From positions 1 through 64,000 of IMG/VR virus record IMGVR_UViG_3300007067_000087: a stretch of 64,000 nucleotides of DNA; one strand, 5' to 3'. A model generated the notes under the pieces. That model was not told the origin of the DNA. It did not search any database and worked only from the letters and a program-made list of their open reading frames with translations. A program made the translations under genes and the position numbers. How positions within the stretch are numbered: position 1 is the first letter of the stretch; every line of letters begins with the position of its first letter. Positions 1 through 64,000 of the stretch are shown piece by piece. The stretch is from a virus (Duplodnaviria; Caudoviricetes).

Positions 1-933
1 ATGAACCAAGACGTGATACAGTCCCATTATGCGGGTGCTGATATGGTTCAGTCTCAACCTCCCCGGTTGAGTAGCCTCATCGAAGAGAGCCGCCCGCTCC
101 AACTCTTTATCCAGTCTCTCCCCGCCATGCAATCGGCCTTTGCCCAGATTGGTACACCAAACTTTGCCGCCAATGTTCTGAACGCCTTGCCAAAGATTGC
201 ATTAGGCAAGTGGACAATTGAACAATATAACGGTTACTTGAAAATCCTGTCCGGTGGGGAAGCAGCTTTACTTCCTACAAGCGATTTGCAAGCATGGTAT
301 AGGGGAGTTCTGGCAAGTCTTGAAAGCGGGGTCACTGTCCGTTTAATGCCTGAATTTATCACGACAGCCCTAAAATCCCATTACCGAGTTACCAAGCAGC
401 AAGATGAATATATCATGCGCACAGTCAGCGTTCAAACATTCCCCGGTGGACGTAATGCTGCTTTACGTGGCAACGTCAATAAGGCTCGCAGATTATGCGA
501 AATCGAAGAATACGACCCTGTTCACTTAGAAGACTATAAAAGGATCGTCCGGCTCTGGTATCGTCAAAATGCTACCCTGAAATTTCGTACCTATGATAAA
601 ACCAGCATCGACTGGCTGTTAGAAAATTGGAAAGCCCTCAAAGAACATGTCCCCGATATTATCTGCCTTGGTGTCCGATATGAGGGAAAACTTATTTCCC
701 TTAATATGGGCTGCAAGTTGAGTGATAATTATTGGTGTGCCTATACGCAGCGTTTTGATCGCAATGCCCCTGTCAAGCATGCCAACATGCTCGGGTACAA
801 TGAATTAGCCTCACGGTTTAACAGCATTGAATTTGAAAATGACGGCACGGCAGATACGGCTTCAATACGGGCTTGGAAAGATAGGCTTGTACACGCAAAA
901 ATCCCTTTCTTTAAAATCAGTCCCAAGGTGTGA
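1..933 (+). CDS. DUF2156 / phosphatidylglycerol-lysyltransferase C-terminal-like GNAT-fold protein (may be 5'-truncated by window edge)
   Basis: DEYIMRTVSVQTFPGGRNAALRGNVNKARR resembles the DUF2156 EYIY..eDL..L.G.ky..kRnhin motif; C-terminal NDGTADTASIRAWK-type ending. Confidence 0.55.
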   Translation: MNQDVIQSHYAGADMVQSQPPRLSSLIEESRPLQLFIQSLPAMQSAFAQIGTPNFAANVLNALPKIALGKWTIEQYNGYLKILSGGEAALLPTSDLQAWYRGVLASLESGVTVRLMPEFITTALKSHYRVTKQQDEYIMRTVSVQTFPGGRNAALRGNVNKARRLCEIEEYDPVHLEDYKRIVRLWYRQNATLKFRTYDKTSIDWLLENWKALKEHVPDIICLGVRYEGKLISLNMGCKLSDNYWCAYTQRFDRNAPVKHANMLGYNELASRFNSIEFENDGTADTASIRAWKDRLVHAKIPFFKISPKV

Positions 934-1970
934 GTATGAGCAGCTATGATGTAATTTCCAAGGGGCTGTTACCGTTTCTCGGCGGGATGCGTAAATTTAT
1001 TCCTTTCCTGCTGGATGCCGCGCAAAAAGTCGTTCCTATGGATATGTGGCAAGATTGGAATGTCCATGATATGACTTGTGGCAGTTGCGCCTGTTCAGCC
1101 TGTTTCGGTTTTTATGGTATGAGTGTGAGTGCTAATGATCTGGCCTTACGTTCTTATATTCCGGCTAAGGTTATATTTTCTGGCAAGCCTCTAAAATCCA
1201 ATGTGCTTGAAAAAGTGCTTAAGATGGGTATTTATCGCCCCGACACCATTCCACCGGCACAAGAATTGATGCCGGAATTTTTGCACCCAGAGGCATGTGC
1301 TCTGTTTGACAAGCTTTATTATGCACATTTAAGCGGAGAATTTTCTGGTGATGAAGGAGACTTCCTGAAATATTTGGCGATAAGATGGGTGCTTCTTAAC
1401 AAGACCTATATGTATTTCCTCAAAATTCCCACCACCAATAAGCAACAGCTTGCCTTGCAGGGTGGACAATGGACAAAGCTCGTTGATATTTTGGATAACT
1501 CGTGCAAATATTTGCAAAAAACAGTTGGCGACATCAATACCCTTATTTTTGCGCTTAACTCTGCCCAGATGAAACGTCCTCCCAATATCATGTTGGGGGA
1601 TTGCCGTGAGAACATCAAGCATATTGATTGGAATATTCCGAGTTTTGTTCTGCTTAATCCACCAACAGCGGGCAATTCCGTATTCATGAAATCTAATCGG
1701 GTGCTGGATACACTTATTCACGGGGCAAGCCAACCTTTGGAAGATGGCACAATGCCCGCCGACTTATGGAAATCTCTTGTGCTTGATAGCTGTGCTCATA
1801 TTCCAAGCGGCCATTATGTGTTCAGTTTCGTTGGTGATGGGGCGGTAAGTTGGGAAGAGGGATATGAAACCGTCTTCAAACAAGTTGGCGACATCATCAC
1901 TGAGTGGACATTTTCGTGGCATGGTAATGAGGATAAAAAAGCTGGTCTTATCTTGATGAGGCGATCATGA
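930..1970 (+). CDS. Divergent D12/Dam-class adenine methyltransferase-like protein
   Basis: PFLGGMRKF (cf. PyxGGK), DMTCGSCACS...ANDL (motif I-like), FVLLNPPT (motif IV-like, Tyr replaced by Thr). Confidence 0.6.
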   Translation: MSMSSYDVISKGLLPFLGGMRKFIPFLLDAAQKVVPMDMWQDWNVHDMTCGSCACSACFGFYGMSVSANDLALRSYIPAKVIFSGKPLKSNVLEKVLKMGIYRPDTIPPAQELMPEFLHPEACALFDKLYYAHLSGEFSGDEGDFLKYLAIRWVLLNKTYMYFLKIPTTNKQQLALQGGQWTKLVDILDNSCKYLQKTVGDINTLIFALNSAQMKRPPNIMLGDCRENIKHIDWNIPSFVLLNPPTAGNSVFMKSNRVLDTLIHGASQPLEDGTMPADLWKSLVLDSCAHIPSGHYVFSFVGDGAVSWEEGYETVFKQVGDIITEWTFSWHGNEDKKAGLILMRRS

Positions 1971-2839
1971 AACGACCCGAAGATAAGATCAAGAGACAAA
2001 ATCAGTGGCTACGCCAACTGTGTTCGGTTGAGGAAGCCGCTCTCGGTATGGTCAAGCCTATTGACCTTTCTAATTGTGACCCTGAAATATTAGTTTGTGA
2101 CAAAGGCTTTTCTCGTGCTGTATGCGATTACTGGCGCGTGGTTTTAAGCTCTGAACCTCAATCCCCAAATTTTTCAGGGGCGGGACGATTTATCGCTCTT
2201 CTTGTCCGTGACAAGGTAAGTGGCGGTTTTATGGGTGTTGTAGGCTTATCAGACCCACCGATATATTGGACGCAACTTAACCAGTATTTGAGTTGGCAAG
2301 GGAATAAGCCTTTGCGACAAGCGCATCAGCACCGTGTTTTCATGATGCGCCGTTGTTTGCCACTTTATGAATTTGGACAGATGACAGGTGGTAAATTGTT
2401 GGCCTTGGTTGCCACCAGCCGCGAATTGATTAGATTGCTTGAGCTTCGCTACAGTTATCAATTCTTATTTTTTGGTATCCGCACCCTGCACGGTAAGGGC
2501 AGTCAATATAACCGGCTGCAACAAAGAGGCATTGAACTTATCAATGTTGATGCGAGCAACCACGGTTTCTATGGTATGGAATTACGCAAGAAAGCCCTCT
2601 CTTATTTGCGGGGTGAGGTTGATAATTACGGCAAGACTTCTACCTACACCATCAAAGAGCAGGTTGCCTATTGGCAGGAACGCTGGCTCACCGCTCGTAT
2701 GAAATCTTTAAATGTTGGTTCGCTGATTACACCTGCCCCCGAACAGTACCGATTATCAAATCTTCTTGCCACCAAGAAAATGACCCTTACCCCAACTATG
2801 GAGACTGATGACAATGGCCGTGAAACTGAACAAGAATAA
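1967..2839 (+). CDS. DUF4338 / DruA / Mom-like GNAT-fold protein
   Basis: LLVRDKVSGGFMGVVGLSDP and GGKLLALVATSRE...TLHGKGSQYNRL match DUF4338-type motifs as recalled. Confidence 0.6.
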   Translation: MKRPEDKIKRQNQWLRQLCSVEEAALGMVKPIDLSNCDPEILVCDKGFSRAVCDYWRVVLSSEPQSPNFSGAGRFIALLVRDKVSGGFMGVVGLSDPPIYWTQLNQYLSWQGNKPLRQAHQHRVFMMRRCLPLYEFGQMTGGKLLALVATSRELIRLLELRYSYQFLFFGIRTLHGKGSQYNRLQQRGIELINVDASNHGFYGMELRKKALSYLRGEVDNYGKTSTYTIKEQVAYWQERWLTARMKSLNVGSLITPAPEQYRLSNLLATKKMTLTPTMETDDNGRETEQE

Positions 2840-3749
2840 AGAAACTCCTGCTAAAAAATCTTCAAAAACTACCCCTGCCAACGATGGGTTACAGGTAACG
2901 AATTGGATTGACACGAGTGTCAACGATTCTGATGCAATTGATTTCCGGCTGGTTGACATCGACAAGGTGGAGGGCAACGACTACAACCCGAATGATATGG
3001 AAGCCGAGTTTTTCGAGGCCATTGTCCGCCAAGTACAAGATGAGGGGATGAATCAGCCTATTCTTGTGCGCGAAAATCCTGACAAACAAGGCTTCTATCT
3101 GATTGTTGACGGTGAACATCGCTGGAAGGCATGCAAGATTGCGGGCAAGACCAAGATCGGCGTGATTGTTGTTCCCTTTGATGAGACGCAAGCTAAAATC
3201 CGTACCCTGTCAATGAACAATCTACGCGGCCAGAATATCCCGATCAAACTGGCAAGGCTGCTGGTTGATATTCACAAAACCTATTCGCCGCAAGAAATCC
3301 GCGCCATGACCGGTATTGGTGAGGAAGAACAAACGTCTGTCTTGAAATTGTTGGAAGTGCCAACCTTTAACCCCAGTGATGGCATCAAAATTTCAACCAC
3401 CGATGTTGAACGGCCAATTTCTGTCAATATCATGCTGATGCCCGATGAAAACACTGCTTATACAACGGCCATGAAAAAAGCCATGAAGCTGATGGGGGAT
3501 GATGTGGTTGCCCTGATCGGTCACGAGGTCGGTGATTATGACAAAGCAATGAAAGCTGCGATGGGGATTGCTGGAGCAAAACTAAGAAATGTTGCCATGG
3601 CGGTTATTTGTGAGACATTTAATAACCTCTCCCCTGATCATAAAGAGCAGATTGCCAAGGCGGCTTACGCCAAAATCTATGACAAATTGGCACAGGATGC
3701 GGAAGTGAAAGAAGAGAAGAAACTGAAATCAGACAAAAAGGGTGCGTAA
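2808..3749 (+). CDS. ParB/Srx N-terminal domain protein
   Basis: NDYNPNDM, PILVRE, LIVDGEHRWKA, TLSMNNLRG are ParB-like motifs; directly upstream of terminase. Confidence 0.85.
   Translation: MTMAVKLNKNKETPAKKSSKTTPANDGLQVTNWIDTSVNDSDAIDFRLVDIDKVEGNDYNPNDMEAEFFEAIVRQVQDEGMNQPILVRENPDKQGFYLIVDGEHRWKACKIAGKTKIGVIVVPFDETQAKIRTLSMNNLRGQNIPIKLARLLVDIHKTYSPQEIRAMTGIGEEEQTSVLKLLEVPTFNPSDGIKISTTDVERPISVNIMLMPDENTAYTTAMKKAMKLMGDDVVALIGHEVGDYDKAMKAAMGIAGAKLRNVAMAVICETFNNLSPDHKEQIAKAAYAKIYDKLAQDAEVKEEKKLKSDKKGA
2933..2946. promoter_or_regulatory. Palindrome variant (inside parB)
   Basis: TGCAATTGATTTCC. Confidence 0.4.
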
Positions 3750-4396
3750 TGACTAATCGGCCAAGGATGCCGCTTAAACCCGGGCGGGTCAATCTTCGTA
3801 AAATCCGTAAAAAACTACCCAAGGATGAGCGCGATGATTTTCCTAAATCTGTTGCTGTACCGATTGACCCCACCTATCCGCGTGAGGGAGGCAACGGCAA
3901 TCAAGCCATGCACGATGAGCAGCAGGTTGCCCGTGTTGAATTGCTGATGCTGAAAGGTATCCGTACACCGCATCAATTGATGACGCTGCTTGATATTACC
4001 AGCCCAAATTTGATAGCAACCTATATCCGCCGTGTGCATGCAAGGTGGGAGATTGGCGGCTCAACCCGTGAATTTACCCGCCATCGCGGCGAAGCATTAA
4101 CAAGATTGGATTTGCTGGAAAGTGAAATGTGGTCAAAATTGAGCAATCTGGATGAAAAGGTCAGCCCGCAAATCACCCTCAATTACCTCAATGCGATTTT
4201 AAACGTGCAAACACGCCGCAATGATATTCTGGGGCTGACGGCTAAAGTTATCCAGCATATCGGTCTAACCACTAATGACCCAGAATTAGCCAAGAGGGCA
4301 GGAGACCATGAAGTCTTGACCAAGGTCGTCTCGCGCCTGTTTGAGCGGATTGAAAACCGTGCCAAGGTAATTGAGCATGAATCCTCAAGCACCTAA
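3749..4396 (+). CDS. Putative terminase small subunit
   Basis: Position immediately before TerL, helical, HTH-like segment GIRTPHQLMTLLDIT. Confidence 0.5.
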   Translation: MTNRPRMPLKPGRVNLRKIRKKLPKDERDDFPKSVAVPIDPTYPREGGNGNQAMHDEQQVARVELLMLKGIRTPHQLMTLLDITSPNLIATYIRRVHARWEIGGSTREFTRHRGEALTRLDLLESEMWSKLSNLDEKVSPQITLNYLNAILNVQTRRNDILGLTAKVIQHIGLTTNDPELAKRAGDHEVLTKVVSRLFERIENRAKVIEHESSST

Positions 4397-6329
4397 ACGG
4401 AAATATCGGCGTGTTGTCAAACGTAAACCCGAGCCAGAACCTCAAACCCGCACTGTCTTGACAACACATGATTTTGACCAGATTGCCGATGAGATTTTGA
4501 CAGAAATTGCCGCTGATTACCCAGAAGAAATTGATCTGGTTATGTCCTTTATCAAACAGGCGGCACATGATCCCGAAGCTATTAAAAATGTTTTGAAATA
4601 TAAGCACAAACCGGTTTCCCCTCGTGAATTTGTTGAGGGTAAAGCCTACATGGACAAGAAAGGCGTATTATGGCCCTCTGTCATGGATGCGCTGATCGAG
4701 ATTAATAATGGTAGCTATATTGAAGCCGTCTTGACCGGTGGTATCGGGGTGGCAAAAACCACCATTGCCCTCTATTCTCAAGCCTACCAGCTTTATCTGA
4801 TTTCCTGTTTACGTGACCCACATACCGAATTTGGTCTTGATCCATCATCAGAAATTGAAATTGTTTTCCAGTCCTTGAATGAAAGTTTGGCAAAGGGCAT
4901 TGATTATGAACGTTTTCGCGGGATGATTGAGTCTGCGCCTTATTTTCAGGCACATTTTCCGTTCGACAACTCTGTTTTGTCTTCTATGCGCTTTCCCAAC
5001 AAGGTTATTGTCAAACCGGTATCAGGCATGTCAACTGCAACCATTGGCGCAAATGTCATTGGTGGGGTGATTGATGAAATCAACTATATGGCCGTTACCG
5101 AAAACTCCAAGATGAATAGGGATGGCGGTACCTATGATCAAGCCATTGCCAATTATAATTCAATAGCAAGACGGCGGGAAAGTCGCTTTATGCAATTAGG
5201 GACATTACCGGGGATGTTATGCCTTGTTTCTTCGCGCAATTACCCGGGACAATTTACAGATACCAAGGAAGTAGAGGCCAGAACCAATCCGCGCATTTAT
5301 GTCTATGACAAATGTTTGTGGGAGTTACAGCCCGATAGGTTTTGTGGGGAGATATTTACGGTCTTTACCGGTGATGAAACCAGAAAACCGCGTCTATTGC
5401 GTGAAGATGAAACTGTTGCCCCACAAGATGAACAACTGATTAAATCTATACCGATTGAATATCGTCCGACATTTGAGAGTGACTTACTCAATGCGCTGCG
5501 AGAGATTGCCGGTGTTTCCACCCATGCTCTGCATCCCTTTATGGTTAATACCGAGGCTGTCGCCGCAGCTTTTGGCAAGACCCGCTCTATCCTGTCGCGT
5601 GAGGATTGCGACTTCGTGAATAGCCGTGTGCAGATTTATCCCAACTTCATCAGCCACAAGCAAGAGCCGCGTCATGTCCATATTGACTTGGCCTATGCTA
5701 AAGACAGTGCTGGTATTGCCGTTGGTCATGTATTCAAATTCATCGAGGTTAACCGTGGCGACCATGTAGAGACATTGCCCCTTATCCAGCTTGATTGCAT
5801 CTTGGAAGTGCAAGTGCCACCGGGTGGGGAAATTGACTTTTCCAATATTCGCCGTCTGCTCTATGCCTTGCGGGATAAAGCGCATCTACCGATTAAATGG
5901 GTAAGCTTTGACGGGTTTCAAAGTCGTGACTCAATGCAGATCTTGTACCAGCAAGGTTTCTCTGTCGGTTATCAATCAATGGATACAGACACCGAAGCCT
6001 ATGACATTACCAAACAGGCCATTTATGACGGTAGATTGCTCGCCCCTGAACATGCTAAAGCGCAACATGAGATGGTAACATTGGAAATTGATGTCAAACG
6101 CAAGAAAATTGACCACCCACCCCACTCATCCAAGGATGTTTCAGATGCTATCGCTGGTGCGGTGCGTGGCTTGACGGTGCGGCGTGAAATCTGGGCAAGG
6201 CATGGTGTTTCCCCGCACAGGATACCGGTCAATCTGCGGCAAGCGGCAGAACCAAAGAGCGCAACCCGTGTTCAAGAATATAATGATACGGAAATAGAAC
6301 TCGGCCATGACTGGCTGCAAACCGCGTAA
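4377..6329 (+). CDS. terL: Terminase large subunit
   Basis: Walker A-like TGGIGVAKTT, Walker B GGVIDEIN, RNase H-like HIDLAYAKD and DVSDAIAG. Confidence 0.85.
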   Translation: MNPQAPKRKYRRVVKRKPEPEPQTRTVLTTHDFDQIADEILTEIAADYPEEIDLVMSFIKQAAHDPEAIKNVLKYKHKPVSPREFVEGKAYMDKKGVLWPSVMDALIEINNGSYIEAVLTGGIGVAKTTIALYSQAYQLYLISCLRDPHTEFGLDPSSEIEIVFQSLNESLAKGIDYERFRGMIESAPYFQAHFPFDNSVLSSMRFPNKVIVKPVSGMSTATIGANVIGGVIDEINYMAVTENSKMNRDGGTYDQAIANYNSIARRRESRFMQLGTLPGMLCLVSSRNYPGQFTDTKEVEARTNPRIYVYDKCLWELQPDRFCGEIFTVFTGDETRKPRLLREDETVAPQDEQLIKSIPIEYRPTFESDLLNALREIAGVSTHALHPFMVNTEAVAAAFGKTRSILSREDCDFVNSRVQIYPNFISHKQEPRHVHIDLAYAKDSAGIAVGHVFKFIEVNRGDHVETLPLIQLDCILEVQVPPGGEIDFSNIRRLLYALRDKAHLPIKWVSFDGFQSRDSMQILYQQGFSVGYQSMDTDTEAYDITKQAIYDGRLLAPEHAKAQHEMVTLEIDVKRKKIDHPPHSSKDVSDAIAGAVRGLTVRREIWARHGVSPHRIPVNLRQAAEPKSATRVQEYNDTEIELGHDWLQTA

Positions 6330-6337
6330 AATTTACA

Positions 6338-6351
6338 TGCAATTGATTGCA
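6338..6351. promoter_or_regulatory. Palindrome site
   Basis: TGCAATTGATTGCA after terL stop. Confidence 0.75.
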
Positions 6352-6444
6352 GATGAATTTTACTTGACATGAAATGTCATCGGCGTAGACTCTTACCATA
6401 ACAATATAAAAGTGGGATTATCCTCACTAAAAGGAGTAAAGACC

Positions 6445-6792
6445 ATGGCAACGGTAAAGGTCACCTCAAAGGGGCAAATTACAATTCCGGCTCATATTCG
6501 TCATGAAATGCGGTTGATTGCAGGTGATAAGCTTGAGCTGGTGTGGATGGATGACGGGAGTTATACTCTTGTGCCGCTAACATATTCTGTTAAAGACTTA
6601 AAGGGAATCGTTCCATCTATTGGTAAACAGGTAACTCTTGAAGATATGCAAGAAGCGATTATTGCCGGATCTTTAGGGCAAGAATTGACCCCGAATGAAT
6701 TTACAGCCGAAATTTTAGAAAAAAGTGACAAGGATGAAGATTTACATTACTTTGATAGTGCCGAAGCAATGTTTAATAATTTGAATATTTAG
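6445..6792 (+). CDS. AbrB/MazE/SpoVT-family antitoxin-like protein with a RelB/DinJ-like tail
   Basis: KVTSKGQITIPAHIR...AGDKL; tail PNEFTAEILE...FDSAEAMFNNL; AGGAG SD before ATG 6445. Confidence 0.8.
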   Translation: MATVKVTSKGQITIPAHIRHEMRLIAGDKLELVWMDDGSYTLVPLTYSVKDLKGIVPSIGKQVTLEDMQEAIIAGSLGQELTPNEFTAEILEKSDKDEDLHYFDSAEAMFNNLNI

Positions 6793-6819
6793 GCTAAAAT
6801 CTGTGGAGGGACGCACGCT

Positions 6820-7011
6820 ATGACTGCAAATCCTATTGTAAAAACAGATGTAGATACAGAACCGGTAGAATCTGTCTTAGACAGAAAACCCTTTATCCCA
6901 AATGCTGTGACCATAGCCGCTATGGAGGAAGCCCGCCAAGGGAATGTACAGAGTTTCGACAGTATAGATGCCTTGATGGATAGCCTGAACTCTGAGGATG
7001 ATGAGCAATGA
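6820..7011 (+). CDS. Short RelB/DinJ-like antitoxin fragment
   Basis: PNAVTIAAMEEARQGNVQSFDSIDALMDSL is a typical DinJ/RelB C-terminus. Confidence 0.6.
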   Translation: MTANPIVKTDVDTEPVESVLDRKPFIPNAVTIAAMEEARQGNVQSFDSIDALMDSLNSEDDEQ

Positions 7012-7203
7012 CAACGACTTTATCCCCCTTAGTTTCAGAGTTTGAAACGGTTGAGCAAGAAGAAAGCTACAATGAGTGGTTACGAGCCAAGGTAGCGGCT
7101 AATCTTGCTGCCCTCGTCCCGCAAGTGTCCCCATGATGAGGTGATGGCAGAAATGGAAGGTCTCATTTCCCAAATGGAAAAGAAATACGCTAAAGCAGGA
7201 TGA
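7008..7203 (+). pseudogene. Frameshifted StbD/RelB-type antitoxin
   Basis: MTTTLSPLVSEFETVEQEESYNEWLRAKVAANLA stops at TGA 7134; HDEVMAEMEGLISQMEKKYAKAG continues in another frame from 7132 to TGA 7203. Confidence 0.75.
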
Positions 7204-7207
7204 AGTC

Positions 7208-7491
7208 GTGTTGCCTAATATCTGGCGTGAGGAGGCTCGTAGTGATTTGCGGCAAATTATCCGATATATTGCCAATGAGAATCCCGCAGCGGTGCGGCGT
7301 GTAAAACAGCGGATAGAGAATGCCGTATTACCCGTCTCAGAGCACCCCTATATGTACCGGATGAGCGAGCGTGTCCCCGGACTTAGGGAGGTTATTGCGC
7401 ACCCCAATTATATTGTATTTTATCGTGTTACAGAAAGAGGGTTGAGGTCGTTAATATCGTCCATGCTCGCAGGGAATTTCCCACGGAATAA
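7208..7491 (+). pseudogene. relE: RelE/ParE toxin, frameshifted near the C-terminus
   Basis: IWREEARSDL...PGLREVIAHPNYIVFYRV; the expected ending VEVVNIVHARREFPTE* lies in a shifted frame from 7441 (GGG run 7439-7441). Confidence 0.75.
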
Positions 7492-7511
7492 AATTTCCCC
7501 CTCTAAAATAT

Positions 7512-7525
7512 TGCAATTGATTTCG
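7512..7525. promoter_or_regulatory. Palindrome variant
   Basis: TGCAATTGATTTCG before PPDK-like gene. Confidence 0.65.
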
Positions 7526-7599
7526 TTTTTGTGTTGTTCATCTACGTCTTTCTGGTAAGATTTAGTGATAATGATTTCACTTAATCCAAGGAGGGATGA

Positions 7600-9600
7600 A
7601 TGTACGGCAAACGTATTTTCCTATTCGGTGACAAAGATAATTGTGACTGGCAAGGCTCTTATGACGAAGCCAAAAAGCTACTTGGTGGCAAGGGTGCAGG
7701 GCTGGTTGAAATGGTCAAGGCAGGGCTTCCTGTCCCACCGGGTTTTACCATCACCACCACAACCTGCAATGAATATCTTGCATTGCCTGAGAATGAACGA
7801 GCCAACTTTATCAAGCAATTGATGGTTGAGGTTTTGGCCTTTGACGAACGTCTGAAATGGGCTTATGGTACGGATTACTCTCCACTTGTCAGTGTTCGTT
7901 CCGGGGCATCGGTGTCAATGCCCGGTATGATGGACACAATCTTGAATATCGGCCTGACAACGGGTAGTTTTCCTGTTTGGGCGAACAGATTGGGAGAAAG
8001 AGCAGCATGGGACAGTTATCGCCGTCTTATCCAGATGTTGGGTTCAACCGCTTACAATATTCCCCATAACAAATTTGAAGAAATCTTGAGCGGTGTTAAA
8101 AATACCGCACAGGTGAGTTCTGATACGGATTTATTAATTGGCGAGTTACAAATCGCCTCTTATCATTATACGGAGCTTTTTAAGAAAAGTGTAGGAGCAG
8201 AATTTCCAGACAGTCGTGAAGAACAACTGGCTGCCGCAATCAGGGCTGTTTTTGACAGTTGGGAAAACCCAAGAGCTATTGAATATCGCAAGATCAATAA
8301 TATTGATTCAGCCATAGGAACGGCCGTCACTGTTCAGGCTATGGTGTTCGGCAATATGAATGAACAAAGCGGTTCAGGCGTGGCTTTCACCCGCAACCCG
8401 TTGACGGGAGAGAAAAAGCTGCTTGGTGAATATCTCCCCAATGCACAAGGAGAAGATGTTGTCGCAGGTATCAGAACCCCGATTGATGTCCGCGCTTACA
8501 TTGCAGATCATAATCCGTCTTGGGCAGATGAATTTTGGCAGCTTGAGAACATCTTGGAGGGCATGTATAAAGACATGGTGGATTTTGAGTTTACCGTGCA
8601 AGACAACAAACTCTACATCCTGCAAGCGCGTGTAGGAAAAAGATCAGCACAATCGGCTTTTACCATCGCCATTGATTTAGTAGAAGAACAGGTCATTGAT
8701 GAACAGACAGCTTTAAGCCGATTAACAAAAGCACAATTCAAAACATTACGCCGTCCACGCATTGATGATGCTTTCAAGGAACTCCCACATTATCAAGGTT
8801 TAGCGGCTTGCCCCGGCATTGTCAGCGGCATACCGGTTTTTAGTTCACAATCTGCAATTGATTGCAACAAGCCTTGTGTTTTGATCACAGAAGAAACAAC
8901 GCCTGATGATATTACTGGCATGAATGCTGCTGTTGGTATTCTTACCCGCACCGGTGGGGCAACCAGTCATGCCGCTGTTGTGGCAAGAGCGATGGATAAA
9001 GTCTGTATTGTTGGCTGTACTGATCTTGATTTTGAAGCCCTCAAAAATGCCAAGCAGATTACATTGGACGGCAGTACTGGTCGGGTATGGATTGATACGG
9101 ATGTTCCCGTCATTGATAGCTCCGACAGCAAGTTGATCAAAACCGTTCAAGAATGGAGTTTTAAGAACACGAATTACGACCTCAGCACCCCGGCCTATGT
9201 TGAAACCGAGCATGACCAGATCATATCTGCCGCTTATTGGTGGGGGCAAGAAGAGGTGTTGGAAGCCGTATTGAGTGATTTATGTGGCAAATCTAATCTC
9301 GGTGATGTTATTTTTGACATAAAATCAAAACGCCATTTCCTCAATGAAGCCGATACGTTGCTTTATGATTGCTCCAATTTTGATGAAGCAAAAGACTTTT
9401 CTAAAACTATTATCAAACAATTAAAGTCAAAGGCCAAACACTTAAAGGGACTGTATTTGGTGGATACGGATTTTGAACCTGACAGCAAGCAAGAAAAAAC
9501 TTTGTTGGATGCTGGTTATCAAATGCTTGCCTCGAATAAAACCAGTTTACGCCGTGCCGTTAATGCTGATACAGCCGCCTTTATTGCCTTATCTGCTTGA
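7600..9600 (+). CDS. PPDK-like dikinase: ATP-grasp plus phospho-His swivel domain, lacking the PEP/pyruvate TIM barrel
   Basis: LLGGKGAGL, VSVRSGA.VSMPGMMDTILN, AQGEDVVAGIRTP, GGATSHAAVVAR; only about 165 aa follow the His domain. Confidence 0.9.
   Translation: MYGKRIFLFGDKDNCDWQGSYDEAKKLLGGKGAGLVEMVKAGLPVPPGFTITTTTCNEYLALPENERANFIKQLMVEVLAFDERLKWAYGTDYSPLVSVRSGASVSMPGMMDTILNIGLTTGSFPVWANRLGERAAWDSYRRLIQMLGSTAYNIPHNKFEEILSGVKNTAQVSSDTDLLIGELQIASYHYTELFKKSVGAEFPDSREEQLAAAIRAVFDSWENPRAIEYRKINNIDSAIGTAVTVQAMVFGNMNEQSGSGVAFTRNPLTGEKKLLGEYLPNAQGEDVVAGIRTPIDVRAYIADHNPSWADEFWQLENILEGMYKDMVDFEFTVQDNKLYILQARVGKRSAQSAFTIAIDLVEEQVIDEQTALSRLTKAQFKTLRRPRIDDAFKELPHYQGLAACPGIVSGIPVFSSQSAIDCNKPCVLITEETTPDDITGMNAAVGILTRTGGATSHAAVVARAMDKVCIVGCTDLDFEALKNAKQITLDGSTGRVWIDTDVPVIDSSDSKLIKTVQEWSFKNTNYDLSTPAYVETEHDQIISAAYWWGQEEVLEAVLSDLCGKSNLGDVIFDIKSKRHFLNEADTLLYDCSNFDEAKDFSKTIIKQLKSKAKHLKGLYLVDTDFEPDSKQEKTLLDAGYQMLASNKTSLRRAVNADTAAFIALSA
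8853..8866. promoter_or_regulatory. Palindrome site (intragenic)
   Basis: TGCAATTGATTGCA in PPDK-like gene. Confidence 0.65.
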
Positions 9601-9641
9601 TGTATAAGAATTTAATTTCAACTCAAAATGAGGGCGAATAA

Positions 9642-9932
9642 ATGGCTTTGGTTTTATCCATCAAGCAAGGACATGATTTCTACATTGGTGACATACGCTA
9701 TTCAATAGAGGCTGTACAACCTGATGGTTGTACTTTACACCAGCATGGAGAAATGCAAGACAAATTTTTTGATGTCACTTGCGATAAAGTAACGGAGGTT
9801 GCCCCGCAAATCTTTATCCGTGCTGGACTGGCATCCCGTAAGGGAGAGGTCAGCCTCGACATCAAAGCTCCTAAAAATATTCTCATTTTACGCGGGGGTA
9901 TAATGAACGCACATCCAAACCAACAAGTCTGA
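9642..9932 (+). CDS. CsrA/RsmA-like small protein with an internal insertion
   Basis: N-terminal LVLSIKQGHDFYIG and C-terminal EVSLDIKAPKNILILR resemble CsrA LVLTRkvGEsIvIG / VriGIeAPkevsIhR. Confidence 0.45.
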   Translation: MALVLSIKQGHDFYIGDIRYSIEAVQPDGCTLHQHGEMQDKFFDVTCDKVTEVAPQIFIRAGLASRKGEVSLDIKAPKNILILRGGIMNAHPNQQV

Positions 9933-9967
9933 ACATGCGCTCATTGCATTAACAACAATCTTGCCCG

Positions 9968-10132
9968 CTAGCTGGCTTTCTTGCCGTTATCGTTGTTCGC
10001 GGAAACAGGGATAGGAAATGCCCTTATTCCATATTGTTTCGCATAGATCACTTTACCGTTTGGCAAGGTGATTGACGTACGAAAAATAAAATCTTTCCCT
10101 TTTTTAGGAGAAGTTTTGTCTTTTTTAGCCAT
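9968..10132 (-). CDS. 54-aa basic small protein (below the ORF-track cutoff)
   Basis: MAKKDKTSPKKGKDFIFRTSITLPNGKVIYAKQYGIRAFPIPVSANNDNGKKAS*, AAGGA SD about 8 nt upstream on the - strand. Confidence 0.7.
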   Translation of the reverse strand: MAKKDKTSPKKGKDFIFRTSITLPNGKVIYAKQYGIRAFPIPVSANNDNGKKAS

Positions 10133-10155
10133 AGAAAATTCCTTTTAGGCTATTG

Positions 10156-10216
10156 ACCGACACCTTCCCGACAAGTAGAAAAGGATTGTTGTTGTCTACT
10201 TGTGGTGGGTGTCGGT
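10156..10216. ncRNA. Long interrupted stem-loop (candidate sRNA or leader)
   Basis: ACCGACACC 10156-64 pairs with GGTGTCGGT 10208-16; ACAAGTAGA 10171-79 pairs with TCTACTTGT 10195-203. Confidence 0.4.
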
Positions 10217-10255
10217 TCTGTTTCAATAGAACTTATGTCCTACAGGTAAATCCCC

Positions 10256-10288
10256 AAGCCCTCTGCACGCCAATGCAGGGGGCTTTTT
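10256..10288 (+). terminator. Rho-independent terminator
   Basis: AAGCCCTCTGCA-cgccaa-TGCAGGGGGCTT followed by T run. Confidence 0.75.
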
Positions 10289-10324
10289 GATTCGCAGTCG
10301 TATATTAAAGTCTATCTTCGCAAG

Positions 10325-10340
10325 ACTCAATAATTTGAGT
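10325..10340. promoter_or_regulatory. Palindromic operator candidate in a divergent promoter region
   Basis: ACTCAA-taat-TTGAGT between the small - strand ORF and the wHTH gene at 10441. Confidence 0.35.
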
Positions 10341-10440
10341 TCTAAAATAAGACTTATTAACGAGAAACACACAATAAATTTGAATAAATTATGATTTCAT
10401 GATAGATTTGAGTTTATATTATTCATTATGAGGTGATTGA

Positions 10441-10914
10441 GTGGCTCATGATATTGATAGAATGGTGACTGAACGAAAAAGGCTATTAAAGCAAAAGGCT
10501 ATCATTGAGGAACGTTTGAGTATTATTGAGGGCATACTTGCCTTGAATAAAAAACTTGAAAATGCTCCAGCCGTTTATTTTGGTGATAATTTCTCTGAAT
10601 TTTCAATCGTAGGAAGAGGTAGGAAAAGACCCCGAGGTGTATTACCCCCGTCAGAAATCGTGACCAATGTTCGTGAATTGCTCATAGAAGCCGGTAGGCC
10701 GATGAACCGGCGTGAATTACTTAAAGAGCTTGAGAGGCGGAATATACCTGTCATAGGAAAAGACCGCGCAAAAGTTGTCGGTACAATCGTTTGGCGAGCT
10801 AAAGAGCCAGATGGCTCGCCCTCCTTTATTAATACAGAGAAAGGTTATTGGCCGTCTGACATTCCTTTACCATCAGTACAATCAACACAAACAACAGGAA
10901 ATAAAAATGAATAA
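10441..10914 (+). CDS. Coiled-coil plus winged-helix hypothetical protein
   Basis: N-terminal heptads; VRELLIEAGRPMNRRELLKEL...KGYW is wHTH-like. Confidence 0.5.
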   Translation: MAHDIDRMVTERKRLLKQKAIIEERLSIIEGILALNKKLENAPAVYFGDNFSEFSIVGRGRKRPRGVLPPSEIVTNVRELLIEAGRPMNRRELLKELERRNIPVIGKDRAKVVGTIVWRAKEPDGSPSFINTEKGYWPSDIPLPSVQSTQTTGNKNE

Positions 10915-11401
10915 ATTGAAACCAAATGGACAATTTGAACTAAATTTGGGCTGGAAGAGAGCGGGCATTACATTGGATATAACGGGTGGGCCTTATGATG
11001 CTTATCCCGGCCAACCCTATTTGGGGGTCTGTGTGCGGGCAGAACAGACAGCGGGACGGCTCATGGATGTACATCTACCGATTGATGATTTTTCTGTTCC
11101 CCGACACGATGATGAAGTACTGAAAGCCCTTGAAAAGACAATCCGCGCTGGTCTGGCGGGCAGGAAAATCTATATTGGGTGTATGGGTGGATGGGGACGC
11201 ACGGGGTTATTTATGGCTCTGCTTGTCAAGGCGTTAGGTGTAGAAGAACCGGTGAGTTTCATCCGCCAACATTATACGCCCCGTGCCGTTGAGACCAAGG
11301 AACAGCAATTCTATGTCAAGAATTTTGATGTGTCTCCCATCAGCCGCAATTTGTGGAAGTGGGCTTGGAAAGCAAGACTGTTCTCATTTTTTAGAAAATA
11401 A
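10907..11401 (+). CDS. CX5R protein-tyrosine/dual-specificity phosphatase-like protein 1
   Basis: LPIDDFSVP (general-acid loop), IYIGCMGGWGRTG, AVETKEQ. Confidence 0.85.
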   Translation: MNKLKPNGQFELNLGWKRAGITLDITGGPYDAYPGQPYLGVCVRAEQTAGRLMDVHLPIDDFSVPRHDDEVLKALEKTIRAGLAGRKIYIGCMGGWGRTGLFMALLVKALGVEEPVSFIRQHYTPRAVETKEQQFYVKNFDVSPISRNLWKWAWKARLFSFFRK

Positions 11402-11403
11402 TT

Positions 11404-11417
11404 TGCAATTGATTGCG
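11404..11417. promoter_or_regulatory. Palindrome variant
   Basis: TGCAATTGATTGCG after phosphatase 1 stop. Confidence 0.7.
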
Positions 11418-11487
11418 ATTTATTATTGTTCTTTGTTGTCTTTCCTTTAAGATTAAATCATATCCTTTAAAAACCATGGAGGGTTTG

Positions 11488-12552
11488 ATGTCTTTGGTTT
11501 CTCCTCGCAGCACACTTGATTTTCACCTTTCTCGCCCGTTGACTTGCTACCGTGACATGAGCCAAGTACCGTTAAAGACGTTTATCAAGAAATTCCGTAG
11601 CTGCCTAAGTAAGGCTGACAAGGTTGCTCCAGAAACAGAGGCTTTGTGGTTTTATGGCTTAAATCATTGCCTAGCTATCATCCAGAGAAAATATGATCGT
11701 TTTGAGCCGATGGATGAAGAGGATGTCAATTTTGTTGATGATTATTACAACATCCTGTCAGAGAAAGCTGTGCGAGCATTTTATTATCTGGTTGCGATTT
11801 GTGTACGAGAAGTTCGGCACAACAAATCTTCGATTGATGATCTGGAAAAAATGATAGAGTTATTTGGAGAGGATACTGCTAAATGGTTCTCCAAAATCGA
11901 GAATGAAAAACAAATTCTTGAACGTTTTACGAAAGAGCCACCCGATACCAGTCTCGGGCATTTCTTTGAATGTATCCGCTGGCAATTCTATAACAGCGTA
12001 TGGTTACAAGGCTATGGTGGCAAAGCATGGGGCAATGTCACCGATTGTTTATTGCGTTTTATCAAAGGAGAAACTTCAGCAGAAATTATGCTGGATACGG
12101 TCTGGACACTCTCGCACAATAACGGGCCGATATTTAACAAGGGGCATTTTTACAGTCAATATGGTAAAGCCTTACCTCGCATCCTTGATATTCAACGCTC
12201 CGGTCAGATACCGGAAGCCATTTTGTATGATAGTGTCATTGTCAGTTTCTACAACACTGAACTTTTGGTTAGAATTGCGAAATTTATAACACATAATCCT
12301 GATCACATTGGCGAATATGTTGATTGGTATAAAGTAGAAGCATTGGGTACTTTGCATAGTTATCCGCAAGAAAAAGGGGAACAGCTTGCCAAATATGGTA
12401 TGACAGAGAGCAACAAACAGTATCTATCTCAAGCTGAAAAACAGAAACAAATGGCTGAGCAACAAAAGATACAAGCACAAATTGAGTTTGAGAAAACCCA
12501 TTACACCATTATGCCTGGGATTCATGTCAAGAAATTTGAACGGGCAGCCTGA
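11488..12552 (+). CDS. Conserved-looking hypothetical phage protein
   Basis: Long ORF with GGAGG SD; motifs GYGGKAWGNVTD and LSHNNGPIFNKG. Confidence 0.55.
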   Translation: MSLVSPRSTLDFHLSRPLTCYRDMSQVPLKTFIKKFRSCLSKADKVAPETEALWFYGLNHCLAIIQRKYDRFEPMDEEDVNFVDDYYNILSEKAVRAFYYLVAICVREVRHNKSSIDDLEKMIELFGEDTAKWFSKIENEKQILERFTKEPPDTSLGHFFECIRWQFYNSVWLQGYGGKAWGNVTDCLLRFIKGETSAEIMLDTVWTLSHNNGPIFNKGHFYSQYGKALPRILDIQRSGQIPEAILYDSVIVSFYNTELLVRIAKFITHNPDHIGEYVDWYKVEALGTLHSYPQEKGEQLAKYGMTESNKQYLSQAEKQKQMAEQQKIQAQIEFEKTHYTIMPGIHVKKFERAA

Positions 12553-12563
12553 AGGAAACCCTC

Positions 12564-13229
12564 ATGAAACATAAGAATTTGAATGACGTTCTATATGGTG
12601 ATCGCGCCGACATTAGACACAACCGTGATGTAATTGATTTTGCAGAACAAGGAAAGCAACAAGAACGTTGTTATCACACCCACCCGCCCTTGAAACTGCC
12701 AAACAGTAAATTTGTCATTTATGGCGGCTCATGCAGTTCTCCGATTGTCAAGGACGCTGATATTTATATTGGCCTTTGCCATACGATGAAGCAGACGGAA
12801 AGGCGTTTCCCATGGGTGAAAGGTGAAGAGATTTATTTTCCCATCCCCGATATGAGTATCCCGAAAGACGTTGAGAATTTTAAAGCTCTTATCACATGGA
12901 CAAAGAAACAGATTGAGGCAGGTGCAAAAGTCCATGTTGGTTGTATCGGCGGACATGGGAGAACAGGGACATTTCTTGCCTCTCTTGTTAGTCTTTATGG
13001 TGAAAAAGATGCGATCCGTTATGTTCGTAAACATTATTGCCACAAGGCGGTTGAGTGTAAGCTACAGGTAGAGTTTTTAGGTCTGCATTTCGGAATAATA
13101 AACGCCGAGGGCTACAAGGACAAACAAGATCGCAAAAAATCTTTCAATTCCAGACAACAGCCTGTAACTAAAAAAGGCGCAAATTTAAAACTCATCACCC
13201 CTGTTCAAAGTGCTATGGCAATATGGTAA
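12564..13229 (+). CDS. CX5R protein-tyrosine/dual-specificity phosphatase-like protein 2
   Basis: FPIPDMSIP, VHVGCIGGHGRTG, AVECKLQ. Confidence 0.85.
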   Translation: MKHKNLNDVLYGDRADIRHNRDVIDFAEQGKQQERCYHTHPPLKLPNSKFVIYGGSCSSPIVKDADIYIGLCHTMKQTERRFPWVKGEEIYFPIPDMSIPKDVENFKALITWTKKQIEAGAKVHVGCIGGHGRTGTFLASLVSLYGEKDAIRYVRKHYCHKAVECKLQVEFLGLHFGIINAEGYKDKQDRKKSFNSRQQPVTKKGANLKLITPVQSAMAIW

Positions 13230-13234
13230 TAATT

Positions 13235-13248
13235 TGCAATTGATTGCA
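13235..13248. promoter_or_regulatory. Palindrome site
   Basis: TGCAATTGATTGCA after phosphatase 2 stop. Confidence 0.75.
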
Positions 13249-13312
13249 GATATAATATTGCGTCCCCACGATTAAAGGCTAAGATGAATAATACACCAAA
13301 ACGGCAAAAGAC

Positions 13313-13819
13313 ATGGAGGTTGAAATGCCGGTGACAATTATCAACAAGAACCAACCATCCCCCAAAATATGGGCGTTGAAAATGCTGCCCGTTAAGGACG
13401 TTTCAAGTGACATTCCTGCCTCCACGCTCTCCAATTTGTGGCCTGAATTTGATCGCAACCAGATGAAGACTGCACCTCTTGTCTGCTTAATTGAGGCAAC
13501 ACAAATGTATCAGCCTGTATCAGGCTCAACTGAGGGAAGTCGGTATTTCGTTGTTGCTGGCAATCAACGTTTAAAAGTCGCTGCCCGTTACCATAACAAA
13601 AGGCTGTCTTGTCGCTTGGAGGGAGAAGATTTGAACAAAAATTACACGCAAAAAGATTTGGGAGCGTTCAATATCAAAAGTGAAAATCATGCTTCGTTTC
13701 ATGCCGAGATTGATAATCTGAAACTGGCAGCAAAAACATTGGGGGCGGTATTGATGGATTTAAATCTTAGCTTTGAAACGCCAATTCCCAATTTTGATAT
13801 TATCAGGGCGGCATCATGA
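13313..13819 (+). CDS. Hypothetical phage protein
   Basis: ORF in operon context downstream of a palindrome and promoter. Confidence 0.5.
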   Translation: MEVEMPVTIINKNQPSPKIWALKMLPVKDVSSDIPASTLSNLWPEFDRNQMKTAPLVCLIEATQMYQPVSGSTEGSRYFVVAGNQRLKVAARYHNKRLSCRLEGEDLNKNYTQKDLGAFNIKSENHASFHAEIDNLKLAAKTLGAVLMDLNLSFETPIPNFDIIRAAS

Positions 13820-14022
13820 TGACTTTAGATGAATTTAAATCTCTGCAAATTGGCGACCAGTTGGAGCTTGAACCGTTATTGCCAAAGATTGATGATGAAC
13901 CCGTACTTTTGACCATGACCGGTAGCTACAAGAATCGCCGCAGCTTCATCGCCACCCTTTATGGTGTTCCCATGCGAACGGTTGAGGCAATTGAGATGGA
14001 AGGCAAGATCAGATGGATTTAG
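13816..14022 (+). CDS. Hypothetical protein
   Basis: Overlapping start/stop coupling with neighbours. Confidence 0.45.
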   Translation: MMTLDEFKSLQIGDQLELEPLLPKIDDEPVLLTMTGSYKNRRSFIATLYGVPMRTVEAIEMEGKIRWI

Positions 14023-14447
14023 TTTATAATGCTTTGTGTCAAGTAGCGGATATTCTACAAATCAAGTTCCAGTGGGATGAATACAATCTCAAAATCAAGA
14101 GCAAGGCTCGCCGCACCTTTCACCCCTCTGACCTCACCTTTTCTATGCCGCTTTCTTTCCCCTCAAGCCGCATTTTTGAAACGCGATTTCTAACCATCAT
14201 CCATCTCAAGGGAAAACTGGCTTTGCTGCTGGATGTACCGATTGAACTTTCTTCCTATTATACGATGTTGCATTTCTTTGATCTTGGCGCAACGGGTGAT
14301 CCTGAAAATTTTCTTGAGGGTATGAAATGTACGGATGAGCGTGATTGTATAGATCAACTCTTTCCTGCCATCGTCAAAAGCTTTTATTTTGATAGTGCTA
14401 CCGATATGTGGCAACCAGTGTCCCGATTGAGTGAGAAACAGGCATGA
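14013..14447 (+). CDS. Hypothetical protein
   Basis: Coupled to the DNA polymerase start (ATGA overlap). Confidence 0.45.
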   Translation: MDLVYNALCQVADILQIKFQWDEYNLKIKSKARRTFHPSDLTFSMPLSFPSSRIFETRFLTIIHLKGKLALLLDVPIELSSYYTMLHFFDLGATGDPENFLEGMKCTDERDCIDQLFPAIVKSFYFDSATDMWQPVSRLSEKQA

Positions 14448-16831
14448 TCATCATCTGGGCAGCCGCCGATGCGGGAGAATTGATCAAGGCTTATTCAAAA
14501 TCTTTCCGCAATTTTAAACCGGCTATTCCACCTCACCAATTCAAATCTTGGCAAGTCCAAGAAGAGCCGCCTATTCCCCAACAGGGACAGATTATTCTTG
14601 TTTGCGGGACAAAACCTTTAAATGTCCTACAAGCGCACGGCATTACCCCAAAGAACCGCAGTGTTTTCAGCATGCGGGAAAAACCGATCAAATATGGGGA
14701 CGGCTATTATCTTATCAGCTTCGATCCCAAAATCCTTAACTCCGAACCGGATAAAGTTGAACTGATTGATTGGGATTTACGCCTTGCAGTTCGCCTAATG
14801 CAGACCGGCACAACCATGCCGCCAATCGGCCATTATAAATATGTCAATGATTATCAGCCGATGATAGATAGCATTGAAGCCGAGTATGAACAAACCGGCA
14901 AACCGGTTGATGTTGCTTGCGACACCGAAACAATGGGCTTTTATCCTTGGTTGCCGGAGAAAGATATTGTCTCCATCAGCTTCACCAGAAAAGCAGGAAC
15001 AGCCGAAGTTTTGTATCTCAGTCAACAGTCAAAACCATTACCCTTTAAGCCTGATGTTAACCTGTTTGGGCAAATCAAATGGTTACTCACCTCCCCAAAG
15101 GTCAAGTTACGGTTGGCAAATGGTAAATATGATTTGATCTGGATCGCCGAGAAGTGGGGAATTGAATGCACCAACTTCAAATTTGATACGATGCTGGTCG
15201 GTTCGCTACTCAATGAAAATCAGTCAAACAGCCTCAATAATCATGCCAAAATTTATACGCCTTTAGGCGGGTACGATGATGGTTTCAATTCAACCTATGA
15301 TAAGGGTCGGATGGAGACAATCCCCGCTAAAGACGATTTCCTTACCTATAGCGGCGGTGATACGGATGCAACTTATCGCGTTGCCGATGTATTGCGGGAT
15401 CAGCTAGCTCAAGATGAACATTTAACAAAATTTTACCTGACAATCCTGCATCCCGCCGCCCGTGCCTTTGAGAAGATTGAACGGCGCGGCGTATTGGTTG
15501 ATCAACAGAAGTACCATCTCTTGCGGGGCGAATTACAGCAAGTTATTGACGAGGGAAATAATAAGGCTCTCTCCATTTTACCCAATAAGTTACGAGAAAA
15601 ATATCGTGACAAGATTGAAAGCCAGCTTGCGCAGGGCAAGAATCCACTGCTACCGTCAATCCTGAAAGATTTTTTCTTCTCTCCACGTGGCCTTAATCTG
15701 AAACCCAAAGTCTTCACCGGTAAGACTAACGAACCCTCAATGGCAAAATCGCATTTGAAACAATTTGCCAATATGCCAGAGGCTTCCGAAATGGTTGAGG
15801 CTTTGTCAGAAATTGATGCTGCCTCCAAAACCCTCTCAACTTTTGTTGAGGGATTCCTTAAACATTTAAGGCCAGATGGACGCTTCCACTCAACCTATTT
15901 TCTCGGCCATACGGCACAAGAAGGCTATGGTGGCGGCGATAGCGGCACGGTGACAGGCAGATTGTCCTGTAAAGACCCTGCCTTTCAAACTTTGCCGAAA
16001 AAGACCAAATGGGCAAAAAGACTGCGTGAATGTTTCATCGCTCCACCGGATAAAGCCATTGTGTCACTTGATTATTCTCAAGGAGAATTACGGGTAGTGG
16101 CCTGTGTCGCGCCAGAACCAACCATGATCAAAGCCTATGAACAATGGCTTGATCTGCATGCCGTTACGGGGGCGAAACTCGGCAATGTTGATTTGCAGGA
16201 ATTTTTATCGTGGGAGAATAGCACAAATGAGGATTTGAAAGAACTGTTCAAGGAATACAGAACCAAGGCCAAACCAGCTAATTTTGGTCTCCTGTACGGT
16301 ATGCAGACCCAAGGCTTTATTGCCTATGCGTGGGCGAATTATGGACTAAAACTTTCAGAACAGGAGGCCTATAAAATCCGCAATGATTTTTTCACCCTCT
16401 ATAGCGGCTTGACAAAATATCATGAAAAACAGAAGATGCGGGTTAACAACCAAGAAATGGTACGTAGCCCGCTAGGACGTATCCGCCACCTACCAATGAT
16501 CAAATCGTGGGATAATGCGATACAATCCCGTGCCGAGAGACAAGCGATAAACTCTCCTATCCAATCCTGCCTTTCCGACATGATGCTGTGGGCAATTGCT
16601 CTGATTGAGCAAGAATACGGAGAGCATGTGGATATTGTCGGTACAGTGCACGACAACCTGATCGCCTATGTACCAGCGCAAGATGTAAATCTTTGGGCAA
16701 AAAGATTGGTCGAAATTATGGAAAACCTGCCTTTCCATGAATTGGGTTGGCAACCCCAACTTAAATTCATTGCTGATGCCGAGGCTGGTCTTAATTTGGC
16801 CGATATGGAGAAAGTCAAATTCAACGTTTGA
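14444..16831 (+). CDS. polA: Phage family A DNA polymerase with 3'-5' exonuclease and a degenerate UDG-like N-terminus
   Basis: Exo I DTETMG, Exo II NGKYD, Exo III YSGGDTD; motif A DYSQGELR, B KPANFGLLYG, C TVHDNL. Confidence 0.92.
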   Translation: MIIIWAAADAGELIKAYSKSFRNFKPAIPPHQFKSWQVQEEPPIPQQGQIILVCGTKPLNVLQAHGITPKNRSVFSMREKPIKYGDGYYLISFDPKILNSEPDKVELIDWDLRLAVRLMQTGTTMPPIGHYKYVNDYQPMIDSIEAEYEQTGKPVDVACDTETMGFYPWLPEKDIVSISFTRKAGTAEVLYLSQQSKPLPFKPDVNLFGQIKWLLTSPKVKLRLANGKYDLIWIAEKWGIECTNFKFDTMLVGSLLNENQSNSLNNHAKIYTPLGGYDDGFNSTYDKGRMETIPAKDDFLTYSGGDTDATYRVADVLRDQLAQDEHLTKFYLTILHPAARAFEKIERRGVLVDQQKYHLLRGELQQVIDEGNNKALSILPNKLREKYRDKIESQLAQGKNPLLPSILKDFFFSPRGLNLKPKVFTGKTNEPSMAKSHLKQFANMPEASEMVEALSEIDAASKTLSTFVEGFLKHLRPDGRFHSTYFLGHTAQEGYGGGDSGTVTGRLSCKDPAFQTLPKKTKWAKRLRECFIAPPDKAIVSLDYSQGELRVVACVAPEPTMIKAYEQWLDLHAVTGAKLGNVDLQEFLSWENSTNEDLKELFKEYRTKAKPANFGLLYGMQTQGFIAYAWANYGLKLSEQEAYKIRNDFFTLYSGLTKYHEKQKMRVNNQEMVRSPLGRIRHLPMIKSWDNAIQSRAERQAINSPIQSCLSDMMLWAIALIEQEYGEHVDIVGTVHDNLIAYVPAQDVNLWAKRLVEIMENLPFHELGWQPQLKFIADAEAGLNLADMEKVKFNV

Positions 16832-16869
16832 ATTGAGACTTCAAATCTTGCTGTAAATGTGTCATATTA

Positions 16870-16889
16870 ATTTGCAATTAATTGCAAAT
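16870..16889. promoter_or_regulatory. Perfect 20-bp palindrome
   Basis: ATTTGCAATTAATTGCAAAT before portal. Confidence 0.8.
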
Positions 16890-16910
16890 TATTTAAAAGA
16901 GGCAATTCCT

Positions 16911-18632
16911 ATGGCTGATATACCAGATAAAGAACATCTGAAACCCCGCACTGCCCGCATTATCCAACTGGAAAACAAACTTGCGAAAAGTGCGGCTAAA
17001 TCTAACAACTCCATTCAAAGTAACACCTCAACCGTAGAGGATGAATTTTCTGGATTTTATGGAGAGGGTACAACGGATGGCTGGCAAGTTATCAAACCAC
17101 CTTTTGATTTACGTCAGCTTGACCGCATGCCACAGGAGAACAACGCCTTGATGCCTTGTATTGAAGCATTGGTGACGAATATTGACGGCACTGGGTATGA
17201 CTTTGAAGTTAAGGGTGATAGGGCAGAAGACAAAGCTGACATGGAGTTCATAAAGCAGATAGAAGAGTTCTTTGATGAGCCTTGGCCGGGCATGTCCTTT
17301 ACCACCATCCGCAAAAATATTCGCCGTGATATTGAGAAATTGGGCAATGGTTTTATTGAAGTTATCCGTAATCCGCAGGATGAAATTGTCTTCCTGAATT
17401 ATATGGATGCCAAGCTGACAAGACTGGTTAAATATGATGCCCCCATTCTTGTTGAGCAAACAGTACGCCGTAACGGTCAAGATATTACCATCAACCTGTC
17501 AAAGCGGGAACGGCGTTTCTGCCAAATCATTAATGGTAATCAACTCACCTATTTCAAGGAATTTGGTGCATCGCGTGATTTAAACAAACATACCGGCAAA
17601 TGGGCAGAAGTGGGAGAACGTCTCCCTGCTAAAGAAAGAGCCACAGAAGTTTTACATTTTACTGCCGTACCCGATACCAATACGCCTTACGGTATCCCGC
17701 GCTGGATTGGGCAAACACCCTCCGTCTTAGGTTCTCGTAAGGCCGAGGAATATAACCTTGATTTCTTTGATAATGGCGGTGTTCCTCCCGTACTTATCCT
17801 GTTGCAGGGTGGGCAACTCCAGCCCGAAACCAACAAAGCCCTTGATATGAAGATGAACGGAGGTTCAGCCACTTCACGCAATCGGGTACAAGTTCTTGAG
17901 ATCATGCCAACTGATGGCACATTTGATCGTCCGTCATCTTCGCGGGTGACGGTTGAACGGTTCGGGGCGGAACGCCAGAATGACTCTATGTTTGAAAAAT
18001 ATGATGAGAAGTGCGAAATTCGTGTTCGCCGTGCTTTTCGTCTGCCGCCTATCTTTGTTGGTGCGGCCAATGATTATTCATTTGCCAGTGCTGCTGCTTC
18101 ATATCAGGTCGCCGAAGCGCAAGTCTTCAAACCAGAACGTGATGAATTTGACGAAATCATCAATGTGACTTTGATGAAAGAGCTTGCCCCTGATTATAAA
18201 TTTGTTTCCAAGCCACTTGTGATTGAAGATGCCACTTTGAAACTTCGCGCTATTGAACTGGCTGTGGGCATTGGTGGGGCAGAAAAGGAAGATGCCATCT
18301 ATGAAATCAATGAAGCGGCGGGGACGAATATCAAATATGCTGGCCCTCAAAATGAGATGGTAACAGAAGCTGGAGTTGATCCTGAAAATATCGCCACTTT
18401 GGAAGAAGAAGCTCCAAGCCCGCCATCAGAAAATGAACCTGTCGGGGCTGGATACACCACAACCATTAAAGCCGCTTGCGGTCAACCCCTCAATTACGAT
18501 GATATTCCCGCACTTCGTTTCGGTTTACGCCATCATGGTGACAAGGACTTAAGCGCACTCACCAAGGCCACCATGCAAGTAATGAGTAAGGCCAAAAAGC
18601 TGAATGTGAGGTGTGATTGTGGCTCGCATTAA
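16911..18632 (+). CDS. Phage portal protein
   Basis: YGIPRWIG, FFDNGGVP, VRRAFRLPP.FVG...DYSFASA are portal-like; follows a palindrome and precedes MuF. Confidence 0.85.
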   Translation: MADIPDKEHLKPRTARIIQLENKLAKSAAKSNNSIQSNTSTVEDEFSGFYGEGTTDGWQVIKPPFDLRQLDRMPQENNALMPCIEALVTNIDGTGYDFEVKGDRAEDKADMEFIKQIEEFFDEPWPGMSFTTIRKNIRRDIEKLGNGFIEVIRNPQDEIVFLNYMDAKLTRLVKYDAPILVEQTVRRNGQDITINLSKRERRFCQIINGNQLTYFKEFGASRDLNKHTGKWAEVGERLPAKERATEVLHFTAVPDTNTPYGIPRWIGQTPSVLGSRKAEEYNLDFFDNGGVPPVLILLQGGQLQPETNKALDMKMNGGSATSRNRVQVLEIMPTDGTFDRPSSSRVTVERFGAERQNDSMFEKYDEKCEIRVRRAFRLPPIFVGAANDYSFASAAASYQVAEAQVFKPERDEFDEIINVTLMKELAPDYKFVSKPLVIEDATLKLRAIELAVGIGGAEKEDAIYEINEAAGTNIKYAGPQNEMVTEAGVDPENIATLEEEAPSPPSENEPVGAGYTTTIKAACGQPLNYDDIPALRFGLRHHGDKDLSALTKATMQVMSKAKKLNVRCDCGSH

Positions 18633-20166
18633 AGCTGAAAGTTTTGTTGTCTTGGAGGAAACCATCGCTGCCGTGTTGGGGCAAGGTGTGACTGAACCTT
18701 TGCAAGAAGCAATTGAAGGCATTTACCGCTCTTTGGATAAAGGGGATTTTCTCGCTGCGCGTGAGGCCATTAACTCTCTTGATTTGAAAGATGTGGTATC
18801 CGAAACAAACGAGGAATTGGAAGAATTGGCGATTTCTTCCCTCTTGTTCGGAGCATCCAATGCCACCAATGATCTTAATAAAGTCTCCTATCTGGCAAAG
18901 GATAAACCCCTCCCTGATGAAATCACTTCTGCCCTTAACCAGTTGGATATGGCGTTCAAAAACAATGTTTCAGAACAGTTACGGCGGGAACTTCATAAAG
19001 TGTTGGATGCGGCGGAGGAAGAAGTTAAACAAGCTCTATTCAAGGGAGAAATTATCAAGGCCGACACCCGCACCGTCTCCGAGAAACTCAATGATGCTGT
19101 GTTGAAAGGCAAAAGCATGATCGACTTGCAAGCCAACCTTACCACCTCTCGCCTTGTCTCATTTGGCTTCTTGGCCGAGGCGGTTGAACAAGGCATGACG
19201 ACTTACCAAATCAGTGAAGAGCTTGATAGCCGCACTTGTGCCTTATGTGCCGAAATGCACGGGCGCACGTTCAATGTCGCTTATGAATATTCCAAGGTTC
19301 GTTCTTCGATGCTGACTACTGACCCCAACGAGCTAAAAAATATCGCCCCATGGCCGAAAAACACCAAGGCAGAAGTCACCCGTATCAAGGGAACACAATC
19401 TGATAATCTGCAAAATGAGGGGTATGGCTCTCCACCTTTTCATCCCTTTTGTCGTGGCATCCTCGTTACTGTGGGACAGGCGAGTGAAATGATTACAGAT
19501 TACACACTGGAAGATTTTCCCGCTGATTGGGAAGTCTTCATTGAGGATATGAAACCTTGGAACGAGAATATGCGCATTTCACCGCAACGTTTTAAAAACT
19601 CCATGCTCTACGGCTTAACGCCTGAACTTGTTTCTGTTGAAATTTACGGAAGTGATTTGTTTTTCGATGCAAGTCTCGGTGGAGCATCAAAGATTATCCG
19701 TAACTTCGACTTTAAAAACAAAATCGTCAGCCACGAATATTTCAAATTGGCGGATCAAGGGGCAGGTACGGCAAAACGCGTTATGCTTAATCAGGTAGCC
19801 TTATACCGTGAGTTAGATTTTAAGGAAATCACCATGCACGCCAATATTGACGTTGGTGGCTATGCGTGGGCAAAATACGGTTTCGTACCAACTCCTGAAT
19901 CGTGGCGCAAACTGCATATCCACATCCTGCAAAAACTGAAACAGTTGGAAGCCGAAATCCCCAACTTCCCGCAAAATCTAAGAAATGACATTATTGAGAT
20001 ACTGGCAAGCAATGACCCCAAATCACTATGGACAATCGCTGATTTGAAAGATACTATAAATGGGCAATCTATAGCTAAACTGTTACTTCTTGGTAGTGAT
20101 TGGTATGGGACAATGGACTTATTAGATTCCGAAACCACGGAAAGGTTTATCAAATATGTCAAATAA
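18613..20166 (+). CDS. MuF/SPP1 gp7-like head protein with a C-terminal GNAT-like extension (candidate polymorphic toxin)
   Basis: DSRTCALC...HG and PPFHPFCR MuF motifs; C-terminal QGAGTAKRVM...ELDFKEITMHANIDVGGYAWAKYGF. Confidence 0.75.
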   Translation: MIVARIKAESFVVLEETIAAVLGQGVTEPLQEAIEGIYRSLDKGDFLAAREAINSLDLKDVVSETNEELEELAISSLLFGASNATNDLNKVSYLAKDKPLPDEITSALNQLDMAFKNNVSEQLRRELHKVLDAAEEEVKQALFKGEIIKADTRTVSEKLNDAVLKGKSMIDLQANLTTSRLVSFGFLAEAVEQGMTTYQISEELDSRTCALCAEMHGRTFNVAYEYSKVRSSMLTTDPNELKNIAPWPKNTKAEVTRIKGTQSDNLQNEGYGSPPFHPFCRGILVTVGQASEMITDYTLEDFPADWEVFIEDMKPWNENMRISPQRFKNSMLYGLTPELVSVEIYGSDLFFDASLGGASKIIRNFDFKNKIVSHEYFKLADQGAGTAKRVMLNQVALYRELDFKEITMHANIDVGGYAWAKYGFVPTPESWRKLHIHILQKLKQLEAEIPNFPQNLRNDIIEILASNDPKSLWTIADLKDTINGQSIAKLLLLGSDWYGTMDLLDSETTERFIKYVK

Positions 20167-20410
20167 GACAATGGCGGACATTAAGACCAAAATTATAAAC
20201 GGGCGTGAAGTTATCGTGGACGGATATGAAGGCTTCTATGAAGATGAGAACGGTAATTTACAGGATGCAGATTTTCATGAGCCTATACTAGCCGAAGGAG
20301 ATGATTGGGGTGCGGCGCAAGTTTCTATAAAAGTTGCAGATAGGCTAGGATTAAAGGGAGTTGCGGCTCGTCTAAGAGAGCAGTACCCGCTTAGAGATTC
20401 ATCTCTGTAG
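20156..20410 (+). CDS. Small acidic protein, candidate immunity for MuF-CT
   Basis: 84 aa, overlaps the MuF stop, acidic middle (YEDENGNLQDADFHE). Confidence 0.55.
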   Translation: MSNKTMADIKTKIINGREVIVDGYEGFYEDENGNLQDADFHEPILAEGDDWGAAQVSIKVADRLGLKGVAARLREQYPLRDSSL

Positions 20411-20421
20411 GTTTATTGATT

Positions 20422-20481
20422 ATGTCAAATAAAACAATGAAAGATATTAAGACGAAAATATCATCAAGGGTAACACTATAA
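20422..20481 (+). pseudogene. Remnant duplicate of the 5' end of ORF 20156
   Basis: MSNKTMKDIKTKIS versus MSNKTMADIKTKII, then TAA. Confidence 0.6.
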
Positions 20482-20744
20482 TATCATTAGAAATCAATAA
20501 ATTACCGGAAAATATCTCTGTTCAGGGTAATGCCTCAAATCAAGGAGGTTGGATATGTCGTTAGCATCGACATATTCGTAAAACATGTCGATAAAATCCG
20601 TTTTCATCGACATATGCTAAAACGCTGATTTTAACTGCCTATACAGGTTTCCTACCTAATTAGATTCTCCCGCCGATGATGACCACTTTTCGTATTTTAC
20701 ACGTTATTCTTGACGAAAAGACTAACGGGAACAATCTCCTTCCT

Positions 20745-20806
20745 TAGTCGCCTTGACAAGACTATAGGAGTATATTATTTTCTATAGTCGCCCTGACAAG
20801 ACTATA
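20745..20806. promoter_or_regulatory. Tandem 22-bp repeats with inverted ends upstream of fic (operator candidate)
   Basis: TAGTCGCCTTGACAAGACTATA 20745-66 and TAGTCGCCCTGACAAGACTATA 20785-806. Confidence 0.5.
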
Positions 20807-20833
20807 TATGCCGTCATCCGTATGGAGATAATA

Positions 20834-21982
20834 ATGAATTATGAAGGCCGCAGCGGACATTACGTAAAACAGCCAACTGGATATAGAGCGTTTATTCCGA
20901 AAGATTTGCCACCCAATCCCGTCATTGAAATAGATGATGAGATGCAAGGGTTGCTGTCACGAGCAGATCGCGCGTTAGGTCGCCTAGATGGTTCTATACA
21001 AACCTTACCCAATCCTAATTTGTTTATGATGATGTATGTGCGTAAAGAGGCGGTTTTATCAAGTCAAATAGAGGGTACACAGGCATCAATAAACGATCTT
21101 TTGAAAGCTGAAGTTGATATACATGATATCACGACACCAAAAGATGTCTCCGAGGTTATAAATTATGTCAAGGCCATGAACTACGGCTTGCAGCGATTAA
21201 ATGACCTCCCGTTGTCGATACGCCTAATCAGGGAAATTCATAAACATCTGCTTGAAGGGGTGCGCGGGTATAAGCTTCAACCGGGCGAACTACGCACAAG
21301 TCAAAATTGGATTGGAGCATCAGGTTCTGGTTTAGATTCTGCAAGTTATATCCCGCCACCACATCATATCGTGCCGGATGCTTTAGGCAAGCTAGAACTG
21401 TTTTTACACGCAAACGATCACATTCCGCCACTAATAAAAATAGGACTGGCTCACGCCCAATTCGAGACTATTCATCCATTCCTTGATGGAAATGGTAGGG
21501 TAGGGAGATTATTAATAACGCTACTTTTAACAGAAAGGAATCTGCTGTTAAAACCAGTGCTCTATATTTCGCATTATTTTAAAGCGCACCAGCAAGAATA
21601 TTACGCTAGATTACAAAATACACGAGTTGCTGGTGATTGGGAATCATGGCTTAAATTTTTCTTAAAAGGTGTTTATGAAGTTTCGGAACAGGCAACAGAA
21701 ACAGCAAGAAATATTGTTGAGCTAAGAGAGCGGCATAGACTGATAATATCTGATAAATTTGGCAGTGCGGCTGGAAACGCCAACAAGATTTTAGAGCTTT
21801 TGTATGAAAGACCTACGATAGGTATTCAGAGTGTAAAAGAGAAAATGGATATAAGCAGACAAAGCATTTACCCTTTGATAGAAAAATTTGTTGAGCATAA
21901 CATACTTGTTGAGATCACTGGCAAATCAAGAAATAAAAAATATCGGTATTTTGATTATATTGATTTATTCTCAAATCTTTGA
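20834..21982 (+). CDS. fic: Fic family protein (class II, internal inhibitory helix) with C-terminal HTH
   Basis: HPFLDGNGRVGR; SSQIEG inhibitory motif. Confidence 0.9.
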   Translation: MNYEGRSGHYVKQPTGYRAFIPKDLPPNPVIEIDDEMQGLLSRADRALGRLDGSIQTLPNPNLFMMMYVRKEAVLSSQIEGTQASINDLLKAEVDIHDITTPKDVSEVINYVKAMNYGLQRLNDLPLSIRLIREIHKHLLEGVRGYKLQPGELRTSQNWIGASGSGLDSASYIPPPHHIVPDALGKLELFLHANDHIPPLIKIGLAHAQFETIHPFLDGNGRVGRLLITLLLTERNLLLKPVLYISHYFKAHQQEYYARLQNTRVAGDWESWLKFFLKGVYEVSEQATETARNIVELRERHRLIISDKFGSAAGNANKILELLYERPTIGIQSVKEKMDISRQSIYPLIEKFVEHNILVEITGKSRNKKYRYFDYIDLFSNL

Positions 21983-22050
21983 ACGATTAAAAATCCGGTC
22001 TTAGTCTTGTTTACCCACGCATCAAGCTGGATCACTTTGTAGGCCATTAT

Positions 22051-22070
22051 ATTTGCAATTAATTGCAAAT
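22051..22070. promoter_or_regulatory. Perfect 20-bp palindrome
   Basis: ATTTGCAATTAATTGCAAAT before protease. Confidence 0.8.
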
Positions 22071-22130
22071 ATATAATAAAATCATGTATATTGCGCGTGA
22101 AACAATTCATTGGAACAGGGCGCATCACGC

Positions 22131-22790
22131 ATGACCATTCAGTCTAACATTGTAAGCGACAATTTGGCGGCAATCATGCCAACCGTTTCTACTTGTTCTA
22201 TTGTTCCCATCAAGAAATTCGATGAAGAATTACAGTTGATTTATGGTGAGGTTTACGCCCCCGGTATTCCCGATAGTCAGGGAGATTTCATGTCTGCCAA
22301 GACTATCAGGGAAATGGCTCATGAATTTTTAGCGCAAGGTCAAGTCAACAATATTGATATTGAGCATAACCGCGAATTGAGTGGTTGCGCTGTTGTTGAG
22401 AGTTTTATCGCCCGTGAAGATGATACAATCTTCATCCCCGGCAGTTGGGTGCTGGGGGTAAAAATCAACGATGCGGCTGTCTGGAATCAGATCAAAAAGG
22501 GTGAGTTGAACGGCTTTTCGATTGATGGTGAAGCGGTACGTATTCCCTCCAGAGTCACACTTGATATTCCCCATGAAGTACGCGGCCTCACCTCCGAGGT
22601 CAACGGTCACACGCACGAGTTTGTCATGTATTATGATGATGAGGGGAATTTCTTGGGTGGTGAGACCGACAAAGCCACAGACGACCACTTCCACACCATC
22701 TCACGCGGCACGATTACTGATGAAGCTTTAAATCACACACACCGTTTTTCTTTTATTGAGAGTATCCTCCATGCCCAAAACCATCATTGA
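22131..22790 (+). CDS. XkdF-like prohead protease with His-rich C-terminal repeats
   Basis: IYGEVYAPGIPDSQGD, GELNGFSIDG; HTHEF/HFHTI/HTHRF. Confidence 0.75.
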   Translation: MTIQSNIVSDNLAAIMPTVSTCSIVPIKKFDEELQLIYGEVYAPGIPDSQGDFMSAKTIREMAHEFLAQGQVNNIDIEHNRELSGCAVVESFIAREDDTIFIPGSWVLGVKINDAAVWNQIKKGELNGFSIDGEAVRIPSRVTLDIPHEVRGLTSEVNGHTHEFVMYYDDEGNFLGGETDKATDDHFHTISRGTITDEALNHTHRFSFIESILHAQNHH

Positions 22791-23880
22791 GGCTAATGAA
22801 ATTGTTAAACCGAAACTCAACTTTGTTTCCCTCGTTCATCGCGGGGCAAATCAAATTCCTATCCGCATCATGAAAAAAGAGGATGAACCAATGATTGATG
22901 TTCACGCACGTTTCCGCGCCATGTTCAAGAAGGCAGAGAAAGCACCGGAGGTTATCGGCATTGTCGTCAAAAGCGACACGCCGGAACACAAAGTTAACGA
23001 GGCTTTGAAAGCTGCCAGTATTGAGCCGGATACCGTTACCAAGTCTGAAACAGAAGACGGGATTACCACCTTTATCAAGGGTGATCTTCCCACCGATGGT
23101 TTGATGATCGTACAATCCCCAAATGATATTGGCATTCTGGTTGCAAATGTAAAGAAAGGGTTTGATGCTTGGTTGCCAGAAGAGGCGGAATTTGCTGACA
23201 AGGCACGGGCAGAGGGTTTTCACCTCAGCCTTTATAACTCCGTTGACGTATTGGTTGATTATTTATGTGACAAGCTCCGCAAATCTGAAAGCCCATCTCA
23301 AGCTGCCGAATTATTGGGGCAAGCCGTTGATGAGTTCAAACAGTATATTCAAGGCGCAGCCTCTACCTTGCCGGAAACCGCCTTTTACGTTGACCGTTAT
23401 GCCGCCTTGGCAAAAAGCGAAACAATTGAACCCTCATCCTCACAACCTGCTAATGCCCCGCAGACAGATGAAAGTGTTGCAAAGGCCGATACTACCGAGG
23501 AAGAGGCAGATAAAGATGACGAGAAAAAGAAAAAGCTGGAGGAAGAAGAGCAAGTTGAGAAAGATGATGCAGCCGATGCCAAAGCAGAAAATGATACTGC
23601 GCTAAAAGAACTTGCCAAGAATATTGAGAATTTGACAACGGCGGTGATGGCAATCGCCACAAAGCTTGATGCCAATCTTGAGAACGTCCAGAAAACGGTA
23701 GAGGGTAACGCCGCTGCCGTTGACAGCAAATTGCAGGAGTTTGATGCGAGGCTGAAAAAAACCAACGAAGCCGTACATGGCACAGTTTTTACCAGCCCCC
23801 GCGATGACAGGATTGCGGTGGAAAAGACCGGCAACCCGCATTTAAGCCTCCTCGACACCGCCTATAGCAATACGGCCTGA
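22771..23880 (+). CDS. Putative scaffolding/head protein
   Basis: FVSLVHRGAN N-terminus, acidic coiled coil; lies between protease and capsid. Confidence 0.55.
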   Translation: MPKTIIEANEIVKPKLNFVSLVHRGANQIPIRIMKKEDEPMIDVHARFRAMFKKAEKAPEVIGIVVKSDTPEHKVNEALKAASIEPDTVTKSETEDGITTFIKGDLPTDGLMIVQSPNDIGILVANVKKGFDAWLPEEAEFADKARAEGFHLSLYNSVDVLVDYLCDKLRKSESPSQAAELLGQAVDEFKQYIQGAASTLPETAFYVDRYAALAKSETIEPSSSQPANAPQTDESVAKADTTEEEADKDDEKKKKLEEEEQVEKDDAADAKAENDTALKELAKNIENLTTAVMAIATKLDANLENVQKTVEGNAAAVDSKLQEFDARLKKTNEAVHGTVFTSPRDDRIAVEKTGNPHLSLLDTAYSNTA

Positions 23881-23932
23881 TAACTAAAACCATTCCGACC
23901 CCACCCCATTTAACCAGACAAGGAATAAAAAC

Positions 23933-24907
23933 ATGACCTCCAATTCTTCACTGCTCCGCAAGGCCGATCTTGCTATTGCTGATTTGCAAACCAATGGTGG
24001 CGAGCTTTCTCCTGAACAGGGAGCAGCATTCATCCGCAAGCTCCATGCCCAACCCACCCTGATTAATCGCTGCCGCTTAGTGGAAATGAACAGCCCACAA
24101 CGTAAAATCAACAAGATTGGTTTTGGTCAGCGCATCTTGCGTAAAGCGCAATCGGCTACGGCTCTTACCGCTGCGCAACGCTCCAAACCAACTACAGAAC
24201 AAATTACCCTCATCAGCAAGGAACAGATTGCCGAGGTACGGCTTCCTTATGACGTGCTGGAAGATAATATTGAACGCGCCATTTCAGCTACCAACGGTGA
24301 TGCTAATTCCGGGGCGGGCGGACTGCATTAAACCATTATTGAACTGATTGCCGCCCGTGCTGCCTTGGATATTGAGGAACTGGCACTGCTTGCTGATACC
24401 ACCTATAAAAACACCGCCGATGCTGATGATGAAGCTTATCTGTCACAAGGTGACGGTTGGCTAAAACTCATCAAAACACATGGCAATGTTTTTGATGCCG
24501 GTAATGAGACCATCAAGAAGGAAATCTTCAAAGGTGGGTTAAAAACTCTACCCAGCCAATATCAACGCAACAAAACAGCACTTAATCACATTGTTAGCGT
24601 CAATAATGAGACTGAATATCGGGATACGCTGGCAAATCGCACCACCGGCTTGGGTGATGGGATGGTGACTGGTTCCAACGCCGTCTATGCCTATGGCTCT
24701 CCCGTCATTGGTGCAGCCTTGATGCCAGAAACAAAAGGACTGTTCACCGACCCCAAGAACCTGATTTTCGGCATTCAACGCCAAGTCAGCATGGAGTTTG
24801 ATAAAGACATCACCTCACGGGTCTATATCATTGTCTTAACTTTACGTTGCGACTTTCAAGTTGAGGAAACAGAAGCCGCTGTTCTCTATGAAAATATCAA
24901 ACCATAA
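23933..24907 (+). pseudogene. Major capsid protein (HK97-like) interrupted by an in-frame TAA at 24329-24331
   Basis: GGELSPEQ...LPYDVLEDNIE...GGLH*TIIELIAARAALDIEELAL...NLIFGIQR; both ORFs share one frame (24365-23933=432). Confidence 0.8.
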
Positions 24908-24910
24908 CGC

Positions 24911-24930
24911 ATCTGCAATTAATTGCAGAT
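24911..24930. promoter_or_regulatory. Perfect 20-bp palindrome with a compensatory change
   Basis: ATCTGCAATTAATTGCAGAT after capsid stop. Confidence 0.8.
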
Positions 24931-24940
24931 GACCAATAAT

Positions 24941-25010
24941 AATGAAGCCAGACTTTCTTCTCTGGCTTCATTCCCCTTCAAGCAGCTTCCAAAAAGTGGA
25001 AGCCGGTTTT
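24941..25010 (+). terminator. Two hairpins after the capsid gene
   Basis: AATGAAGCCAGA/TCTGGCTTCATT 12-bp stem (24941-72); GCTTCCA/TGGAAGC followed by T run. Confidence 0.55.
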
Positions 25011-25053
25011 TGGACAAAAATTGCGAAAAATAAAGAATCCAAGGAGGCAGATC

Positions 25054-25320
25054 ATGCCAGCAGTCAAACTTATCAATCCCAACCGTGTTAATATTCATGG
25101 CATTCTATTTGAACGGGGCATCCCCCGATATGTTACTAGTGAAGTGGCAGAAGCCCTTGCCAGTGATGAACGATTTGAAATCCGTGATGGAGAAGACGCT
25201 AAGAGCGGAGTGAAAATCAAGCGTTCTGCCAAGGTTAAACCAGCTATTGAAACTGAACTCACCGATGATACACCACCCACAAATGACAATTCACCTACTG
25301 GCGATGTTATTGAGGTATAG
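25054..25320 (+). CDS. Small head-associated protein
   Basis: GGAGG SD; position after capsid. Confidence 0.5.
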   Translation: MPAVKLINPNRVNIHGILFERGIPRYVTSEVAEALASDERFEIRDGEDAKSGVKIKRSAKVKPAIETELTDDTPPTNDNSPTGDVIEV

Positions 25321-25322
25321 AG

Positions 25323-25898
25323 ATGTTTCTGGCTTCCGTTGAGGGTATCCGTAAAGATTTAGGCTTTGATGCCATGCCCGACATTAACTCCTCAATTTCG
25401 ATGGCGTTAAATGCTGCTGAACCTTTGCTGGAAGCCAAACTGAATACCTCTTTTAAACATGGTAGCCAGAAAGACACATTTTTCATTAAACAGCCAGCCA
25501 TTCGTGACGGGGCGCATAAGGAAACGCAATTCTGGCTATCGAAAGGCTTTGTCTCTACCCCCGTCAAGTTCAATGGTGCGGATAAAACCGACATCCGTAT
25601 TAACCTTGAAAAAGGTATCATCAGCGATTGGGTGACGGATTATTACCATGAGCATATAGAAATCAGCTATATTTATGGCTTTGAGGCCGATAGTTCAAAT
25701 CCAGAGCAATATGATTTGACCCAAGTCCCCGCATGGTTGCAGGAAGCCGCTAAACTAATTGCCATGACGCATCTGGCTTCCTCAACCTCAGTGCAGGAAA
25801 CCGGTACAAATATTGATGTCTCCACCTTGAACGAGCAATATAAGACCATTGTCAACGCTCATATCCGCTATGCGCCCTTGGCCTTGATACCTGTTTGA
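25323..25898 (+). CDS. Head-tail connector/adaptor
   Basis: Synteny; ISYIYGF...VPAWLQEAA pattern. Confidence 0.55.
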   Translation: MFLASVEGIRKDLGFDAMPDINSSISMALNAAEPLLEAKLNTSFKHGSQKDTFFIKQPAIRDGAHKETQFWLSKGFVSTPVKFNGADKTDIRINLEKGIISDWVTDYYHEHIEISYIYGFEADSSNPEQYDLTQVPAWLQEAAKLIAMTHLASSTSVQETGTNIDVSTLNEQYKTIVNAHIRYAPLALIPV

Positions 25899-25907
25899 GG
25901 GGGCAAT

Positions 25908-26549
25908 ATGGCACAAGGCATTTCACTTGAATTTGAATTTCGCAATCAGCGTTTCAATGATGCCGAGAGAGGCTTAAAAGCTTTTGTCTCCCAAATTCGC
26001 CGTGATTGGGATGGTTCGGCCAAAGTCTTGAGTATTGAATTGCGTCAATTTCTTGATGATGTTGCTAAAGCCATGGTTGAGCGGCATTCAAACCCTTGGC
26101 CGGGCGGCACAACCCCGCAAACATTGTCAAAACGCTCTGGCAAACTCCTGCAATCCATCGTCAGTTCAGTTAATGTGCGGGGAACGACATTCACCACCAT
26201 TCAAGGCTTTATCGGTGGTTCGCATATTGCACGGGTACAAGAATTTGGCGCGACCATCACCCCGAAACGTGCCAAATTTCTTACCGTCCCACTCCCTGCT
26301 GCCCTTAATGAAAATGGCACACCCAAGAAACAAAAAGCCCGGGACTGGAAAAACACTTTTGTTGCCAAAAGCAAGGCTGGTAATCTGATTATTTTCCAAA
26401 AACGGGGGACGAAAATTATCCCGCTTTACTTGTTAAAAACCTCTGTTACCATCCCGCCAAGGCTTGGTTTAAGGAGAACGCTGGAAGTTGGCATTCCTTA
26501 TTTTGTTGATCGCGCTATGGATAGCATTGTTCGCGCGGTAAGAGGGTAG
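25908..26549 (+). CDS. Neck/tail completion protein
   Basis: RSGKLLQSI, YARVQEFGATI-like (HIARVQEFGATITPK), VTIPPR. Confidence 0.6.
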   Translation: MAQGISLEFEFRNQRFNDAERGLKAFVSQIRRDWDGSAKVLSIELRQFLDDVAKAMVERHSNPWPGGTTPQTLSKRSGKLLQSIVSSVNVRGTTFTTIQGFIGGSHIARVQEFGATITPKRAKFLTVPLPAALNENGTPKKQKARDWKNTFVAKSKAGNLIIFQKRGTKIIPLYLLKTSVTIPPRLGLRRTLEVGIPYFVDRAMDSIVRAVRG

Positions 26550-26552
26550 ATC

Positions 26553-27050
26553 ATGCCAAGCATCAGAGAGCAGATTTTAGATAAGGTATTGACGGCATTT
26601 CAAGCCGTGAAAGAACCAGATACAACCGTTCCTGGTTACACACCCTCTCTTGATGACTGGCCGTTGACATTCTCAACCGTGGGGTTCGGACCATTAACCG
26701 ACACAGATTTTCGCAAACGTTACAGCATCGGCATTGTCGCGGGAGCAGAGAAAGAAAAAGACGCTTTCCCGCTTATTCAATGCACTTTACAAGTTGGTAT
26801 TGAATTTCGCATTACCGTTAATCAGAACGACCCCAGCCCCGCCATGATGGGAGAGCAGGTTCTAACTGTGGTAAAGCGGGTAGTTGATCAGAACAAGACG
26901 TGGGGTGGCTTGGCGGTGGACACCAGACGCACCAATAACGAGATAGACTTAACCAGCTATGGCGACAAAACAGTGATGGGGGTGCAGTTTATTGAAATCA
27001 TCTTCCGCCATTCAATCAAAGATGTACGCAACCCTGATGCCGAGTTTTAA
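26553..27050 (+). CDS. Tail terminator-like protein
   Basis: MPSIREQIL start, TWGGLA, synteny before tail tube. Confidence 0.55.
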   Translation: MPSIREQILDKVLTAFQAVKEPDTTVPGYTPSLDDWPLTFSTVGFGPLTDTDFRKRYSIGIVAGAEKEKDAFPLIQCTLQVGIEFRITVNQNDPSPAMMGEQVLTVVKRVVDQNKTWGGLAVDTRRTNNEIDLTSYGDKTVMGVQFIEIIFRHSIKDVRNPDAEF

Positions 27051-27088
27051 ACTCATTCTTTTCACGTTGGTTGTTTTATGATATTGAT

Positions 27089-27102
27089 TGCAATCAATTG
27101 CA
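27089..27102. promoter_or_regulatory. Palindrome site
   Basis: TGCAATCAATTGCA. Confidence 0.75.
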
Positions 27103-27127
27103 AATCTATTAAGAGAGGTGAGACACT

Positions 27128-27292
27128 ATGAGCAAAGTGAAATTCAAAAACAATGAAAAACAGGACGAAAATAACGAAACCCCAGCCATTCCTGACACTG
27201 AAACAACTACACCAACCCCTGAACCCACGACTGATTACGGTGTCGGTGGCGTTTACCGCTCCATCGGCGGCGGCAAGCGGGTAAAAATTTAA
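27128..27292 (+). CDS. 54-aa small protein before tail tube (not in ORF track)
   Basis: MSKVKFKNNEK...YGVGGVYRSIGGGKRVKI*, GAGG SD. Confidence 0.5.
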   Translation: MSKVKFKNNEKQDENNETPAIPDTETTTPTPEPTTDYGVGGVYRSIGGGKRVKI

Positions 27293-27319
27293 AGATTACT
27301 AAACTTAAGGATTTCTATT

Positions 27320-28564
27320 ATGATTGTCTCCAATCCTCTTTTAACCCGCCGTGCCGTACTGCAATGTGCTATTGAAAGTGATTATCGTGTTCCTGCCCCA
27401 GTTGGGGTTGATGATGCGCTTTATGTCGAAGACTCCGATTATTCGGTTGATCCCAATCTACTTGAGCGCAATTTTGCCCGCGATGATTTATCGCCTTTGC
27501 CCAATATTGTTGGTCGCCGTCAAGCCAGCATCAAATTTACCACCGAGTTAAAAGGTAATGGTAAACAACATTCTGGCATTGTTATAGATGCACCGATTAT
27601 CAGTCGCTTATTCCGTGCTTGTGGGTACTCACTCACCACGCTTAGCACCGCAGACGTAAGTCAAGTGTTCCCCGTTGGCTCTCACCCCTCAAATGTGACT
27701 TGGGCAGCAAATGTTGGCTCACACCAATCAACCATTGGTTATTTTATTGAAGTCACCACAGCAGGCGCATCTGGTACAGCACAAGTTACTGTTTCGTCTG
27801 ACACGGCAGGAGAAAATACGTCAACACCCGTAACGATTACCTCTGGCACAGATTTAAACATTGGCACAACCGGCTTGAAATTAGCTCCAACCTTTACCGG
27901 TGATCTTGTTTTAGGACAGAAGTGGGTAGTTTGGTGCTTACCAAAAGGCTTGCGGCTTGATCCTGTTTCAGATGGTTTCGAGTCCCTCACTCTTGTCCTT
28001 AATATGGATGGGGTAGAGCATCGCATGTATGGCAGCTATGGCACTTTTTCTGTCAATGCTGAGGCCGGAGACTACGCCAAGATTGAGTGGGAGTTTCAAG
28101 GTACATATGAAGATCCTACCGACAAGCCTTTACCACAATGCAATTATGAAACCACTATTCCGGCACAGGTTGAACATGCACGTTTACGCATTGACAAGAA
28201 TTATACAATCGTCAATGCGTGGAGCTTTGAGCAGGGAAATGATATTCAAATTCGCCCTGATGTTTCCTCTGGTGAGGGGTATGTCGGCACCCGCATTGTC
28301 TCGCGCGATCCCAAAGGCGGGATTGATCCAGAAGCTGAACTTGTCGCCAATCATGATTTTTGGGGCAAGTTAGGTCGGGCGGAACGTATGTCATTTCAAA
28401 TCCGTATCGGCACAGAAAAAGGCAATACTGTATGGTTTCTGTCTCCCTCCGTTCAATATACCGGTCTTACCTATCAAGACCGTGACGGCATCCGTGCCTA
28501 TGATGCAGAGTTAAAATATTCCCGTGTCTTCGGCAATGATGAAATGTGCATCATTTTCACCTGA
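27320..28564 (+). CDS. Major tail tube protein with an inserted beta-rich domain
   Basis: Synteny, Thr/Gly-rich insert, followed by terminator. Confidence 0.7.
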   Translation: MIVSNPLLTRRAVLQCAIESDYRVPAPVGVDDALYVEDSDYSVDPNLLERNFARDDLSPLPNIVGRRQASIKFTTELKGNGKQHSGIVIDAPIISRLFRACGYSLTTLSTADVSQVFPVGSHPSNVTWAANVGSHQSTIGYFIEVTTAGASGTAQVTVSSDTAGENTSTPVTITSGTDLNIGTTGLKLAPTFTGDLVLGQKWVVWCLPKGLRLDPVSDGFESLTLVLNMDGVEHRMYGSYGTFSVNAEAGDYAKIEWEFQGTYEDPTDKPLPQCNYETTIPAQVEHARLRIDKNYTIVNAWSFEQGNDIQIRPDVSSGEGYVGTRIVSRDPKGGIDPEAELVANHDFWGKLGRAERMSFQIRIGTEKGNTVWFLSPSVQYTGLTYQDRDGIRAYDAELKYSRVFGNDEMCIIFT

Positions 28565-28606
28565 AAACCCTATTGTCTCCCCACGTTAAACTGTCATAAT
28601 CAATAT

Positions 28607-28633
28607 AAGGGCGGCTTCAAACTCCGCCCTTTT
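28607..28633 (+). terminator. Rho-independent terminator
   Basis: AAGGGCGG-cttcaaact-CCGCCCTT followed by T run. Confidence 0.7.
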
Positions 28634-28648
28634 CTTATGCAAGTTAAT

Positions 28649-28662
28649 TGCAATTGATTTCT
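28649..28662. promoter_or_regulatory. Palindrome variant
   Basis: TGCAATTGATTTCT after tail tube terminator. Confidence 0.65.
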
Positions 28663-28681
28663 TTAATGGTAGGGGAATAAA

Positions 28682-29197
28682 ATGAGTGAAATAAGGACAC
28701 CCAAGAAAAAGAAAAACACGGATGTCAAATGGGAAGATATGACATTGTTTGAAAAATTCGGTGCCATCGTGTTGACCATTGCTTTTTTTATGTTTGCATT
28801 TTTGGCAATTATGGTTATTTGGGCACTCACATTTGGCAAGTCGTCAAAATCCCCCGAAGTCAAATTTTCACACGGCAATCGGATCATCGAAGATTTTATA
28901 GTTTACGAGAAAAATTACGGTAAAGATTGGCCGTTCGGCTACCATGACTCTGCAAGGGTAATTTGTGAGGTTAGGGATTACGGAAAGGCTAAAAATCTTC
29001 CTCTTGCTGTTGTTGATGTGGGTGGGTTTTGGTACGGGTTAAATTATGCGGCTATAAACGAGGGTGATTATAACAAGGCACAAGTCAGCCCTCCCAGAAT
29101 TAAATATGGAACGGATGCCCGTATCAGTTATGATGGTTTGATAGACATGGAGAAGAAAGCTTTAGCTATGTCGGCTTGTGCGGTTTTCAAAAAATAA
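28682..29197 (+). CDS. Membrane-anchored protein, weak YebY/DUF2511-like (moron)
   Basis: One TM helix; YGKDWPFG...ARVICE...WYGLNYAA. Confidence 0.45.
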   Translation: MSEIRTPKKKKNTDVKWEDMTLFEKFGAIVLTIAFFMFAFLAIMVIWALTFGKSSKSPEVKFSHGNRIIEDFIVYEKNYGKDWPFGYHDSARVICEVRDYGKAKNLPLAVVDVGGFWYGLNYAAINEGDYNKAQVSPPRIKYGTDARISYDGLIDMEKKALAMSACAVFKK

Positions 29198-29291
29198 ACG
29201 TCTCCGACACAATATTTAGAACCAAAGGCGAGCATTAAACCCGCCTAAAGAATTATCAAAAAACAAAAAATATAGATAAATCAATCGCTTA

Positions 29292-29339
29292 ATACTTGAC
29301 ACATTAGGTAAACATGATAGATTAGGATTATAAGGAAAA
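29292..29339 (+). promoter_or_regulatory. Sigma70 promoter module, copy 1 of a 48-bp direct repeat
   Basis: TTGACA-16-TAGATT with extended TGn; near-identical to 33181-33228. Confidence 0.7.
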
Positions 29340-29406
29340 TCAACAAGTTAGCCAAAATAAGAAATTTGATTTATAGCTAAAATTCCAGTATAATATGGGT
29401 TGAATC

Positions 29407-29685
29407 ATGATTATCAGTTTCCGCCACAAAGGATTAGAAGCCTTTTACAAAACCGGTTCAACCAAGGGGATACAGGCTAAGCATGTAACTAGGCTAAGAC
29501 TTATCCTCGGTCTCCTTGAGATTACTGAGGATTTGGAAGCTTTGAGAGCACCATCATTCCGGTTGCACGCATTAAAAGGCAATCTTAAGGGTTTTTGGTC
29601 TATTTCGGTAAATGGAAACTGGCGAGTAATTTTCCGTTTTACAGGAAACGATGTAGAATTAATTGATTATCTGGATTATCATTGA
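29407..29685 (+). CDS. higB: HigB toxin
   Basis: MIISFRHKGL...LHALKGNLKGFWSISVNGNWRVIFRF...DYH. Confidence 0.9.
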   Translation: MIISFRHKGLEAFYKTGSTKGIQAKHVTRLRLILGLLEITEDLEALRAPSFRLHALKGNLKGFWSISVNGNWRVIFRFTGNDVELIDYLDYH

Positions 29686-29697
29686 GAGGAATGTAAA

Positions 29698-29988
29698 ATG
29701 ATGTACAATCCCCCCCATCCCGGAGAATTGATACGGGAAGAAGTGATTAATTATCTTGGTATTTCCGTTAAGGAAGCAGCCGAACGTCTTGATGTGTCCC
29801 GTGCAACGCTCTCCCGTGTTATCAACTGCAAAGCAAAGATGAACTCTGATTTGGCTTTAAGGCTGGAACTTGCTGGTATAAGTACAGCCCGCGCTTTGTT
29901 GGCAATGCAAGCCAATTATGATTTATTTCAAGCCAAGAAGCTTCCTAAACCACATGTCCGAGCTTTGGTTGGAGAAGTCGCTGCTTGA
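29698..29988 (+). CDS. higA: HigA antitoxin (XRE HTH)
   Basis: NPPHPGELIREE...SVKEAAERLDVSRATLSRVIN. Confidence 0.9.
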   Translation: MMYNPPHPGELIREEVINYLGISVKEAAERLDVSRATLSRVINCKAKMNSDLALRLELAGISTARALLAMQANYDLFQAKKLPKPHVRALVGEVAA

Positions 29989-30024
29989 CAAATGTCTTTG
30001 CTTATTATTGAGTAGAGTACAATT

Positions 30025-30314
30025 ATGACTTTAGTAAATTCAACCCACTCCGGGGAAATTATACGAGAAGATGTAATTAATTAGGACTTTCTATCAAAGA
30101 AGCTGCGGAACGCCTCGGCGTATCCCGTTCAGTGCTTTCTCGTGTGATCAATTGTAAAGTGGAAGTTAGTCCTGATCTTGCCCTGCGTCTGGAAATTGCG
30201 GGAGTGAGTACGGCTGATGGATGGTTAGGCCTATAGGTTGATTATGACAAAGCCCAAATCAATAAGGGTAATCTCCCTCCTGTCCATGCTCTAACTGATG
30301 TAGTTGCTGCCTAA
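30025..30314 (+). pseudogene. higA: Degenerate second higA copy
   Basis: HSGEIIREDVIN*, frameshift, then SIKEAAERLGVSRSVLSRVINC...LGL*VDYD. Confidence 0.75.
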
Positions 30315-30419
30315 TTTATTTTTGAGTATGCTTATTCCATAAAAATATCTTGCCTCCTGAAATTTCTAGATTGACGATCGCTATAACCTATCATATTAAT
30401 AGGTAATCAGGAAAACGAT

Positions 30420-30725
30420 ATGATTTCTAGTAGCACTCCGAACAATCTATCTTCACCAGAAGCTTTACGTTTAATCCGAGAGGTAGCACAAGATTCTAAC
30501 AAGATCATTGTTTCAAGGCATGCGTTTGAGCGTCAAGGCCAGAGGAGAATAACAATGAGACAGATAGAACAATGCCTCCTAAAAGGAACGATCGTGGAGG
30601 GGCCATTTGTAAACTCCAAAGGAAACTGGCAAGTTAGTATGTATCGACATGGAGCGGGTGAAGAAGTGACCTGCGTAGTGGCTATTGATTGGCCTAACAG
30701 GCTAATTGTGGTTACGGCATTTTGA
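30420..30725 (+). CDS. DUF4258 (RelE-fold) putative toxin
   Basis: IIVSRHAFERQGQRRITMRQIEQCLLKGTIVE...LIVVTAF. Confidence 0.7.
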   Translation: MISSSTPNNLSSPEALRLIREVAQDSNKIIVSRHAFERQGQRRITMRQIEQCLLKGTIVEGPFVNSKGNWQVSMYRHGAGEEVTCVVAIDWPNRLIVVTAF

Positions 30726-30741
30726 ATAGGATAATTAGAAC

Positions 30742-31206
30742 ATGACATATCATTATGTGGAAAGTGGTTTAGATAATGTATGGCTTGGCAATGGTTATAC
30801 ATTTCATCAAACGCCTTACGGTGAGGGAGTATCTGTTGATGATATGTCCGGCCTCCATAAAGCGATTAGTCAATGGCTTATCAATACCCCGAAGCGTCTG
30901 AATGGGGCAGACTTAAGATTTCTGCGCCTTGAGATGGATTTAACTCAAAAAGATTTAGCTGGTATTCTGGGGGCGGATGAGCAAGCTTTACGCCGATGGG
31001 AAAAAAATCGGAATAAATCCATCAATGGTTCAGCAGATCACTTGCTACGCCTTGTTGCCAAAGAATATATTCACGGAGACGGAGAAGTTCGCCGTATGAT
31101 TGATAGGCTTGCTTCTTTTAATGCGCTTGAAGATACATCTGTTGTATTTCGAGAGACGGGTGGAGGATGGCAACCGGAAAATTATTTCCTGAATAATGAA
31201 AATTAA
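30742..31206 (+). CDS. MqsA-like XRE HTH antitoxin
   Basis: YHYVESGLDNVWL; LRFLRLEMDLTQKDLAGILG..EQALRRWE. Confidence 0.75.
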   Translation: MTYHYVESGLDNVWLGNGYTFHQTPYGEGVSVDDMSGLHKAISQWLINTPKRLNGADLRFLRLEMDLTQKDLAGILGADEQALRRWEKNRNKSINGSADHLLRLVAKEYIHGDGEVRRMIDRLASFNALEDTSVVFRETGGGWQPENYFLNNEN

Positions 31207-31208
31207 TA

Positions 31209-31222
31209 TGCAATTAATTGCA
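31209..31222. promoter_or_regulatory. Palindrome site
   Basis: TGCAATTAATTGCA. Confidence 0.75.
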
Positions 31223-31265
31223 AATTAATTTTTTAAAAGAAAAGAGCGGCATTTTTTCTACCCAC

Positions 31266-32990
31266 TTAAGGGCAGTCTCCAATAAATTCATTCAAAGCCT
31301 TGGTAATCAGCTTGCGGCGTTCTGCCAAGAAGTCTTTGTAATTTACAACTTCCAGTAATTCACGATTTTCATAAGGGATTGCTTGGGTAGAGAAAATCGA
31401 ACCATCACCGCCGCGTTCAGCTAAAAGATCAACGAAATAATCTTTCGGTTCTGCATTGCTGATTTTCTTGTTGGTTCTTGCTCCGATAAAAGCAAAATTG
31501 GCAATATCATTGATTTCTTGTTTCTCGTACCTGCCCTTTAACACGGCTTGTGGGAAAATATGATGCGCTTCCAACAGGTTTTTATCCTCAGCATTTCGGG
31601 AAGAAAGTTGTAGGGTAGAGTGCCAGTCTTGCGCCCCATTGGCACGGAAAGCAAGAAACATGGTTTTAAATAAGGCACTGCTTTGATTGCGCCCCTCCAA
31701 CTCGTCCTCAACAATATCAAGTCTACCAAATTGCACCCGCAACCGATCAATCATTTCTGAAATCGGCTTGTTTTGGCGGATTGTTGATAAATCCTGATCC
31801 ATCAATGTTTCAACAGAACCTCTTGAAAATCTAGCTTTGGCATTTGCCAGCAACACCCAATAGCGCAATTGCTTTGCTTCATCAGAACCTAGTCTGAAAT
31901 CTCGCATATGACAAAAATAGGCAACAATCGAAGTCAGATGTGGGGAGGAAAGTAAATTTGGATTATCAATTCCTGTATTGTTGCGCAAGAAATCAATTGC
32001 AAAGCGCATTCCCCTACATGCTTTACCCCAAGCCTCTTGCAATTGATCTTTGGTAAGGCTTGAAAGAGAAGAAAACTTTGACTGCTCGGTAGCGAAAATT
32101 ACGAGGTTTCTTATGTGAACGCCTAAATCAAGGTCGAAATTATTTCTGGTGCATTCTTCCTGAAACTCTTCAAATATCTTTAATGAGCCTTGCCATTTGG
32201 CGGTTATTTGCGCCAAGGCCAAATCAGAACCACGCAATTTTGCTCCCAATGAATTAACACGGACAAAAATCTCTGTCACCTCTTCATAAGATAAGTTTTT
32301 CCCCAATATGTCCAAACGGTAAGTGTAGTCTTTAATCTTGCGCAATTGGGAAAGACGTTTCTGATATTTAGCATAGCGCGGGTCATCCCAACCTGTAAGC
32401 CCCGTTTGTCTTAAAATCTCACTTTCGTCCTTGTTGAATACATCTGAAACTTTTACCCATTGGGGCAAACGTTCTAGTCTTCCGAATGCTACAACAAAAG
32501 TCATCCTATTATAGATTGTAAGCAACTCGTCTTCTGTTGCTTCTGGGGCATCAGCTTCAACCTCTTCAGTATTTTCTAAATCTTTCTCACTATTACCGGT
32601 ATCTTCAACCTCCGTTACAACTTCTAAATGGTCGGGATGTTCCAGATTAAAGAGTAACTCCATCGGTGAAGCACGTCCCTTAACATAAAGGGGTGTTCCT
32701 CTGATAACAGCAGATAATGAAGTGAGGCGTTGCTGCCCGTCCAGCAACAAATGAGTAGCAGAAAGTCCCGTGGTGTTTTGGCTAACGGCAAACTCTCGCA
32801 AAGGAACGGCTTGGTCCCCCATAGCCCACAGCAAGATGGCACCTGATGGATATTCGCGGTAGAGGGAATCGAATAAATCCCTTACCCTTGAGGAACGCCA
32901 TACATACGGTCTTTGCATTTCCGGCAAACGAATTTCACCATCCTCAATCTTCCTGATGAGTGTCCCAACACTTGCGTCCGCTCTTTCCAC
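31266..32990 (-). CDS. GmrSD-like protein (DUF262 plus HNH/DUF1524), type IV restriction family
   Basis: LPEMQRPYVW, LLLDGQQRLTSL, EIFVRVNS; HHIFP...IANFAFI...N. Confidence 0.85.
   Translation of the reverse strand: MERADASVGTLIRKIEDGEIRLPEMQRPYVWRSSRVRDLFDSLYREYPSGAILLWAMGDQAVPLREFAVSQNTTGLSATHLLLDGQQRLTSLSAVIRGTPLYVKGRASPMELLFNLEHPDHLEVVTEVEDTGNSEKDLENTEEVEADAPEATEDELLTIYNRMTFVVAFGRLERLPQWVKVSDVFNKDESEILRQTGLTGWDDPRYAKYQKRLSQLRKIKDYTYRLDILGKNLSYEEVTEIFVRVNSLGAKLRGSDLALAQITAKWQGSLKIFEEFQEECTRNNFDLDLGVHIRNLVIFATEQSKFSSLSSLTKDQLQEAWGKACRGMRFAIDFLRNNTGIDNPNLLSSPHLTSIVAYFCHMRDFRLGSDEAKQLRYWVLLANAKARFSRGSVETLMDQDLSTIRQNKPISEMIDRLRVQFGRLDIVEDELEGRNQSSALFKTMFLAFRANGAQDWHSTLQLSSRNAEDKNLLEAHHIFPQAVLKGRYEKQEINDIANFAFIGARTNKKISNAEPKDYFVDLLAERGGDGSIFSTQAIPYENRELLEVVNYKDFLAERRKLITKALNEFIGDCP
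31988..32001. promoter_or_regulatory. Palindrome variant (inside GmrSD-like gene)
   Basis: AGAAATCAATTGCA. Confidence 0.35.
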
Positions 32991-33180
32991 GCTCAGCTCC
33001 TACTCTGGCTTAGTTACGCCCCTCAATTCACCAACTACCACTGCGCAATTTGAGAGTCCAGTAATTTCACGTATTTTTCGCAAGAATTTACCCCCCCCTA
33101 GTATTCTTAAGTATAAATTACAAGTATTAATAGTATAAATTTAAGTAAAAATAGAAAAATAATGTAAATACAAGAATTTT

Positions 33181-33228
33181 ATACTTGACATATTAGGTAA
33201 ACATGATAGATTAAAATTATAAGGAAAA
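33181..33228 (+). promoter_or_regulatory. Sigma70 promoter module, copy 2 of the 48-bp direct repeat
   Basis: 3 mismatches to 29292-29339. Confidence 0.7.
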
Positions 33229-33259
33229 ACAATAACTTAACAAAAATGGAGTAAATAAA

Positions 33260-33556
33260 ATGACAAACGAAATGTTGAATAAATTCGAACAATTCACCAA
33301 CAACTACCGGATGACCATGCCTTGGAAAATGCCAAATGAGGCGGAGAAAATAGACGATTTAATCATATATTTCTCGCATAAAGTGAAAGAAACAGAGGAA
33401 AACATCTTCGATACTATGGGTGATTTCTACGCTTTTTATCGCGGGTTTCTTCAGAGCAAAACTGAAGATGGCGTTATTGAAGTATACCATGAAGGAGTTG
33501 ACGGTTTTCTTACTTTCGTCAAAAAGGTAGCAGAGGAATTTGGTCTTTCTAGATGA
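33260..33556 (+). CDS. Hypothetical protein
   Basis: GGAG SD, downstream of the duplicated promoter. Confidence 0.5.
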   Translation: MTNEMLNKFEQFTNNYRMTMPWKMPNEAEKIDDLIIYFSHKVKETEENIFDTMGDFYAFYRGFLQSKTEDGVIEVYHEGVDGFLTFVKKVAEEFGLSR

Positions 33557-33644
33557 CCATTCCCTCCGAAATGTTCTGATTGATTTATCAGGGCATTTCG
33601 GGGTATTATGTCCCAAGGTTGAATTTAAATGGAGTTTTCGTAAT

Positions 33645-33875
33645 ATGCCCCTACAAACCAGTGAGCAATTTATTACCCAAATTGACTCCAGTCTTTTGTC
33701 TGCCCTTAAGGGGATTGCACAGAAAGAGGGACAACAACTGCAAACTCTCGTCAATGAAGCCTTGCTTGATCTGGTTGAGAAGCACAAGCAGGGCATCCCC
33801 CGTGCCCATGTCATGGCTACTTATCAAGAGAGCCTTGAGAAATTCGATGCGCTTTACAAAAAGTTGGCGCAATGA
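33645..33875 (+). CDS. Ribbon-helix-helix antitoxin, partner of Doc
   Basis: FITQIDSSLLSALKGIAQKEGQQLQTLVNEAL; coupled to doc. Confidence 0.7.
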   Translation: MPLQTSEQFITQIDSSLLSALKGIAQKEGQQLQTLVNEALLDLVEKHKQGIPRAHVMATYQESLEKFDALYKKLAQ

Positions 33876-34249
33876 CTGAATACTTGACTATTCTTGAAGT
33901 TCTAATAATTCACCAAGATCAAATTGAACGTTATGGTGGTACACACGGCATCCGTGACCGAGGATTATTAGATGCTGCCCTATCACGTCCACAATCAGGC
34001 CATTACGTTAATCTGATTGAGGAAGCCGCTGCCCTATGGGAAAGCCTCGCTCAAAACCATCCTTTTATAGACGGAAATAAACGGGTAGCCTTTGCAACTG
34101 CCTACACTTTTCTTGCCATAAATGGTGTGCGTATTATAGCTGGAGAAGAAGAAGTCTTCGACTTCATCAACAATCTTTATCAAATAAACAGTTTTAAATT
34201 TGAAAGCTTGGTAGCTTGGTTGAAGAATAATACATTGTCTAGTTTATGA
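33872..34249 (+). CDS. doc: Doc (death-on-curing) toxin
   Basis: GIRDRGLLDAALSRP, HPFIDGNKR. Confidence 0.9.
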   Translation: MTEYLTILEVLIIHQDQIERYGGTHGIRDRGLLDAALSRPQSGHYVNLIEEAAALWESLAQNHPFIDGNKRVAFATAYTFLAINGVRIIAGEEEVFDFINNLYQINSFKFESLVAWLKNNTLSSL

Positions 34250-34328
34250 GACTTATGCGGTTCAACCAATAGGCCACTTAACTCTGCCTATCTTTACGGA
34301 TAAAGTCCGCTCTGTTAATGTCTTTCAT

Positions 34329-34553
34329 ATGGGAAAATATGTATGCAAGACTTATGTGGTGATGAAGGCTGATCGAGATGGTTCTCTTTATGGCGCACCG
34401 TTGGCGATTAAGCTCACCTATGCAGCGGCTCACAAAATCGCTAAACAGCATGCCCCAGCACGTGTCTTTTGCTTGATTGCCGACAAGAACGATGATCTGA
34501 ACGGGGCGTTTTTCCCTGATGGTTCAGAGCGTGAGCCAGACCTCTCTCAATAA
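34329..34553 (+). CDS. Small hypothetical phage protein
   Basis: Plausible ORF; stop directly followed by the palindrome. Confidence 0.45.
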   Translation: MGKYVCKTYVVMKADRDGSLYGAPLAIKLTYAAAHKIAKQHAPARVFCLIADKNDDLNGAFFPDGSEREPDLSQ

Positions 34554-34555
34554 TT

Positions 34556-34569
34556 TGCAATCAATTGCA
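34556..34569. promoter_or_regulatory. Palindrome site
   Basis: TGCAATCAATTGCA. Confidence 0.75.
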
Positions 34570-34630
34570 AATATATTTTTACTTTTGTATCTTGTTCTCT
34601 GTGTTTAATCTTACAGCCCGGAGGCAGAAC

Positions 34631-35146
34631 ATGGCTCTCATTGCAATGACCACCTCAGAAACCATCACTTACGTTTCTGACAAAGACCCCGCCAAGAGGA
34701 AAATTACCGCTTTTCTTGACCCTACTGATCCATCAAAAGGTGAAACGACCTCCTCGGAGATTGGCTCTGATGCCACCGTGTTCAGGTTGCGCCCGTTGGA
34801 TGTGTTCCTGATGGGTTATATTTATGACAATGCCTCTGAACTTTCAGGGCGGCAGGATAGTATTGAAATTGGCATCCGTACCAAAATTAACCAGACCAAT
34901 ATTGAGGCCGTCCGTCACGGGCTTGTTGGCTTTAGTAATTTCTTTGACAAAGCCGGTAAAGAAGTGCGATTTGAAACCCACACCATCAAGATCAATGACC
35001 GTGAATATACAATTGCCAGCGATGCAACCATGAAGCTGTTAGGCATCCAGCTTATTCAGGAATTGGCGGAACAGATCAAGAGTATCAGCGAGGTGTCGGC
35101 AGATGAAGAAAAAAACTCATCCGGGGCATTGTCGCCAGCCGATTAA
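34631..35146 (+). CDS. Tail assembly chaperone (gpG-like)
   Basis: Position before tape measure; ends at a slippery site. Confidence 0.7.
   Translation: MALIAMTTSETITYVSDKDPAKRKITAFLDPTDPSKGETTSSEIGSDATVFRLRPLDVFLMGYIYDNASELSGRQDSIEIGIRTKINQTNIEAVRHGLVGFSNFFDKAGKEVRFETHTIKINDREYTIASDATMKLLGIQLIQELAEQIKSISEVSADEEKNSSGALSPAD
35110..35116 (+). other. Programmed -1 frameshift site A_AAA_AAC
   Basis: The -1 frame is open (KLIRGIVASRL) into ORF 35146. Confidence 0.75.
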
Positions 35147-35535
35147 TGCCCGAACGCAATTGTGCCACCTGCACCCAGCAACAAAGGTGGGGTTGTACAG
35201 CAATCAGGTGGCGGTATCCCGATAAGGGTAAATCTGATCAACCCAGTAATTGGATACGACCTGCTGCCCTGCCAGTGACGATATTGGGAGAAACCTCTTA
35301 TGCTTGCCCCCGCCAACCATTACGTGAAAACCCACAATATTGGGTTAAACTGTTTCGGTTTTATGGCTTGTTCAAGCAGGGGTTTCTCCCACAAATGGGA
35401 GCAGTACAAGACCAATGTAGCAAAGCAATCGATCTGTTCCGTATCATGGATGCCACCATCCAGCAATGCGACAGGATTGAATCGGAACAGGCACAGAAGA
35501 AGCAAAACCGTAAACCAGCAAGACGCGCAAAATAG
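35146..35535 (+). CDS. Tail assembly chaperone gpT-like portion
   Basis: Lies in the -1 frame of the gpG-like ORF. Confidence 0.65.
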   Translation: MPERNCATCTQQQRWGCTAIRWRYPDKGKSDQPSNWIRPAALPVTILGETSYACPRQPLRENPQYWVKLFRFYGLFKQGFLPQMGAVQDQCSKAIDLFRIMDATIQQCDRIESEQAQKKQNRKPARRAK

Positions 35536-35549
35536 CCTACTCACGCATT

Positions 35550-35563
35550 TGCAAATATTTGCA
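35550..35563. promoter_or_regulatory. Palindrome variant before tape measure
   Basis: TGCAAATATTTGCA. Confidence 0.5.
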
Positions 35564-35576
35564 CGGGATAAAAGAG

Positions 35577-38500
35577 ATGAATAATGAAGAACTCAAATTT
35601 ATCTTGAAAATGCGTGACGAGGCAAGTGCTGTCTTGAGCAATGTCGGGATGGGTTTTGATCGTGCCGGTAAAGAGGCGAAGAGCTTTTCCCAAAGCGCAC
35701 AACAGGCCGATCAATCTCTGAATAACGTTATTAGCACGGCCAAACAGGCAGCAGTAGCCTTGAGTGGTATCTGGGCATCCAGTAAATTATTCTCAGGCGC
35801 GATGAGTGCTTTTTCTGAATATGAACAAGGCATGTTGAACGTCAAGAAGACGACCAATATGTCTGCTGAAGAAATGGAGGATTTCAAGCAAGCTTTTACC
35901 GAAATGTCGTCAACAATGGCTGGTATTGACCGTAAGGCAATGCTGGATATTGCTGGAGCAGCGGGGCAGCTTGGCATCAAGGGACGCGATAACATTCTTG
36001 CCTTTACCGAGACAATGAGCATGCTTGGCGTTGCCACCGATATTGTTGGCCGCGATGGAGCGAAGAGCTTTGCCCGTTTCCTTGCCTTGTCGAAAGAAAC
36101 AGCACAATCTGCCGGTCGTCTTGGTGCTGTTATCAACCAGTTGGGTAATAACTTCGCCGCTGATGAGAGCGAAATTCTCAAAATGTCAATGACCTTGGCA
36201 CAGGCGACAGCCCGTTTTGAGTTTGGGGCAGACAAACTTTTAGGTCTTGGCGCAGCCGCCGCTCAATTGAACATGCGCCCTGAATTGTTTGCTACCACCA
36301 CCCAAAGAAGCTTGGGGGCATTATTTGATGCGGCAACCAATAACACAAAGGGCATGCAACAGCTTTCCGCCATTTTGGGAACAACAGATGAAGAATTTAA
36401 AAATCTGATCAATACCAATCCGGCACAGGCCTTGACGGATTTCTATGACGTGCTCGGCGCAATCAATGCGGACGGTCAGTCGATGACCGGCTTTCTTGCT
36501 CAATTTCAACTACAGGGGCAGGAGACACAACGTGTTCTTGGCACGATGGCACAAAATGCTGATCTCGCCCGAAACGCTATCAATATGGCCTTGACGGAAA
36601 GCGGGGAGGCGCAAGCCCTTAGAAAGGAATATAGCAGCTTTATTGATGGGCTTGAGCAAAATATCACTTGGCTGAAAAACGCTTTCAAAGACCTTGGTAC
36701 ATTTATATTCGGCCCGGTGGCTGAGGATTTAAAAGACTTGGTTAAAACGGCAAAGGAGAAAATTGATGGGATAAGGAAGGCTTTTGTCAGCCTATCCCCG
36801 ACAATGCAGAAAGTCATTTCTTACGCAGCATTGATTGTCCCCCCGCTTATTGCGGCAATTCCTGCGGTAAGATTATTAGGCGCAGCCGTGAAACTGGCTT
36901 TTGGCTTTAACATGTTCAGTGCAGCGATTACTGCGATCAAGTGGGTAGGAAAAGGCCTCACGCTGATTTTCGGCCAGCTTGGAATTGTTCGATTGGCTTT
37001 TTCAGGGCTTGCCAAAGTAGCTATTTGGGCAGGTGGAGCAATTGTTGGGGCAATCGGAGCTATCCCGTTACTCATTGCCGCAGCGGTAGCCGCTATTATT
37101 GGTATTGGGTTGATTATCTGGAAATATTGGGATGATATTACCTCATGGCTCGGTGAGCGGTGGGATGCGTTCCTTAATATATTTGAAGGTGGTTGGTCGG
37201 AAATTCTGCCCCGCATGTGGGAGTATTGGAAGGAGTCATGGCTTGGTATTATTAGCGGTTTAAAACGCATCTTTACCGATTTTTGGGATTGGTTGATGGG
37301 GCATGGTGAAGAAACAGTAGAGGTTGCCGCTGAAGTCGATACGAAGGAAGTCAAGAAACAAATAGAAGAGCTTGATACTGCAAAAATTGTCATTGAGGGG
37401 CATCTGGTAGAACCCACCATCAACAAAACCTATGTTGAGGCAATGCGCGGCTTGAGTGACGAGCAGCGCGATTTGATTGATAAGTTCGATACGATGGGTA
37501 AGGCGATGCAGGAGGTGGCCGATATTGAAGCTGCTATTGCCAAGCTTAAAACCCTGCAAGAAGCCTCTTACGATTACCGGGACAAAAAGCAGCTTGCCAT
37601 GGTTGAGGCCAAGCTTGAAGCCTATAAAGAAACGCTTGCCCCCCTCAAACAACAAATCAAGGAAATTGATAAAGAGTTGGAGAAAACCAAGGCTGTTACA
37701 GGAGAACAAAAAGCACAGCTTGAAATAACGGAAGCCATCCGTGCCGCCACCGAGCAATTGGGTATTCTTGAGAAAGAAGAACTTGCTCTCCTTACCAGCC
37801 GAACACAGGAATTACAGAAAGCTCGCCAGCTTGTCGCCTTTGATGAGGTACGAGATAATATTCAGGATGATATAGATGCTGCCCGTGCCGTCACTGTCGC
37901 CGCCAAGGATGAGTTGGAGGTGCGTAAGCGTATCCGTGACCTTAACCGTGAAAACATCGCCATTAGTAAGGAACAGGAAGAGCGTATTCGCCGCCAGATG
38001 GAGACATTGCGTAAAACCAACCGCGACCAAGCTTTTACTGATTTGATGGAGAGCACAAGGCGCGAATTGCAAATGGTGCGGGCAACCACAGCCGCCGAAA
38101 AAGAACAGTTGCAAATCCGTCACCAGATTGCCGATTTTGAAAAATCCAATGGTGAGATGAGTACCGTTCAAAGACGCACTTTGGTTTTAACTCAAGCCGC
38201 CAAAACCCAGATGGAGGCTTTCAACAGTTTGAAAGATACGCTTGACCCTGTCGGGGCAGCAACAAGAGAATATGGCGATAATGTCGCCACCTTAAACCGT
38301 GCACTTGGAGATGGTACGATCACACTTACGCAATACCAGCAGCTTCTGGCAACCTTGCAGCAAACTACGCAAGCCGCCCGTGATCCGTTCGCGAGCCAGA
38401 TAAAGAACTTGCGCCGCCAGATGGATTTGGCGAAAGTCGTTGGTGATTACCGTGAGGCCGATAAAAAGACCATCCAGTCAATTTTAGACATGCAGGATAA

Positions 38501-40394
38501 AGGACTTACTGTCAGTCGTGAACAAATAATGTTGCTAGCCGAGGCCAACCGGCAATTACAAGATATTGAGAAGACCCAATCCTCCGGCTTGCATGGCTGG
38601 ATGAACTCTATTGGCTCAATGCGTGATAATCTTCTCGATTTGACGAAAGACTTTGCCAGCGAAATGTCCAAATCCATTGTTGGGGCGTTTACCGATGGTA
38701 AAAGTGCCATGGAAAATTTCTTCAAGAATATGGCGAATAAATTGCTGGAAATCAGTGTCAATCAGGCATTGAAGGGGTTGCTGACAAGCATGACACCAAA
38801 GGCTGATAGCACAACTTCAAAAGGCGGTTTCTTAAGCAAGTTATTTGGCGATATTGCCGGGGTTAAACCAAATGACAACGACATTGCCAGCATCCAGTCG
38901 CTTACTGCCCAAACCATGCCCGTTACAGCAGCGCAAGTCATCATCAACGGTTCTGTCGCCGCCATCAACTCAACTCCAGCTTTAGGAAATTCTAGAGGAG
39001 TTTCTAGTAACAACGTTTCTTCCCCACCAGTCGGGCGTATCTATGAGGATTTGGCGGCGGCCAATCAAGCCATTCAACAAACAGTTGCCGGGGCGGCCGC
39101 TTCTGCCGTTGATAATGCCACAAGATTTCTCAATATGCACGAGGTAAAAAACGGTTCTGCACTCAATAGCTTCATGCGCTCTAATGGAGTTAACATTAAT
39201 GCCGCGCAAACAGCATGGTGCGCCGGTTTTGTCAATGCCAATCTAAACGCTATGGGACTGAAAGGCTCTGGTTCATTAGTCGCCAACTCATTCCTTGGTT
39301 GGGGTATGCCGGTTGAAGCTAACCAAGTCGCAAAGGGTGACGTTCTCGTTAAGCATAACGGCAAGGGCTATAATAATGTCGGCGGCCATGTCGGTTTTGC
39401 CACCGGCAACAGCCAAATGACGGATCGTGGACTGATGCTGGAAATGCTCTCCGGTAATCAGGGAAACCGCGTACAAAAAACGTGGGAAATGGCAGACGGG
39501 TTATCCATCCGGCGCGGTGTTGAACAACAAATGGCTCAAGCCAATCAACAAATCACTCAAGCCAGCCAGAAGATGCAGGAATTAGGCCAAAGCATGCAAG
39601 TCGCCGGTCAAAACAGTCAAACATTAGGGCAGAATATCAATCAAGCTGGTTCTGCCGCACAACAAGCCGGAACAAATACGCAAAATTCTAGCCAAGCTTT
39701 CAACCAAGCAGGGCAAAATGCTCAAAACACCGGTAGCCTCTTTACCCAAGCTGGAACACTGGTACAACAGGCCGGTGAAAAAGTACGCCAAGTCGGTCAA
39801 TCGGTTGCATCTAGCGTTCCCAGCCTGTCCAATTTCACGCAAGGGGTAAATAACGTTGGTAACAATGCCGCTCAAGCCTCACAACCTTTAAGCGGTTTTA
39901 ATAGTATCCTTGGCTCTCTTCTTCAGCAGCTTCTCGGCGGTTTGGGAGGCGGGGCGGGCGGTGGTATGGGTGGAATATTCAGTTCTCTTCTGGGCGCGTT
40001 CTTCCATAGTGGCGGTAAAGTCGGTTCGCACACTGACATCAGACCAATCAGCCTTGGTTCTCTTCCCCGCTTCCATAAAGGCAATAGCTTGAAAGGGGAT
40101 GAGTTCTTAAGTGTCCTGCAAAAGGGTGAACGGGTGCTAACGGAACGCCAAGAGGGACAGACTTTAGGTCTGATAAAAGGTTTGGCAAATTCTGCTGTCA
40201 ATAATGTTTCAAACGTGTTTGCCCCGCAAATGTCGATCAAGGTTGAGGGCGATTCAAAGGGTGAGGAAGCAGATCAGAAACTCGCTGCCAGACTGTCACA
40301 CGAGCTTGATTTGATGTTGAAAGCCAAAATGAGTGAATTTGCCCAAGAAAATATGCGTAATGGCGGACTACTTAATCAAGGAAAATTTGCATGA
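35577..40394 (+). CDS. Tape measure protein with an internal TIGR02594/CHAP-like peptidase domain
   Basis: N-terminal TP901-type TMP repeats; AWCAGFVNANL...GGHVGF; C-terminal FHSGG..G / RFHKG..LQKGERVL. Confidence 0.9.
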   Translation: MNNEELKFILKMRDEASAVLSNVGMGFDRAGKEAKSFSQSAQQADQSLNNVISTAKQAAVALSGIWASSKLFSGAMSAFSEYEQGMLNVKKTTNMSAEEMEDFKQAFTEMSSTMAGIDRKAMLDIAGAAGQLGIKGRDNILAFTETMSMLGVATDIVGRDGAKSFARFLALSKETAQSAGRLGAVINQLGNNFAADESEILKMSMTLAQATARFEFGADKLLGLGAAAAQLNMRPELFATTTQRSLGALFDAATNNTKGMQQLSAILGTTDEEFKNLINTNPAQALTDFYDVLGAINADGQSMTGFLAQFQLQGQETQRVLGTMAQNADLARNAINMALTESGEAQALRKEYSSFIDGLEQNITWLKNAFKDLGTFIFGPVAEDLKDLVKTAKEKIDGIRKAFVSLSPTMQKVISYAALIVPPLIAAIPAVRLLGAAVKLAFGFNMFSAAITAIKWVGKGLTLIFGQLGIVRLAFSGLAKVAIWAGGAIVGAIGAIPLLIAAAVAAIIGIGLIIWKYWDDITSWLGERWDAFLNIFEGGWSEILPRMWEYWKESWLGIISGLKRIFTDFWDWLMGHGEETVEVAAEVDTKEVKKQIEELDTAKIVIEGHLVEPTINKTYVEAMRGLSDEQRDLIDKFDTMGKAMQEVADIEAAIAKLKTLQEASYDYRDKKQLAMVEAKLEAYKETLAPLKQQIKEIDKELEKTKAVTGEQKAQLEITEAIRAATEQLGILEKEELALLTSRTQELQKARQLVAFDEVRDNIQDDIDAARAVTVAAKDELEVRKRIRDLNRENIAISKEQEERIRRQMETLRKTNRDQAFTDLMESTRRELQMVRATTAAEKEQLQIRHQIADFEKSNGEMSTVQRRTLVLTQAAKTQMEAFNSLKDTLDPVGAATREYGDNVATLNRALGDGTITLTQYQQLLATLQQTTQAARDPFASQIKNLRRQMDLAKVVGDYREADKKTIQSILDMQDKGLTVSREQIMLLAEANRQLQDIEKTQSSGLHGWMNSIGSMRDNLLDLTKDFASEMSKSIVGAFTDGKSAMENFFKNMANKLLEISVNQALKGLLTSMTPKADSTTSKGGFLSKLFGDIAGVKPNDNDIASIQSLTAQTMPVTAAQVIINGSVAAINSTPALGNSRGVSSNNVSSPPVGRIYEDLAAANQAIQQTVAGAAASAVDNATRFLNMHEVKNGSALNSFMRSNGVNINAAQTAWCAGFVNANLNAMGLKGSGSLVANSFLGWGMPVEANQVAKGDVLVKHNGKGYNNVGGHVGFATGNSQMTDRGLMLEMLSGNQGNRVQKTWEMADGLSIRRGVEQQMAQANQQITQASQKMQELGQSMQVAGQNSQTLGQNINQAGSAAQQAGTNTQNSSQAFNQAGQNAQNTGSLFTQAGTLVQQAGEKVRQVGQSVASSVPSLSNFTQGVNNVGNNAAQASQPLSGFNSILGSLLQQLLGGLGGGAGGGMGGIFSSLLGAFFHSGGKVGSHTDIRPISLGSLPRFHKGNSLKGDEFLSVLQKGERVLTERQEGQTLGLIKGLANSAVNNVSNVFAPQMSIKVEGDSKGEEADQKLAARLSHELDLMLKAKMSEFAQENMRNGGLLNQGKFA

Positions 40395-40753
40395 GCCATC
40401 CTGTCTTTCCGCAACCAAGCCCTGACGTTACCAGTGTTTCCCCCGGCTCATCCATTAGTTTCAAACCACGAGTAAACCGTGCTGATTTTGGTGATGGTTA
40501 CTCGCAACGCTCCGGTGACGGTTTAAATGCCAATCCTGCCAACCTTTCAGCCAGTTTTGATAATCTTCTTGCGCATGAGGCCGATATAATCATGGCGTTT
40601 CTGGCTGAGCGTAAAGGCTATCTGCCATTTCTGTTTCTTGTTCCAGGTGAGACACAACCACGCCAATTTATATGCCCTGAATGGCGTAAAGATTTGGCAG
40701 GGGCAAAACATTTCAATATCTCGGCCAGTTTTGAAGAGAGTTTTGATCCATGA
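40391..40753 (+). CDS. Minor tail protein (lambda gpM-like distal tail)
   Basis: FGDGYSQRSGDGLN, FLAERKGYLPF, ASFEESF. Confidence 0.85.
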   Translation: MSHPVFPQPSPDVTSVSPGSSISFKPRVNRADFGDGYSQRSGDGLNANPANLSASFDNLLAHEADIIMAFLAERKGYLPFLFLVPGETQPRQFICPEWRKDLAGAKHFNISASFEESFDP

Positions 40754-41457
40754 ACATAGCTGCCGCTTCCCAAAGCCTTACCCCGGGCGATAAAGTTAAT
40801 CTCTACACTCTTGATCTTAACCCTGTCGGTGTACAGATGATTTTGCATTTCACAAATAACCGCCTTGAAGACTGCAGTCCGGTCATCTTCAACAAGATTG
40901 AATATGCCCATGTTGATATTGAAACCAGTGGGTGGGAACAAACCGGCACGGGTCCGTTTCCTCGCCCCAAAGTCAATATTGGCAATGTGTTTGATTTCCT
41001 CTCCGGCCTACTTTACGCTTATGATGATCTTGTTGGGGCAAAATTCATCCGCCTTGTCACCTTCCGTCAGTTTCTGGACAATGGTGACGCGCCTGATCCC
41101 GATTCTTACTTTCCACCTGATATTTACGTCATTGAGCAAAAAACGGCAGCGACAAAATCTTCCATTGAATTTACATTGTCTGCCGCTGTTGATCAACAAG
41201 GCGTGACCTTACCCAGACGCAAGATTTTTCGAGACACTTGTACCCACTCCTACCGCATCCCTAAAGCGGGGGGATTTAACTATAATAAGGCGACTTGCCC
41301 CTATACCGGCACGGCCTGTTTCAACAAAAATGGTGATGCCACCACGCCAGATAAAGATCAATGCGGCTATCGCTTGTCTGACTGTAAATTACGTTTTCCA
41401 ACCGGTGCATTGCCAACACGGGCTTTCCCCGGTGTTGTCCGCACAAGCTTGAGGTAG
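40750..41457 (+). CDS. Minor tail protein (lambda gpL-like)
   Basis: C-terminal Cys cluster CTHSYR..CPY.G..C..D.C..RLSDCKLRF. Confidence 0.85.
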   Translation: MNIAAASQSLTPGDKVNLYTLDLNPVGVQMILHFTNNRLEDCSPVIFNKIEYAHVDIETSGWEQTGTGPFPRPKVNIGNVFDFLSGLLYAYDDLVGAKFIRLVTFRQFLDNGDAPDPDSYFPPDIYVIEQKTAATKSSIEFTLSAAVDQQGVTLPRRKIFRDTCTHSYRIPKAGGFNYNKATCPYTGTACFNKNGDATTPDKDQCGYRLSDCKLRFPTGALPTRAFPGVVRTSLR

Positions 41458-41462
41458 AAGAA

Positions 41463-42308
41463 ATGTTCAATCAATCCGTTCATGAAGCTTTTAAGCAGCA
41501 TGCCATCTCTGTTTACCCGCAGGAGGCGTGCGGTTTTGTAATTGGTGATAAGCAAGATGATTCTGACGGCAATTCATCTGCAATTAATTGCAAATCAATT
41601 AATGCCCGCTATATCGCTTGTGACAATATCGCTAAAGACAGGGCAAAAACCTTTGAAATTGACCCCATCCGTTATGTTGAGGTGCAAGAAGATGCGTGTC
41701 TTCTCGCTATCCTCCACTCCCATATTGCTCAAGAAAAAGAAGATGGCACATATGAGCCAACAACTGATTTTCCCTCACAGTTAGATATGAAGTCACAGCA
41801 AGCCTCCAACCTGCCTTGGGGCATTGCTGTCTGTCGTAAAGACTTCTGCACTGATCCCGCCTATTTTGGTGATATGCTGCCTATCCCTGATCTGATTGGC
41901 CGCCCCTTTCGCCACGGCGTGACAGATTGCTTTTCGCTTATCCGTGATTGTTACCGTTTGGGTAAAGAGGATTTGGCGGCACAAGGTATTGCTGATTGGC
42001 CTTATGAACCGTTTATACTCGAAGATATGCCGCGTGATTTTGAATGGTGGCAGCATAATGAAAACCTCTATATCGACAATTTCACCGCTCGTGGTTTCAC
42101 ACTGATTAGTGAAGAGGAAGCCCGTATCGGCGATGGTTTCCTTATGTCGATTTTCTCACCCGTTCCCAATCATGGTGGTATTTATTTAGGCGATGGTTTG
42201 GGGTTGCATCATTTGCAGTGGCAGCTTTCCAAACGTGAAAATCTTCATATCTGGCGGCGTAAAATCACCCATTGGCTGCGTTTTGTGGGAGAACAAGATG
42301 CTGCGTAA
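41463..42308 (+). CDS. Tail tip protein (lambda gpK-like, JAB plus NlpC/P60)
   Basis: PQEACG, ILHSH, GRPFRHGVTDCFSLIRD, NHGGIYLG. Confidence 0.85.
   Translation: MFNQSVHEAFKQHAISVYPQEACGFVIGDKQDDSDGNSSAINCKSINARYIACDNIAKDRAKTFEIDPIRYVEVQEDACLLAILHSHIAQEKEDGTYEPTTDFPSQLDMKSQQASNLPWGIAVCRKDFCTDPAYFGDMLPIPDLIGRPFRHGVTDCFSLIRDCYRLGKEDLAAQGIADWPYEPFILEDMPRDFEWWQHNENLYIDNFTARGFTLISEEEARIGDGFLMSIFSPVPNHGGIYLGDGLGLHHLQWQLSKRENLHIWRRKITHWLRFVGEQDAA
41579..41592. promoter_or_regulatory. Palindrome site (intragenic, gpK-like)
   Basis: TGCAATTAATTGCA. Confidence 0.7.
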
Positions 42309-42936
42309 TGTTTATCTCTATGGTGAGGCAGCAAAACTCTTTGGCCGTAAATTTCGCCTTGATGTCTCCTCACTCTCTGAAGCTGTTCGCGCTTTAGGCG
42401 TTCTTGTCCCCGGCTTCAAGCAATATGTTATCACCCATGATTTCCAATGTGTACGCGGCAAATCACGCAAAACCGGTTACGCATTGGATAGTGAGCAAAT
42501 TCCGTTTCATCTTGGCAAATCCGATTTACATATCACGCCCGTTATCGTTGGGGCTGGTGGTGGTAAGGGGGCAATCATTGGTAAAATCATTGCCGGTATT
42601 TTACTCGCCGGTTTTGCGTTCTTCACTGCCCCAGCCTTAACTGCCACCATAGGTGGTACGGCCATTACTTACGGTAATATCGTGACGGCGGGTCTTGGTA
42701 TGGCCTTTATGGGCATAAGCCAACTCTTATCAGCGCAACCCAAGAAAAAAGAAAACACAGAAGGTAAGGGCAGTTCGACTTTCTCCAACGTGCCGCAAGT
42801 TTCTGAACAGGGTGAACCCGTGCCTCTACTCTATGGCCGCTTCATGATCCGCAATCCGCCTTTGATTTCAACCGGTGTGATTACCTCTGATATTGGTTAC
42901 GGGCAAGCTGCGTATGGAGGTAAAAGCAATGGTTGA
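42298..42936 (+). CDS. Tail assembly protein (lambda gpI-like)
   Basis: MLRNVYLYGE, GEPVPLLYG. Confidence 0.85.
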   Translation: MLRNVYLYGEAAKLFGRKFRLDVSSLSEAVRALGVLVPGFKQYVITHDFQCVRGKSRKTGYALDSEQIPFHLGKSDLHITPVIVGAGGGKGAIIGKIIAGILLAGFAFFTAPALTATIGGTAITYGNIVTAGLGMAFMGISQLLSAQPKKKENTEGKGSSTFSNVPQVSEQGEPVPLLYGRFMIRNPPLISTGVITSDIGYGQAAYGGKSNG

Positions 42937-45900
42937 TAAAAAGCTGACTGAAAACCAATCCGTATCCTTCTTGCGTGGTGCTGGTGGCGGAGGCAAGAAA
43001 AGCGGCAAAGTCAAGGATGATGCCAATACTTTACGCTCCAATGCCATTGCCCGTGTTCTTGCCCTTTTGTGCGAGGGAGAAATTAAGGGGTTGGTTGATG
43101 GTGCAAAATCCATCTATCTTGATGATGTTCCTTTGCATAATGAACATGGCAACCCCAACTTTTCTGGTGTCAATTGGGCGTTTCGTCATGGCTTGCCAGA
43201 CCAAGAACCAATTACCGCCATGGTCGGGGTGGAAAATGAAATGCCGGTGGGTGTTGAAGTCACCTCGAAAATGGCAATCACCCGTACCCTGCTGGATGCT
43301 GATTACACTTCCTGCCGTGTCACAGTTAGAATACCGGCTCTGGTCAACCAGACCGACAACGGCATGAAACGCACCAGCGTCAAGTTTCAAATTATTGTTC
43401 GTTATCATCAAGGACCATGGGAAACCCCCTTTGGTTCAGGTGGAATTGAAATTTGGGGCAAAACCACCTCGGCCTATGACAAGCAATTTTCCTTTGCTTT
43501 GCCGAAAGCCCCCAATGGGCAAAATTCGCATCCTTGGGAAATTCAGGTTATCCGCCTGATGCCGGATAGTCATGACATAAAATTACAAAATAGTATCTAT
43601 TTTGGTTCACTTACTGGCATTATTGATGAGCAATTTACCTATCCCGATAGTGCTCTGTTTGGCATGACGGTTGATGCTGAACAATTTGAACGCGGCATGC
43701 CGAACCTCTCATTGCTGCTTGATGGCAAGATTATCAAAGTCCCCTCAAACTATGATCCAGAAACCCGTGCCTATACTGGTATCTGGGACGGTACGTTCAA
43801 GGAGGCTTATTGCGACAATCCAGCATGGATTTATTATGATCTGTTGGAGAATAATCGCTCTGGTCTCGGCGGGTTGTTGGAAAGCGTCTTCATTGATAAA
43901 TGGACACTCTACGATATTGGTCGTAATTGTGATGTCATGGTGCCTAATGGCTATGGTGGAGAAGAGCCAAGATTTACCATTGGGGCGTATATTACGCGAG
44001 CGGAAGAAGCTTATGATTTACTGCAAAAAGTGGCTTCTGCCTTTCGCGGCATGTCTTTCTGGTCATCAGGAGCGGTAACAGCGACCCAAGATGTCCCCTC
44101 CGATCCAGTTGTTCTGGCAACTCGTGCCAATGTCATAAAGGGCGAATTTTCTTACTCGGGGTCAGCCCTCGCGGCACGTCATACCGTTGCTCATGTCAAG
44201 TTTTACGATCCTAATGATATGTATCGCCCCTCGGTTGAGGTGGTGCGTGATCATGATGGTATTATTCGTTATGGTGAGAGGGTCAAAGAAGTTGATGCTT
44301 TTGGTTGCACCTCCAGAGGGCAAGCGCACCGCGTCGGCCAATGGATTTTGATGTCAGAAATGAATGAAACCCAAACTGTGAGCTACACGGCGGGTTTCGA
44401 TCATGGTCATGTCAAGGTTGGCGATATTGTTCTGGTGATGGATGAAAAACAAGCCAATGTTGATCATGGTGGCCGCATCATCAAACAAATAGACAATCGT
44501 TGGGTCAAGCTTGATCGTCCAATTACCGCTGGCACATCTTCAGGGGCAAAACTCCTGCTTACCCATCCAGACGGTGAGGTGGTTGAATATGATCTCGCTT
44601 CCGATTTCACAGACGCAACGGAGGTGATGGTTGCTTCCGATATTCCGGTTGATCTGCTCCCTGCCTCGGTGTGGATTTTATCAAAATCTACTGTCAAACC
44701 AAAACCTTACCGTGTCCTTTCCATCAAGGCCAATGAAGAACACCAGTTTGATATTGTCGCTTTGGAACATTACAGCCCCAAATATGCAATTATTGAGGGC
44801 GACCCGCAATTTGCTGAGCCTATCTATCGACAAGAGGCAGAAGTTGAAACTGTAGAGAATCTGAATGCTGTTGAATACCAATTTTTCAAGGATGGTGTGC
44901 CGCGTTCCAACATGACAATTTCTTGGTCTGTACCGGTGCATATGTATGCGGCGATGTTTCGGGTAGAAATTGACGGACCGGGCGGTGATACCCATATCGT
45001 TTACCCGAGTCTTGCGGGGTCAACTGTTGATGTTGAGGATATTATCCCCGGCACTTGGAGTATCAGGGTCTATTCATTGAGCTTAAGCGGGGCAAGATTC
45101 CAACCCGCCACCCTTGACTATAATGCTATGGGTTGGGAGGGTGTGGATTTACCGGAAGTCCAGAATTTGCGTCTGGCTTCCCCTTTCACTACCGCTGATT
45201 GCAGCATTGTCTGGGAAAATGATTTTCCCAATGCACCAACAAACAACCCGATGTTCAAGCGGGCAGAAGTCAAGATTTACTCATATATCAACAGTCTAAA
45301 AACCTTACGGCGCAGCGAGTATGTGTTTGGCAATAGCTATACCTACAGCTTTGCCCTGAATGAACAGGATGGTATTCCGGCAAGAGAGTTGATCTTTGAG
45401 GTTTCTGCTACTGATATTTATGACCGCACCGGCGAACCAGCTGAACTCACCGCTTATAATGAACCCATCCCCGCCCCAACAGTAGAAGTCACCGCTGGTA
45501 TGGGCAGTATCGTTGTGTCTTACGCTATTCCCTCGGTAGAGGATTACGTCAAGACAAAAGTCTGGATTTCTGGAATTCAAGATTTTGACCCCACATTAAC
45601 CGTCCCTGCCTATGTGGGAATAAGCTCATTTCATGCCCACCCTGTGGACGATCATAATCCCCGCTATATCCGCGTAGCTCATATTGACAGCTTTTCTGAT
45701 AATGATTTTGCTGTATCCAGCGAATTATCAACCTCAGCCTTGCCTTTGATGCTCGACACTACCCCACCAGCAACACCAACGGGTTTGAGTGTTGTTTCGC
45801 AACCTTACACCCCTACACAATCAAAGATCACTATAACATGGGACGAAAATATTGAGCCTGATTTTGCTTATTATGGTTTGGAAATTTCTGAAAATAGCAA

Positions 45901-48433
45901 CAATTGGATTCCCTTTACTGTTTTCAACAATCAATATGTCTTTTATGGAAAACCTGTTACCTACTGCGGTATAAGGCTCCGTGCTCATGACAGAGCGGGT
46001 AATGCCTCGACTTATACAGAAACGTGGCATCAAGCAGCGGCTTGGAACTCACCACCACCCACTCCTTTCATTGATGATATTACAAGTGGCTTTGGCACAG
46101 TCTGGTTAAGATGGAGCAGCCTTGATGAGTATTATGGCATTGCGCATTATCAGATTTGGGAAGATGTAGATGGCAATATATCTACATACACCGTCAATAA
46201 CACCAGCTTCATGCGTTCTGGCTTGCCTGATAACCAATTATGCACTTTCAAAGTGCGGGCGACAGATATATCAGGAAATCAATCTGAATGGTCAGAGGAA
46301 GTATCAGTTACGACAACAGGTTCACCCGGCGTAACCCAAGACGATTTGCAAGGCTTAATTACCAACGCCTCTTTTGCTGAAGGATTGGTGGGGATTGAGG
46401 TTCTAGCTAGCCTTCCCAGCACCGGCAATAAAGAAGGTCGCGTTGTTCTCAATACTACTGATGGCAAGCTTTACCGCTTTATCAATGGTGAGTGGACTGT
46501 CTCAACACAGGCCGAAGATATTAACGGCAAGCTTACCGCTGGGCAAATAGCAGCAGGGGCAATTGGCGCAGATCAAATCGCCGCCAATGCCATTTCTGCC
46601 AAACATTTAACCATTGGCGACTTCACCAACCTCATTGATAATGGTTGGGCAACCGGTGATATTTCTGGTTGGGACAAGCATGACAGTATTTTTGAACTAC
46701 CAAATCCAGCAATTAATGCTGATCATTACGGCTATACTATCACAAGCACCGGCAGGGTTGCTGCCACATCCAAAAATATTCCGGTTCAATCAGGCGAGGT
46801 TTATTATATTGGCGTATGGGTGAATAATACTGATCCCAACTATGATGCTTGGATTGGTGTTGGTGCAACAAAACCAGATGGCACAATTGTCTGGTCTGAT
46901 CTATTCTCAACCAATGTCAAAAATGACTGGGTTTATTTAAGCGGGCAATATAGCGTCCCCGATGAAACAGAGAGCATCTTTGTCTATCTGTTTACTGCCA
47001 GACCATTTGGTGAGACAGGCAGTCCTGCGCATTGGTCAAAGCCGCTGATGCGCCGTGCTGCCAATGACGTGTTAATTGCTGATGGGGCAATCAAGGCCGA
47101 ACATCTCTCGACAGGTGAATTGATTGCCAATTCTGCTCAAATCAAAGATGCAATCATCACCGATGCTAAAATAGTTGATCTGGATGCTGGCAAGATCAAG
47201 GCTGACACAGTGCTGGCGGGTTCAATTAAGGTTGGCAATGATACGCTTGATCTCATAAAGAACAATGCCAGCAACCCCGTCACAGCTATCAATAATGGCG
47301 CAACCTTGATTGACCCGGGTAAAATCCTGATCAGTGGCGGCACTTCTCTTGCCGACTGGCGTATGGGTGGCGATACCACCAAGATTAACGGCGGCAATAT
47401 TGCTACCAATACGATTACGGCCAACAAACTGACCATTGGCTCACGAGGAATTACCGTCACAGGCATTACCTTTGAGCATAACAAGCCTGATTTAAATCAC
47501 GTTTCTTGGACATCAGGCAGTATAAGATATATCGCGGATAATGGGGGTAGTAGTAATAGGGTTATTGCCGCAGACGAAGCTATATGGTCTTATGATCCCC
47601 TTTATATTTATTGGCAGAAAAATTCCATCAACCTGCAAACAACCACTAATTTCAATACAGCCAACCAACCCGATAATATTATTCTTGCTGTTTATAAAGG
47701 TGGAACAAATCTTGATGCCAATTATGGCCGCACCATCATTGAAGGCAACCAGATCAAAACCGGTTCTATTACCGCCAATCAGATACAAGCAGGGGCAATT
47801 CAAGCTCAACAAATCGCTGCTGATGCGATTTCTGCCGGGCATATTCAATCAAACGCTATTGTTGCCAACAAAATAGCAGCCAATGCTATTACTACTGATA
47901 AGATTGTTTCAGGCGCAATCACCGCCGATAAAATAGCTGCTGGTGCAATCACTGCTGATTTACTCACCGCCGGTTCTATTCATGGTAGTGTCATACAGGC
48001 GGGAACATTGAATGCTGATCGTATTGCCGCTGGCACAATCACTGCTGATAAAATCATGGCAGAAACCGTTGAGGCCACAAACTTAAAACCCGCTGCCATT
48101 ACGCAGGTGGCTTTTGGTTCAGGCACAAATTTTAGCCTTGGCCTTGATATACAACACGGCCATGTGCTGATTATTGCCCAAACAAGCGGCATTCCAAGTG
48201 GGTATAACGCACAAATGATCAAAAGGAATGGTGTTAATCTTGTTGCTTATAGCACTGTGACACTTAACTATACGACCATTGTTCATAAAAGTGGCCAAGG
48301 TGGCGGAGATTATTACACACAGAATAACACCGTCCATTTCAATCAATTACTCTATTCCGATAGCCCACCACCTGGTTGGCACAGCTACACATTTCCGAGT
48401 GGTAGTGCCATTATCATGAACTATAAACGATGA
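42929..48433 (+). CDS. Host-specificity central tail fibre (lambda gpJ-like)
   Basis: LLCEGEIKG, CDNPAWIYYD, FGCTSRGQAHRVG, Fn3-like repeats, AGAITADKI repeats. Confidence 0.9.
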   Translation: MVDKKLTENQSVSFLRGAGGGGKKSGKVKDDANTLRSNAIARVLALLCEGEIKGLVDGAKSIYLDDVPLHNEHGNPNFSGVNWAFRHGLPDQEPITAMVGVENEMPVGVEVTSKMAITRTLLDADYTSCRVTVRIPALVNQTDNGMKRTSVKFQIIVRYHQGPWETPFGSGGIEIWGKTTSAYDKQFSFALPKAPNGQNSHPWEIQVIRLMPDSHDIKLQNSIYFGSLTGIIDEQFTYPDSALFGMTVDAEQFERGMPNLSLLLDGKIIKVPSNYDPETRAYTGIWDGTFKEAYCDNPAWIYYDLLENNRSGLGGLLESVFIDKWTLYDIGRNCDVMVPNGYGGEEPRFTIGAYITRAEEAYDLLQKVASAFRGMSFWSSGAVTATQDVPSDPVVLATRANVIKGEFSYSGSALAARHTVAHVKFYDPNDMYRPSVEVVRDHDGIIRYGERVKEVDAFGCTSRGQAHRVGQWILMSEMNETQTVSYTAGFDHGHVKVGDIVLVMDEKQANVDHGGRIIKQIDNRWVKLDRPITAGTSSGAKLLLTHPDGEVVEYDLASDFTDATEVMVASDIPVDLLPASVWILSKSTVKPKPYRVLSIKANEEHQFDIVALEHYSPKYAIIEGDPQFAEPIYRQEAEVETVENLNAVEYQFFKDGVPRSNMTISWSVPVHMYAAMFRVEIDGPGGDTHIVYPSLAGSTVDVEDIIPGTWSIRVYSLSLSGARFQPATLDYNAMGWEGVDLPEVQNLRLASPFTTADCSIVWENDFPNAPTNNPMFKRAEVKIYSYINSLKTLRRSEYVFGNSYTYSFALNEQDGIPARELIFEVSATDIYDRTGEPAELTAYNEPIPAPTVEVTAGMGSIVVSYAIPSVEDYVKTKVWISGIQDFDPTLTVPAYVGISSFHAHPVDDHNPRYIRVAHIDSFSDNDFAVSSELSTSALPLMLDTTPPATPTGLSVVSQPYTPTQSKITITWDENIEPDFAYYGLEISENSNNWIPFTVFNNQYVFYGKPVTYCGIRLRAHDRAGNASTYTETWHQAAAWNSPPPTPFIDDITSGFGTVWLRWSSLDEYYGIAHYQIWEDVDGNISTYTVNNTSFMRSGLPDNQLCTFKVRATDISGNQSEWSEEVSVTTTGSPGVTQDDLQGLITNASFAEGLVGIEVLASLPSTGNKEGRVVLNTTDGKLYRFINGEWTVSTQAEDINGKLTAGQIAAGAIGADQIAANAISAKHLTIGDFTNLIDNGWATGDISGWDKHDSIFELPNPAINADHYGYTITSTGRVAATSKNIPVQSGEVYYIGVWVNNTDPNYDAWIGVGATKPDGTIVWSDLFSTNVKNDWVYLSGQYSVPDETESIFVYLFTARPFGETGSPAHWSKPLMRRAANDVLIADGAIKAEHLSTGELIANSAQIKDAIITDAKIVDLDAGKIKADTVLAGSIKVGNDTLDLIKNNASNPVTAINNGATLIDPGKILISGGTSLADWRMGGDTTKINGGNIATNTITANKLTIGSRGITVTGITFEHNKPDLNHVSWTSGSIRYIADNGGSSNRVIAADEAIWSYDPLYIYWQKNSINLQTTTNFNTANQPDNIILAVYKGGTNLDANYGRTIIEGNQIKTGSITANQIQAGAIQAQQIAADAISAGHIQSNAIVANKIAANAITTDKIVSGAITADKIAAGAITADLLTAGSIHGSVIQAGTLNADRIAAGTITADKIMAETVEATNLKPAAITQVAFGSGTNFSLGLDIQHGHVLIIAQTSGIPSGYNAQMIKRNGVNLVAYSTVTLNYTTIVHKSGQGGGDYYTQNNTVHFNQLLYSDSPPPGWHSYTFPSGSAIIMNYKR

Positions 48434-48498
48434 TTTTTACATTGTCGCATGTTATCATTTACTATATGATGCTATCATAATTAATATGGAGACAAATC

Positions 48499-48759
48499 AT
48501 GGGATCGGTTCTTGTTAGAAATTTACCCGAGGCAACGCATCGTGCTTTAAAAAACATGGCCGCAAAGCATGGCCGCAGCGCCGAAGCCGAATTACGCCAC
48601 ATTATTGAAGCGGCAGTAAGACCACCGAAACGGCTCAAACTCGGCACAGAGCTTGCCAAGATTGGCAAAGAAATAGGCATGAATGATGAGGAATGGGCGA
48701 TGTTTCAGGAAAACATTAAAAGAGACAAAACCCCTGTTGAACCAATGAAGTTTGATTGA
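48499..48759 (+). CDS. fitA: FitA/Arc-like antitoxin
   Basis: VLVRNLPEATHRALKNMAAKHGRSAEAELRHII. Confidence 0.85.
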   Translation: MGSVLVRNLPEATHRALKNMAAKHGRSAEAELRHIIEAAVRPPKRLKLGTELAKIGKEIGMNDEEWAMFQENIKRDKTPVEPMKFD

Positions 48760-49178
48760 TGATTATTTTAGATACCAACGTTATTTCCGAACCTATGCGT
48801 TCCAAACCTGATACTCACGTGTTGGAGTGGTTCAACGAACAGGATTTTGAGACCCTCTATCTAACAACAATTACGGTCGCAGAAATTCTTTTAGGTATAA
48901 GATCTATGTCAGACGGCAAACGCAAAGCCAACCTTCAGCATGGCTATTATAATAAGGTTCTTCCGTTGTTTAAGGGTCGTATCTTGCCTTTTGATTATGA
49001 GGCGGTGGATGAATATGCTTCGTTTATGGCGCATGCCAAAAATATTGGTCGGTCTATTGGGCAAAATGATGCTTATATCGCCGCCATTGCTAAATGTCAT
49101 AATATGATTGTTGCGACACGGGATGTCAGCCCATTTGAGACCGCAGGACTTGAAGTTATTAATCCTTGGAAAGAATAA
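48756..49178 (+). CDS. vapC: PIN-domain VapC/FitB toxin
   Basis: IILDTNVISE, ITVAEI, DAYIAAIA, VATRD. Confidence 0.9.
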   Translation: MMIILDTNVISEPMRSKPDTHVLEWFNEQDFETLYLTTITVAEILLGIRSMSDGKRKANLQHGYYNKVLPLFKGRILPFDYEAVDEYASFMAHAKNIGRSIGQNDAYIAAIAKCHNMIVATRDVSPFETAGLEVINPWKE

Positions 49179-49182
49179 ACGC

Positions 49183-49596
49183 ATGCAAAAAGTTGATTTT
49201 ATCCGATATAATCTGACCAATGGCAAGATTTTAAGTGCTGTTTCTTGTCCCCAATATGCTTACGCCTTTAATGCCCCACCAAGCACGGAAGTCGGTTATT
49301 TGTCTGGCACAGTCACTGATATAGAATCTTTTTACGTCTCGAATGAACAGCTTGTCGAACGCCCCAACTTCAACCTACCCGATACGCCAATTCAAATACA
49401 AGCCAACGGCATTGACAGTTTTGAATTGAACAATCTTCCCCAAGGCACAATTGTCACTATTGAACCAGATGATGAAACACATGCAATTGATGATGGAGAA
49501 TTGTCTTTCGCCACAGAACAGCCCGGCTTTTACGCGCTCCACATTAACGCTTTTCCTTATCAAAAAGCCACTGTTACCATTGAGGCCGTATTATGA
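49183..49596 (+). CDS. Tail-associated phage protein
   Basis: Synteny after gpJ; beta-rich C-terminus. Confidence 0.5.
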   Translation: MQKVDFIRYNLTNGKILSAVSCPQYAYAFNAPPSTEVGYLSGTVTDIESFYVSNEQLVERPNFNLPDTPIQIQANGIDSFELNNLPQGTIVTIEPDDETHAIDDGELSFATEQPGFYALHINAFPYQKATVTIEAVL

Positions 49597-50039
49597 AAAT
49601 CGTCAAAAAAGCTGATATTGAAGAAGCGCGTGCCGCGATCATTGACAAGATTAACAATCAAGCTGAACAAGCCGCAGCGCAATTCCTTACCCCGACAAAT
49701 CTTGCCCAGCATATGTATCGGCTCAAACAACAAGAGATGCGGCAATTCTATCGCTATGCCAGTGAGCAAGATACGCCATTACTCGCAGAGGAAGCCAAGC
49801 TTCGAGATGTGCCTTTACCCCAACTTGTGCAAGACATAGAGCAAAAACAGGCAGAGTGTGACGAAGCCTTAAAGGCTATTGAGCTTGCCCGCCAACAAGC
49901 CTTGATTACTGCCAAACAAGCCACAACCGTTGCCGAACTCCATCAAGCCGCTGATGTAGATTGGGTGCGGGTGGAGGAAGTGCGGGAAACCAAGGCTGCT
50001 ATTGAACCTGCCTTTGATTTTATTTCTTACCTTAATTGA
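49593..50039 (+). CDS. Tail-associated phage protein (helical)
   Basis: Coupled to the previous ORF. Confidence 0.5.
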   Translation: MKIVKKADIEEARAAIIDKINNQAEQAAAQFLTPTNLAQHMYRLKQQEMRQFYRYASEQDTPLLAEEAKLRDVPLPQLVQDIEQKQAECDEALKAIELARQQALITAKQATTVAELHQAADVDWVRVEEVRETKAAIEPAFDFISYLN

Positions 50040-50053
50040 TGAAATCAATTGCA
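50040..50053. promoter_or_regulatory. Palindrome variant
   Basis: TGAAATCAATTGCA. Confidence 0.65.
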
Positions 50054-50113
50054 AATATATTTACAAAAATCATTTCCTTGACAAGTACCTAAATTGTTGG
50101 CGTAATAGACAAC

Positions 50114-50399
50114 ATGACGGCAATAAAAATCATTGAACATAAGAGCGTGGAAGCTGACGGTAGTATTATCCAATTTGTTGTTTGGAACGTCCCAACACCC
50201 CGTCCCGCCTACCACCCACGGTTTTAAGTATAGGATGGTTTATATCCGTAACGGTGAACGGATTGTCGGCTTTGATAATGAGCGTGGCAAAGGTGATCAT
50301 ACTCACCTTGATGGTAAAGAATACTCTTATCAATTTACAACCGTTAAACAACTCATTGAAGATTTTAGGTTAGAGGTAAGAAAACGGAGGCAGAAGTGA
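50114..50399 (+). pseudogene. DUF6516 (TumE-like) toxin with a +1 frameshift in CCCC 50198-50201
   Basis: MTAIKII...VVWNVPT in one frame; PVPPTTHGFKYRMVY...GFDNERGKGDHTH in another. Confidence 0.7.
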
Positions 50400-50761
50400 G
50401 AACATTAACGATTACAACAAATCCTGATTGGGAGACTGAGTTGATTGCGGCTGGTGAACGTGCAGAAATTGGAATAAAAACCGGTACATACCAGGGAGAA
50501 ACATTAAGTTTTGAAACAGTGGGAACGTTTTTCTCCCACCTAACTGAACGCCGTTGGCAATTACTGAATGAACTTTTAGGGGCTGGCACGGTGGGAGTAA
50601 GAGAGCTTTCCCGCCGATTGGGACGCGATGTTAAGCGTGTTCATGAAGATGCGGCAAGTCTGGTTAATCTTGGGCTGCTTGAGAAAGACGAACGCGGTGC
50701 ATTATATTGTCCCTTTCAGCATATCCATGTTGATATGACGCTGGAAAAGAAAACCGCGTAA
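50396..50761 (+). CDS. HVO_A0114-like HTH antitoxin
   Basis: LTERRWQLL...VRELSRRLGRDVKRVHEDA..LVNLGLL. Confidence 0.75.
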   Translation: MRTLTITTNPDWETELIAAGERAEIGIKTGTYQGETLSFETVGTFFSHLTERRWQLLNELLGAGTVGVRELSRRLGRDVKRVHEDAASLVNLGLLEKDERGALYCPFQHIHVDMTLEKKTA

Positions 50762-50846
50762 CTCCTAATCCACGCGTGCTATAATAAAAGTGGCCAATGG
50801 TAATTTATTCTTGACAAATGTTTACTATTGGCATACATTGGTATGT

Positions 50847-51104
50847 ATGAAAACCATAATCTACAGTAGACAAGCAGCAAAGGTTCTTCGGGGATTACCC
50901 ACCAATATTGCCGCTAGGATAGAGAGTAAAATCAAACAATATGCCACTGATCCAACTTATCAAGCAAATAATGTTAAAGCTATGCAGGGTGATGAATTTA
51001 AAGGCTGTTTGAGATTACGTGTAGGTGATTGGCGCGTTATTTTCTCGGAAAGCGGCAAGGTAATTGATGTGCGGAAAATTGCTAGCCGTGGTAGTGTTTA
51101 TTAG
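50847..51104 (+). CDS. relE: RelE/ParE toxin
   Basis: IIYSRQAAKVL...RLRVGDWRVIF...IASRGSVY; TTGACA-17-TACATT promoter upstream. Confidence 0.85.
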   Translation: MKTIIYSRQAAKVLRGLPTNIAARIESKIKQYATDPTYQANNVKAMQGDEFKGCLRLRVGDWRVIFSESGKVIDVRKIASRGSVY

Positions 51105-51113
51105 GAGAGTAAA

Positions 51114-51485
51114 ATGAGAATCCAAAAATTGGAAACCATAGGTGGAGAAACTCTTGTTGTTTTGCCACAATCAGAATATGAAAAAATGATTGAAGCATTA
51201 GAAGAAAGGGAAGATGAAAAATCTATCCGCATCTTCGAGCAAAAGCTAGCGGCAGGTGCGGAAGAATACATCCCTTCTGAAATGGTTGAGCGTTTTATTG
51301 CTGGCGAGAACCCAATTAAGGTCTGGCGGAAATATAGAGGGTTGTCTATCCGTAAACTGGCTGACATGATAGGACTTAGTCCATCGTTTCTCTCCCAGAT
51401 TGAAGCAGGAAAGAAAGAAGGTGCAGTTTCTACTTATAAGAAAATCGCCGAAGCTCTTAAAGTTACAGTAGACGATTTGATTTAA
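51114..51485 (+). CDS. XRE HTH antitoxin
   Basis: VVLPQSEYE; IKVWRKYRGLSIRKLADMIGLSPSFLSQIE. Confidence 0.8.
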   Translation: MRIQKLETIGGETLVVLPQSEYEKMIEALEEREDEKSIRIFEQKLAAGAEEYIPSEMVERFIAGENPIKVWRKYRGLSIRKLADMIGLSPSFLSQIEAGKKEGAVSTYKKIAEALKVTVDDLI

Positions 51486-51564
51486 GTCACGCCGATGTGA
51501 TGGGTTGCGCAGTGTGCCAGCTTCTGTTGGCAATATAGTTATTTTTGTTGTTTTGCGATATTAT

Positions 51565-51578
51565 TGCAATTAATTGCA
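51565..51578. promoter_or_regulatory. Palindrome site before endolysin
   Basis: TGCAATTAATTGCA. Confidence 0.75.
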
Positions 51579-51606
51579 AATTAATTTTTACACAAAGATT
51601 TATTCC

Positions 51607-52758
51607 ATGGTTACGCGCTCCGAGCTTTTGAAATTTCTCCCCAAAGCCAATCCGGTACTGGTTGATGCTATTGTTAATAATTGGCACATGGCAGAAAAAG
51701 CGGGGATTAAATCTCCGAAGCGTATCAGACAATTTCTTTCCAATATCGCCGTTGAAACGGCTGGTTTGACAACAGTGGTCGAAAACCTCAATTATACCAG
51801 TAGTAATCGTATCAGGCAGGTTTGGCCGCGCCGATTCAAAACAGAGAAATCTGCCCGTCCTTATGTTAACAATCCGAAGAAGTTAGCAGTCAAGGTCTAT
51901 GGCGGACGGATGGGTAATAGTCCTGCCCCAAGCACAGATGGTTGGGATTATCGCGGCGGCGGTATGTTACAGACTACAGGGCGTACCAATTATACCGCCC
52001 TTGGTTTTGGTACTAACCCCGAAAAATTACGTGACCCCAAAATTGCATTTGTCACTGCCGTTGCCGAGTGGTCAAAACGTGGCTGCAACCAGCTTGCCGA
52101 CAAAGGTGCAACCATTGCCATTAGAAAAGCGATACAGGGCGGTTCTGGTGGCCTTGCGGAAGTAAAACGCTATCTGGTACGGGCAGAGAAGATATGGCCG
52201 GATACGAGTTTTAAAGACACGATTAAGCGTGAACCCAATCCCAAGGCTTCTCCCATCCAGATTGAGGAAGCACAACAGATGTTGCGGGATTTGGGTTATA
52301 CCGAAGTCGGCAAGCCAGATGGCTTAACCGGACCATTAACCCGTGCCGCCATTTTGGCTTTTCGTTCCGATAATAATCTTCCTTTGAGTGTGGAAGTAGA
52401 TCAAGAGCTTCTCAATGCGCTAAAAGATGCTCCCCCGCGTACCATGCCTATTGAACGCGCCGCCGCCAGCAGGGAGCATGTTATCCAGCGTATTCCCGAA
52501 GTCAAAGCCAACTTCCTCAATAAAATTGTCTCTGCCTTAACAGCCTTTGCCTCTGGCATAGCGGCCTTGTTCATGGGGATGCTGGATAGCTTGAAAGAAG
52601 CACGAGAAACTTTATCCCCACTTGAAAATCTTTTTACCAGCATTCCCGTTTGGGCTTGGTTATTCATTATCTGTCTCGTTGCGCTCGCAATGTGTATTAT
52701 TTCCCGTAAGGGGGAAAAAGCCGGTATTAATGCTTTCCGTCATGGAGCAAGGCGATGA
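51607..52758 (+). CDS. Endolysin: GH19 plus peptidoglycan-binding domain plus C-terminal TM helices
   Basis: VETAGL, ENLNY, YRGGGMLQTTGRTNY; LGY...DGLTGPLTRAAI.AF. Confidence 0.85.
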   Translation: MVTRSELLKFLPKANPVLVDAIVNNWHMAEKAGIKSPKRIRQFLSNIAVETAGLTTVVENLNYTSSNRIRQVWPRRFKTEKSARPYVNNPKKLAVKVYGGRMGNSPAPSTDGWDYRGGGMLQTTGRTNYTALGFGTNPEKLRDPKIAFVTAVAEWSKRGCNQLADKGATIAIRKAIQGGSGGLAEVKRYLVRAEKIWPDTSFKDTIKREPNPKASPIQIEEAQQMLRDLGYTEVGKPDGLTGPLTRAAILAFRSDNNLPLSVEVDQELLNALKDAPPRTMPIERAAASREHVIQRIPEVKANFLNKIVSALTAFASGIAALFMGMLDSLKEARETLSPLENLFTSIPVWAWLFIICLVALAMCIISRKGEKAGINAFRHGARR

Positions 52759-53000
52759 GCTTCAAGTTCAAACTGATTTTATTGGCATTGGCTGTTTCTG
52801 CCTTAATTGGCCTGATTGGCTACACCATTCACGCTATTGCCACCATCTCAAGATTGGAGACTTTAAATCATGTCAATGAAGCCAATAGAAAAGCAGAACA
52901 AGCGGCAGGAAAAGGCCAGTCTCACGTGGATGCTTGCTACAATTCTGGTGGTGAGTGGGATAGGCTTAACGGGCTGTGTCAACACCGCCCCCGTCAATAA
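52755..53000 (+). CDS. Putative i-spanin
   Basis: N-terminal TM, short periplasmic coil, overlaps a lipoprotein ORF. Confidence 0.55.
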   Translation: MSFKFKLILLALAVSALIGLIGYTIHAIATISRLETLNHVNEANRKAEQAAGKGQSHVDACYNSGGEWDRLNGLCQHRPRQ

Positions 53001-53160
53001 ACCTTGTGGGATTATCATTGATCCACTTGGTGATGTTGAAGCTACCACCAAGGACGGTACAAGACGTTTGGACATTCATTTTGAACGCGGCGTGAAAGCG
53101 GGTTGTTGGGATAGGTCTACAGCGAAAATAAAGGGGAGCGCCCGTGTTAAGCAATCATGA
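52870..53160 (+). CDS. Putative o-spanin lipoprotein (true start probably internal)
   Basis: Lipobox LTGC, two further Cys. Confidence 0.55.
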   Translation: MSMKPIEKQNKRQEKASLTWMLATILVVSGIGLTGCVNTAPVNKPCGIIIDPLGDVEATTKDGTRRLDIHFERGVKAGCWDRSTAKIKGSARVKQS

Positions 53161-53443
53161 TGTTTCATTCTGGATTGCGGTTATCGGGGCAGGATTGGTA
53201 AAACTTGCCACCTCTCCCCGCGTATCATGGTTACGCTGCTTGATTTCTTTAGCGGTTGCTGTCTTCGCCGCTTGGGCATTTACCAAACCATCTTTGAAAC
53301 TTTTGGGACTGGATGAGGATTATACTATCCCCGTTGCTGTATTGATTGGCCTAACAGGTGAAAGCGTAATCAAATGGCTAATCTTTTTGACTTCCCACCC
53401 CAGAGAAGCCCTTGAATATCTGCGCATCTGGAGGCTGAGGTAA
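53144..53443 (+). CDS. Putative holin
   Basis: About 99 aa with 2-3 TM segments and a basic C-terminus. Confidence 0.6.
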   Translation: MLSNHDVSFWIAVIGAGLVKLATSPRVSWLRCLISLAVAVFAAWAFTKPSLKLLGLDEDYTIPVAVLIGLTGESVIKWLIFLTSHPREALEYLRIWRLR

Positions 53444-53676
53444 TGTGTAAACTTCATTTGCCATGGATAAAAATTCTGATTATCGGCTGGCTGATTATTC
53501 TTCTTCTTGCTTCTTTTTCAACATCAAAACCTCATATTACACCTGTTTATTTTCAGATGAATCACGTTCAGGGAAAAGTCCTGGCATCCATTGATAAGCA
53601 AGACGCGTTGGAAAATTTAAAGAAAGCGGTGCGCGTAGACTCTTGGAGGTCAAAACGCCATATTCTATCAAAGTAG
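53443..53676 (+). CDS. Small membrane protein, 3' end overlapped by the antisense fic
   Basis: N-terminal TM; coupled to holin. Confidence 0.35.
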   Translation: MCKLHLPWIKILIIGWLIILLLASFSTSKPHITPVYFQMNHVQGKVLASIDKQDALENLKKAVRVDSWRSKRHILSK

Positions 53677-54751
53677 AAGTAATGCGCCGAGCTTGGCGAT
53701 CCGTCACACCCAACAAAGATGCGACATCAGAGCGAGGCAACTCACCACGAAACAATACAGCTTCAAGAACTTGTTCTGATTTTGTCGGCAACACATCATT
53801 ATGAATTTCATTCTTTGCCCAATTTATAATACGGCGGCGCAAATGGTTTGGAGCAACCAATTCACGCATGAATTGCACTTGATCAATGCAAGTTTCGAGG
53901 AAGAAACGGGTAAAAGATGCAAGTGCTTCTTCACTTAAATGACCACGACCATCAAGATCATTACGGCGCGGCAAATCACAAGCAGCCAAATGCTTTTTGT
54001 AGGCTTGTTCATTGCGCGCAAGCCCACGCGCTACAGACCAAATACCACCCGTATCAAGCGCATTTAGCAACATGGCATGAGACATGAGCCGTATAACGCG
54101 ACCATTACCATCAAGGAACGGGTGAATCCATGCCAGACGGTGATGTGCTGCTGCGATAGAAAGAATAGTGTCAGCGCGTCCTAATTTTGCATAAGCTTCC
54201 TGGAAACGTTTTAAGAAGCGAGGAATTGATTGTGGGGCTATTGGAATGTGTCGTCCAACTTGAACATGGAGTGAACGAAACGCCCCGGGAACAACCAGTG
54301 AACGTTTTCCATTGGCAGGGTTTTCAACAGTACGTAATTCATCTGGTAGTAGATCATAAAATCGTCTATGAATATCTTGAATAGATTCAAGTGTTGTGGC
54401 TGGGTTAGTTAAACCTTTATTATCAATCCAAGCTTGCACATCGATATGTGCTTTAGCCTCAAGCTGGAGATTGCGTCTTTCTGAATCTGTACTATAATCG
54501 TTTCTTAATGCCCGTTCAATATCTATAGGGTGCGTGTTGTGTCCTTCAATAAGATTGCTGTAATAGCAATTCATGGAACGCACGAGATCAGATAAAGCGC
54601 AAACAATTTCATTTGGTAGACTACTACGAAAGGCAGCAGATTGATCGATTAACTCCATAGATAAATCAATCAGTGCGCCTCGGTGACGTGACGATTCGGA
54701 AATGAGCATAGGCTCCATAAGACCAATGCTTTCACCCTCATATATTGTCAT
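53537..54751 (-). CDS. fic: Fic family protein (class II) with C-terminal HTH
   Basis: HPFLDGNGRVIR; YSNLIEG inhibitory motif. Confidence 0.9.
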   Translation of the reverse strand: MTIYEGESIGLMEPMLISESSRHRGALIDLSMELIDQSAAFRSSLPNEIVCALSDLVRSMNCYYSNLIEGHNTHPIDIERALRNDYSTDSERRNLQLEAKAHIDVQAWIDNKGLTNPATTLESIQDIHRRFYDLLPDELRTVENPANGKRSLVVPGAFRSLHVQVGRHIPIAPQSIPRFLKRFQEAYAKLGRADTILSIAAAHHRLAWIHPFLDGNGRVIRLMSHAMLLNALDTGGIWSVARGLARNEQAYKKHLAACDLPRRNDLDGRGHLSEEALASFTRFFLETCIDQVQFMRELVAPNHLRRRIINWAKNEIHNDVLPTKSEQVLEAVLFRGELPRSDVASLLGVTDRQARRITSTLIEYGVLTSKSLRAPLSLNFPTRLAYQWMPGLFPERDSSENKQV

Positions 54752-54754
54752 AAT

Positions 54755-54854
54755 AATGTCCGCTTAAATGTCCGCATAAAAATTCCTTATAAGATATTAT
54801 ATATCATAGTTTTTTTGTTACTTTAAAGATTTTTTATGCCGGATAAATGTCCGC
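54755..54854. promoter_or_regulatory. Three AATGTCCGC repeats upstream of the second fic
   Basis: Copies at 54755, 54767, 54846. Confidence 0.4.
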
Positions 54855-54968
54855 TATATTTTAGATGTAAAAAGCCGTGCGAGAACTCGGAAAAAGACAA
54901 GTGGAATTAAACAAATATTTGGCAATGTTTCTAGAATAATTATAGATGTTTTTCCAAACAAAATAATT

Positions 54969-54982
54969 TGCAATTGATTTCC
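54969..54982. promoter_or_regulatory. Palindrome variant upstream of TTGTAA-16-CATAAT
   Basis: TGCAATTGATTTCC. Confidence 0.65.
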
Positions 54983-55049
54983 TTTTTAATTGTAACGTGA
55001 CGGCTTTCTGGCATAATGGATGTATGATTAACCCGCCATGGAGGGCTAT

Positions 55050-56303
55050 ATGCTCAAACTTGCCATTCAATCCCGTCTCCCTTTGATTGCTGCTACGACA
55101 ACGGATACGCTTAATCTGCCCGCCGTTATCAGTGAATTGACCGGTTTCAATATTTCCCCCTTTAAGTCCAGCAACAAAATAGAGATGGGGAAAATCTACT
55201 ACAAAATCATCACGCCCAGCAGCCTTTATGATTGGGAGTTGCTCTATAATGAAATGGCAAAACATGGCGCAAGCTTGCTGGTGATTAATCCGAAACGGGT
55301 TGTAGAGCCGATGTATAATGCCGGAGAAGTCCCTGTCCCCAAAAAATTACTGTTGCGCTTTGTCGGTAAAACCTTGAACAATAAGCAATTGGCAGAAAGG
55401 CTTTTTCCCTCCCTTGGTGGTTGTACCTTGAAAAATGCAGCGGAGTTCATACGTTTAACGGTAGAACGTGATGGTGAAGTTACCCCGCATGGTTTGACGG
55501 AAACGAGACGTTCCAGCTTTCAAGGGGCAAATGGTTTAACTTACGTCTCCACCAGTCAACCTTTTTATCAACCTGATCAAGCCTTGCAAGACTGGATAGA
55601 GACGGAACGTGATTTCTTCTTCAACGCTACTGACCCGCGCTTAATGCCAAGAGGGCTGTTATTTGATGGTTTTGCCGGAACGGGCAAGAGCGCAGGGGCT
55701 AAATATATCGCCGAACAATGGGGCATTCCTCTGTTTCGTGTTGATGTCGGAACGACCAAGAATAAATATGTCGGCCAGTCGGAAGAAAATATGCTGAGCA
55801 ACCTCTCCCGCCTCGACCATGAAGAACCCTGTGTTGCTTTATTTGATGAGGTTGAGAAAATCTTTACCCGCCATACAGCAGACGGTTCAGGAACAACCGC
55901 AACCATGCTGTCACAATTGCTCTGGTGGCTGGCAGAACGTAAGTCAAAGGTTCTGGTGGTGATGACCACCAACAAGGCAAAAATCTTGCCTCCTGAACTT
56001 TACCGTGACGGCCGTATTGACCAGACAATGTTCTTTGGTGGGATTGAAAAGATCCAAGCCCCCGACTTTATCCGCAATGTGCTGTCAACGTTCAATATCA
56101 ATCATGTTGATGAAACCGCCATTGATTGGATGTTAAAACAATCTCATGAATTGGAGGGAGAGCGTTATTCCCAAGCAGCCCTCACCAATGCAGCGATTGT
56201 TGCTATCAAGCAAGGGCTTGTGTCTTTTGAGAATAATTTAGAACTCACTGCAATTGATTGCAAAAATATTCCCAAGTATAATCAGAGGATAGAGCAAGCA
56301 TGA
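55050..56303 (+). CDS. AAA+ ATPase (Ycf46-like architecture)
   Basis: GFAGTGKS, ALFDEVEK, VMTTN, YRDGRID. Confidence 0.85.
   Translation: MLKLAIQSRLPLIAATTTDTLNLPAVISELTGFNISPFKSSNKIEMGKIYYKIITPSSLYDWELLYNEMAKHGASLLVINPKRVVEPMYNAGEVPVPKKLLLRFVGKTLNNKQLAERLFPSLGGCTLKNAAEFIRLTVERDGEVTPHGLTETRRSSFQGANGLTYVSTSQPFYQPDQALQDWIETERDFFFNATDPRLMPRGLLFDGFAGTGKSAGAKYIAEQWGIPLFRVDVGTTKNKYVGQSEENMLSNLSRLDHEEPCVALFDEVEKIFTRHTADGSGTTATMLSQLLWWLAERKSKVLVVMTTNKAKILPPELYRDGRIDQTMFFGGIEKIQAPDFIRNVLSTFNINHVDETAIDWMLKQSHELEGERYSQAALTNAAIVAIKQGLVSFENNLELTAIDCKNIPKYNQRIEQA
56249..56262. promoter_or_regulatory. Palindrome site overlapping a -35 box
   Basis: TGCAATTGATTGCA; TTGATT-17-TATAAT. Confidence 0.75.
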
Positions 56304-56890
56304 CAAGTAAAAATCAAGTATTAATGGATGGCACGAACGAACCGGAAAGTTATCTGAAAATCGGTCAAAAGGGCAATATGGCGGTAGGGCTAAAAATCTT
56401 GCCTCTTATCCTGGGTGAGATGTTGAGTATGCCAGACAAAATTTTGCTTGTCTGTCGTATCAGGGTTGCTCCCGATAAAATCACTTCCGATCAAGAGCAG
56501 AAATATACCATGCCGAAAGATGCTTTTCCTGATGTCAAGTGGAACAAGTCTGACAAAAATCGGGCATCAACCCTGTTGCATGTTGCCATCCCCAATTATC
56601 AACAAGCTGTTGAGGCGTTCATTGCCGATATAGAAACCAATTTGTCCGATAAAGTTTACAGTCAAATCACCGACCATTTGAAAGATGATTGTCTGGAACA
56701 AACTCATCAAACAACCCTCAATTATATTCAGGAACGGTTGGACAATATCAAGCAAGAGCTTGTCCAAGTCATAGGTGGGATTGAGGTAACAGAACCAACC
56801 GGCAATATCTTGGATTTCATGGGATCAAGCATCGCCACTGCTTTAAAGAACAAGAATATGTCCCTAAAAGACAAACCAGAAATTCATTGA
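56300..56890 (+). CDS. Hypothetical protein
   Basis: Preceded by TTGATT-17-TATAAT overlapping a palindrome. Confidence 0.5.
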   Translation: MTSKNQVLMDGTNEPESYLKIGQKGNMAVGLKILPLILGEMLSMPDKILLVCRIRVAPDKITSDQEQKYTMPKDAFPDVKWNKSDKNRASTLLHVAIPNYQQAVEAFIADIETNLSDKVYSQITDHLKDDCLEQTHQTTLNYIQERLDNIKQELVQVIGGIEVTEPTGNILDFMGSSIATALKNKNMSLKDKPEIH

Positions 56891-56898
56891 GGAAAGTT

Positions 56899-57246
56899 AT
56901 GCAAATAACCATAGCAAAGGCGAGAGAATTTACCAACACATTGTCAGCCGCCGTTCTTCTCCAAACCATCCATTCTTGTTTGGGCAATCGGGGAAAGAGC
57001 CTCGTCCATGAGGGGGATATATGGGTAGTATTGACGAAAGACCTGTGTCTGGAAGAGTCGGGGTTGCATTATTACGAATATCGAAATGCAATGCGCCGCT
57101 TAAAATATCTGGATATTATTCAGTCTGAAACATATCGTATTGAAGGACGAAATCGTAAATATGTTCGTTTCACCGACAGGTTCGTTGAGCAAATGAACAG
57201 CCGTGACATCAACATACTCAACCTCAAGACTTTTGGGAGAACATGA
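56899..57246 (+). CDS. Winged-helix protein, similar to the initiator N-terminus
   Basis: WVVLTKD...LHYYEYRNAMRRLKYLDII parallels WVVMSRE...LTLDEYRGGMKHLKDLCII of the next ORF. Confidence 0.55.
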   Translation: MQITIAKAREFTNTLSAAVLLQTIHSCLGNRGKSLVHEGDIWVVLTKDLCLEESGLHYYEYRNAMRRLKYLDIIQSETYRIEGRNRKYVRFTDRFVEQMNSRDINILNLKTFGRT

Positions 57247-58475
57247 TGGTATCACCTATTGGGGAAGCGAGGAAAATCGCCGGAACATGGCCCGCCGCCG
57301 TTATTCTTTATAGACTTCAATATTGGATGAAGAAAACCAAAATCACCCGAAACGGGCATAAATGGGTCGTCATGTCACGAGAAGAATGGCTGGAAGAATT
57401 GTCGTTGACGCTTGATGAGTACCGTGGCGGAATGAAACACCTAAAAGACTTGTGTATTATTCACACTGAAAAACATCTTTTTAAAGGTAAAATTCACTCC
57501 TTTATTAGGTTTACTGATGGGTTTAATAAACATGAAAAAGAAGAAAAACCCAAGCAAAACAATAGAGGGGGTAAACCCGCTAACGATAAGGGGCGTAGAA
57601 CCTCTACTATAATAGAGGGCTGTACCCCCTTACTGGATAACGGGGACAAAACCTCTATTAATGGAGGGTCTAATCCCTCTACCATTAGCGGGCTGAATCC
57701 CTCCATCCATATAAATACTACGTATTTATATAAGAGTGAGTTAGATAAGAGTGAGATAAAAGGAGTGAGTAGCGGGAGTTCTCCCGCCAGTGCATTTTTG
57801 CCCGGAACAAAATTTGCCTCGGAGGGAGAAAAAATTGAGAAAAATAAAACCCAAAATACGAGGAAAATAAAACACGAAAATTTGGAAAATCCCCCGAAAC
57901 AAAAATTAGAAAATCCTAAAAATTCAAATGAGGGAAAAATGAAAGTTGCGGATGTTTTACAAAATCTGAAAGGAAGCAAACACAATCACCGAAAAGACAG
58001 TGTTCCGCAATTGACCTTTCTTTGGAAAAATCTTGTCCCAGAATTATTCGATGTTGAATATGTCCATTTGACCAAACAGCAATGCGGTATGTTTAAACAT
58101 TTTCGCGATAAATGCCCGAAAGGAGAAGCTTCTAAAATTTTGGAATGGACGCTGAATAACTGGATCAAGTTCGTTAAAGAGGTTGAGAGTCGGATGGGCA
58201 TCAAAAATACTCCGGCTTACCCAAAGGTAGATTTTCTGCTGAAATATACCGACATTGCCGTGGATTTACAGAAAAAAGCAAGAAATTGGAAAAAAGGGCT
58301 TGCATCACCACAGCTTTCAGATAAATTAGAAGAAAATTTGCAATTGATTGCAAACGGTGGAAAATCACCACAGACCCCACCGCCGCCAAGGCGACAGTCT
58401 GATCAACAGCCGCAATCGTACAATGATTTGATGTCGATTATAGGCAGTGGAAGTGAGTGTACTGATGAAGTTTGA
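57243..58475 (+). CDS. Phage replication initiator (lambda O-like organisation)
   Basis: N-terminal wHTH, low-complexity linker with iterons, upstream of DnaC/DnaB-like genes. Confidence 0.7.
   Translation: MMVSPIGEARKIAGTWPAAVILYRLQYWMKKTKITRNGHKWVVMSREEWLEELSLTLDEYRGGMKHLKDLCIIHTEKHLFKGKIHSFIRFTDGFNKHEKEEKPKQNNRGGKPANDKGRRTSTIIEGCTPLLDNGDKTSINGGSNPSTISGLNPSIHINTTYLYKSELDKSEIKGVSSGSSPASAFLPGTKFASEGEKIEKNKTQNTRKIKHENLENPPKQKLENPKNSNEGKMKVADVLQNLKGSKHNHRKDSVPQLTFLWKNLVPELFDVEYVHLTKQQCGMFKHFRDKCPKGEASKILEWTLNNWIKFVKEVESRMGIKNTPAYPKVDFLLKYTDIAVDLQKKARNWKKGLASPQLSDKLEENLQLIANGGKSPQTPPPPRRQSDQQPQSYNDLMSIIGSGSECTDEV
57563..57705. repeat. Six 20-bp imperfect palindromic iterons (putative ori)
   Basis: TAGAGGG-N6-CCCTCTA-like units at 57563, 57587, 57613, 57638, 57662, 57686, followed by an A-rich tract. 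Confidence 0.75.
58339..58352. promoter_or_regulatory. Palindrome site (intragenic, initiator)
   Basis: TGCAATTGATTGCA. Confidence 0.65.
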
Positions 58476-59028
58476 TCCTTACGCCTCTGGCGCATTGAAT
58501 AAAAAAATTCATGAACGGCTGGTTGCCGACTTGGATAATTTCGCCAAGGATGCCGGAATAACGCCGAATTGGATTACTGACCCTCTCCCCAAAACCATTA
58601 CTCAAATCGAACGCGATTATTTACGAGAATTTAAAGGGCAATCAAGCAAAGGTAATTCTGGCTTATGCCTTATCAGCCGCAATGAACATGGGCAAAATGA
58701 AATTCATACCTCAGCTCTTGCCGGTTGTTTGGTAAGAAACTTTATCCGCGCCCGTGTAGTAACTTTAGGGGCAACCCTCGACCTACTTGCCAAGCACGAC
58801 ATGCCCGACCTGTCCGCAATCCTCATCCCCAACTTTTTTATTTCCGCTGCTGATGGTGGCACAATCGCCAGTTGGCAAATCAATGCGCTCTATGATTTTC
58901 TAGTTTCTCGCCACACACGGGGTTTACAGACAATTCTCTGTATTTCTGATCGCAACACCCTATCCAAGGAATACGGCGATGCCTTTATCCGGCTGATTGA
59001 TACCCACTATCTGCAAACCAAGATTTGA
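58465..59028 (+). CDS. DnaC/IstB-like helicase loader with a degenerate P-loop
   Basis: Overall layout (GLCLI..., LYDFLVSRHTRGLQTILC) but no GKT. Confidence 0.5.
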   Translation: MKFDPYASGALNKKIHERLVADLDNFAKDAGITPNWITDPLPKTITQIERDYLREFKGQSSKGNSGLCLISRNEHGQNEIHTSALAGCLVRNFIRARVVTLGATLDLLAKHDMPDLSAILIPNFFISAADGGTIASWQINALYDFLVSRHTRGLQTILCISDRNTLSKEYGDAFIRLIDTHYLQTKI

Positions 59029-59039
59029 GGGGAAAATCC

Positions 59040-60308
59040 ATGTCTTTGGGTAAAAAATTCATCCATGCTGCTTTGAGTGAAAACAATGTTTCCTCCCTGC
59101 TTACCTACGGTAAAATTGACCATTTGTTCCGCCTGTCTGAACTCCCTGTCTATGAATTTGTTCGTGATTTTGTAAGCTCTTATCATAAGCTGCCAAGTGA
59201 GGAGACCATCTTGGCACATACGGGGGAAGAGTTAAGTCCGGCAACAGAACCCGCCGCTTATTATCATGATCTGATGCAATTGCGTTATCAGGAAAGCACG
59301 ATGAAAAAGGCGATGAAAGATGCCAGTGATCTTTTCCTGCCTGAAAACAAGAATATTTCTCAAGCCTTGGAAGTTCTCACCTCTACTGTTTTGGAACTTG
59401 CCACTGCCAAACTACAACGTCAAGTCGTTGATTTTCGTGAAGCCCATGATGTGCTGATGGCCGATTATGCCGCCAAATGGGATTTGAAAGATGGGGCGGG
59501 CTTGCAGCTTGGTTGGCCGACTTTGGACGCTATGTCAGGCGGTTTCGTCAAGGGTGATGTACTGAGTATAGTCGGCAGACCAAGCCAAGGAAAATCCTGG
59601 CAGATGCTCTATGCTGCGCATCATGGCTGGAATGCCGCTAAAAAGGCACAGGAAGCCCACCAGTCGCGTTTGTTTGTTTCTATGGAAATGGGATTAGTTC
59701 CTGTTCAACAACGCTTAGCGGCGATGCAAGCCCATATTCCGGCCTCGCAACTCAAACATGCCAGCCTATCCAGTAAAAATTTGAAAAAGCTCAAAGAGGG
59801 GTTGGTTGAAATACAGGATTATGGTGATCCTTTCTGGATCGTCGATGGTAATCTGGCGGCAACAGTTGAGGATATTTGGGCTTTGGCAAGACAACTCAAC
59901 CCCGATGCCATCTTCATTGACGGCGGTTATCTTGTCAAACATCCGACAGAACGCGACCGATACCGCCGTGTTGCTGAAAATGCTGAACTGATAAAATCAG
60001 AACTCTCTCCTCTTGCCCCGACTGTCTGTAGCTGGCAATTCGCTAAAACTGCCAGCAATAAATCCAAGAAAAAAGGCGAGAAAGTCACCTATGATGACAT
60101 TGGCTACACCGATGCGATAGCACAGGTATCATCCCTCGTTGTCGGCCTATTTGAGGAAGAAAGCGTTGAAACCCTCAATAGGCGCAAGAATGAAATCTTG
60201 AAAGGAAGGAATGGCGAAACCGGCAGTTTCATCACCAACTGGAATTTCCAGACTATGGATTTTTCCGAAGTCGAAGAACAAGATGTTTCCGAACTTCAAT
60301 TTCTTTAA
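59040..60308 (+). CDS. dnaB: DnaB-like replicative helicase
   Basis: IVGRPSQGKS, FVSMEM, IFIDG, ILKGRNGETG. Confidence 0.85.
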   Translation: MSLGKKFIHAALSENNVSSLLTYGKIDHLFRLSELPVYEFVRDFVSSYHKLPSEETILAHTGEELSPATEPAAYYHDLMQLRYQESTMKKAMKDASDLFLPENKNISQALEVLTSTVLELATAKLQRQVVDFREAHDVLMADYAAKWDLKDGAGLQLGWPTLDAMSGGFVKGDVLSIVGRPSQGKSWQMLYAAHHGWNAAKKAQEAHQSRLFVSMEMGLVPVQQRLAAMQAHIPASQLKHASLSSKNLKKLKEGLVEIQDYGDPFWIVDGNLAATVEDIWALARQLNPDAIFIDGGYLVKHPTERDRYRRVAENAELIKSELSPLAPTVCSWQFAKTASNKSKKKGEKVTYDDIGYTDAIAQVSSLVVGLFEEESVETLNRRKNEILKGRNGETGSFITNWNFQTMDFSEVEEQDVSELQFL

Positions 60309-60325
60309 TTTTCTAAAAAATAATT

Positions 60326-60339
60326 TGCAATTGATTTCA
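60326..60339. promoter_or_regulatory. Palindrome variant upstream of TTGTCA-16-TAAGAT
   Basis: TGCAATTGATTTCA. Confidence 0.65.
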
Positions 60340-60416
60340 TTTTATTGTTGTCAGGCCTCGTCTTTAGGGTAAGATAAAAATATCAAAACAAAAACGAACC
60401 CAAGAGAGGTTACGAT

Positions 60417-60947
60417 ATGGTTATTACTCATACTTACAAAGACGTTGCCAGTATTCCAGAAATACGCATGCCTACTATCCTTAGCGATAAGTGGGAAATT
60501 GAGAAATTAGGCGGGGTTGAAGATTGGCTGAATAAGCCTTACTCATTTCAAGAAATGTCAGAACAAGGGGTGGCGGCTGAAACAATTGCCGATTTATTTG
60601 CCAAGTCCGACAAAGTTTCCGACAGCGTAAAGAAATTGTTTGTCCAGCGTTGTGTCATGCGGCTGTTACCATTGTTGCAGGAGCTTATCCAACAAGCATC
60701 GCAAAGCCGGGTGCAGCTACACACTTTCCGCAAACGTGAAGATGTCCATATGCTATTTGAGGCATTGCAAGCGGCAACGTCTCATAATTCCATTTGGGTG
60801 GCAACGACCTTTACTTTTAAAAACACGCTCAATGCCGTTTATTTGGCGTATGGCTGTCATGGTAACAAAAAATATGAAGAAGAACGTGACCAGCAACTGA
60901 ATGACATTTTCGAGCTAACAAAAGTACAAATGGAGGGTGTACAATGA
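60417..60947 (+). CDS. Hypothetical helical protein
   Basis: LFVQRCVMRLL segment resembles the next ORF. Confidence 0.45.
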   Translation: MVITHTYKDVASIPEIRMPTILSDKWEIEKLGGVEDWLNKPYSFQEMSEQGVAAETIADLFAKSDKVSDSVKKLFVQRCVMRLLPLLQELIQQASQSRVQLHTFRKREDVHMLFEALQAATSHNSIWVATTFTFKNTLNAVYLAYGCHGNKKYEEERDQQLNDIFELTKVQMEGVQ

Positions 60948-61564
60948 CCATCACCTACACTTATCTTGAAACTCGTGATCTGCTTGATTCATTTCATGAA
61001 TATGGCTGGAAAGAACACCGCCAGCAAAAGGATTGGGAAAAAAGACAACTTTCTTTCCGTCAATTAAAAGCGGGCAATATGGATGATCGTTCAATCATCA
61101 ATCTATTTGTTAAATCCCCAAAAGTGCCGAAGGAAATGAAACGGCGATTTGCCTGTATATGCGCAGATCGTATCTTCAATACGTTCTATCAATATGAAAA
61201 TACAGAAAGGAGTGTTGAGAAAGCCCTAGAAATGGGTTGGAACTTGGCGTGGGGGAACAGGGTGAGGCGTACCGAAATACGTAAAATACGCGCTCAAACC
61301 CAACAACTGATGTGGGTGCTGCGTTGTGAGCCTTTATATGTCTGGAACGTGCTGGAAACTATCCGTGCTATTCTTATTGACAATGCCACAGAGGCAGCAA
61401 AGGAGGCTTCCCAAAACGCATATGATGCCATGATGCGTAGCCATCCTCGCCCCGCCGTTGATGCTGAACAAAGGAAGCAAATAAACAGCATCATCAATCT
61501 AACCGAGGGGAAGCTGGTTCTTCACCGTATTGCCCCCTCCGTCAAAGGAGAAATTGCGGCATGA
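60944..61564 (+). CDS. Hypothetical protein, weak Imm5-like pattern
   Basis: RFACICADRIF...VEKALEM. Confidence 0.45.
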   Translation: MTITYTYLETRDLLDSFHEYGWKEHRQQKDWEKRQLSFRQLKAGNMDDRSIINLFVKSPKVPKEMKRRFACICADRIFNTFYQYENTERSVEKALEMGWNLAWGNRVRRTEIRKIRAQTQQLMWVLRCEPLYVWNVLETIRAILIDNATEAAKEASQNAYDAMMRSHPRPAVDAEQRKQINSIINLTEGKLVLHRIAPSVKGEIAA

Positions 61565-61713
61565 AAAACGTCATTTACGAGGTCTGTAATTGTCTGGCCT
61601 TTATGGCCTTACTTGTTATCATTTTCTTTTTCTGGGTTGGTTTTGACGATAGCGACATCATCAATTTAAAAAGTGCAATCAGTATCAATGTATCATCATT
61701 TTTTGGAGGTTAA
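61561..61713 (+). CDS. 50-aa membrane peptide (not in ORF track)
   Basis: ATGA-coupled start; hydrophobic LAFMALLVIIFFFWVGF. Confidence 0.35.
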   Translation: MKNVIYEVCNCLAFMALLVIIFFFWVGFDDSDIINLKSAISINVSSFFGG

Positions 61714-61714
61714 T

Positions 61715-62173
61715 ATGCCAATTCTGTTAAAAAGACGCGAAGCAGCTAATGAAAACGTAGTTCAACAAGCACGTCCAACCGAACTTACGCAACTCATCGA
61801 TCAAATTGGCGAATTAGAAGCTGAGGCGGTTCTTATCAATGCCCGTATCAAAAAAGAACAAGCCAGACTTGAAACCTATAAGAAAACTCTCGCCCAACTT
61901 CAATCTTATGCCGATACGCTGGAAGACGAGAATGTACCCGCCCAAGGCTTGTACGGTACACGCTATAAGGTTCTTGTTGGGGATTATGGTAAAAGACGAG
62001 AAATCGCGGATATGAATAAACTCAAATCCTTGCTTGGTGATGAGTTGTTCATGCAGCTTGCTACCGTTCCCCTCGGCAAAGTTGATGACTATCTTAACCC
62101 GATACAAAAACAAGAAGTCCTGCTTGAGCGCAAAACCAGCCGTAAGCTGAAAATTGTTTCTCTTGGGGGTTAA
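61715..62173 (+). CDS. Coiled-coil phage protein
   Basis: GGAGG SD, heptad region. Confidence 0.5.
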   Translation: MPILLKRREAANENVVQQARPTELTQLIDQIGELEAEAVLINARIKKEQARLETYKKTLAQLQSYADTLEDENVPAQGLYGTRYKVLVGDYGKRREIADMNKLKSLLGDELFMQLATVPLGKVDDYLNPIQKQEVLLERKTSRKLKIVSLGG

Positions 62174-62174
62174 G

Positions 62175-62579
62175 ATGTACAACGATATAATCAAACTGTA
62201 TATTACCCTATCCCCTGAATGGTTAGAGGAAAATGATCCTATCCACCATCAAGAGCCTCTACCAACCCAATATGAACTTGATTGCATTGCTGGTGATTTG
62301 CTGCAACGCCTGATAAATGACGTGATGACCGCACCCGACTTATTACGCTGTTATATGGCATGGAAAGAGCATCGTGAGTTGGAACAAGAACAGTACAAAG
62401 CTCAATGTGAAACCAGATGGGAACTCCCCTCAATCCCCCAGACGGATGATGTAATTTCTTGGAATAATGCGAGAAAAACCATCAACGAACTATTGATGTT
62501 ATCTGCCCCAAAATTAGCCCGTATGTGGTACGCGCTGGAAATATCCATGATTGTTGAAACAAAACGGCCGGAAAATTAA
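62175..62579 (+). CDS. Hypothetical protein
   Basis: Operon context. Confidence 0.45.
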   Translation: MYNDIIKLYITLSPEWLEENDPIHHQEPLPTQYELDCIAGDLLQRLINDVMTAPDLLRCYMAWKEHRELEQEQYKAQCETRWELPSIPQTDDVISWNNARKTINELLMLSAPKLARMWYALEISMIVETKRPEN

Positions 62580-62640
62580 CTTCACGAAACAGTGTTAATG
62601 TTATATAATGTACGGGGCATGTAACACATGGAGATGAGTC

Positions 62641-62931
62641 ATGAGTGACGTTACTTTTACTTTTCGGGTTGATAAGGGATTAAAATCTGAATTTTCCAAA
62701 TTTGCTAAAGAGCAAGACCGTACCAGTGCACAACTTTTACGTGATTATATGCGCTCTTTTATTCAACAGAAAAACGAAGAAGCAGAATATGATGCGTGGT
62801 TTCGTGAGCAAGCACAGATCGGCATTGATGAGGCCAATGCGGGCAATACGATTCCCGCTGAGGAAGTAGAAGCCTATTTTGCAGAAAAAAGAGCCGCCTC
62901 ACGCAGAAGCATTGCGGAGGCAGCAGAATAA
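62641..62931 (+). CDS. CopG/RelB-like antitoxin
   Basis: TFTFRVDKGLKSEF...RTSAQLLRDYMR; YDAWFREQ. Confidence 0.85.
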   Translation: MSDVTFTFRVDKGLKSEFSKFAKEQDRTSAQLLRDYMRSFIQQKNEEAEYDAWFREQAQIGIDEANAGNTIPAEEVEAYFAEKRAASRRSIAEAAE

Positions 62932-63227
62932 TGAAATTGATATGGACATCGCGAGCGATGCGAGACCGTGATGAAATCTATGATTACATTAACGCAGACA
63001 ATCCGGCGGCGGCAGCAAATCTGGATGAAATATTTGTTGAAAGAGCAAAAACCCTAAAAGATTATCCCAATCTTGGTCGCACTGGACGCATTACCGGTAC
63101 TCGTGAATTGGTTGTTCATAGAAGCTATATCCTGCTTTACGATATAAACGGCGATAATGTACGTATATTGCGTGTTCTGCATGCTGCTCGCCGGTGGCCT
63201 TTCCCCGAAAAAGCTAAGCTGTCATGA
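62931..63227 (+). CDS. RelE/ParE toxin
   Basis: IWTSRAMRDR...GRITGTRELV...ILRVLHAARRW. Confidence 0.85.
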   Translation: MKLIWTSRAMRDRDEIYDYINADNPAAAANLDEIFVERAKTLKDYPNLGRTGRITGTRELVVHRSYILLYDINGDNVRILRVLHAARRWPFPEKAKLS

Positions 63228-64000
63228 AAGATCAGCATTTAGCCAAATTGATGCAAATGCTCGGTTCAACTCCTGCGCCTCATCACCGTAGCGGTTGGTT
63301 CGTGGCTTCCTGTCCTCTAGCTCCGTGGCGGCATGATGGTGGCACTGATCATAATCCGGCCTTTGCCATAAAACGAGAAGCGGGGGACGCTTTCTGCAAC
63401 TGTTTTGCTTGCGGGTTTCACGGTAAATTATCAGGACTGATTATTGAGATGCGGCATTTGAACAAAGTTTCTCCTCAATTGCAAATGCCGTGGGGAGACG
63501 CTTTCGCGATGATAGAGCAAGCCGAAGATGATATGGTTCTCAATCTTGATAGCTCGAATATTGAGGAGCTGCTAGAAAATCGTGCCAAACAAAATCACGA
63601 GTTCCCGAGATGGTGGCTGGACAGTTTCGCTAAATGGCGGGAAATTAATTGGGCAGTGGATTATCTTCACTCTCGCAATGTCTCCCCCGAAATTGCCGAT
63701 TTCATGGATATTCGGGTCGATACGATTGAGAAACGTATTTGTTGTCCAGTACGCAATTTTCAAGGTAAATTAATGGGGCTTCATGGCCGTAGCGTAGAAC
63801 AAGGCATTGAACCGCGCTACCGCATGTATAAACAGGCCGGACACATCAATCCGCATATCTGGCTTGGTGAAAACTGGATAGATACGGATAAACCTATTTT
63901 GATTGTTGAAGGTCCGTTTGATCTGGCGAGTGTATTACGGGTTTACCCTAATAGCTGCTCGCCACTTTTTGCTAATCCATCAGCAGAAAAAATTAGACGT
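63224..64000 (+). CDS. DNA primase (Zn-finger plus Toprim), 3'-truncated by window edge, missed by ORF track
   Basis: Open frame from ATG 63224 to the end: CPLAPWRH...CNCFACG, YLHSRNV, LIVEGPFD. Confidence 0.85.
   Translation, partial: MKDQHLAKLMQMLGSTPAPHHRSGWFVASCPLAPWRHDGGTDHNPAFAIKREAGDAFCNCFACGFHGKLSGLIIEMRHLNKVSPQLQMPWGDAFAMIEQAEDDMVLNLDSSNIEELLENRAKQNHEFPRWWLDSFAKWREINWAVDYLHSRNVSPEIADFMDIRVDTIEKRICCPVRNFQGKLMGLHGRSVEQGIEPRYRMYKQAGHINPHIWLGENWIDTDKPILIVEGPFDLASVLRVYPNSCSPLFANPSAEKIRR

Follow-up and report, generated by a model that had tools for sequence, protein, structure and literature searches.

A conserved phage module coupling a DruA-type GNAT and an orphan ParB to the terminase genes, with a possible role in DNA hypermodification

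The DNA analysed here (IMG/VR record IMGVR_UViG_3300007067_000087, positions 1 to 64,000; hereafter the window, 64,000 nucleotides) opens with four translationally coupled genes, O1 to O4 (1-3749), followed directly by terS and terL. This locus belongs to a conserved, uncharacterised phage module, of which it represents the 3' two-thirds. The conserved core of the module comprises DUF488, a DruA-type GNAT and a ParB, and O1 and O2 are exchangeable accessories. With confidence about evenly balanced between acceptance and doubt, the module is proposed to carry out a ParB-assisted, late and post-replicative hypermodification of the phage DNA, in which amine-directed tailoring enzymes take part.

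Organisation and conservation of the locus

The initial annotation had placed four overlapping or coupled ORFs immediately before terS and terL, and they are found there, with coupled junctions. The features are as follows, in window coordinates:

1..933, + strand: O1, DUF2156/LPG_synthase_C protein (310 aa; Pfam PF09924), cassette accessory
936..1970, + strand: O2, Dam-like class I SAM-methyltransferase fold with atypical motif IV NPPT (model and structure comparison), cassette accessory
1967..2839, + strand: O3, DruA/DUF4338-type GNAT-fold transferase (290 aa; Pfam DruA and model), core member
2808..3749, + strand: O4, orphan ParB-family protein (313 aa; ParB_N and TIGR00180), core member
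2934..2945, no strand: palindrome GCAATT(A/G)ATTGC, copy with 1 mismatch within the ParB gene (5' part); candidate parS-like or operator site
3749..4396, + strand: putative small terminase subunit (terS-like), translationally coupled to O4 (position and size; precedes terL directly in relatives)
4371..6329 (alternative start 4377), + strand: terL, large terminase subunit (PHROG phrog_2 match)

The O2/O3 junction is an ATGA (1967-1970), O3 and O4 overlap by 32 nt, a TAATG (3747-3751) joins O4 to the terS-like gene, and the terS and terL ORFs overlap each other; in a sequence scan, neither promoters nor terminators were in excess internally. The ORF of O2 spans 930-1970 with a GTG at 930 as alternative start, the ATG at 936 being the likely true start since the relatives begin with MSSFD. 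O1 is complete although the record begins at its ATG, and as the record begins there, the DUF488 gene is missing from the window, i.e., cut off. Homologues of all four proteins are numerous, conserved and co-located on the same contigs, which shows that O1 to O4 are genuine genes rather than ORFs arisen by chance. As for the terminase, terL matches PHROG phrog_2 “terminase large subunit” (E 3.7e-5), with orthologues in relatives at E down to 1e-288 and portal genes coming after, and family searches with the terS-like ORF (3749-4396) returned no match.

Across about ten related phage lineages, the invariant order is DUF488 - [variable cassette] - DruA-GNAT - ParB - terS - terL, including in one lineage with a Mu-type head module. 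The cassette contains 0-3 DUF2156 genes together with 0-2 methyltransferase-fold or aminopropyltransferase-like genes, and one lineage is devoid of both O1 and O2. The four genes do occur together across related phages, but not as a fixed set, O1 and O2 being replaceable. The module is compact (4-6 genes) and well conserved; a search among cultured phages found none carrying it.

Several proteins of these families occur as natural fusions, namely (i) P0150, where an O2-family and an O3-family domain form one protein, (ii) a cluster in Atlas with 235 members, most of them viral, where DruA and ParB_N are both present, and (iii) DruA domains found elsewhere fused to UDG, D12 methyltransferase, GIY-YIG/NUMOD3 or LAGLIDADG. 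Fusions of DruA to homing endonucleases may reflect invasion by mobile elements and not function. A DUF4338-GNAT fused to DndF has been described by Aravind's group (PMC10853773), and a ParB fused to DUF488-HTH binds CTP (bioRxiv 10.1101/2025.10.10.680097). Of note, DruA/DUF4338 occurs in type I Druantia, DndF fusions, HerA-linked systems and giant viruses. In the L059 locus, a phage metallopeptidase lies between the fusion protein and ParB, a position recalling packaged effector proteins.

Families and folds of the four proteins

The DUF2156, Dam-like, DUF4338/DruA-like and ParB assignments made from the initial reading are all borne out, and the structure searches overturned no fold or family call. 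O3 passes Pfam PF14236 (DruA; 34.2 bits, cut-off 27, E 2e-8, profile positions 74-174 of 297) and matches PADLOC DruA (E 1e-5). With its structure model (pLDDT 90.6), GNATs made up 50 of the 50 top Foldseek matches in the PDB, and Atlas DruA clusters, including one with ParB_N, were matched at TM 0.72-0.75. In an unbiased search of 48,161 solved chains, FeeM came first (Z 9.9) and Mu Mom second (8bv8_B, Z 9.8, rmsd 3.5, 157 residues aligned), a score by which Mom ties with ordinary GNATs; Mom was not among the top 50 viral fold matches. For what had been called a “Mom-like GNAT,” the GNAT fold thus stands and a relation in sequence does not, membership of the Mu Mom family being rejected with an hhalign probability of 0.07% (O3 family profile vs Mom). 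An Arg closes strand beta-4 in O3 (RRC) as in Mom (LNR), in a comparison made by eye; in Mom, R111, S124, R151 and an HTH-like insertion are essential (PMC13219725). O3 is considered a candidate enzyme acting on DNA.

Kinship with DruA raises the alternative of a prophage anti-phage defence, related to Druantia or HerA-DruA, which would sense or mark incoming DNA. It would agree with the family of O3, with the HerA-like ATPases adjoining bacterial DruA homologues, and with the other defence genes on the prophage, i.e., GmrSD and toxin-antitoxin pairs. The genes, however, lie coupled inside a late packaging operon and outside the prophage defence island, neither DruB-E nor HerA genes were found nearby, and the phage O3 clade is distinct from bacterial DruA proteins, with just 21-27% identity; such a defence role is regarded as highly improbable.

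O4 passes PF02195 (ParB_N; 48.9 bits) and TIGR00180 (64.4 bits, cut-off 58.45) and combines an NTP-binding N-terminal domain, with GEHRWKA as box II, and an HTH-like segment. DGEHRW shows little or no variation across 12 ParB sequences, and O4 is conserved in 11 relatives at 44-72% identity. It is the sole ParB_N gene of the 77-kb record (estimated 77% complete), where no AAA_31 match indicative of a ParA-type ATPase was found, the control being positive in 14/14 genomes; as a cognate ParA was not found in that record, membership of a ParABS partition system was rejected. O4 is a candidate DNA loader or activator. PMC13229309 reports that a phage ParB activates its cognate T-dioxygenase (5mYOX) on dsDNA and is needed for this activity, and that genes for ParB and terminase are frequently found alongside 5mYOX T-dioxygenase pathways.

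The palindrome GCAATT(A/G)ATTGC has 27 matches in the window against 0.41 expected and recurs in related phages, about 130 nt or less from the ParB start in seven loci. These sites bear on another explanation, that of a packaging or maintenance accessory, where ParB at a repeated phage site would organise or segregate the genome or mark it for terminase, and the transferases, by adding acyl or methyl groups to terminase, ParB or a different protein, would regulate the step. A copy of a genome-dispersed site at the 5' end of the ParB gene, the constant and coupled location just ahead of terS and terL, and a score above the cut-off of a partition-protein domain are what such a role would lead one to expect. 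Against this, the record holds no ParA, the palindrome is absent from two loci (L013 and L015) despite ParBs 66-68% identical, ParBs that partner enzymes have precedents in DNA modification (Dpd, Dnd, 5mYOX), and a variable set of amine-directed transferases is poorly explained as packaging regulators. This explanation is deemed quite unlikely.

The model of O2 (pLDDT 88.8) is a class I methyltransferase fold bearing a Dam-type helical target-recognition insert. It aligns with DpnM (2dpm; Z 13.3, rmsd 4.1, 232 residues) and EcoDam (2g1p; Z 13.1, 226 residues), i.e., over 226-236 residues for Dam/DpnM against about 170 for other methyltransferases. At the level of sequence, PADLOC MTase_II was matched at E 0.009, no Pfam match was obtained at E <= 0.1, and hhalign against T4 Dam was not significant (0.2% probability). 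A canonical D12 motif IV, (D/N)PP(Y/F/W), was not found: the DPPY of Dam is replaced by NPPT in O2, and all of 20 sequences share its Thr246. The fused relative P0150, whose alignment to the O2 family has a probability of 98%, has DPPTY and passes Pfam PF02086 (MethyltransfD12; 25 bits, cut-off 22). Given NPPT, O2 might not be a methyltransferase of DNA bases, or might lack catalytic activity altogether.

O1 passes Pfam PF09924 marginally (LPG_synthase_C; 27.6 bits, gathering cut-off 27.5), a domain present in most of its 48 homologues. Its family profile matches PDB 2hqy (E 2e-4), the whole domain adopts a tandem-GNAT fold (Atlas TM 0.75-0.78 over 269-276 residues to LPG_synthase_C proteins), and it aligns from residue 1 with homologues of 297-316 aa. 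O1 is a candidate aminoacyl-tRNA-dependent aminoacyl transferase, with a donor predicted from its family, and phosphatidylglycerol is an unlikely acceptor. Stand-alone DUF2156 relatives, e.g., VlmA, aminoacylate small molecules.

A proposed pathway for DNA hypermodification

A shared DNA-directed function is supported by the fusions of O2 to O3, DruA to ParB_N and DruA to UDG, as well as by the precedents of Mom with Gly-tRNA and of a ParB-dependent DNA dioxygenase. The gene order kept across lineages with differing cassettes, the published DndF and DUF488-HTH fusions, the Dam/DpnM layout of O2, the coupling of an orphan ParB to terminase and the presence of Mom as a structural neighbour of O3 also suggest it. 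The multi-step base-modification pathway foreseen in the initial annotation draws partial support from the same fusions and precedents, with the amendment that its core is DUF488, DruA-GNAT and ParB instead of the four genes; since the family calls are correct and the genes co-occur, neither unrelated folds nor lack of co-occurrence speaks against it. Against it, a gene for reactive-base supply (TET/JBP or thymidylate-synthase-like) is absent from the record.

In the pathway, for which we infer a DNA substrate, donors, an order of steps and a role for DUF488, O4 would bind NTP and load on the phage dsDNA, possibly at the dispersed palindrome, and would recruit or activate O3. The latter would put an acyl or aminoacyl group on a base, as Mom does with Gly-tRNA, and the cassette enzymes, all from amine- or hydroxyl-directed families, would then build on the new side chain, O1 by adding an amino acid from aminoacyl-tRNA and O2 by N-methylating with SAM. 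Were the target of O2 a side-chain amine and not a flipped base, NPPT may replace the base-stacking aromatic for that very reason. By exchanging extra DUF2156 copies or aminopropyltransferase-like enzymes, relatives would produce lineage-specific adducts. The modification would be installed late in infection, after replication and immediately ahead of packaging. A more far-reaching version is offered tentatively, as possible but rather doubtful, namely a widespread ParB-guided multi-enzyme pathway making aminoacyl-derived DNA side chains that are N-methylated, aminoacylated or aminopropylated depending on the lineage, with the DruA-type GNAT as DNA transferase and charged tRNA as donor.

The proteins might instead be counter-defence or host-takeover effectors, possibly delivered by packaging and injection, whose targets would be proteins of the host, tRNA or nucleotides instead of phage DNA. 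The GNAT would then acylate something in the host, tRNA or peptides would be the substrates of DUF2156 and the methyltransferase, and ParB would be an NTPase or a nicking DNase. Phage GNATs and ParB-like domains are indeed found in packaged “polyvalent” effectors beside late genes (PMC5512222), the L059 module contains the metallopeptidase, close relatives carry just upstream a RapZ_C RNA-binding-type domain and a dCTP-deaminase-like gene, and GNAT toxins that acetylate aminoacyl-tRNA have been described. The fusion partners of DruA (ParB_N, D12 methyltransferase, UDG, homing endonucleases) are nonetheless DNA enzymes or binders and not protein-targeting, O2 has the layout of a DNA methyltransferase, and O4 displays a canonical ParB N-terminal domain with an HTH-like segment, not the DdrB-like form; effectors of this kind appear unlikely.

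Synthesis of a small molecule is considered very unlikely, i.e., an aminoacylated, methylated or aminopropylated polyamine-like compound serving as co-packaged DNA counter-ion, signal or toxin, with ParB just a neighbour. While the L007 locus has two polyamine-aminopropyltransferase-like and three DUF2156 genes, VlmA-type proteins offer a precedent for O1, and SpeG and N-acyl amino acid or AHL synthases are among the fold matches of O3, the matches to SpeG and FeeM are generic to the GNAT fold, the window's version lacks a polyamine synthesis gene, and the fusions of DruA with ParB_N, UDG and D12 methyltransferase indicate DNA.

If the more far-reaching version is true, Mom would be joined by a second family of DNA hypermodification that depends on tRNA, this one modular, and a biochemical activity could be assigned to DUF488 as well as to the DruA domain in Druantia and in defence systems linked to HerA or Dnd. 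If the module does modify DNA, it would extend two very recent findings, namely that Mom modifies DNA with the help of tRNA and that ParB can activate enzymes of DNA modification, and it would offer a first clue to the function of DruA/DUF4338. Phage DNA chemistry would then gain a novel set of enzymes (DruA-GNAT, DUF2156, NPPT methyltransferase, DUF488) and, in all probability, novel adducts on bases, possibly useful as restriction- or CRISPR-resistant DNA or as tools.

Comparison with known systems

Mu Mom, a GNAT using Gly-tRNA to modify N6-A in dsDNA (PMC13219725), shares with O3 a phage-encoded GNAT fold and late expression just ahead of packaging. Whereas Mom acts alone, without ParB, DUF488 or tailoring enzymes, the O3 locus has such partners and adds a second transferase from an aminoacyl-tRNA-dependent family (O1), and O3 itself differs by its own long N- and C-terminal helices. 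With DruA of type I Druantia (PF14236/DUF4338), O3 shares the Pfam and PADLOC models but is shorter (290 aa vs about 400), is matched only in the central part of the profile, and is phage-encoded beside ParB and terminase genes; the locus was rejected as type I Druantia, having no druB-druE, and the neighbours in all of the phage loci are DUF488, DUF2156, methyltransferase, ParB and terminase genes.

O1 resembles the C-terminal domain of MprF/aaPGS and stand-alone DUF2156 (PDB 2hqy) over the entire domain, but is a soluble protein of 310 aa encoded in a phage packaging operon; lacking the N-terminal membrane (flippase) domain and matching stand-alone domain proteins, it was rejected as an MprF-type aminoacyl-phosphatidylglycerol synthase. 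O2 follows Dam/D12 N6-adenine methyltransferases in its motif order (X, I, II, helical insert, IV), and departs from them by Thr for the aromatic in motif IV, by TCGSC as motif I and by the lack of a Pfam match of its own.

Like the 5mYOX pathways (PMC13229309) and those with ParB-like DpdB/DndB, the locus sets a ParA-less ParB homologue beside a DNA-modifying enzyme. The partner is a dioxygenase there and a GNAT here, no TET/JBP gene being present in the record, and O4 seems to retain an HTH-like segment that, according to the same source, 5mYOX-associated ParBs lack. Finally, phage thymidine/cytosine hypermodification clusters (5-hmdU kinase with amino acid:DNA transferases; TET with glycosyltransferases) similarly combine a conserved core step and lineage-specific tailoring near packaging genes, but with wholly different enzyme families, the present module operating without hydroxymethylase, dioxygenase, P-loop kinase or AADT.

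Organisation and conservation of the terminase-linked block

The window opens at position 1 of a record corresponding to a 77-kb IMG/VR "provirus," of which it covers the initial 64 kb. The four open reading frames of the initial annotation (O1 to O4) were all found at the positions it had claimed, and the observation of a coupled block preceding the terminase genes is confirmed.

Genes of the block and the adjoining terminase genes (window positions)
1-933: O1, DUF2156/LPG_synthase_C-type protein, complete ORF
930-1970: O2, Dam-like SAM-methyltransferase fold, ATG at 936 the likely true start
1967-2839: O3, DruA/DUF4338 GNAT
2808-3749: O4, orphan ParB
3749-4396: terS-sized gene
4371/4377-6329: terL

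Though the record begins at the ATG of O1, this gene is complete, because its alignment with homologues of 297-316 aa starts at residue 1; as for O2, the ATG at 936 is favoured since its relatives start with MSSFD. From O1 to terL, stop and start codons overlap at the junctions (ATGA, TAATG or overlaps of 26-32 nt) and a consensus scan of the block gave no excess of internal promoters or terminators over expectation; it therefore reads as a single operon continuing into the terminase genes. No tRNA gene was found in the window.

Homologues of O1, O2 and O3 share contigs. Loci were fetched around relatives of O3, and every ORF therein was scored with the proteins of the window.

Gene orders in the relatives
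L002/L019, L004/L009, L010, L012/L011, L014/L016 (type of the window): DUF488 - O1 - O2 - O3 - ParB - terS - terL
L013, L020: DUF488 - O1 - second O1 paralogue - O3 - ParB - terS - terL
L015: DUF488 - O3 - ParB - terS - terL
L005/L006: DUF488 - 176-aa methyltransferase-like protein (NPPF) - O1-family protein - O3 - ParB
L007: DUF488 - DUF2156 - aminopropyltransferase-like - DUF2156 - DUF2156 - O3 - aminopropyltransferase-like - ParB - terS - terL
L059-L061 (prophage with Mu-type portal, 11 contigs): DUF488 - O2::O3 fusion - metallopeptidase - ParB - ... - terL

As such, the four-gene set recurs ahead of terS and terL in the relatives of the first type, and from these gene orders it follows that the invariant core of this conserved and uncharacterised module consists of DUF488, the DruA-type GNAT and ParB, heading the packaging genes, O1 and O2 being members of an exchangeable cassette. 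DUF488 is missing from the record only because the latter begins at O1. In L005, the O1-family assignment has an hhalign probability of 99.95%. In L007, the cassette (6538-11723) comprises three DUF2156 paralogues and two genes matching the NCBIfam polyamine aminopropyltransferase model (E 1.5e-32 and 1.6e-26) around the DruA-type GNAT, and its DUF488 protein exhibits a SWIM-like CxC...CxH N-terminus; the DUF488 profile had no relative in the PDB. All cassette enzymes come from families acting on amine or hydroxyl nucleophiles, i.e., by aminoacylation, N-methylation or aminopropylation. Small-molecule synthesis is considered quite improbable as an explanation of the block.

Close homologues are absent from cultured phages in a collection of 50,697 phage records, where window positions 1-6400 (megablast) and O1 (tblastn) had no match and O3 (tblastn) had only distant DUF4338 matches, located in Pelagibacter phages where the gene context is unrelated. 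These only cultured-phage matches, in Pelagibacter phage Mosig (L063:3980-5864), adjoin a peptide deformylase gene, several 2OG-Fe(II) oxygenase genes and a MazG gene. A literature search turned up no publication dealing with a DruA-ParB-DUF488 module, phage DUF2156 proteins or DruA activity.

Folds and families of the four proteins

O1 is a soluble, single-domain protein devoid of the membrane part of MprF. While its score against Pfam LPG_synthase_C/DUF2156 is barely over the cut-off (27.6 vs. 27.5 bits), this family is present in most of its 48 homologues, the O1 family profile retrieves the stand-alone DUF2156 structure 2hqy (E 2e-4), and the Atlas model superimposes on LPG_synthase_C proteins with a TM-score of 0.75-0.78 over about 270 residues; despite the marginal Pfam score, the assignment is solid.

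O2 matches no Pfam family, and its predicted model (pLDDT 88.8) is a class I SAM-methyltransferase, for which the longest structural alignments are with the Dam family, i.e., DpnM (Z 13.3, 232 residues) and EcoDam (226-236 residues), against about 170 residues for non-Dam methyltransferases. Within the family, motifs X, I and II are conserved and resemble those of Dam (GLLPFxGG, HD(M/I)TCGSC and ANDLA), and motif IV reads NPPT, with an invariant Thr at the position expected to be aromatic. At the profile level, searching PDB sequences returned nothing useful, and hhalign comparisons were not significant with T4 Dam and reached a probability of only 12% with the 176-aa protein of L005. The genes just before O3 in L005 and L007 are DUF2156 family members, showing no homology to O2 by BLASTP.

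O3 passes both the Pfam and the PADLOC models for DruA/DUF4338, a family placed among the GNATs by Aravind and colleagues (PMC10853773). Its predicted model (pLDDT 90.6) is indeed a GNAT, as are all of its best 50 PDB Foldseek matches; the O3 family profile retrieved nothing useful among PDB sequences. The initial annotation had called this protein Mom-like, which holds for the shared fold but not for a sequence relationship. In a Foldseek-independent search of 48,161 solved chains, Mom (8bv8_B) ranked second (Z 9.8, 157 residues aligned), a tie with other GNATs given the Z of 9.9 for FeeM and of 8-9.5 for dozens of ordinary GNATs, and profile-to-sequence hhalign with Mu Mom was null (probability 0.07%). 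When compared with predicted viral structures, O3 is closest to uncharacterised proteins of giant viruses (E 4e-14 to 2e-8); the top 50 do not include Mom. That the block is a prophage defence system is deemed very improbable. Full-length bacterial DruA homologues (about 400 aa) are preceded by genes for a HerA-like (DUF87) ATPase and for a protein of about 385 aa (L032:4479-8897 and L025:4559-8978), with no druB-E adjacent, and these three genes may form an undescribed defence system.

O4 scores 48.9 bits with ParB_N and 64.4 bits, above cut-off, with TIGR00180; the DGEHRW motif of its box II is conserved and, by eye, a segment resembles the ParB HTH. It is the sole ParB_N gene of the record, in which no ParA-type ATPase was found; a packaging or partition accessory, which a ParB encoded beside the terminase genes might suggest, appears rather improbable. 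Copies of the palindrome GCAATT(A/G)ATTGC are spread over about 20 sites of the window (e.g., 6339, 8854, 11405, 13236, 16874, 22055, 24915, 27090, 31210, 34557, 41580, 51566, 56250 and 58340), most of which fall at gene boundaries; with up to one mismatch allowed, the 13-mer gives 27 matches for 0.41 expected. Relatives L002, L004, L010, L012 and L014 carry 9-11 sites per 15-20 kb; it is also found in L017, L007 and L020 but not in L013, L015, L005 and L059. Seven loci have a copy no further than about 130 nt from the start codon of ParB, that of the window being at 2934. The palindrome could be a parS-like loading site steering enzymes to phage DNA or an operator ("stoperator"-like) of a phage regulator; the former is disfavoured because two phages with 66-68% identical ParBs lack the palindrome.

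Other genes of the window

Between terL and the remaining early or late genes lie a MazE-type antitoxin gene (6412-6792) and a ParE-type toxin gene (7208-7558). Also downstream of terL, and kept there in most related phages, a 666-aa dikinase-like protein with PPDK_N and PEP-utilizers (His-swivel) domains (7600-9600) might take part in this modification pathway or a different one. Two dual-specificity-phosphatase-like (PTP-SAK) genes (10775-11401 and 12564-13229) flank a 379-aa gene and are conserved in L002 and L004. A family A DNA polymerase gene (14444-16831, 16857-18632) sits between terminase and portal genes, so that replication and packaging modules are intermixed in an unusual way. The prophage further encodes two proteins with Fic/DOC domains (20822-21982, plus strand; 53537-54751, minus strand), one of which also has an HTH, and a type IV (modification-dependent) restriction enzyme of the GmrSD type (31266-32990, minus strand), which is relevant should the DNA of the phage itself be modified.

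Domain fusions and a candidate DNA-modification pathway

A full HMM search yielded 1,301 DruA-like cluster representatives, of which many have several domains. In P0150 (610 aa), an O2-family domain (hhalign probability 98%; Pfam MethyltransfD12, 25 bits vs. 22; motif IV DPPTY) is genuinely fused to an O3-family domain, and in P0264 a UDG-superfamily domain is joined to DruA. Among 47 long representatives, NUMOD3 occurs in six, LAGLIDADG in eight and GIY-YIG in six. In the Atlas, a cluster of 235 proteins of 644 aa, most of them viral (TM 0.72 to the O3 model), is annotated with DruA at 100% and ParB_N at 94%; phmmer with O4 detected no ParB domain in the 150 top-ranking DruA representatives, and this co-occurrence therefore rests solely on the cluster annotation. 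ParB-fold fusions to DUF488-HTH, binding CTP, and to acetyltransferases, binding GTP, have been published (bioRxiv 10.1101/2025.10.10.680097). As such, fusions link all three core parts and O2 to one another, and the DruA domain to DNA-handling domains. Another candidate O2-O3 fusion, P0135 (634 aa), was rejected as a frameshift/read-through artefact, its homology ending at LNP before Arg/Ala-rich out-of-frame sequence.

The DNA-modification interpretation of the initial annotation is supported in part; the folds, operon coupling, conserved order, cassette variability and fusions are established. That the block is a late, post-replicative DNA-modification pathway is given about an even chance, with steps that we infer as follows: (i) ParB would load onto phage DNA and recruit or activate O3, (ii) O3 would modify a base with an acyl or aminoacyl group, (iii) O1 would attach an amino acid taken from a charged tRNA, and (iv) O2 would N-methylate, its NPPT motif possibly reflecting a side-chain amine target instead of a stacked base; other cassettes in relatives would produce different side chains. 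Against this reading, neither a hydroxymethylase nor a dioxygenase is encoded in the record (no TET/JBP or thymidylate-synthase-like gene was found), the resemblance of O3 to Mom is generic, the Pfam score of O1 is marginal, and the endonuclease fusions could reflect mobile-element invasion. In addition, the metallopeptidase of L059 recalls packaged effector proteins (PMC5512222); effectors acting on protein or RNA are considered unlikely.

Precedents for a DNA-modification pathway come from two systems. Phage ParB homologues activate cognate T-dioxygenases on dsDNA, ParB and terminase genes co-occurring with 27 and 19% of T-dioxygenase pathways, respectively (PMC13229309). Mom takes Gly-tRNA(Gly) as donor and attaches glycine to N6 of adenine in dsDNA, after which a rearrangement takes place on the base (PMC13219725; bioRxiv 10.1101/2023.03.24.534169); compared with Mu Mom, O3 is alike in fold only. 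If the module does modify DNA, it would join the known phage DNA hypermodification systems as a variant assisted by ParB and using a tRNA-type donor.

Follow-up and report, generated by a model that had tools for sequence, protein, structure and literature searches.

The gene at 7600-9600 of the window, by which we mean the whole 64,000-nucleotide stretch of viral DNA analyzed here, probably encodes one subunit of a split dikinase, the one that donates phosphate at the expense of ATP and would act together with a separate acceptor protein (X379) and with Cys phosphatases, and not a PPDK. The open reading frame comprises two domains shared with PPDK, a linker helix and a C-terminal tail:

7600..9600, plus strand: dikinase ORF (P0001), 666 aa, with the ribosome-binding site AAGGAGG 6 nt 5' of the start.
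7600..8739, plus strand: ATP-grasp nucleotide-binding domain of the PPDK type (dikinase residues 1-380; Pfam PPDK_N, E 4.6e-46).
8740..9114, plus strand: phospho-His swivel domain (residues 381-505; Pfam PEP-utilizers, E 3.7e-23).
9115..9177, plus strand: linker helix (residues 506-526), the final stretch that is similar to PPDK by sequence.
9178..9600, plus strand: alpha/beta tail (residues 527-666 and the stop codon), defined from the AF2 model, a VIA overlay and conservation.

The preliminary description had reported intact ATP-grasp motifs and a catalytic His in the motif TSHAAVVAR, and both are confirmed by the Pfam matches listed above. The PEP-utilizers mobile domain (PF00391) was located at residues 424-494, and the TSHAAVVAR motif occupies residues 455-463 within a GGATSH context. 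The codon of the catalytic His457 lies at 8968-8970, inside GGATSHAAVVAR. With a PPDK_N ATP-grasp and a PEP-utilizers mobile domain on one chain, the protein falls within the PEP-utilizing/His-swivel dikinase superfamily. Structural alignment of its first 527 residues with solved PPDKs gives 33-36% identity (match E 1e-121), and the swivel domain superimposes on the PPDK phosphoryl-carrier domain 2fm4 with Z 14.8 and an rmsd of 2.1 over 114 aligned residues (VIA). In the alignment with Clostridium symbiosum PPDK, residues K31, R100, E330, Q342 and R344 correspond to K22, R92, E323, Q335 and R337; together with T455 and H457 they match residues mutated in 1jde, 2dik and 1ggo. Among 59 members of the dikinase family no exchange is seen at R100, E330, Q342 or R344, nor at T455, H457, A458, A459 or V460 of the swivel domain, and K31 is nearly invariant. 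The donor half of the dikinase is thus intact, and it very probably shares the first PPDK partial reaction, from ATP to His-phosphate.

The proposed partner is encoded downstream in the same orientation:

11488..12552, plus strand: X379 (phrog_20946), all-alpha, new-fold protein of 354 aa; candidate acceptor or substrate-binding subunit.

Related loci were recovered with an alignment as query, while a single dikinase protein as query returned none. Among the loci with at least 5.5 kb downstream, an X379 homolog was found in 53/53 short-dikinase loci versus 1/11 long-form loci, although synteny in this lineage of ~100-kb phages is largely by descent and the 53 loci cannot be counted as that many independent cases. 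Independent support for the link comes from two fusions and from locus L072. In fusion L075 (780 aa) the dikinase is followed by the X379 core (HMM E 2e-24), while in fusion P0025 (1050 aa) X379 occupies residues 22-344 (hhalign 99.6%) and the dikinase follows at 504-980. The two proteins are unrelated, carry the domains in opposite orders and count as independent fusions. L072 combines an X379 homolog and a PTP with an 866-aa PPDK-like protein, whose barrel is full-size but has lost the PEP-site motifs, and represents an intermediate.

The AF2 model of X379 is all-alpha with a pLDDT of 95.4. Searches against PDB structures gave a best E of 0.58 with Foldseek and a best Z of 4.3 with VIA-align on 48,161 chains, mostly single-helix matches. 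No relatives were found by profile among PDB sequences or in the ESM Atlas, the BFVD search returned unnamed members of its own family only, and a Pfam scan of 51 family members gave no consistent match. The family is nonetheless large (at least 499 protein clusters) and has ~20 invariant polar and aromatic positions over about 355 residues, His and Tyr among them. X379 probably supplies the acceptor site in trans to the dikinase. Because it has no recognizable fold or motif, we infer its role as an acceptor domain, as opposed to a phospho-acceptor protein or a regulator.

Structure prediction of the pair supports direct contact. The predicted complex of dikinase and X379 reached an ipSAE of 0.87 (0.89, 0.87 and 0.81 in separate runs) compared with 0.00 for the best of three controls, a value that is the model's own confidence and not a measurement; among solved complexes 58 of 80 come up to this ipSAE mark, and among mismatched pairs 2 of 110, counts that apply only roughly because our own alignments were used. 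At least 89% of contacts recur between runs, with a partner pLDDT of at least 84. On the dikinase the interface involves residues 451-457, including His457, and tail residues 573-596 and 652-665; on X379 it involves residues 196-212 and 237-240, including the invariant D204, L209, N212, Q237 and G240. Conservation is higher at the interface than outside it, both in the tail (permutation p 0.014) and in X379 (p 0.009). X379 is predicted to dock with His457 facing its conserved surface.

Two phosphatases and several other genes accompany this pair:

9642..9932, plus strand: small CsrA-like ORF directly 3' of the dikinase, with same-position homologs in 37/81 related loci.
10907..11401, plus strand: PTP1, Cys phosphatase of the DSP/PTP type with the P-loop GCMGGWGRTG (Pfam PTP-SAK, Tc-R-P).
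12564..13229, plus strand: PTP2, second Cys phosphatase, with the P-loop GCIGGHGRTG and an N-terminal Cys/His-rich segment.
13313..13819, plus strand: conserved neighbor phrog_25950, with homologs in 44/81 loci (PHROG E 1e-7).
14444..16831, plus strand: family A DNA polymerase, 3' of the module in this phage lineage (Pfam DNA_pol_A, E 4e-62).

Both PTP1 and PTP2 carry the CX5R P-loop, the general-acid Asp and the Gln loop of Cys-based DSP/PTP enzymes. The invariant residues are D62, C93, R99, E130 and Q134 in PTP1 (D..P, C, R and E-T..Q being kept in the family) and D96, C127, R133, E164 and Q168 in PTP2. CX5R is retained in 115 of the 117 phosphatase homologs, with the general-acid Asp and the E..Q pair invariant, and from these residues both enzymes look catalytically intact and active. 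Among solved structures PTP1 comes closest to RPTP-epsilon (2jjd, E 6.7e-14), to the DSP-family protein 25xa (E 5.6e-13) and to Tk-PTP and DUSP23, while the best PDB profile match of PTP2 has an E of 5.6e-11. The small ORF matches Pfam CsrA weakly and under the cut-off (E 1.5e-5). The DNA polymerase is found in 52/64 loci with at least 5.5 kb downstream and in 0/11 long-form loci. The phrog_25950 homolog is shorter here than its relatives (~260-300 aa). Running PADLOC on six module proteins gave a weak match of PTP2 to a Csx1 model as its sole match, and in the literature on the module, on phage 'PPDK-like' genes and on PTP-SAK phosphatases we found no paper on function. The preliminary description had proposed a novel kinase acting on a small molecule, nucleotide or protein. 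By comparison of the loci the dikinase does not stand alone but belongs to a conserved group of four or more genes.

These data suggest the following mechanism, in which the His steps are modeled on conservation and on the PPDK and VadK mechanism and the transfer to X379 on comparative genomics and modeling. ATP would bind to the ATP-grasp domain and His457 of the swivel domain would be pyrophosphorylated. The gamma-phosphate would then be lost to phosphate or water while the beta-phosphate stays on His457, and the swivel domain would carry it to a conserved basic and aromatic surface of the separate X379. X379, resting on the ~140-aa tail left over from the ancestral barrel, would give the acceptor site and position the substrate. 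PTP1 and PTP2 may hydrolyze the product or a related phospho-ester, and the module would therefore either cycle a phosphate mark on and off or run a short pathway via a phosphorylated intermediate.

It is not obvious why a kinase should be encoded together with two phosphatases if all of them worked on one and the same bond, and this counts against the split-dikinase model.

As to the substrate, other small molecules, glycans or lipids are the favored, if tentative, class; a nucleotide or nucleic-acid-related hydroxyl is also plausible, and a protein or phenolic hydroxyl is possible at lower probability. A more specific proposal, which we consider doubtful, is that the module forms a new kind of phage pathway for nucleic-acid or nucleotide phosphorylation, serving DNA modification or nucleotide-pool manipulation against host defense. 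Dikinase and X379 would in that case phosphorylate a hydroxyl group, be it on phage DNA, on a modified base or sugar or on a precursor nucleotide, and trimming or recycling of the added phosphate would fall to the two Cys phosphatases. If true, this would explain the position of the module beside the DNA polymerase and between the terminase and portal genes.

Alternatively, X379 may itself receive the phosphate as target or carrier, perhaps at the invariant His112 or His211 or at a Tyr, with the PTPs as erasers, an arrangement comparable to that of Enzyme I and HPr or to the action of VadK on partner proteins. The invariant His and Tyr residues of X379 and the placement of the His457 loop on its conserved surface in the predicted interface are consistent with such a relay, as is the fact that PTP1 and PTP2 both have protein-tyrosine phosphatases as their closest relatives of solved structure. 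VadK has likewise been described as a histidine kinase with a regulatory role and with enzymes as interaction partners (PMC13400623). Fusion of the kinase to X379 in two orders is, however, more typical of enzyme domains than of carrier/target pairs, and the ~20 scattered invariant positions of X379 resemble a binding pocket, unlike one isolated acceptor site. On balance we regard the relay as unlikely and retain X379 as the acceptor subunit of a split dikinase.

The C-terminal tail bears on whether the dikinase could instead be a self-contained kinase, as the preliminary description had proposed in taking the ~165 aa at the C-terminus for a replacement of the barrel by a new acceptor domain. 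That length is counted from the end of the swivel domain; from residue 527 the tail comprises ~140 aa. In the AF2 model strands and helices alternate with pLDDT values mostly of 85-95, the fold assignment resting on the model of the whole protein. Comparison with 1kbl (VIA) gave Z 47.6 and an rmsd of 7.0 over 646 aligned residues, with model residues 3..666 placed on chain residues 2..870. The tail had been described as unrelated to the barrel and this holds for its sequence, yet in the model it overlays part of the position of the PPDK barrel. A tail profile matched the PPDK C-terminal domain at 2% in the stricter run and showed a weak colinear match of 65% in a permissive run that added L072 and the shared linker. 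A search of 1.84 billion representatives with the tail alone returned 16 weak matches, mostly to short proteins (best E 7e-10), and no known family.

The tail is also the least conserved part of the dikinase, with a mean majority fraction of 0.28 compared with 0.57-0.64 elsewhere. Across the family its length ranges from 76 to 273 aa and it has no invariant residue, and it is missing from both natural fusions, which retain X379. Since it is poorly conserved, variable in length and absent from the fusions, the tail does not behave as a replacement acceptor domain. Its best-conserved positions, 573, 585, 592 and 593, all fall within the predicted X379 interface. Given these data, a self-contained kinase with a new acceptor domain of ~140-165 aa is very improbable, even though the tail is confidently folded and conserved among the closest relatives and rifampicin phosphotransferase and glucan water dikinase show that domain swaps are tolerated. 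Most likely the tail is a decayed remnant of the TIM barrel that acts as a docking platform for X379, the link to the barrel being based on the whole-model overlay (rmsd 7.0) and the weak colinear profile match (65%, stricter run 2%).

Published phage genomes label the gene as a glycolytic auxiliary metabolic gene or PPDK (PMC12038007, PMC7326821). The preliminary description had argued against this label and our data agree. PF02896 (PEP-utilizers_C) was absent from the dikinase in Pfam searches at E up to 1. The case that the preliminary description had named as refuting its proposal, a separate TIM-barrel partner elsewhere in the phage, is not borne out: no PF02896 barrel was found anywhere in the 77-kb phage record by a search that was positive in 14/14 control genomes, and the partner X379 is all-alpha. 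The match to TIGR01828 (PPDK, EC 2.7.9.1) is confined to positions 2-540 of the 865 in the profile; its score of 556.5 bits falls 287 bits short of the curated cut-off, 843.45. Similarity to solved PPDKs stops at about residue 527, equivalent to 1kbl residue 534, where the barrel starts, and the PEP-site motifs (barrel Arg, Glu, Asn-Asp and Cys) could not be found in the tail. In the related loci glycolytic genes are never linked to the dikinase, while X379 and the phosphatases are strictly linked. A genuine metabolic PPDK or PEP synthase, with the short tail as a minimal PEP/pyruvate site perhaps completed by dimerization, is hardly credible: the PPDK-like N-terminal 527 residues, the overlay of the tail on the barrel position and the four-stranded 'TIM barrel' with docked PEP described for Vibrio phage J26 (PMC12038007) speak for it, but the missing PF02896 signal, the TIGR01828 shortfall, the gene linkage and the loss of the PEP-site motifs from the tail, and even from the full-size barrel of L072, stand against it. 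The metabolic label is almost certainly wrong, and the protein is a repurposed ATP-grasp/His-swivel dikinase.

With PPDK (EC 2.7.9.1; C. symbiosum 1KBL/1DIK, Flaveria 5JVN) the phage dikinase has in common the ATP-grasp, the T-S-H swivel, the linker helix and the domain placement. PPDK, however, has a PEP/pyruvate TIM barrel with its catalytic motifs, in place of which the phage system has a non-conserved remnant of ~140 aa, X379 and Cys phosphatases. The nearest characterized precedent is Mycobacterium tuberculosis VadK (Rv1127c; NF004531), a truncated PPDK that autophosphorylates His422 with ATP and Mg (PMC13400623). It too is a PPDK descendant without a functional barrel and an ATP-dependent phospho-His protein with partner proteins. 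The phage dikinase carries a folded tail that VadK lacks, and neither X379 nor PTP partners are reported for VadK; VadK occurs in actinobacteria and the dikinase module in phages of proteobacteria. On NF004531 the dikinase scores 439.2 bits, slightly under the cut-off of 456, and its score on the canonical PPDK model is higher; hence the barrel was probably lost independently of VadK.

HpeHI (PMC12167813, PDB 9GOJ), phenylphosphate synthase and rifampicin phosphotransferase (5HV1) are similar in that the swivel hands its phosphate to an acceptor domain other than a barrel, and in that such enzymes may be divided over separate polypeptides. In the HpeHI- or RPH-like split the ATP-grasp is separated from the swivel and substrate domain, while the phage dikinase is split after the swivel, keeping ATP-grasp and swivel on one chain. 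X379 showed no detectable likeness to the RPH-type substrate domain among the same 48,161 chains, a missing match that is no proof of different folds. In Enzyme I and HPr of the PTS, a phospho-His swivel of the same family docks on a separate protein to pass on its phosphate; Enzyme I, however, is charged from PEP via an intact barrel and not from ATP, and HPr, small and of alpha/beta fold, has no relationship to X379. Glucan water dikinase with SEX4/LSF2, the plant starch phosphorylation cycle, pairs a PPDK-type dikinase with two CX5R phosphatases that remove its phosphates. To our knowledge it is the sole well-known system with the same three kinds of players. The likeness is an analogy only, as X379 is not a CBM and nothing points to glucan as the substrate; Pfam found no CBM in the dikinase and a weak GWD1_pHisD match on the swivel domain (E 0.0054).

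The reassignment would correct the PPDK/AMG label carried by dozens of phage genomes and several papers, and it brings together a dikinase, its new-fold partner and Cys phosphatases as one widespread module. The loci appear to trace the disassembly of a three-domain enzyme: L072 still has a full-size but dead barrel, in this phage the barrel has shrunk to a remnant for docking, and in L075 and P0025 a new domain is fused on. The module has cultured carriers, namely RcZahn, DLP3, DLP5 and Vibrio phages of the VHS1/SIO-2 group, and its substrate is thus open to direct experiment.

Finally, the two palindromes that had been assigned to the gene, one upstream and one inside, are both real, but they belong to a motif found throughout the phage, TGCAATTGATT[G/T]C, which occurs 15 times in the window compared with 0.27 expected by chance. 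Given their membership in this genome-wide motif, we reject a reading of the two as private regulatory sites of the dikinase. Copies in and around the module are:

7512..7524, plus strand: palindrome copy 88 nt 5' of the start of the dikinase ORF, where it may be an operator or a site linked to a promoter.
8853..8865, plus strand: palindrome copy inside the dikinase coding sequence, at codons ~419-423.
11404..11416, plus strand: palindrome copy between PTP1 and X379.
13235..13247, plus strand: palindrome copy after PTP2.

There is a genuine gene at 7600..9600, and its product is not a PPDK. An AAGGAGG ribosome-binding site lies six bases 5' of its start. In the encoded protein, P0001, Pfam places the swivel domain, the mobile domain of PEP-utilising enzymes, at residues 424-494 (E 3.7e-23), after the PPDK AMP/ATP-binding domain (E 4.6e-46). 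A Pfam search at E up to 1 gave no match to the PEP-utilizers_C barrel. On the NCBIfam PPDK equivalog P0001 reaches 556 bits, short of the 843-bit cut-off, and covers only profile positions 2-540 of 865. Alignments with solved PPDKs (E 6.6e-121 to 1e-113) stop near residue 527, which corresponds to residue 534 of the Clostridium symbiosum enzyme (1kbl), the start of the TIM barrel. P0001 residues K31, R100, E330, Q342, R344, T455 and H457 align with C. symbiosum K22, R92, E323, Q335, R337, T453 and H455, the sites that carry substitutions in PDB entries 1jde, 2dik and 1ggo. The full set of residues for the ATP-to-histidine half-reaction is present, and these positions are invariant or nearly so among 59 homologs, so the preliminary description was correct in seeing an intact donor half with the barrel missing.

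The dikinase and its conserved neighbors in the window
7600..9600, plus strand: dikinase P0001, ORF of 666 codons
9642-9932: small CsrA-like ORF directly 3' of the dikinase (Pfam CsrA E 1.5e-5, below cut-off)
10907-11401: PTP1, Cys phosphatase
11488-12552: X379, 354-aa protein
12564-13229: PTP2, Cys phosphatase

The reading that suits P0001 best is a split dikinase: P0001 would be its phosphate-donor subunit, X379 would provide the acceptor site and the two Cys phosphatases would act on the product. Comparison of the window's proteins with 80 related viral loci, counted on the 64 with at least 5.5 kb downstream, links these genes. A short dikinase (562-780 aa) occurs in 53 of the 64 loci; an X379 homolog accompanies it in 53/53, two phosphatases in 49 and a family A polymerase in 52. 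Long PPDKs (864-908 aa) occur in 11 loci, only one of which, L072, has X379. Since these phages belong for the most part to a single lineage, the 53 loci are not 53 independent observations and the synteny is partly descent. Rhodobacter phage RcZahn matches the window in its order of terminase, small ORFs, 'PPDK', small ORFs, PTP phosphatase, 357-aa hypothetical protein, PTP phosphatase, further ORFs, DNA polymerase and portal, and a published table gives the same arrangement for Stenotrophomonas phages DLP3 and DLP5 (PMC7326821). In the window, the large terminase and the portal gene flank both the entire dikinase module and the family A DNA polymerase (4371-18632), an unusual site for replication genes that is kept across this phage group.

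Independently of this synteny, dikinase and X379 are also found fused, in both orders. Locus L075 encodes one 780-aa ORF with ATP-grasp and swivel at residues 11-516, followed by the X379 family at 572-742 (HMM, E 2e-24) including its invariant motifs. The order is reversed in P0025, a 1050-aa protein whose X379 domain (22-344, hhalign 99.6%) precedes a dikinase at 504-980. Both fusions lack the P0001 tail (residues 527-666), their similarity to P0001 ending at residues 516-524. A predicted complex of P0001 residues 395-666 with X379 supports, but does not prove, binding of the two proteins: its ipSAE is 0.87 (runs 0.89, 0.87 and 0.81), and none of three controls scored above 0.00; the runs share at least 89% of contacts, with partner pLDDT of at least 84. 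This ipSAE mark was attained by 58/80 solved complexes and 2/110 mismatched pairs, counts that apply only approximately because the prediction used our own alignments. In the model, the P0001 loop 451-457 with the catalytic His457 contacts X379 residues 196-212 and 237-240, including the invariant D204, L209, N212, Q237 and G240, and the remaining interface on P0001 is formed by tail residues 573-596 and 652-665. Conservation is higher in the predicted interface than in the rest, both in the tail (permutation p 0.014) and in X379 (p 0.009), and the best-conserved tail positions 573, 585, 592 and 593 all fall inside it.

The AF2 model of X379 (51 homologs; pLDDT 95.4, pTM 0.89) is all-alpha and not a TIM barrel. 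Neither Foldseek (best E 0.58) nor VIA-align (none above Z 4.3 over 48,161 chains) found a fold relative in the PDB; PDB sequence profiles, Pfam searches with every family member, ESM Atlas and PADLOC gave no relatives, and BFVD matches were unnamed members of the same family only. The family comprises at least 499 clusters, every one labelled hypothetical. Its approximately 20 invariant positions, among them E109, R111, H112, G178, G179, W182, D204, H211, N212, N218, K219, D235 and Q237, form a pattern that fits a binding or catalytic pocket.

The P0001 model (pLDDT 91.1, pTM 0.85) shows alternating strands and helices over the tail. VIA-align overlays it on 1kbl (646/666 residues, Z 47.6, rmsd 7.0; model 3..666 against chain 2..870), and residues 395-666 on Enzyme I 2wqd, barrel included (Z 13.3, rmsd 14.5, 262 aligned), so the tail sits at the position of the barrel. 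By sequence the likeness is weak, with 2% in one profile comparison; a second, with L072 and the shared linker added, gave 65% and a colinear alignment in which D573 falls on the LLDPP strand. No residue of the tail is invariant in the family, its length varies from 76 to 273 residues, and its mean majority fraction is 0.28, whereas the ATP-grasp domain reaches 0.57 and the swivel 0.64.

L072 has the look of an intermediate stage. Its operon (4512-11553) encodes a 297-aa ORF, an X379 homolog (E 3e-16), a 292-aa ORF, a 471-aa PTP-like protein and an 866-aa PPDK-like protein; the ancestral module may have looked like this operon. The barrel of the PPDK-like protein is full-size and recognisable (PF02896 E 7e-23), with the PEP-site motifs RTEHMF, GTNDLTQ and CGEHGG replaced by KTGQDI, DTDRITE and SGSHAS, and Gln in place of the Arg preceding LLDPP. 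Inactivation of the barrel probably came first; it would then have been reduced to a docking platform and lost entirely where X379 became fused.

A separate TIM-barrel partner, named in the preliminary description as what would restore an ordinary PPDK, was not found: a six-frame translation of the whole parent record, an IMG/VR provirus of 77,037 bases, gave no PF02896 match, with the same search positive in 14/14 control genomes. Phage papers treat the gene as a metabolic PPDK, one describing a four-stranded barrel with PEP docked (PMC12038007); we found no paper on the module itself. Precedents exist in Mycobacterium tuberculosis VadK, a PPDK descendant without the barrel whose His422 is autophosphorylated with ATP and Mg (PMC13400623), and in HpeHI, a rifampicin-phosphotransferase-type dikinase made of two components (PMC12167813). 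P0001, also a barrel-less PPDK descendant, scores 439 bits on the NCBIfam VadK-type family, just under the cut-off of 456, and it scores higher on canonical PPDK, so its barrel loss is probably independent of VadK.

PTP1 and PTP2 share the P-loop GC(I/M)GGxGRTG. Within their families the Cys, the Arg, the general-acid Asp and the Glu..Gln loop are invariant, and CX5R is retained in 115/117 homologs. Among solved structures, both come closest to DUSP23 and to small protein-tyrosine phosphatases of archaea, PTP1 also to classical receptor-type PTP domains (best E 6.7e-14 for PTP1, 5.6e-11 for PTP2). Both look like true hydrolases, and we lean mildly towards a substrate phosphorylated on an aryl or another hydroxyl. 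For the module, the phosphatase type hints at a protein or phenolic hydroxyl and adjacency to the DNA polymerase at nucleotides or DNA, neither of them a strong clue. PTP2 homologs carry a nearly invariant Cys/His set (C36, H40, C57) N-terminal to the phosphatase core that could form a small metal site, and PADLOC matches PTP2 weakly to two 'Csx1' models for type III CRISPR-associated signalling (E 2e-4, 3.5e-3). Both phosphatases match phrog_17568 (E 1.5e-24 and 5e-29), a family that bears the name 'thymidylate synthase', and the second phosphatase of DLP3 and DLP5 is annotated likewise; it seems that a CX5R phosphatase was misnamed and the error passed on.

Other features around the module
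1-3749: LPG_synthase_C-like protein, 346-aa ORF, DruA-like protein and ParB_N protein, upstream of the terminase genes
6445-7558: MazE/AbrB-type antitoxin (PF04014 E 3e-8), 63-aa ORF and ParE toxin (PF05016 E 2e-14), between terminase and dikinase
within 9933-10914, minus strand: 54-aa ORF
10256-10285: strong terminator-like hairpin, 12 pairs, 7 G-C
10441-10914: 157-aa ORF, no family and no homolog in related loci
7512, 8853, 11404 and 13235: palindromic motif copies, the first 5' of the dikinase, the second within its ORF

Homologs of the LPG_synthase_C-like, 346-aa and DruA-like proteins occur in only 4-5 of 81 related loci, so these genes are not coupled to the dikinase module. The three genes at 6445-7558 have no homologs in the 81 loci and therefore look like a window-specific moron insertion. 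The stretch 9933-10914 is missing from relatives. The CsrA-like ORF is kept at the same position in 37 related loci, and CsrA is also annotated in Vibrio phage J26 (PMC12038007). The palindromic motif TGCAATTGATT(G/T)C has 15 copies in the window against 0.27 expected; palindromes do lie upstream of and inside the dikinase gene, as previously described, but they are not peculiar to it, the copies at 7512 and 8853 being members of this phage-wide set.

Follow-up and report, generated by a model that had tools for sequence, protein, structure and literature searches.

The PPDKs (EC 2.7.9.1; Flaveria 5JVN and C. symbiosum 1KBL/1DIK) are composed of an ATP-grasp domain, a swivelling phospho-His domain with the GGxTSHAAVVAR motif, and a PEP/pyruvate TIM-barrel. 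In rifampin phosphotransferase, phenylphosphate synthase, and flavonoid phosphate synthetase, the ATP-grasp and swivel-His domains are combined with other acceptor domains; the order in rifampin phosphotransferase is ATP-grasp, substrate domain, His, and phenylphosphate synthase is split into separate subunits. The PPDK-family enzymes whose acceptor domain is altered have small molecules or glucans as substrates; the exception is PTS Enzyme I, in which a swivel-His domain phosphorylates a protein. In plants, a His-swivel dikinase (GWD/PWD) and two CX5R phosphatases (SEX4/LSF2) run a transient phosphorylation cycle on a non-protein substrate. The PTP-fold enzymes classically act on phosphoproteins, and can also act on RNA 5′ ends; in their mechanism, a general-acid Asp acts upstream of the P-loop, and a Gln serves the hydrolysis of the Cys-phosphate.

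The window analysed here (64,000 nucleotides) comes from an IMG/VR virus contig of 77 kb that is 77% complete. It holds a barrel-less dikinase, a protein with the motifs ExRH, YGGxxWG, and HNxG..F.K (protein X; these motifs are termed the X core), and two CX5R phosphatases, PTP1 and PTP2 (Table 1). The sequence-only reading had placed the two phosphatases around an unknown gene and close to the dikinase, as is indeed the case: the dikinase gene ends 1.3 kb ahead of PTP1. It also knew of no described system of this composition, and our literature search likewise found no description of a dikinase-X-PTP module. We lean towards the view that the four genes encode one ATP-driven phosphotransfer system, namely, a split dikinase and its hydrolases.

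Table 1. Features in and around the dikinase-X-phosphatase block (positions in the window)
Feature	Position	Strand	Characteristics
Barrel-less PPDK-like dikinase, 666 aa	7600..9600	+	Pfam PPDK_N and PEP-utilizers; PDB PPDK match
Conserved 96-aa protein	9642..9932	+	Weak CsrA-like C-terminal motif
Basic 157-aa protein, pI 9.9	10441..10914	+	Coiled coil; GRGRKRPRG; possible winged-helix end
PTP1, upstream-type CX5R phosphatase, 164 aa	10907..11401	+	CMGGWGRTG; acid loop PIDDFSVP; AVETKEQ
Palindrome copy TTGCAATTGATTGCG	11403..11417		Between PTP1 and X; one of a genome-wide set
X, 354-aa all-alpha protein	11488..12552	+	Motifs ExRH, YGGKAWG, SHNNGPIFNK, LDxQR; phrog_20946
PTP2, downstream-type CX5R phosphatase, 221 aa	12564..13229	+	CIGGHGRTG; PIPDMSIP; AVECKLQ; N-terminal extension
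Palindrome copy TTGCAATTGATTGCA	13234..13248		Followed by TATAAT; one of a genome-wide set
168-aa protein, shortened N-terminally (family about 260 aa elsewhere)	13313..13819	+	phrog_25950
Two small overlapping genes, 68 and 144 aa	13816..14447	+	Conserved in part of the lineage; run into the polymerase gene
Family A DNA polymerase with 3′-5′ exonuclease domain	14444..16831	+	Pfam DNA_pol_A and DNA_pol_A_exo1

The dikinase shares with the PPDKs both the ATP-grasp domain (PPDK_N, E 4.6e-46), whose motif SVRSGASVSMPGMMDTIL lines up with theirs, and the swivelling phospho-His domain (PEP-utilizers, E 3.7e-23), which spans residues 424–494 and carries the motif GGATSHAAVVAR at about 452–463, with the His at about 457. 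The best PDB match was PPDK 5jvn (E 6.6e-121), covering residues 4–501 only; the PDB PPDKs as a group matched at E 1e-115 to 1e-121 over residues 4–527, their alignments ending at 477–527 of the 666 residues, and the Pfam scan gave no domain over residues 530–666. Judged from these matches, the PEP/pyruvate TIM-barrel is absent, and a poorly conserved C-terminal region of 140–170 aa stands in its place. In the C-terminal alignment, the mean column identity was 27% with a conserved tail of P.DYA.F..L, and residues 505–666 had three word-sharing relatives, one of which was the window's own protein. As a guess, this region perhaps serves in docking. The first 500 residues are far nearer to PPDK than to GWD in the PDB search. 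For the His domain, GWD1_pHisD gave a weak Pfam hit (E 0.005), and rifampin phosphotransferase (5fbs and 5hv1) matched this domain only (E 1e-7); PTS Enzyme I chains were also among the PDB matches.

In contrast to the PPDKs, the likely third domain is encoded here by a separate gene, that of protein X, while it is fused to the dikinase in other lineages. The gene for X has a GGAGG Shine-Dalgarno site at its start, and its product matches phrog_20946 (E 5e-77). There were 383 homologues, and 1762 in the representative library. Of the alignment columns, 49 are invariant, with Arg, His, Lys, Asp, Glu, and Trp prominent among them, and many Trp, Tyr, and Phe residues are invariant. The AF2 model is all-alpha with a pLDDT of 90.6. 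The fold appears to be new: no family was found in the Pfam scan of X and 40 homologues with E up to 5, and no Pfam LPD family matched; the profile search against PDB sequences (best E 0.08) and the Foldseek search of the model against the PDB (best E 0.15) gave no fold match; the wide VIA-align search reached a Z of 4.3 at best, mostly on the C-terminal helix; the BFVD search returned only the protein's own family, and the ESM Atlas gave no usable match. Neither a DNA-binding fold, a CBM, nor a glycosidase was detected in the Foldseek and VIA searches, and no site for a ligand could be recognised in X. The invariant polar residues, taken together with the confident model, make X look like an enzyme, and its long C-terminal helix and hairpin may be used for docking.

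The relationship between X and the dikinase was clarified by examining their occurrence elsewhere. The order TerL, dikinase, PTP, X, (PTP), 260-aa protein, DNA polymerase, and portal is kept in about 120 viral contigs and cultured phages (RcZahn, DLP3/DLP5, RHph_TM16, and the SIO-2/VHS1-like phages). From the dikinase to PolA, this order persists at X identities down to 27% in 60 IMG/VR loci retrieved with X, in 59 others retrieved with the X-core motif, in 8 prophage loci of bacterial genomes, and in the cultured phages; the dikinase was also present in 39 of the 40 phage records with X, the exception being a 5.8-kb fragment. Much of this synteny lies within a single phage lineage, so that shared ancestry could partly explain it.

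Fusions provide a second line of evidence. A word-based search for longer, fused X homologues yielded none; motif scans found them instead. The dikinase and the X core occur in one protein in six bacterial MAG loci and in one unrelated phage (L066). The MAG proteins (776–943 aa; five from Obscuribacterales and one from a Gammaproteobacteria MAG) consist of PPDK_N, PEP-utilizers with GGxTSHAAVVAR, and the X core. The L066 protein of 692 aa comprises an ATP-grasp domain, a His domain, and the X core, is followed by a PTP, and lies on a different phage backbone between an SNF2 helicase and a primase-helicase; it had no relative other than itself in the phage collection or IMG/VR. A CX5R gene follows four of the six MAG fusions, and thus five of the seven fusion loci when L066 is included. 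The Obscuribacterales cassettes had no phage or replication neighbours in their chromosomes. Thus, the co-occurrence of the dikinase, the phosphatases, and X, on which the sequence-only reading had made its proposal depend, turned out strongly positive, and the fusions followed by a phosphatase confirm the link; as far as gene content and order can tell, the dikinase, X, and the phosphatases are one co-conserved unit. Because the dikinase and the X core are fused in these seven loci, X is probably the acceptor-side (substrate) domain of a split dikinase, an assignment based on fusion and position. The earlier reading of this ORF overlooked the likely role as a dikinase acceptor domain.

The presumed split into separate polypeptides is shared with phenylphosphate synthase. 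The domain order differs from that of the rifampin phosphotransferase type: it is ATP-grasp, His, and X in the fused phage and MAG forms, and in the window dikinase the His domain is followed by the C-terminal region. X is also unrelated in sequence. In three further loci (L064, L065, and L143), X is paired with a PTP; the ATP-grasp neighbour in L064 is an R2K-type enzyme without a His domain. The X core was also found inside proteins of 680 to >3100 aa on large phage contigs, one of them carrying ART-PolyVal and another PcfJ, and it adjoins T4SS pilin genes in one MAG. The surroundings of the X core in L065, L143, and the giant polyvalent proteins showed no kinase, so that X may work independently of a dikinase. 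The X core thus recalls the polyvalent proteins of phages and conjugative elements (PMC5512222), from which the window's X differs in standing alone in an operon-like block; the survey of these proteins by Iyer et al. 2017 (PMC5512222) mentions neither a phosphatase nor a dikinase.

PTP1 and PTP2, described by the sequence-only reading as paralogous PTP/DSP-like ORFs with CMGGWGR and CIGGHGR, were verified as such (40% identity over 102 aa, E 7e-22). Their scores for Pfam PTP-SAK and Tc-R-P lie close to or at the cut-off. They have the CX5R(T) P-loop, the D..xP acid loop, and AVE(T/S)xxQ in common with the small dual-specificity PTPs (SsoPTP 2i6i, the T. kodakarensis-type 5z59, and ShufPTP 9e9l), the nearest solved relatives of PTP2 being the small archaeal-type 9e9l and 5z59 (E 2.4e-7). 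Unlike these, the phage PTPs form their own family, phrog_17568 (PTP1, E 1.5e-24; PTP2, E 5e-29), with two ancient paralogue types, and PTP2 is extended N-terminally and carries an invariant P-loop His. Sixty homologues of each type were aligned. In the upstream type, the Cys, the Arg, and the Glu-Thr and Gln of AVETxxQ are invariant, and 59 of 60 have the acid Asp; in the downstream type, the Cys and the acid Asp are invariant, and 59 of 60 have the Arg and the P-loop His. The odd row is an alignment gap in every case. Over both clades, the C-X5-R(S/T) loop thus retains the Cys in 120 of 120 and the Arg in 119 of 120, the acid loop (I/T)xD(F/M)xxP retains its Asp in 119 of 120, and the Gln of AVE(T/S)xxQ is kept at 59–60 of 60 in each clade; the roles of the Asp and the Gln were assigned by alignment to solved PTPs. 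Both proteins are basic (pI 9.4–9.6) and are active-looking cysteine phosphatases by these motifs. A second phosphatase is not essential to the module, because the SIO-2/D4-type relatives have only one.

The palindrome TTGCAATTGATTGCR, which had been noted directly after each phosphatase, is present at both places but is not specific to them, 22 copies existing in the 77-kb contig. The motif had 31 matches in the window, where 1 was expected. The palindrome is a genome-wide intergenic signal, apparently a general regulatory site, and not a phosphatase feature.

As for the neighbouring genes, the 96-aa protein is found in most related loci and matches Pfam CsrA below the cut-off (E 1.5e-5; its RcZahn homologue, 4e-4). 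The stop of the 157-aa gene overlaps the PTP1 start by 8 nt, an arrangement indicating translational coupling. The 157-aa protein had no Pfam, PHROG, or PDB match; it resembles, as we presume, HARE-HTH/AT-hook proteins, GRGRKRPRG being AT-hook-like, and its conservation is limited to close relatives and does not extend to RcZahn, DLP5, and SIO-2. In every member of the lineage, the single-PTP Vibrio phages among them, the 260-aa family comes after X or PTP2; its AF2 model (pLDDT 89.5) gave generic alpha/beta matches only (best Z 5.6). A MotA C-terminal domain was proposed for it by Foldseek with a probability of 0.93 but an E of 0.13, which is uninformative. Downstream, the module is always followed by the DNA polymerase gene, whose position between the terminase and portal genes is unusual.

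The following mechanism may be envisaged. By analogy with PPDK/PEP-synthase chemistry, the dikinase would load the beta-phosphate of ATP onto the swivel His. The phospho-His domain would then dock on X, standing in for the missing third domain, and X would pass the phosphate to an acceptor in its invariant polar pocket (ExRH, YGGKxWG, HNxG..F.K, and LDxxR), as the fusions and the synteny suggest. PTP1 and PTP2, whose CX5R, acid Asp, and Gln motifs are intact and which are for this reason regarded as hydrolases of the product, would remove the phosphate from it, or from two positions on it; the phosphorylation would therefore be transient or an activation step. If a kinase and a phosphatase shared one site, the cycle would be futile without a further step in between. 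Our best guess for the acceptor is not a protein but a hydroxyl on a non-protein substrate with a link to the DNA or nucleotide metabolism of the phage.

A specific version of this phosphotransfer explanation, possible although doubtful, is DNA or nucleotide hypermodification: the dikinase-X pair would phosphorylate phage DNA or a deoxynucleotide precursor for activation, the phosphatases would trim intermediates or canonical precursors, and the polymerase and variable sugar/acyl genes would finish a lineage-specific modification. The module is invariant and adjoins PolA, and the L066 module lies between SNF2 helicase and primase-helicase genes. RcZahn carries sugar-nucleotide and glycosyltransferase genes beside the block, and the basic character of the PTPs also fits. 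The DNA of DLP3 and DLP5 resists nearly all restriction enzymes: that of DLP3 was resistant to all 15 tried (PMC7326821), and that of DLP5 was cut by 4 of 36 (PMC5834331). A known hypermodification pathway is encoded by neither phage. Of the known modification enzymes, no ThyA-type hydroxymethylase, TGT/DpdA, or QueC was found in five lineage genomes, and ThyX occurred in only two. However, the link is circumstantial, modified DNA being documented for DLP3 and DLP5 only, and other genes of these two phages (a glycosyltransferase and methyltransferases) could account for it. The Obscuribacterales cassettes without phage or replication neighbours and the lack of a detected DNA-binding fold in X also speak against it. 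The stronger form, in which dikinase-X is a nucleic-acid- or deoxynucleotide-directed dikinase behind the heavy DNA modification of the lineage, with X as a new-fold domain acting on DNA and the phosphatases processing intermediates, seems rather unlikely; if true, it would reveal a new chemistry for modifying phage DNA.

The sequence-only reading had proposed a writer/eraser module. In the protein version of this idea, which we regard as improbable, the target of dikinase-X would be a protein of the phage or the host, with His, Arg, or Tyr as possible sites, and the PTPs would erase the mark. Such a role would accord with the classical phosphoprotein substrates of the PTP fold, with the precedent of PTS Enzyme I, and with the presence of the 96- and 157-aa proteins between the dikinase and PTP1, one of them coupled to PTP1. 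Nothing was found that points to protein substrates: the module has no conserved companion that could be the substrate protein, the 157-aa protein not being conserved in RcZahn, DLP5, and SIO-2, and the invariant residues of X are enzyme-like rather than a carrier-like single site. The small-molecule and glucan substrates of the altered-acceptor PPDK-family enzymes other than PTS Enzyme I also argue against it.

The same reading had also offered counter-defence against kinase- or nucleotide-based immunity. Here the module would inactivate nucleotide messengers or repair RNA/DNA ends cut by host nucleases, with a kinase for 5′-OH and phosphatases for 3′-P or 2′,3′-cyclic phosphate. RNA 5′ ends are possible substrates of the PTP fold, and the polyvalent-type (ART-PolyVal, PcfJ) and T4SS settings of the X core are typical conflict contexts (PMC5512222). 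However, the module is an invariant core block beside the DNA polymerase in an old lineage, not a variable accessory, which is an unusual pattern for an anti-defence gene; no defence-signal-binding fold was recognised, and among the five lineage genomes an ATP-dependent DNA ligase was found in DLP5 only and an RNA ligase in none (the window's record being 77% complete). Nothing was found that points to counter-defence against kinase or nucleotide immunity, and we consider this explanation quite improbable.

To our knowledge, the plant starch system is the only known case in which a His-swivel dikinase is paired with two position-specific dual-specificity phosphatases, and the phage set resembles it in this pairing. 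By this analogy, the module might run a phosphorylation cycle on a polymer (a glycogen-like glucan or an envelope polysaccharide) and mobilise host reserves during infection, a very improbable reading. The invariant Trp, Tyr, and Phe residues of X, as in sugar-binding sites, and the weak GWD1_pHisD match would be in keeping with it. However, the Pfam scans of the dikinase, X, and the PTPs and the fold searches of X showed neither a carbohydrate-binding module nor a glycoside-hydrolase fold, although a novel sugar site is possible, and the loci examined showed no gene for an amylase or a phosphorylase. The phage set has no specific homology to GWD/PWD beyond the superfamilies, differs in domain order and acceptor domain, and has a dikinase much closer to PPDK over its first 500 residues.

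Finally, the reading of the literature, according to which an auxiliary metabolic PPDK enhances host glycolysis or gluconeogenesis and its neighbours are unrelated, has the high similarity of the first 500 residues and the annotations in several phage papers (PMC9229204, PMC10141217) in its favour, but it is contradicted by the missing pyruvate domain, the barely conserved region that replaces it, and the strict linkage, sometimes fusion, of the gene to X and a PTP, so that the dikinase is, on its domain content, not a glycolytic PPDK and this explanation has next to no probability.

These results, with the phosphotransfer system as the preferred reading, point to a new member of the swivel-histidine dikinase class, in which the putative acceptor domain has a fold without a solved relative, is a separate gene in phages, and is coupled to cysteine phosphatases. 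Well over a hundred phage genomes carry the set, and several of these phages (RcZahn, DLP3/DLP5, and the SIO-2/VHS1-like Vibrio phages) are in culture and genetically tractable; at present, the set is filed as a glycolytic auxiliary gene with "signalling" phosphatases or, in some records, as thymidylate synthase. Identifying the acceptor would establish a phosphorylation chemistry new to phage infection and could explain the DNA modification of this lineage; it would also assign a function to the X domain, which is met again in giant polyvalent phage proteins and Melainabacteria-like bacteria.

The sequence-only reading had placed the dikinase, the two phosphatases (PTP1 and PTP2) and the intervening protein X in one candidate circuit, and their co-occurrence was borne out among deposited phages. 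The dikinase occurs in 58 records and X in 40; all X-bearing records but one, a 5.8-kb fragment, also carry the dikinase (39 of 40). Cultured phages, including RcZahn (Rhodobacter) and DLP5 (Stenotrophomonas), run from the dikinase through small genes to a PTP, X and a second PTP, and then through three small genes to PolA. A motif scan of IMG/VR with the X alignment, in which gene order was determined by tblastn, provided 64 loci, 60 of them canonical: as far as the contigs extend, all 60 show TerL, the dikinase, a 96-aa gene, PTP1, X, PTP2, the 260-aa gene, PolA and the portal gene, with the identity of X ranging from 68% down to 27%. A second motif scan provided 59 further loci with the same gene order, and eight prophage copies of the module were found in bacterial genomes. 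Paper searches gave no description of the module as a unit, but only genome announcements in which its parts are annotated separately.

The 64-kb window belongs to a 77-kb provirus record, and its gene block is listed in the table together with three loci discussed below. Within 4371-18632, the large terminase and portal genes enclose both a replicative-type family A polymerase gene and the entire dikinase block; this is an unusual site for replication genes and is conserved lineage-wide. RcZahn has no MazE/ParE pair at the corresponding position. The 260-aa-family copy is N-terminally shortened in the window phage and its closest relative (L003), where only the C-terminal domain is retained; it is ~260 aa long elsewhere. 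The basic 157-aa protein carries a coiled coil and an AT-hook-like stretch (GRGRKRPRG), and its C-terminal part presumably resembles a HARE-HTH/winged helix; it had no database matches, and its conservation does not extend to RcZahn, DLP5 or SIO-2. A Fic/DOC family protein (Fic_N and Fic) is encoded at 20822-21982, just past the MuF-like head protein region.

Genes of the dikinase block in the window, and loci encoding giant X-core proteins
Feature	Sequence	Position	Strand	Remark
Large terminase	window	4371-6329	+	
MazE-like antitoxin and ParE-like toxin pair	window	6412-7558	+	between terminase and dikinase
PPDK-like dikinase	window	7600-9600	+	
Small gene	window	9642-9932	+	
Small gene, basic 157-aa protein	window	10441-10914	+	translationally coupled to PTP1
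PTP1	window	10907-11401	+	CMGGWGRTG
X	window	11488-12552	+	
PTP2	window	12564-13229	+	CIGGHGRTG
Three small genes between PTP2 and PolA, including the shortened copy in the next row	window		+	
Shortened 260-aa-family copy	window	13313-13819	+	168 aa
Family A DNA polymerase	window	14444-16831	+	
Portal gene	window	start 16857	+	
Giant X-core protein locus	L075	7521-13514		
Giant X-core protein locus	L077	4053-8546		
Giant X-core protein locus	L093	6768-16301		

That PTP1 and PTP2 are paralogous CX5R phosphatases was confirmed by their 40% identity over 102 residues (E 7e-22). Both match phrog_17568 and, at or near the curated cut-offs, the Pfam families PTP-SAK and Tc-R-P; the nearest solved proteins to PTP2 are small archaeal-type PTPs (E 2.4e-7). 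Across 60 homologues of each type (upstream and downstream), four residues are invariant save for one alignment gap per clade: the catalytic Cys and Arg, the Gln of AVE(T/S)xxQ and the acid Asp. The P-loop His is kept in 59 of the 60 downstream-type (PTP2) homologues. In the SIO-2/D4-type Vibrio phages the block is otherwise the same but has only one PTP gene, located upstream of X, which points to a minimal set of the dikinase, a PTP, X, the 260-aa protein and PolA; the two-phosphatase form is an old duplication with both copies still intact. Labels for this family in GenBank and PHROG 17568 include "thymidylate synthase" and have spread to other phage records. One example is the PTP2 orthologue of DLP5 (8999-9787), annotated as "thymidylate synthase thyX"; this label is wrong, because the real ThyX of DLP5 is encoded elsewhere and the protein is a PTP.

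A palindrome had also been reported after each phosphatase gene. These copies do exist (11403-11417 and 13234-13248), but they are not specific to the phosphatases: 31 motif matches occur in the window versus ~1 expected. The extended palindrome, (aATAATT)TGCAATTNATTGCA(AAT), has 22 sites in the 77-kb contig (for example, at 6338, 11404, 13235, 16873, 22054, 27089, 31209, 34556, 51565 and 60326); almost all are intergenic, the exceptions inside genes being 8853 and 41579, and several copies lie directly upstream of sigma-70-like -35/-10 pairs. The palindrome is a general regulatory site of this phage; it probably serves as operator for a dimeric phage regulator, by which the genome is divided into many units. 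For the module, it shows only that regulation may be separate for PTP1, for X-PTP2 and for the downstream genes.

Synteny within a single lineage could be an inherited backbone, and therefore the cases outside the lineage are the informative ones. One is a 95-kb viral contig (L066) with a different backbone. There, one protein of 692 aa combines an ATP-grasp segment and a His-domain segment with the X core (EVRH, YGGKAWG, HNNAVFFNK); its gene is followed by a PTP gene, and the flanking genes encode an SNF2 helicase (upstream) and a primase-helicase (downstream). Others are six MAG proteins of 776-943 aa (five from Candidatus Obscuribacterales and one from a gammaproteobacterium), each consisting of PPDK_N, PEP-utilizers (GGxTSHAAVVAR) and a C-terminal X core. 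At four of these six loci, the next gene encodes a CX5R protein with AVE(T/S)xxQ or a motif much like it. The neighbours of the Obscuribacterales fusions are ordinary-looking (a TPR protein, a HAD hydrolase). In the gammaproteobacterial MAG (L150, 8068-10814), the fused gene and the PTP gene are immediately followed by three T4SS-pilin genes, and so this copy may ride on a conjugative element.

In the fusions, X occupies the position of the PEP/pyruvate barrel of PPDK. The similarity of the window dikinase to PPDK (5jvn, E 6.6e-121) stops near residue 500; the missing barrel contradicts the published reading of this protein as a glycolytic PPDK. Its last 140-170 residues belong to no family and are 27% conserved among homologues, with a conserved tail P.DYA.F..L. 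Since the His domain of the fused proteins runs into the X core without this extra region, the region, and perhaps also the C-terminal long helix and hairpin of X, may be docking elements of the split form.

X itself has 383 word-sharing homologues, and an exhaustive representative search gave 1762 matches, 613 of them at E < 1e-30. Roughly 1150 of the proteins found by this search are remote X-core proteins, of which the top 150 were covered here. No Pfam family was found for it, and it belongs to PHROG 20946 (function not assigned). Across 40 aligned homologues, 49 columns are invariant, many of which hold Arg, His, Lys, Asp, Glu, Asn or an aromatic residue. The AlphaFold model is all-alpha and confident (pLDDT 90.6); it resembles no solved structure (Foldseek best E 0.15; VIA-align best Z 4.3 over 48,161 chains), and its matches in BFVD are limited to its own family members. 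The core of ~150 residues, marked by ExRH, YGG(K/P)xWG, HNxGxxF(N/T)K and LDx(K/Q)R, also occurs beyond the module. L064 (8320-12633) is a variant with another ATP-grasp enzyme as the companion of X and the PTP: three genes in a row encode an enzyme of the R2K type (Pfam R2K_2, E 5.5e-16), an X-core protein of 912 aa and a DSP phosphatase of 156 aa. At two other loci (L065 and L143), the core is accompanied by a PTP only. In big phage contigs it lies inside giant proteins (681, 886, 1042, 1058, 1061, 1175, 1497, 1997 and >3178 aa), of which one also carries ART-PolyVal and another PcfJ, and a single 212-kb contig (L076-L078) has three copies.

In PPDK and PEP synthase, the ATP beta-phosphate is moved onto the swivel His. 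By this chemistry, the dikinase is predicted to load its swivel His likewise; the fusions and the synteny suggest that the phospho-His would be presented to X, which would bind the acceptor. PTP1 and PTP2 are predicted to be working hydrolases because their catalytic sets are intact, and may act on two different phospho-substrates, as suggested by their distinct and separately conserved P-loops. The closest functional precedent, by analogy and not by membership, is plant starch metabolism, where phosphate is added by glucan water dikinases and removed, from different positions, by two dual-specificity phosphatases (SEX4 and LSF2). In the dikinase, X and the phosphatases of the phage, neither a carbohydrate-binding module nor a glycosidase fold turned up.

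The acceptor is possibly a DNA- or nucleotide-linked target. The module is fixed beside PolA, and in L066 lies between replication genes; it belongs to the unvarying core of an old lineage and is not a variable accessory, and its phosphatases are basic (pI 9.4-9.6). Heavily modified DNA has been reported for two phages of the lineage: DLP3 DNA resisted 15 of 15 restriction enzymes tried (PMC7326821), and DLP5 DNA was cut by only 4 of 36 (PMC5834331). In five lineage genomes, ThyA-type hydroxymethylase, TGT/DpdA and QueC were not found, and ThyX is present in only two. However, the Obscuribacterales cassettes are chromosomal and lie outside any phage context, the lineage has other modification-gene candidates (e.g., the sugar-nucleotide enzymes and glycosyltransferase of RcZahn), and fold searches of the X model gave no DNA-binding fold. 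A protein writer/eraser circuit is also possible, and so is a glucan phosphorylation cycle. Inactivation of a second messenger is likewise possible. End-healing is possible too, but is weakened because four of the five lineage genomes searched showed no ligase, although the window's own record is only 77% complete.

The module would be a swivel-His dikinase that has a new acceptor domain and phosphatases dedicated to it. Given its occurrences beyond the module, X is a widespread, undescribed and phage-centred domain; a CX5R phosphatase repeatedly accompanies it, and an ATP-grasp enzyme often does.
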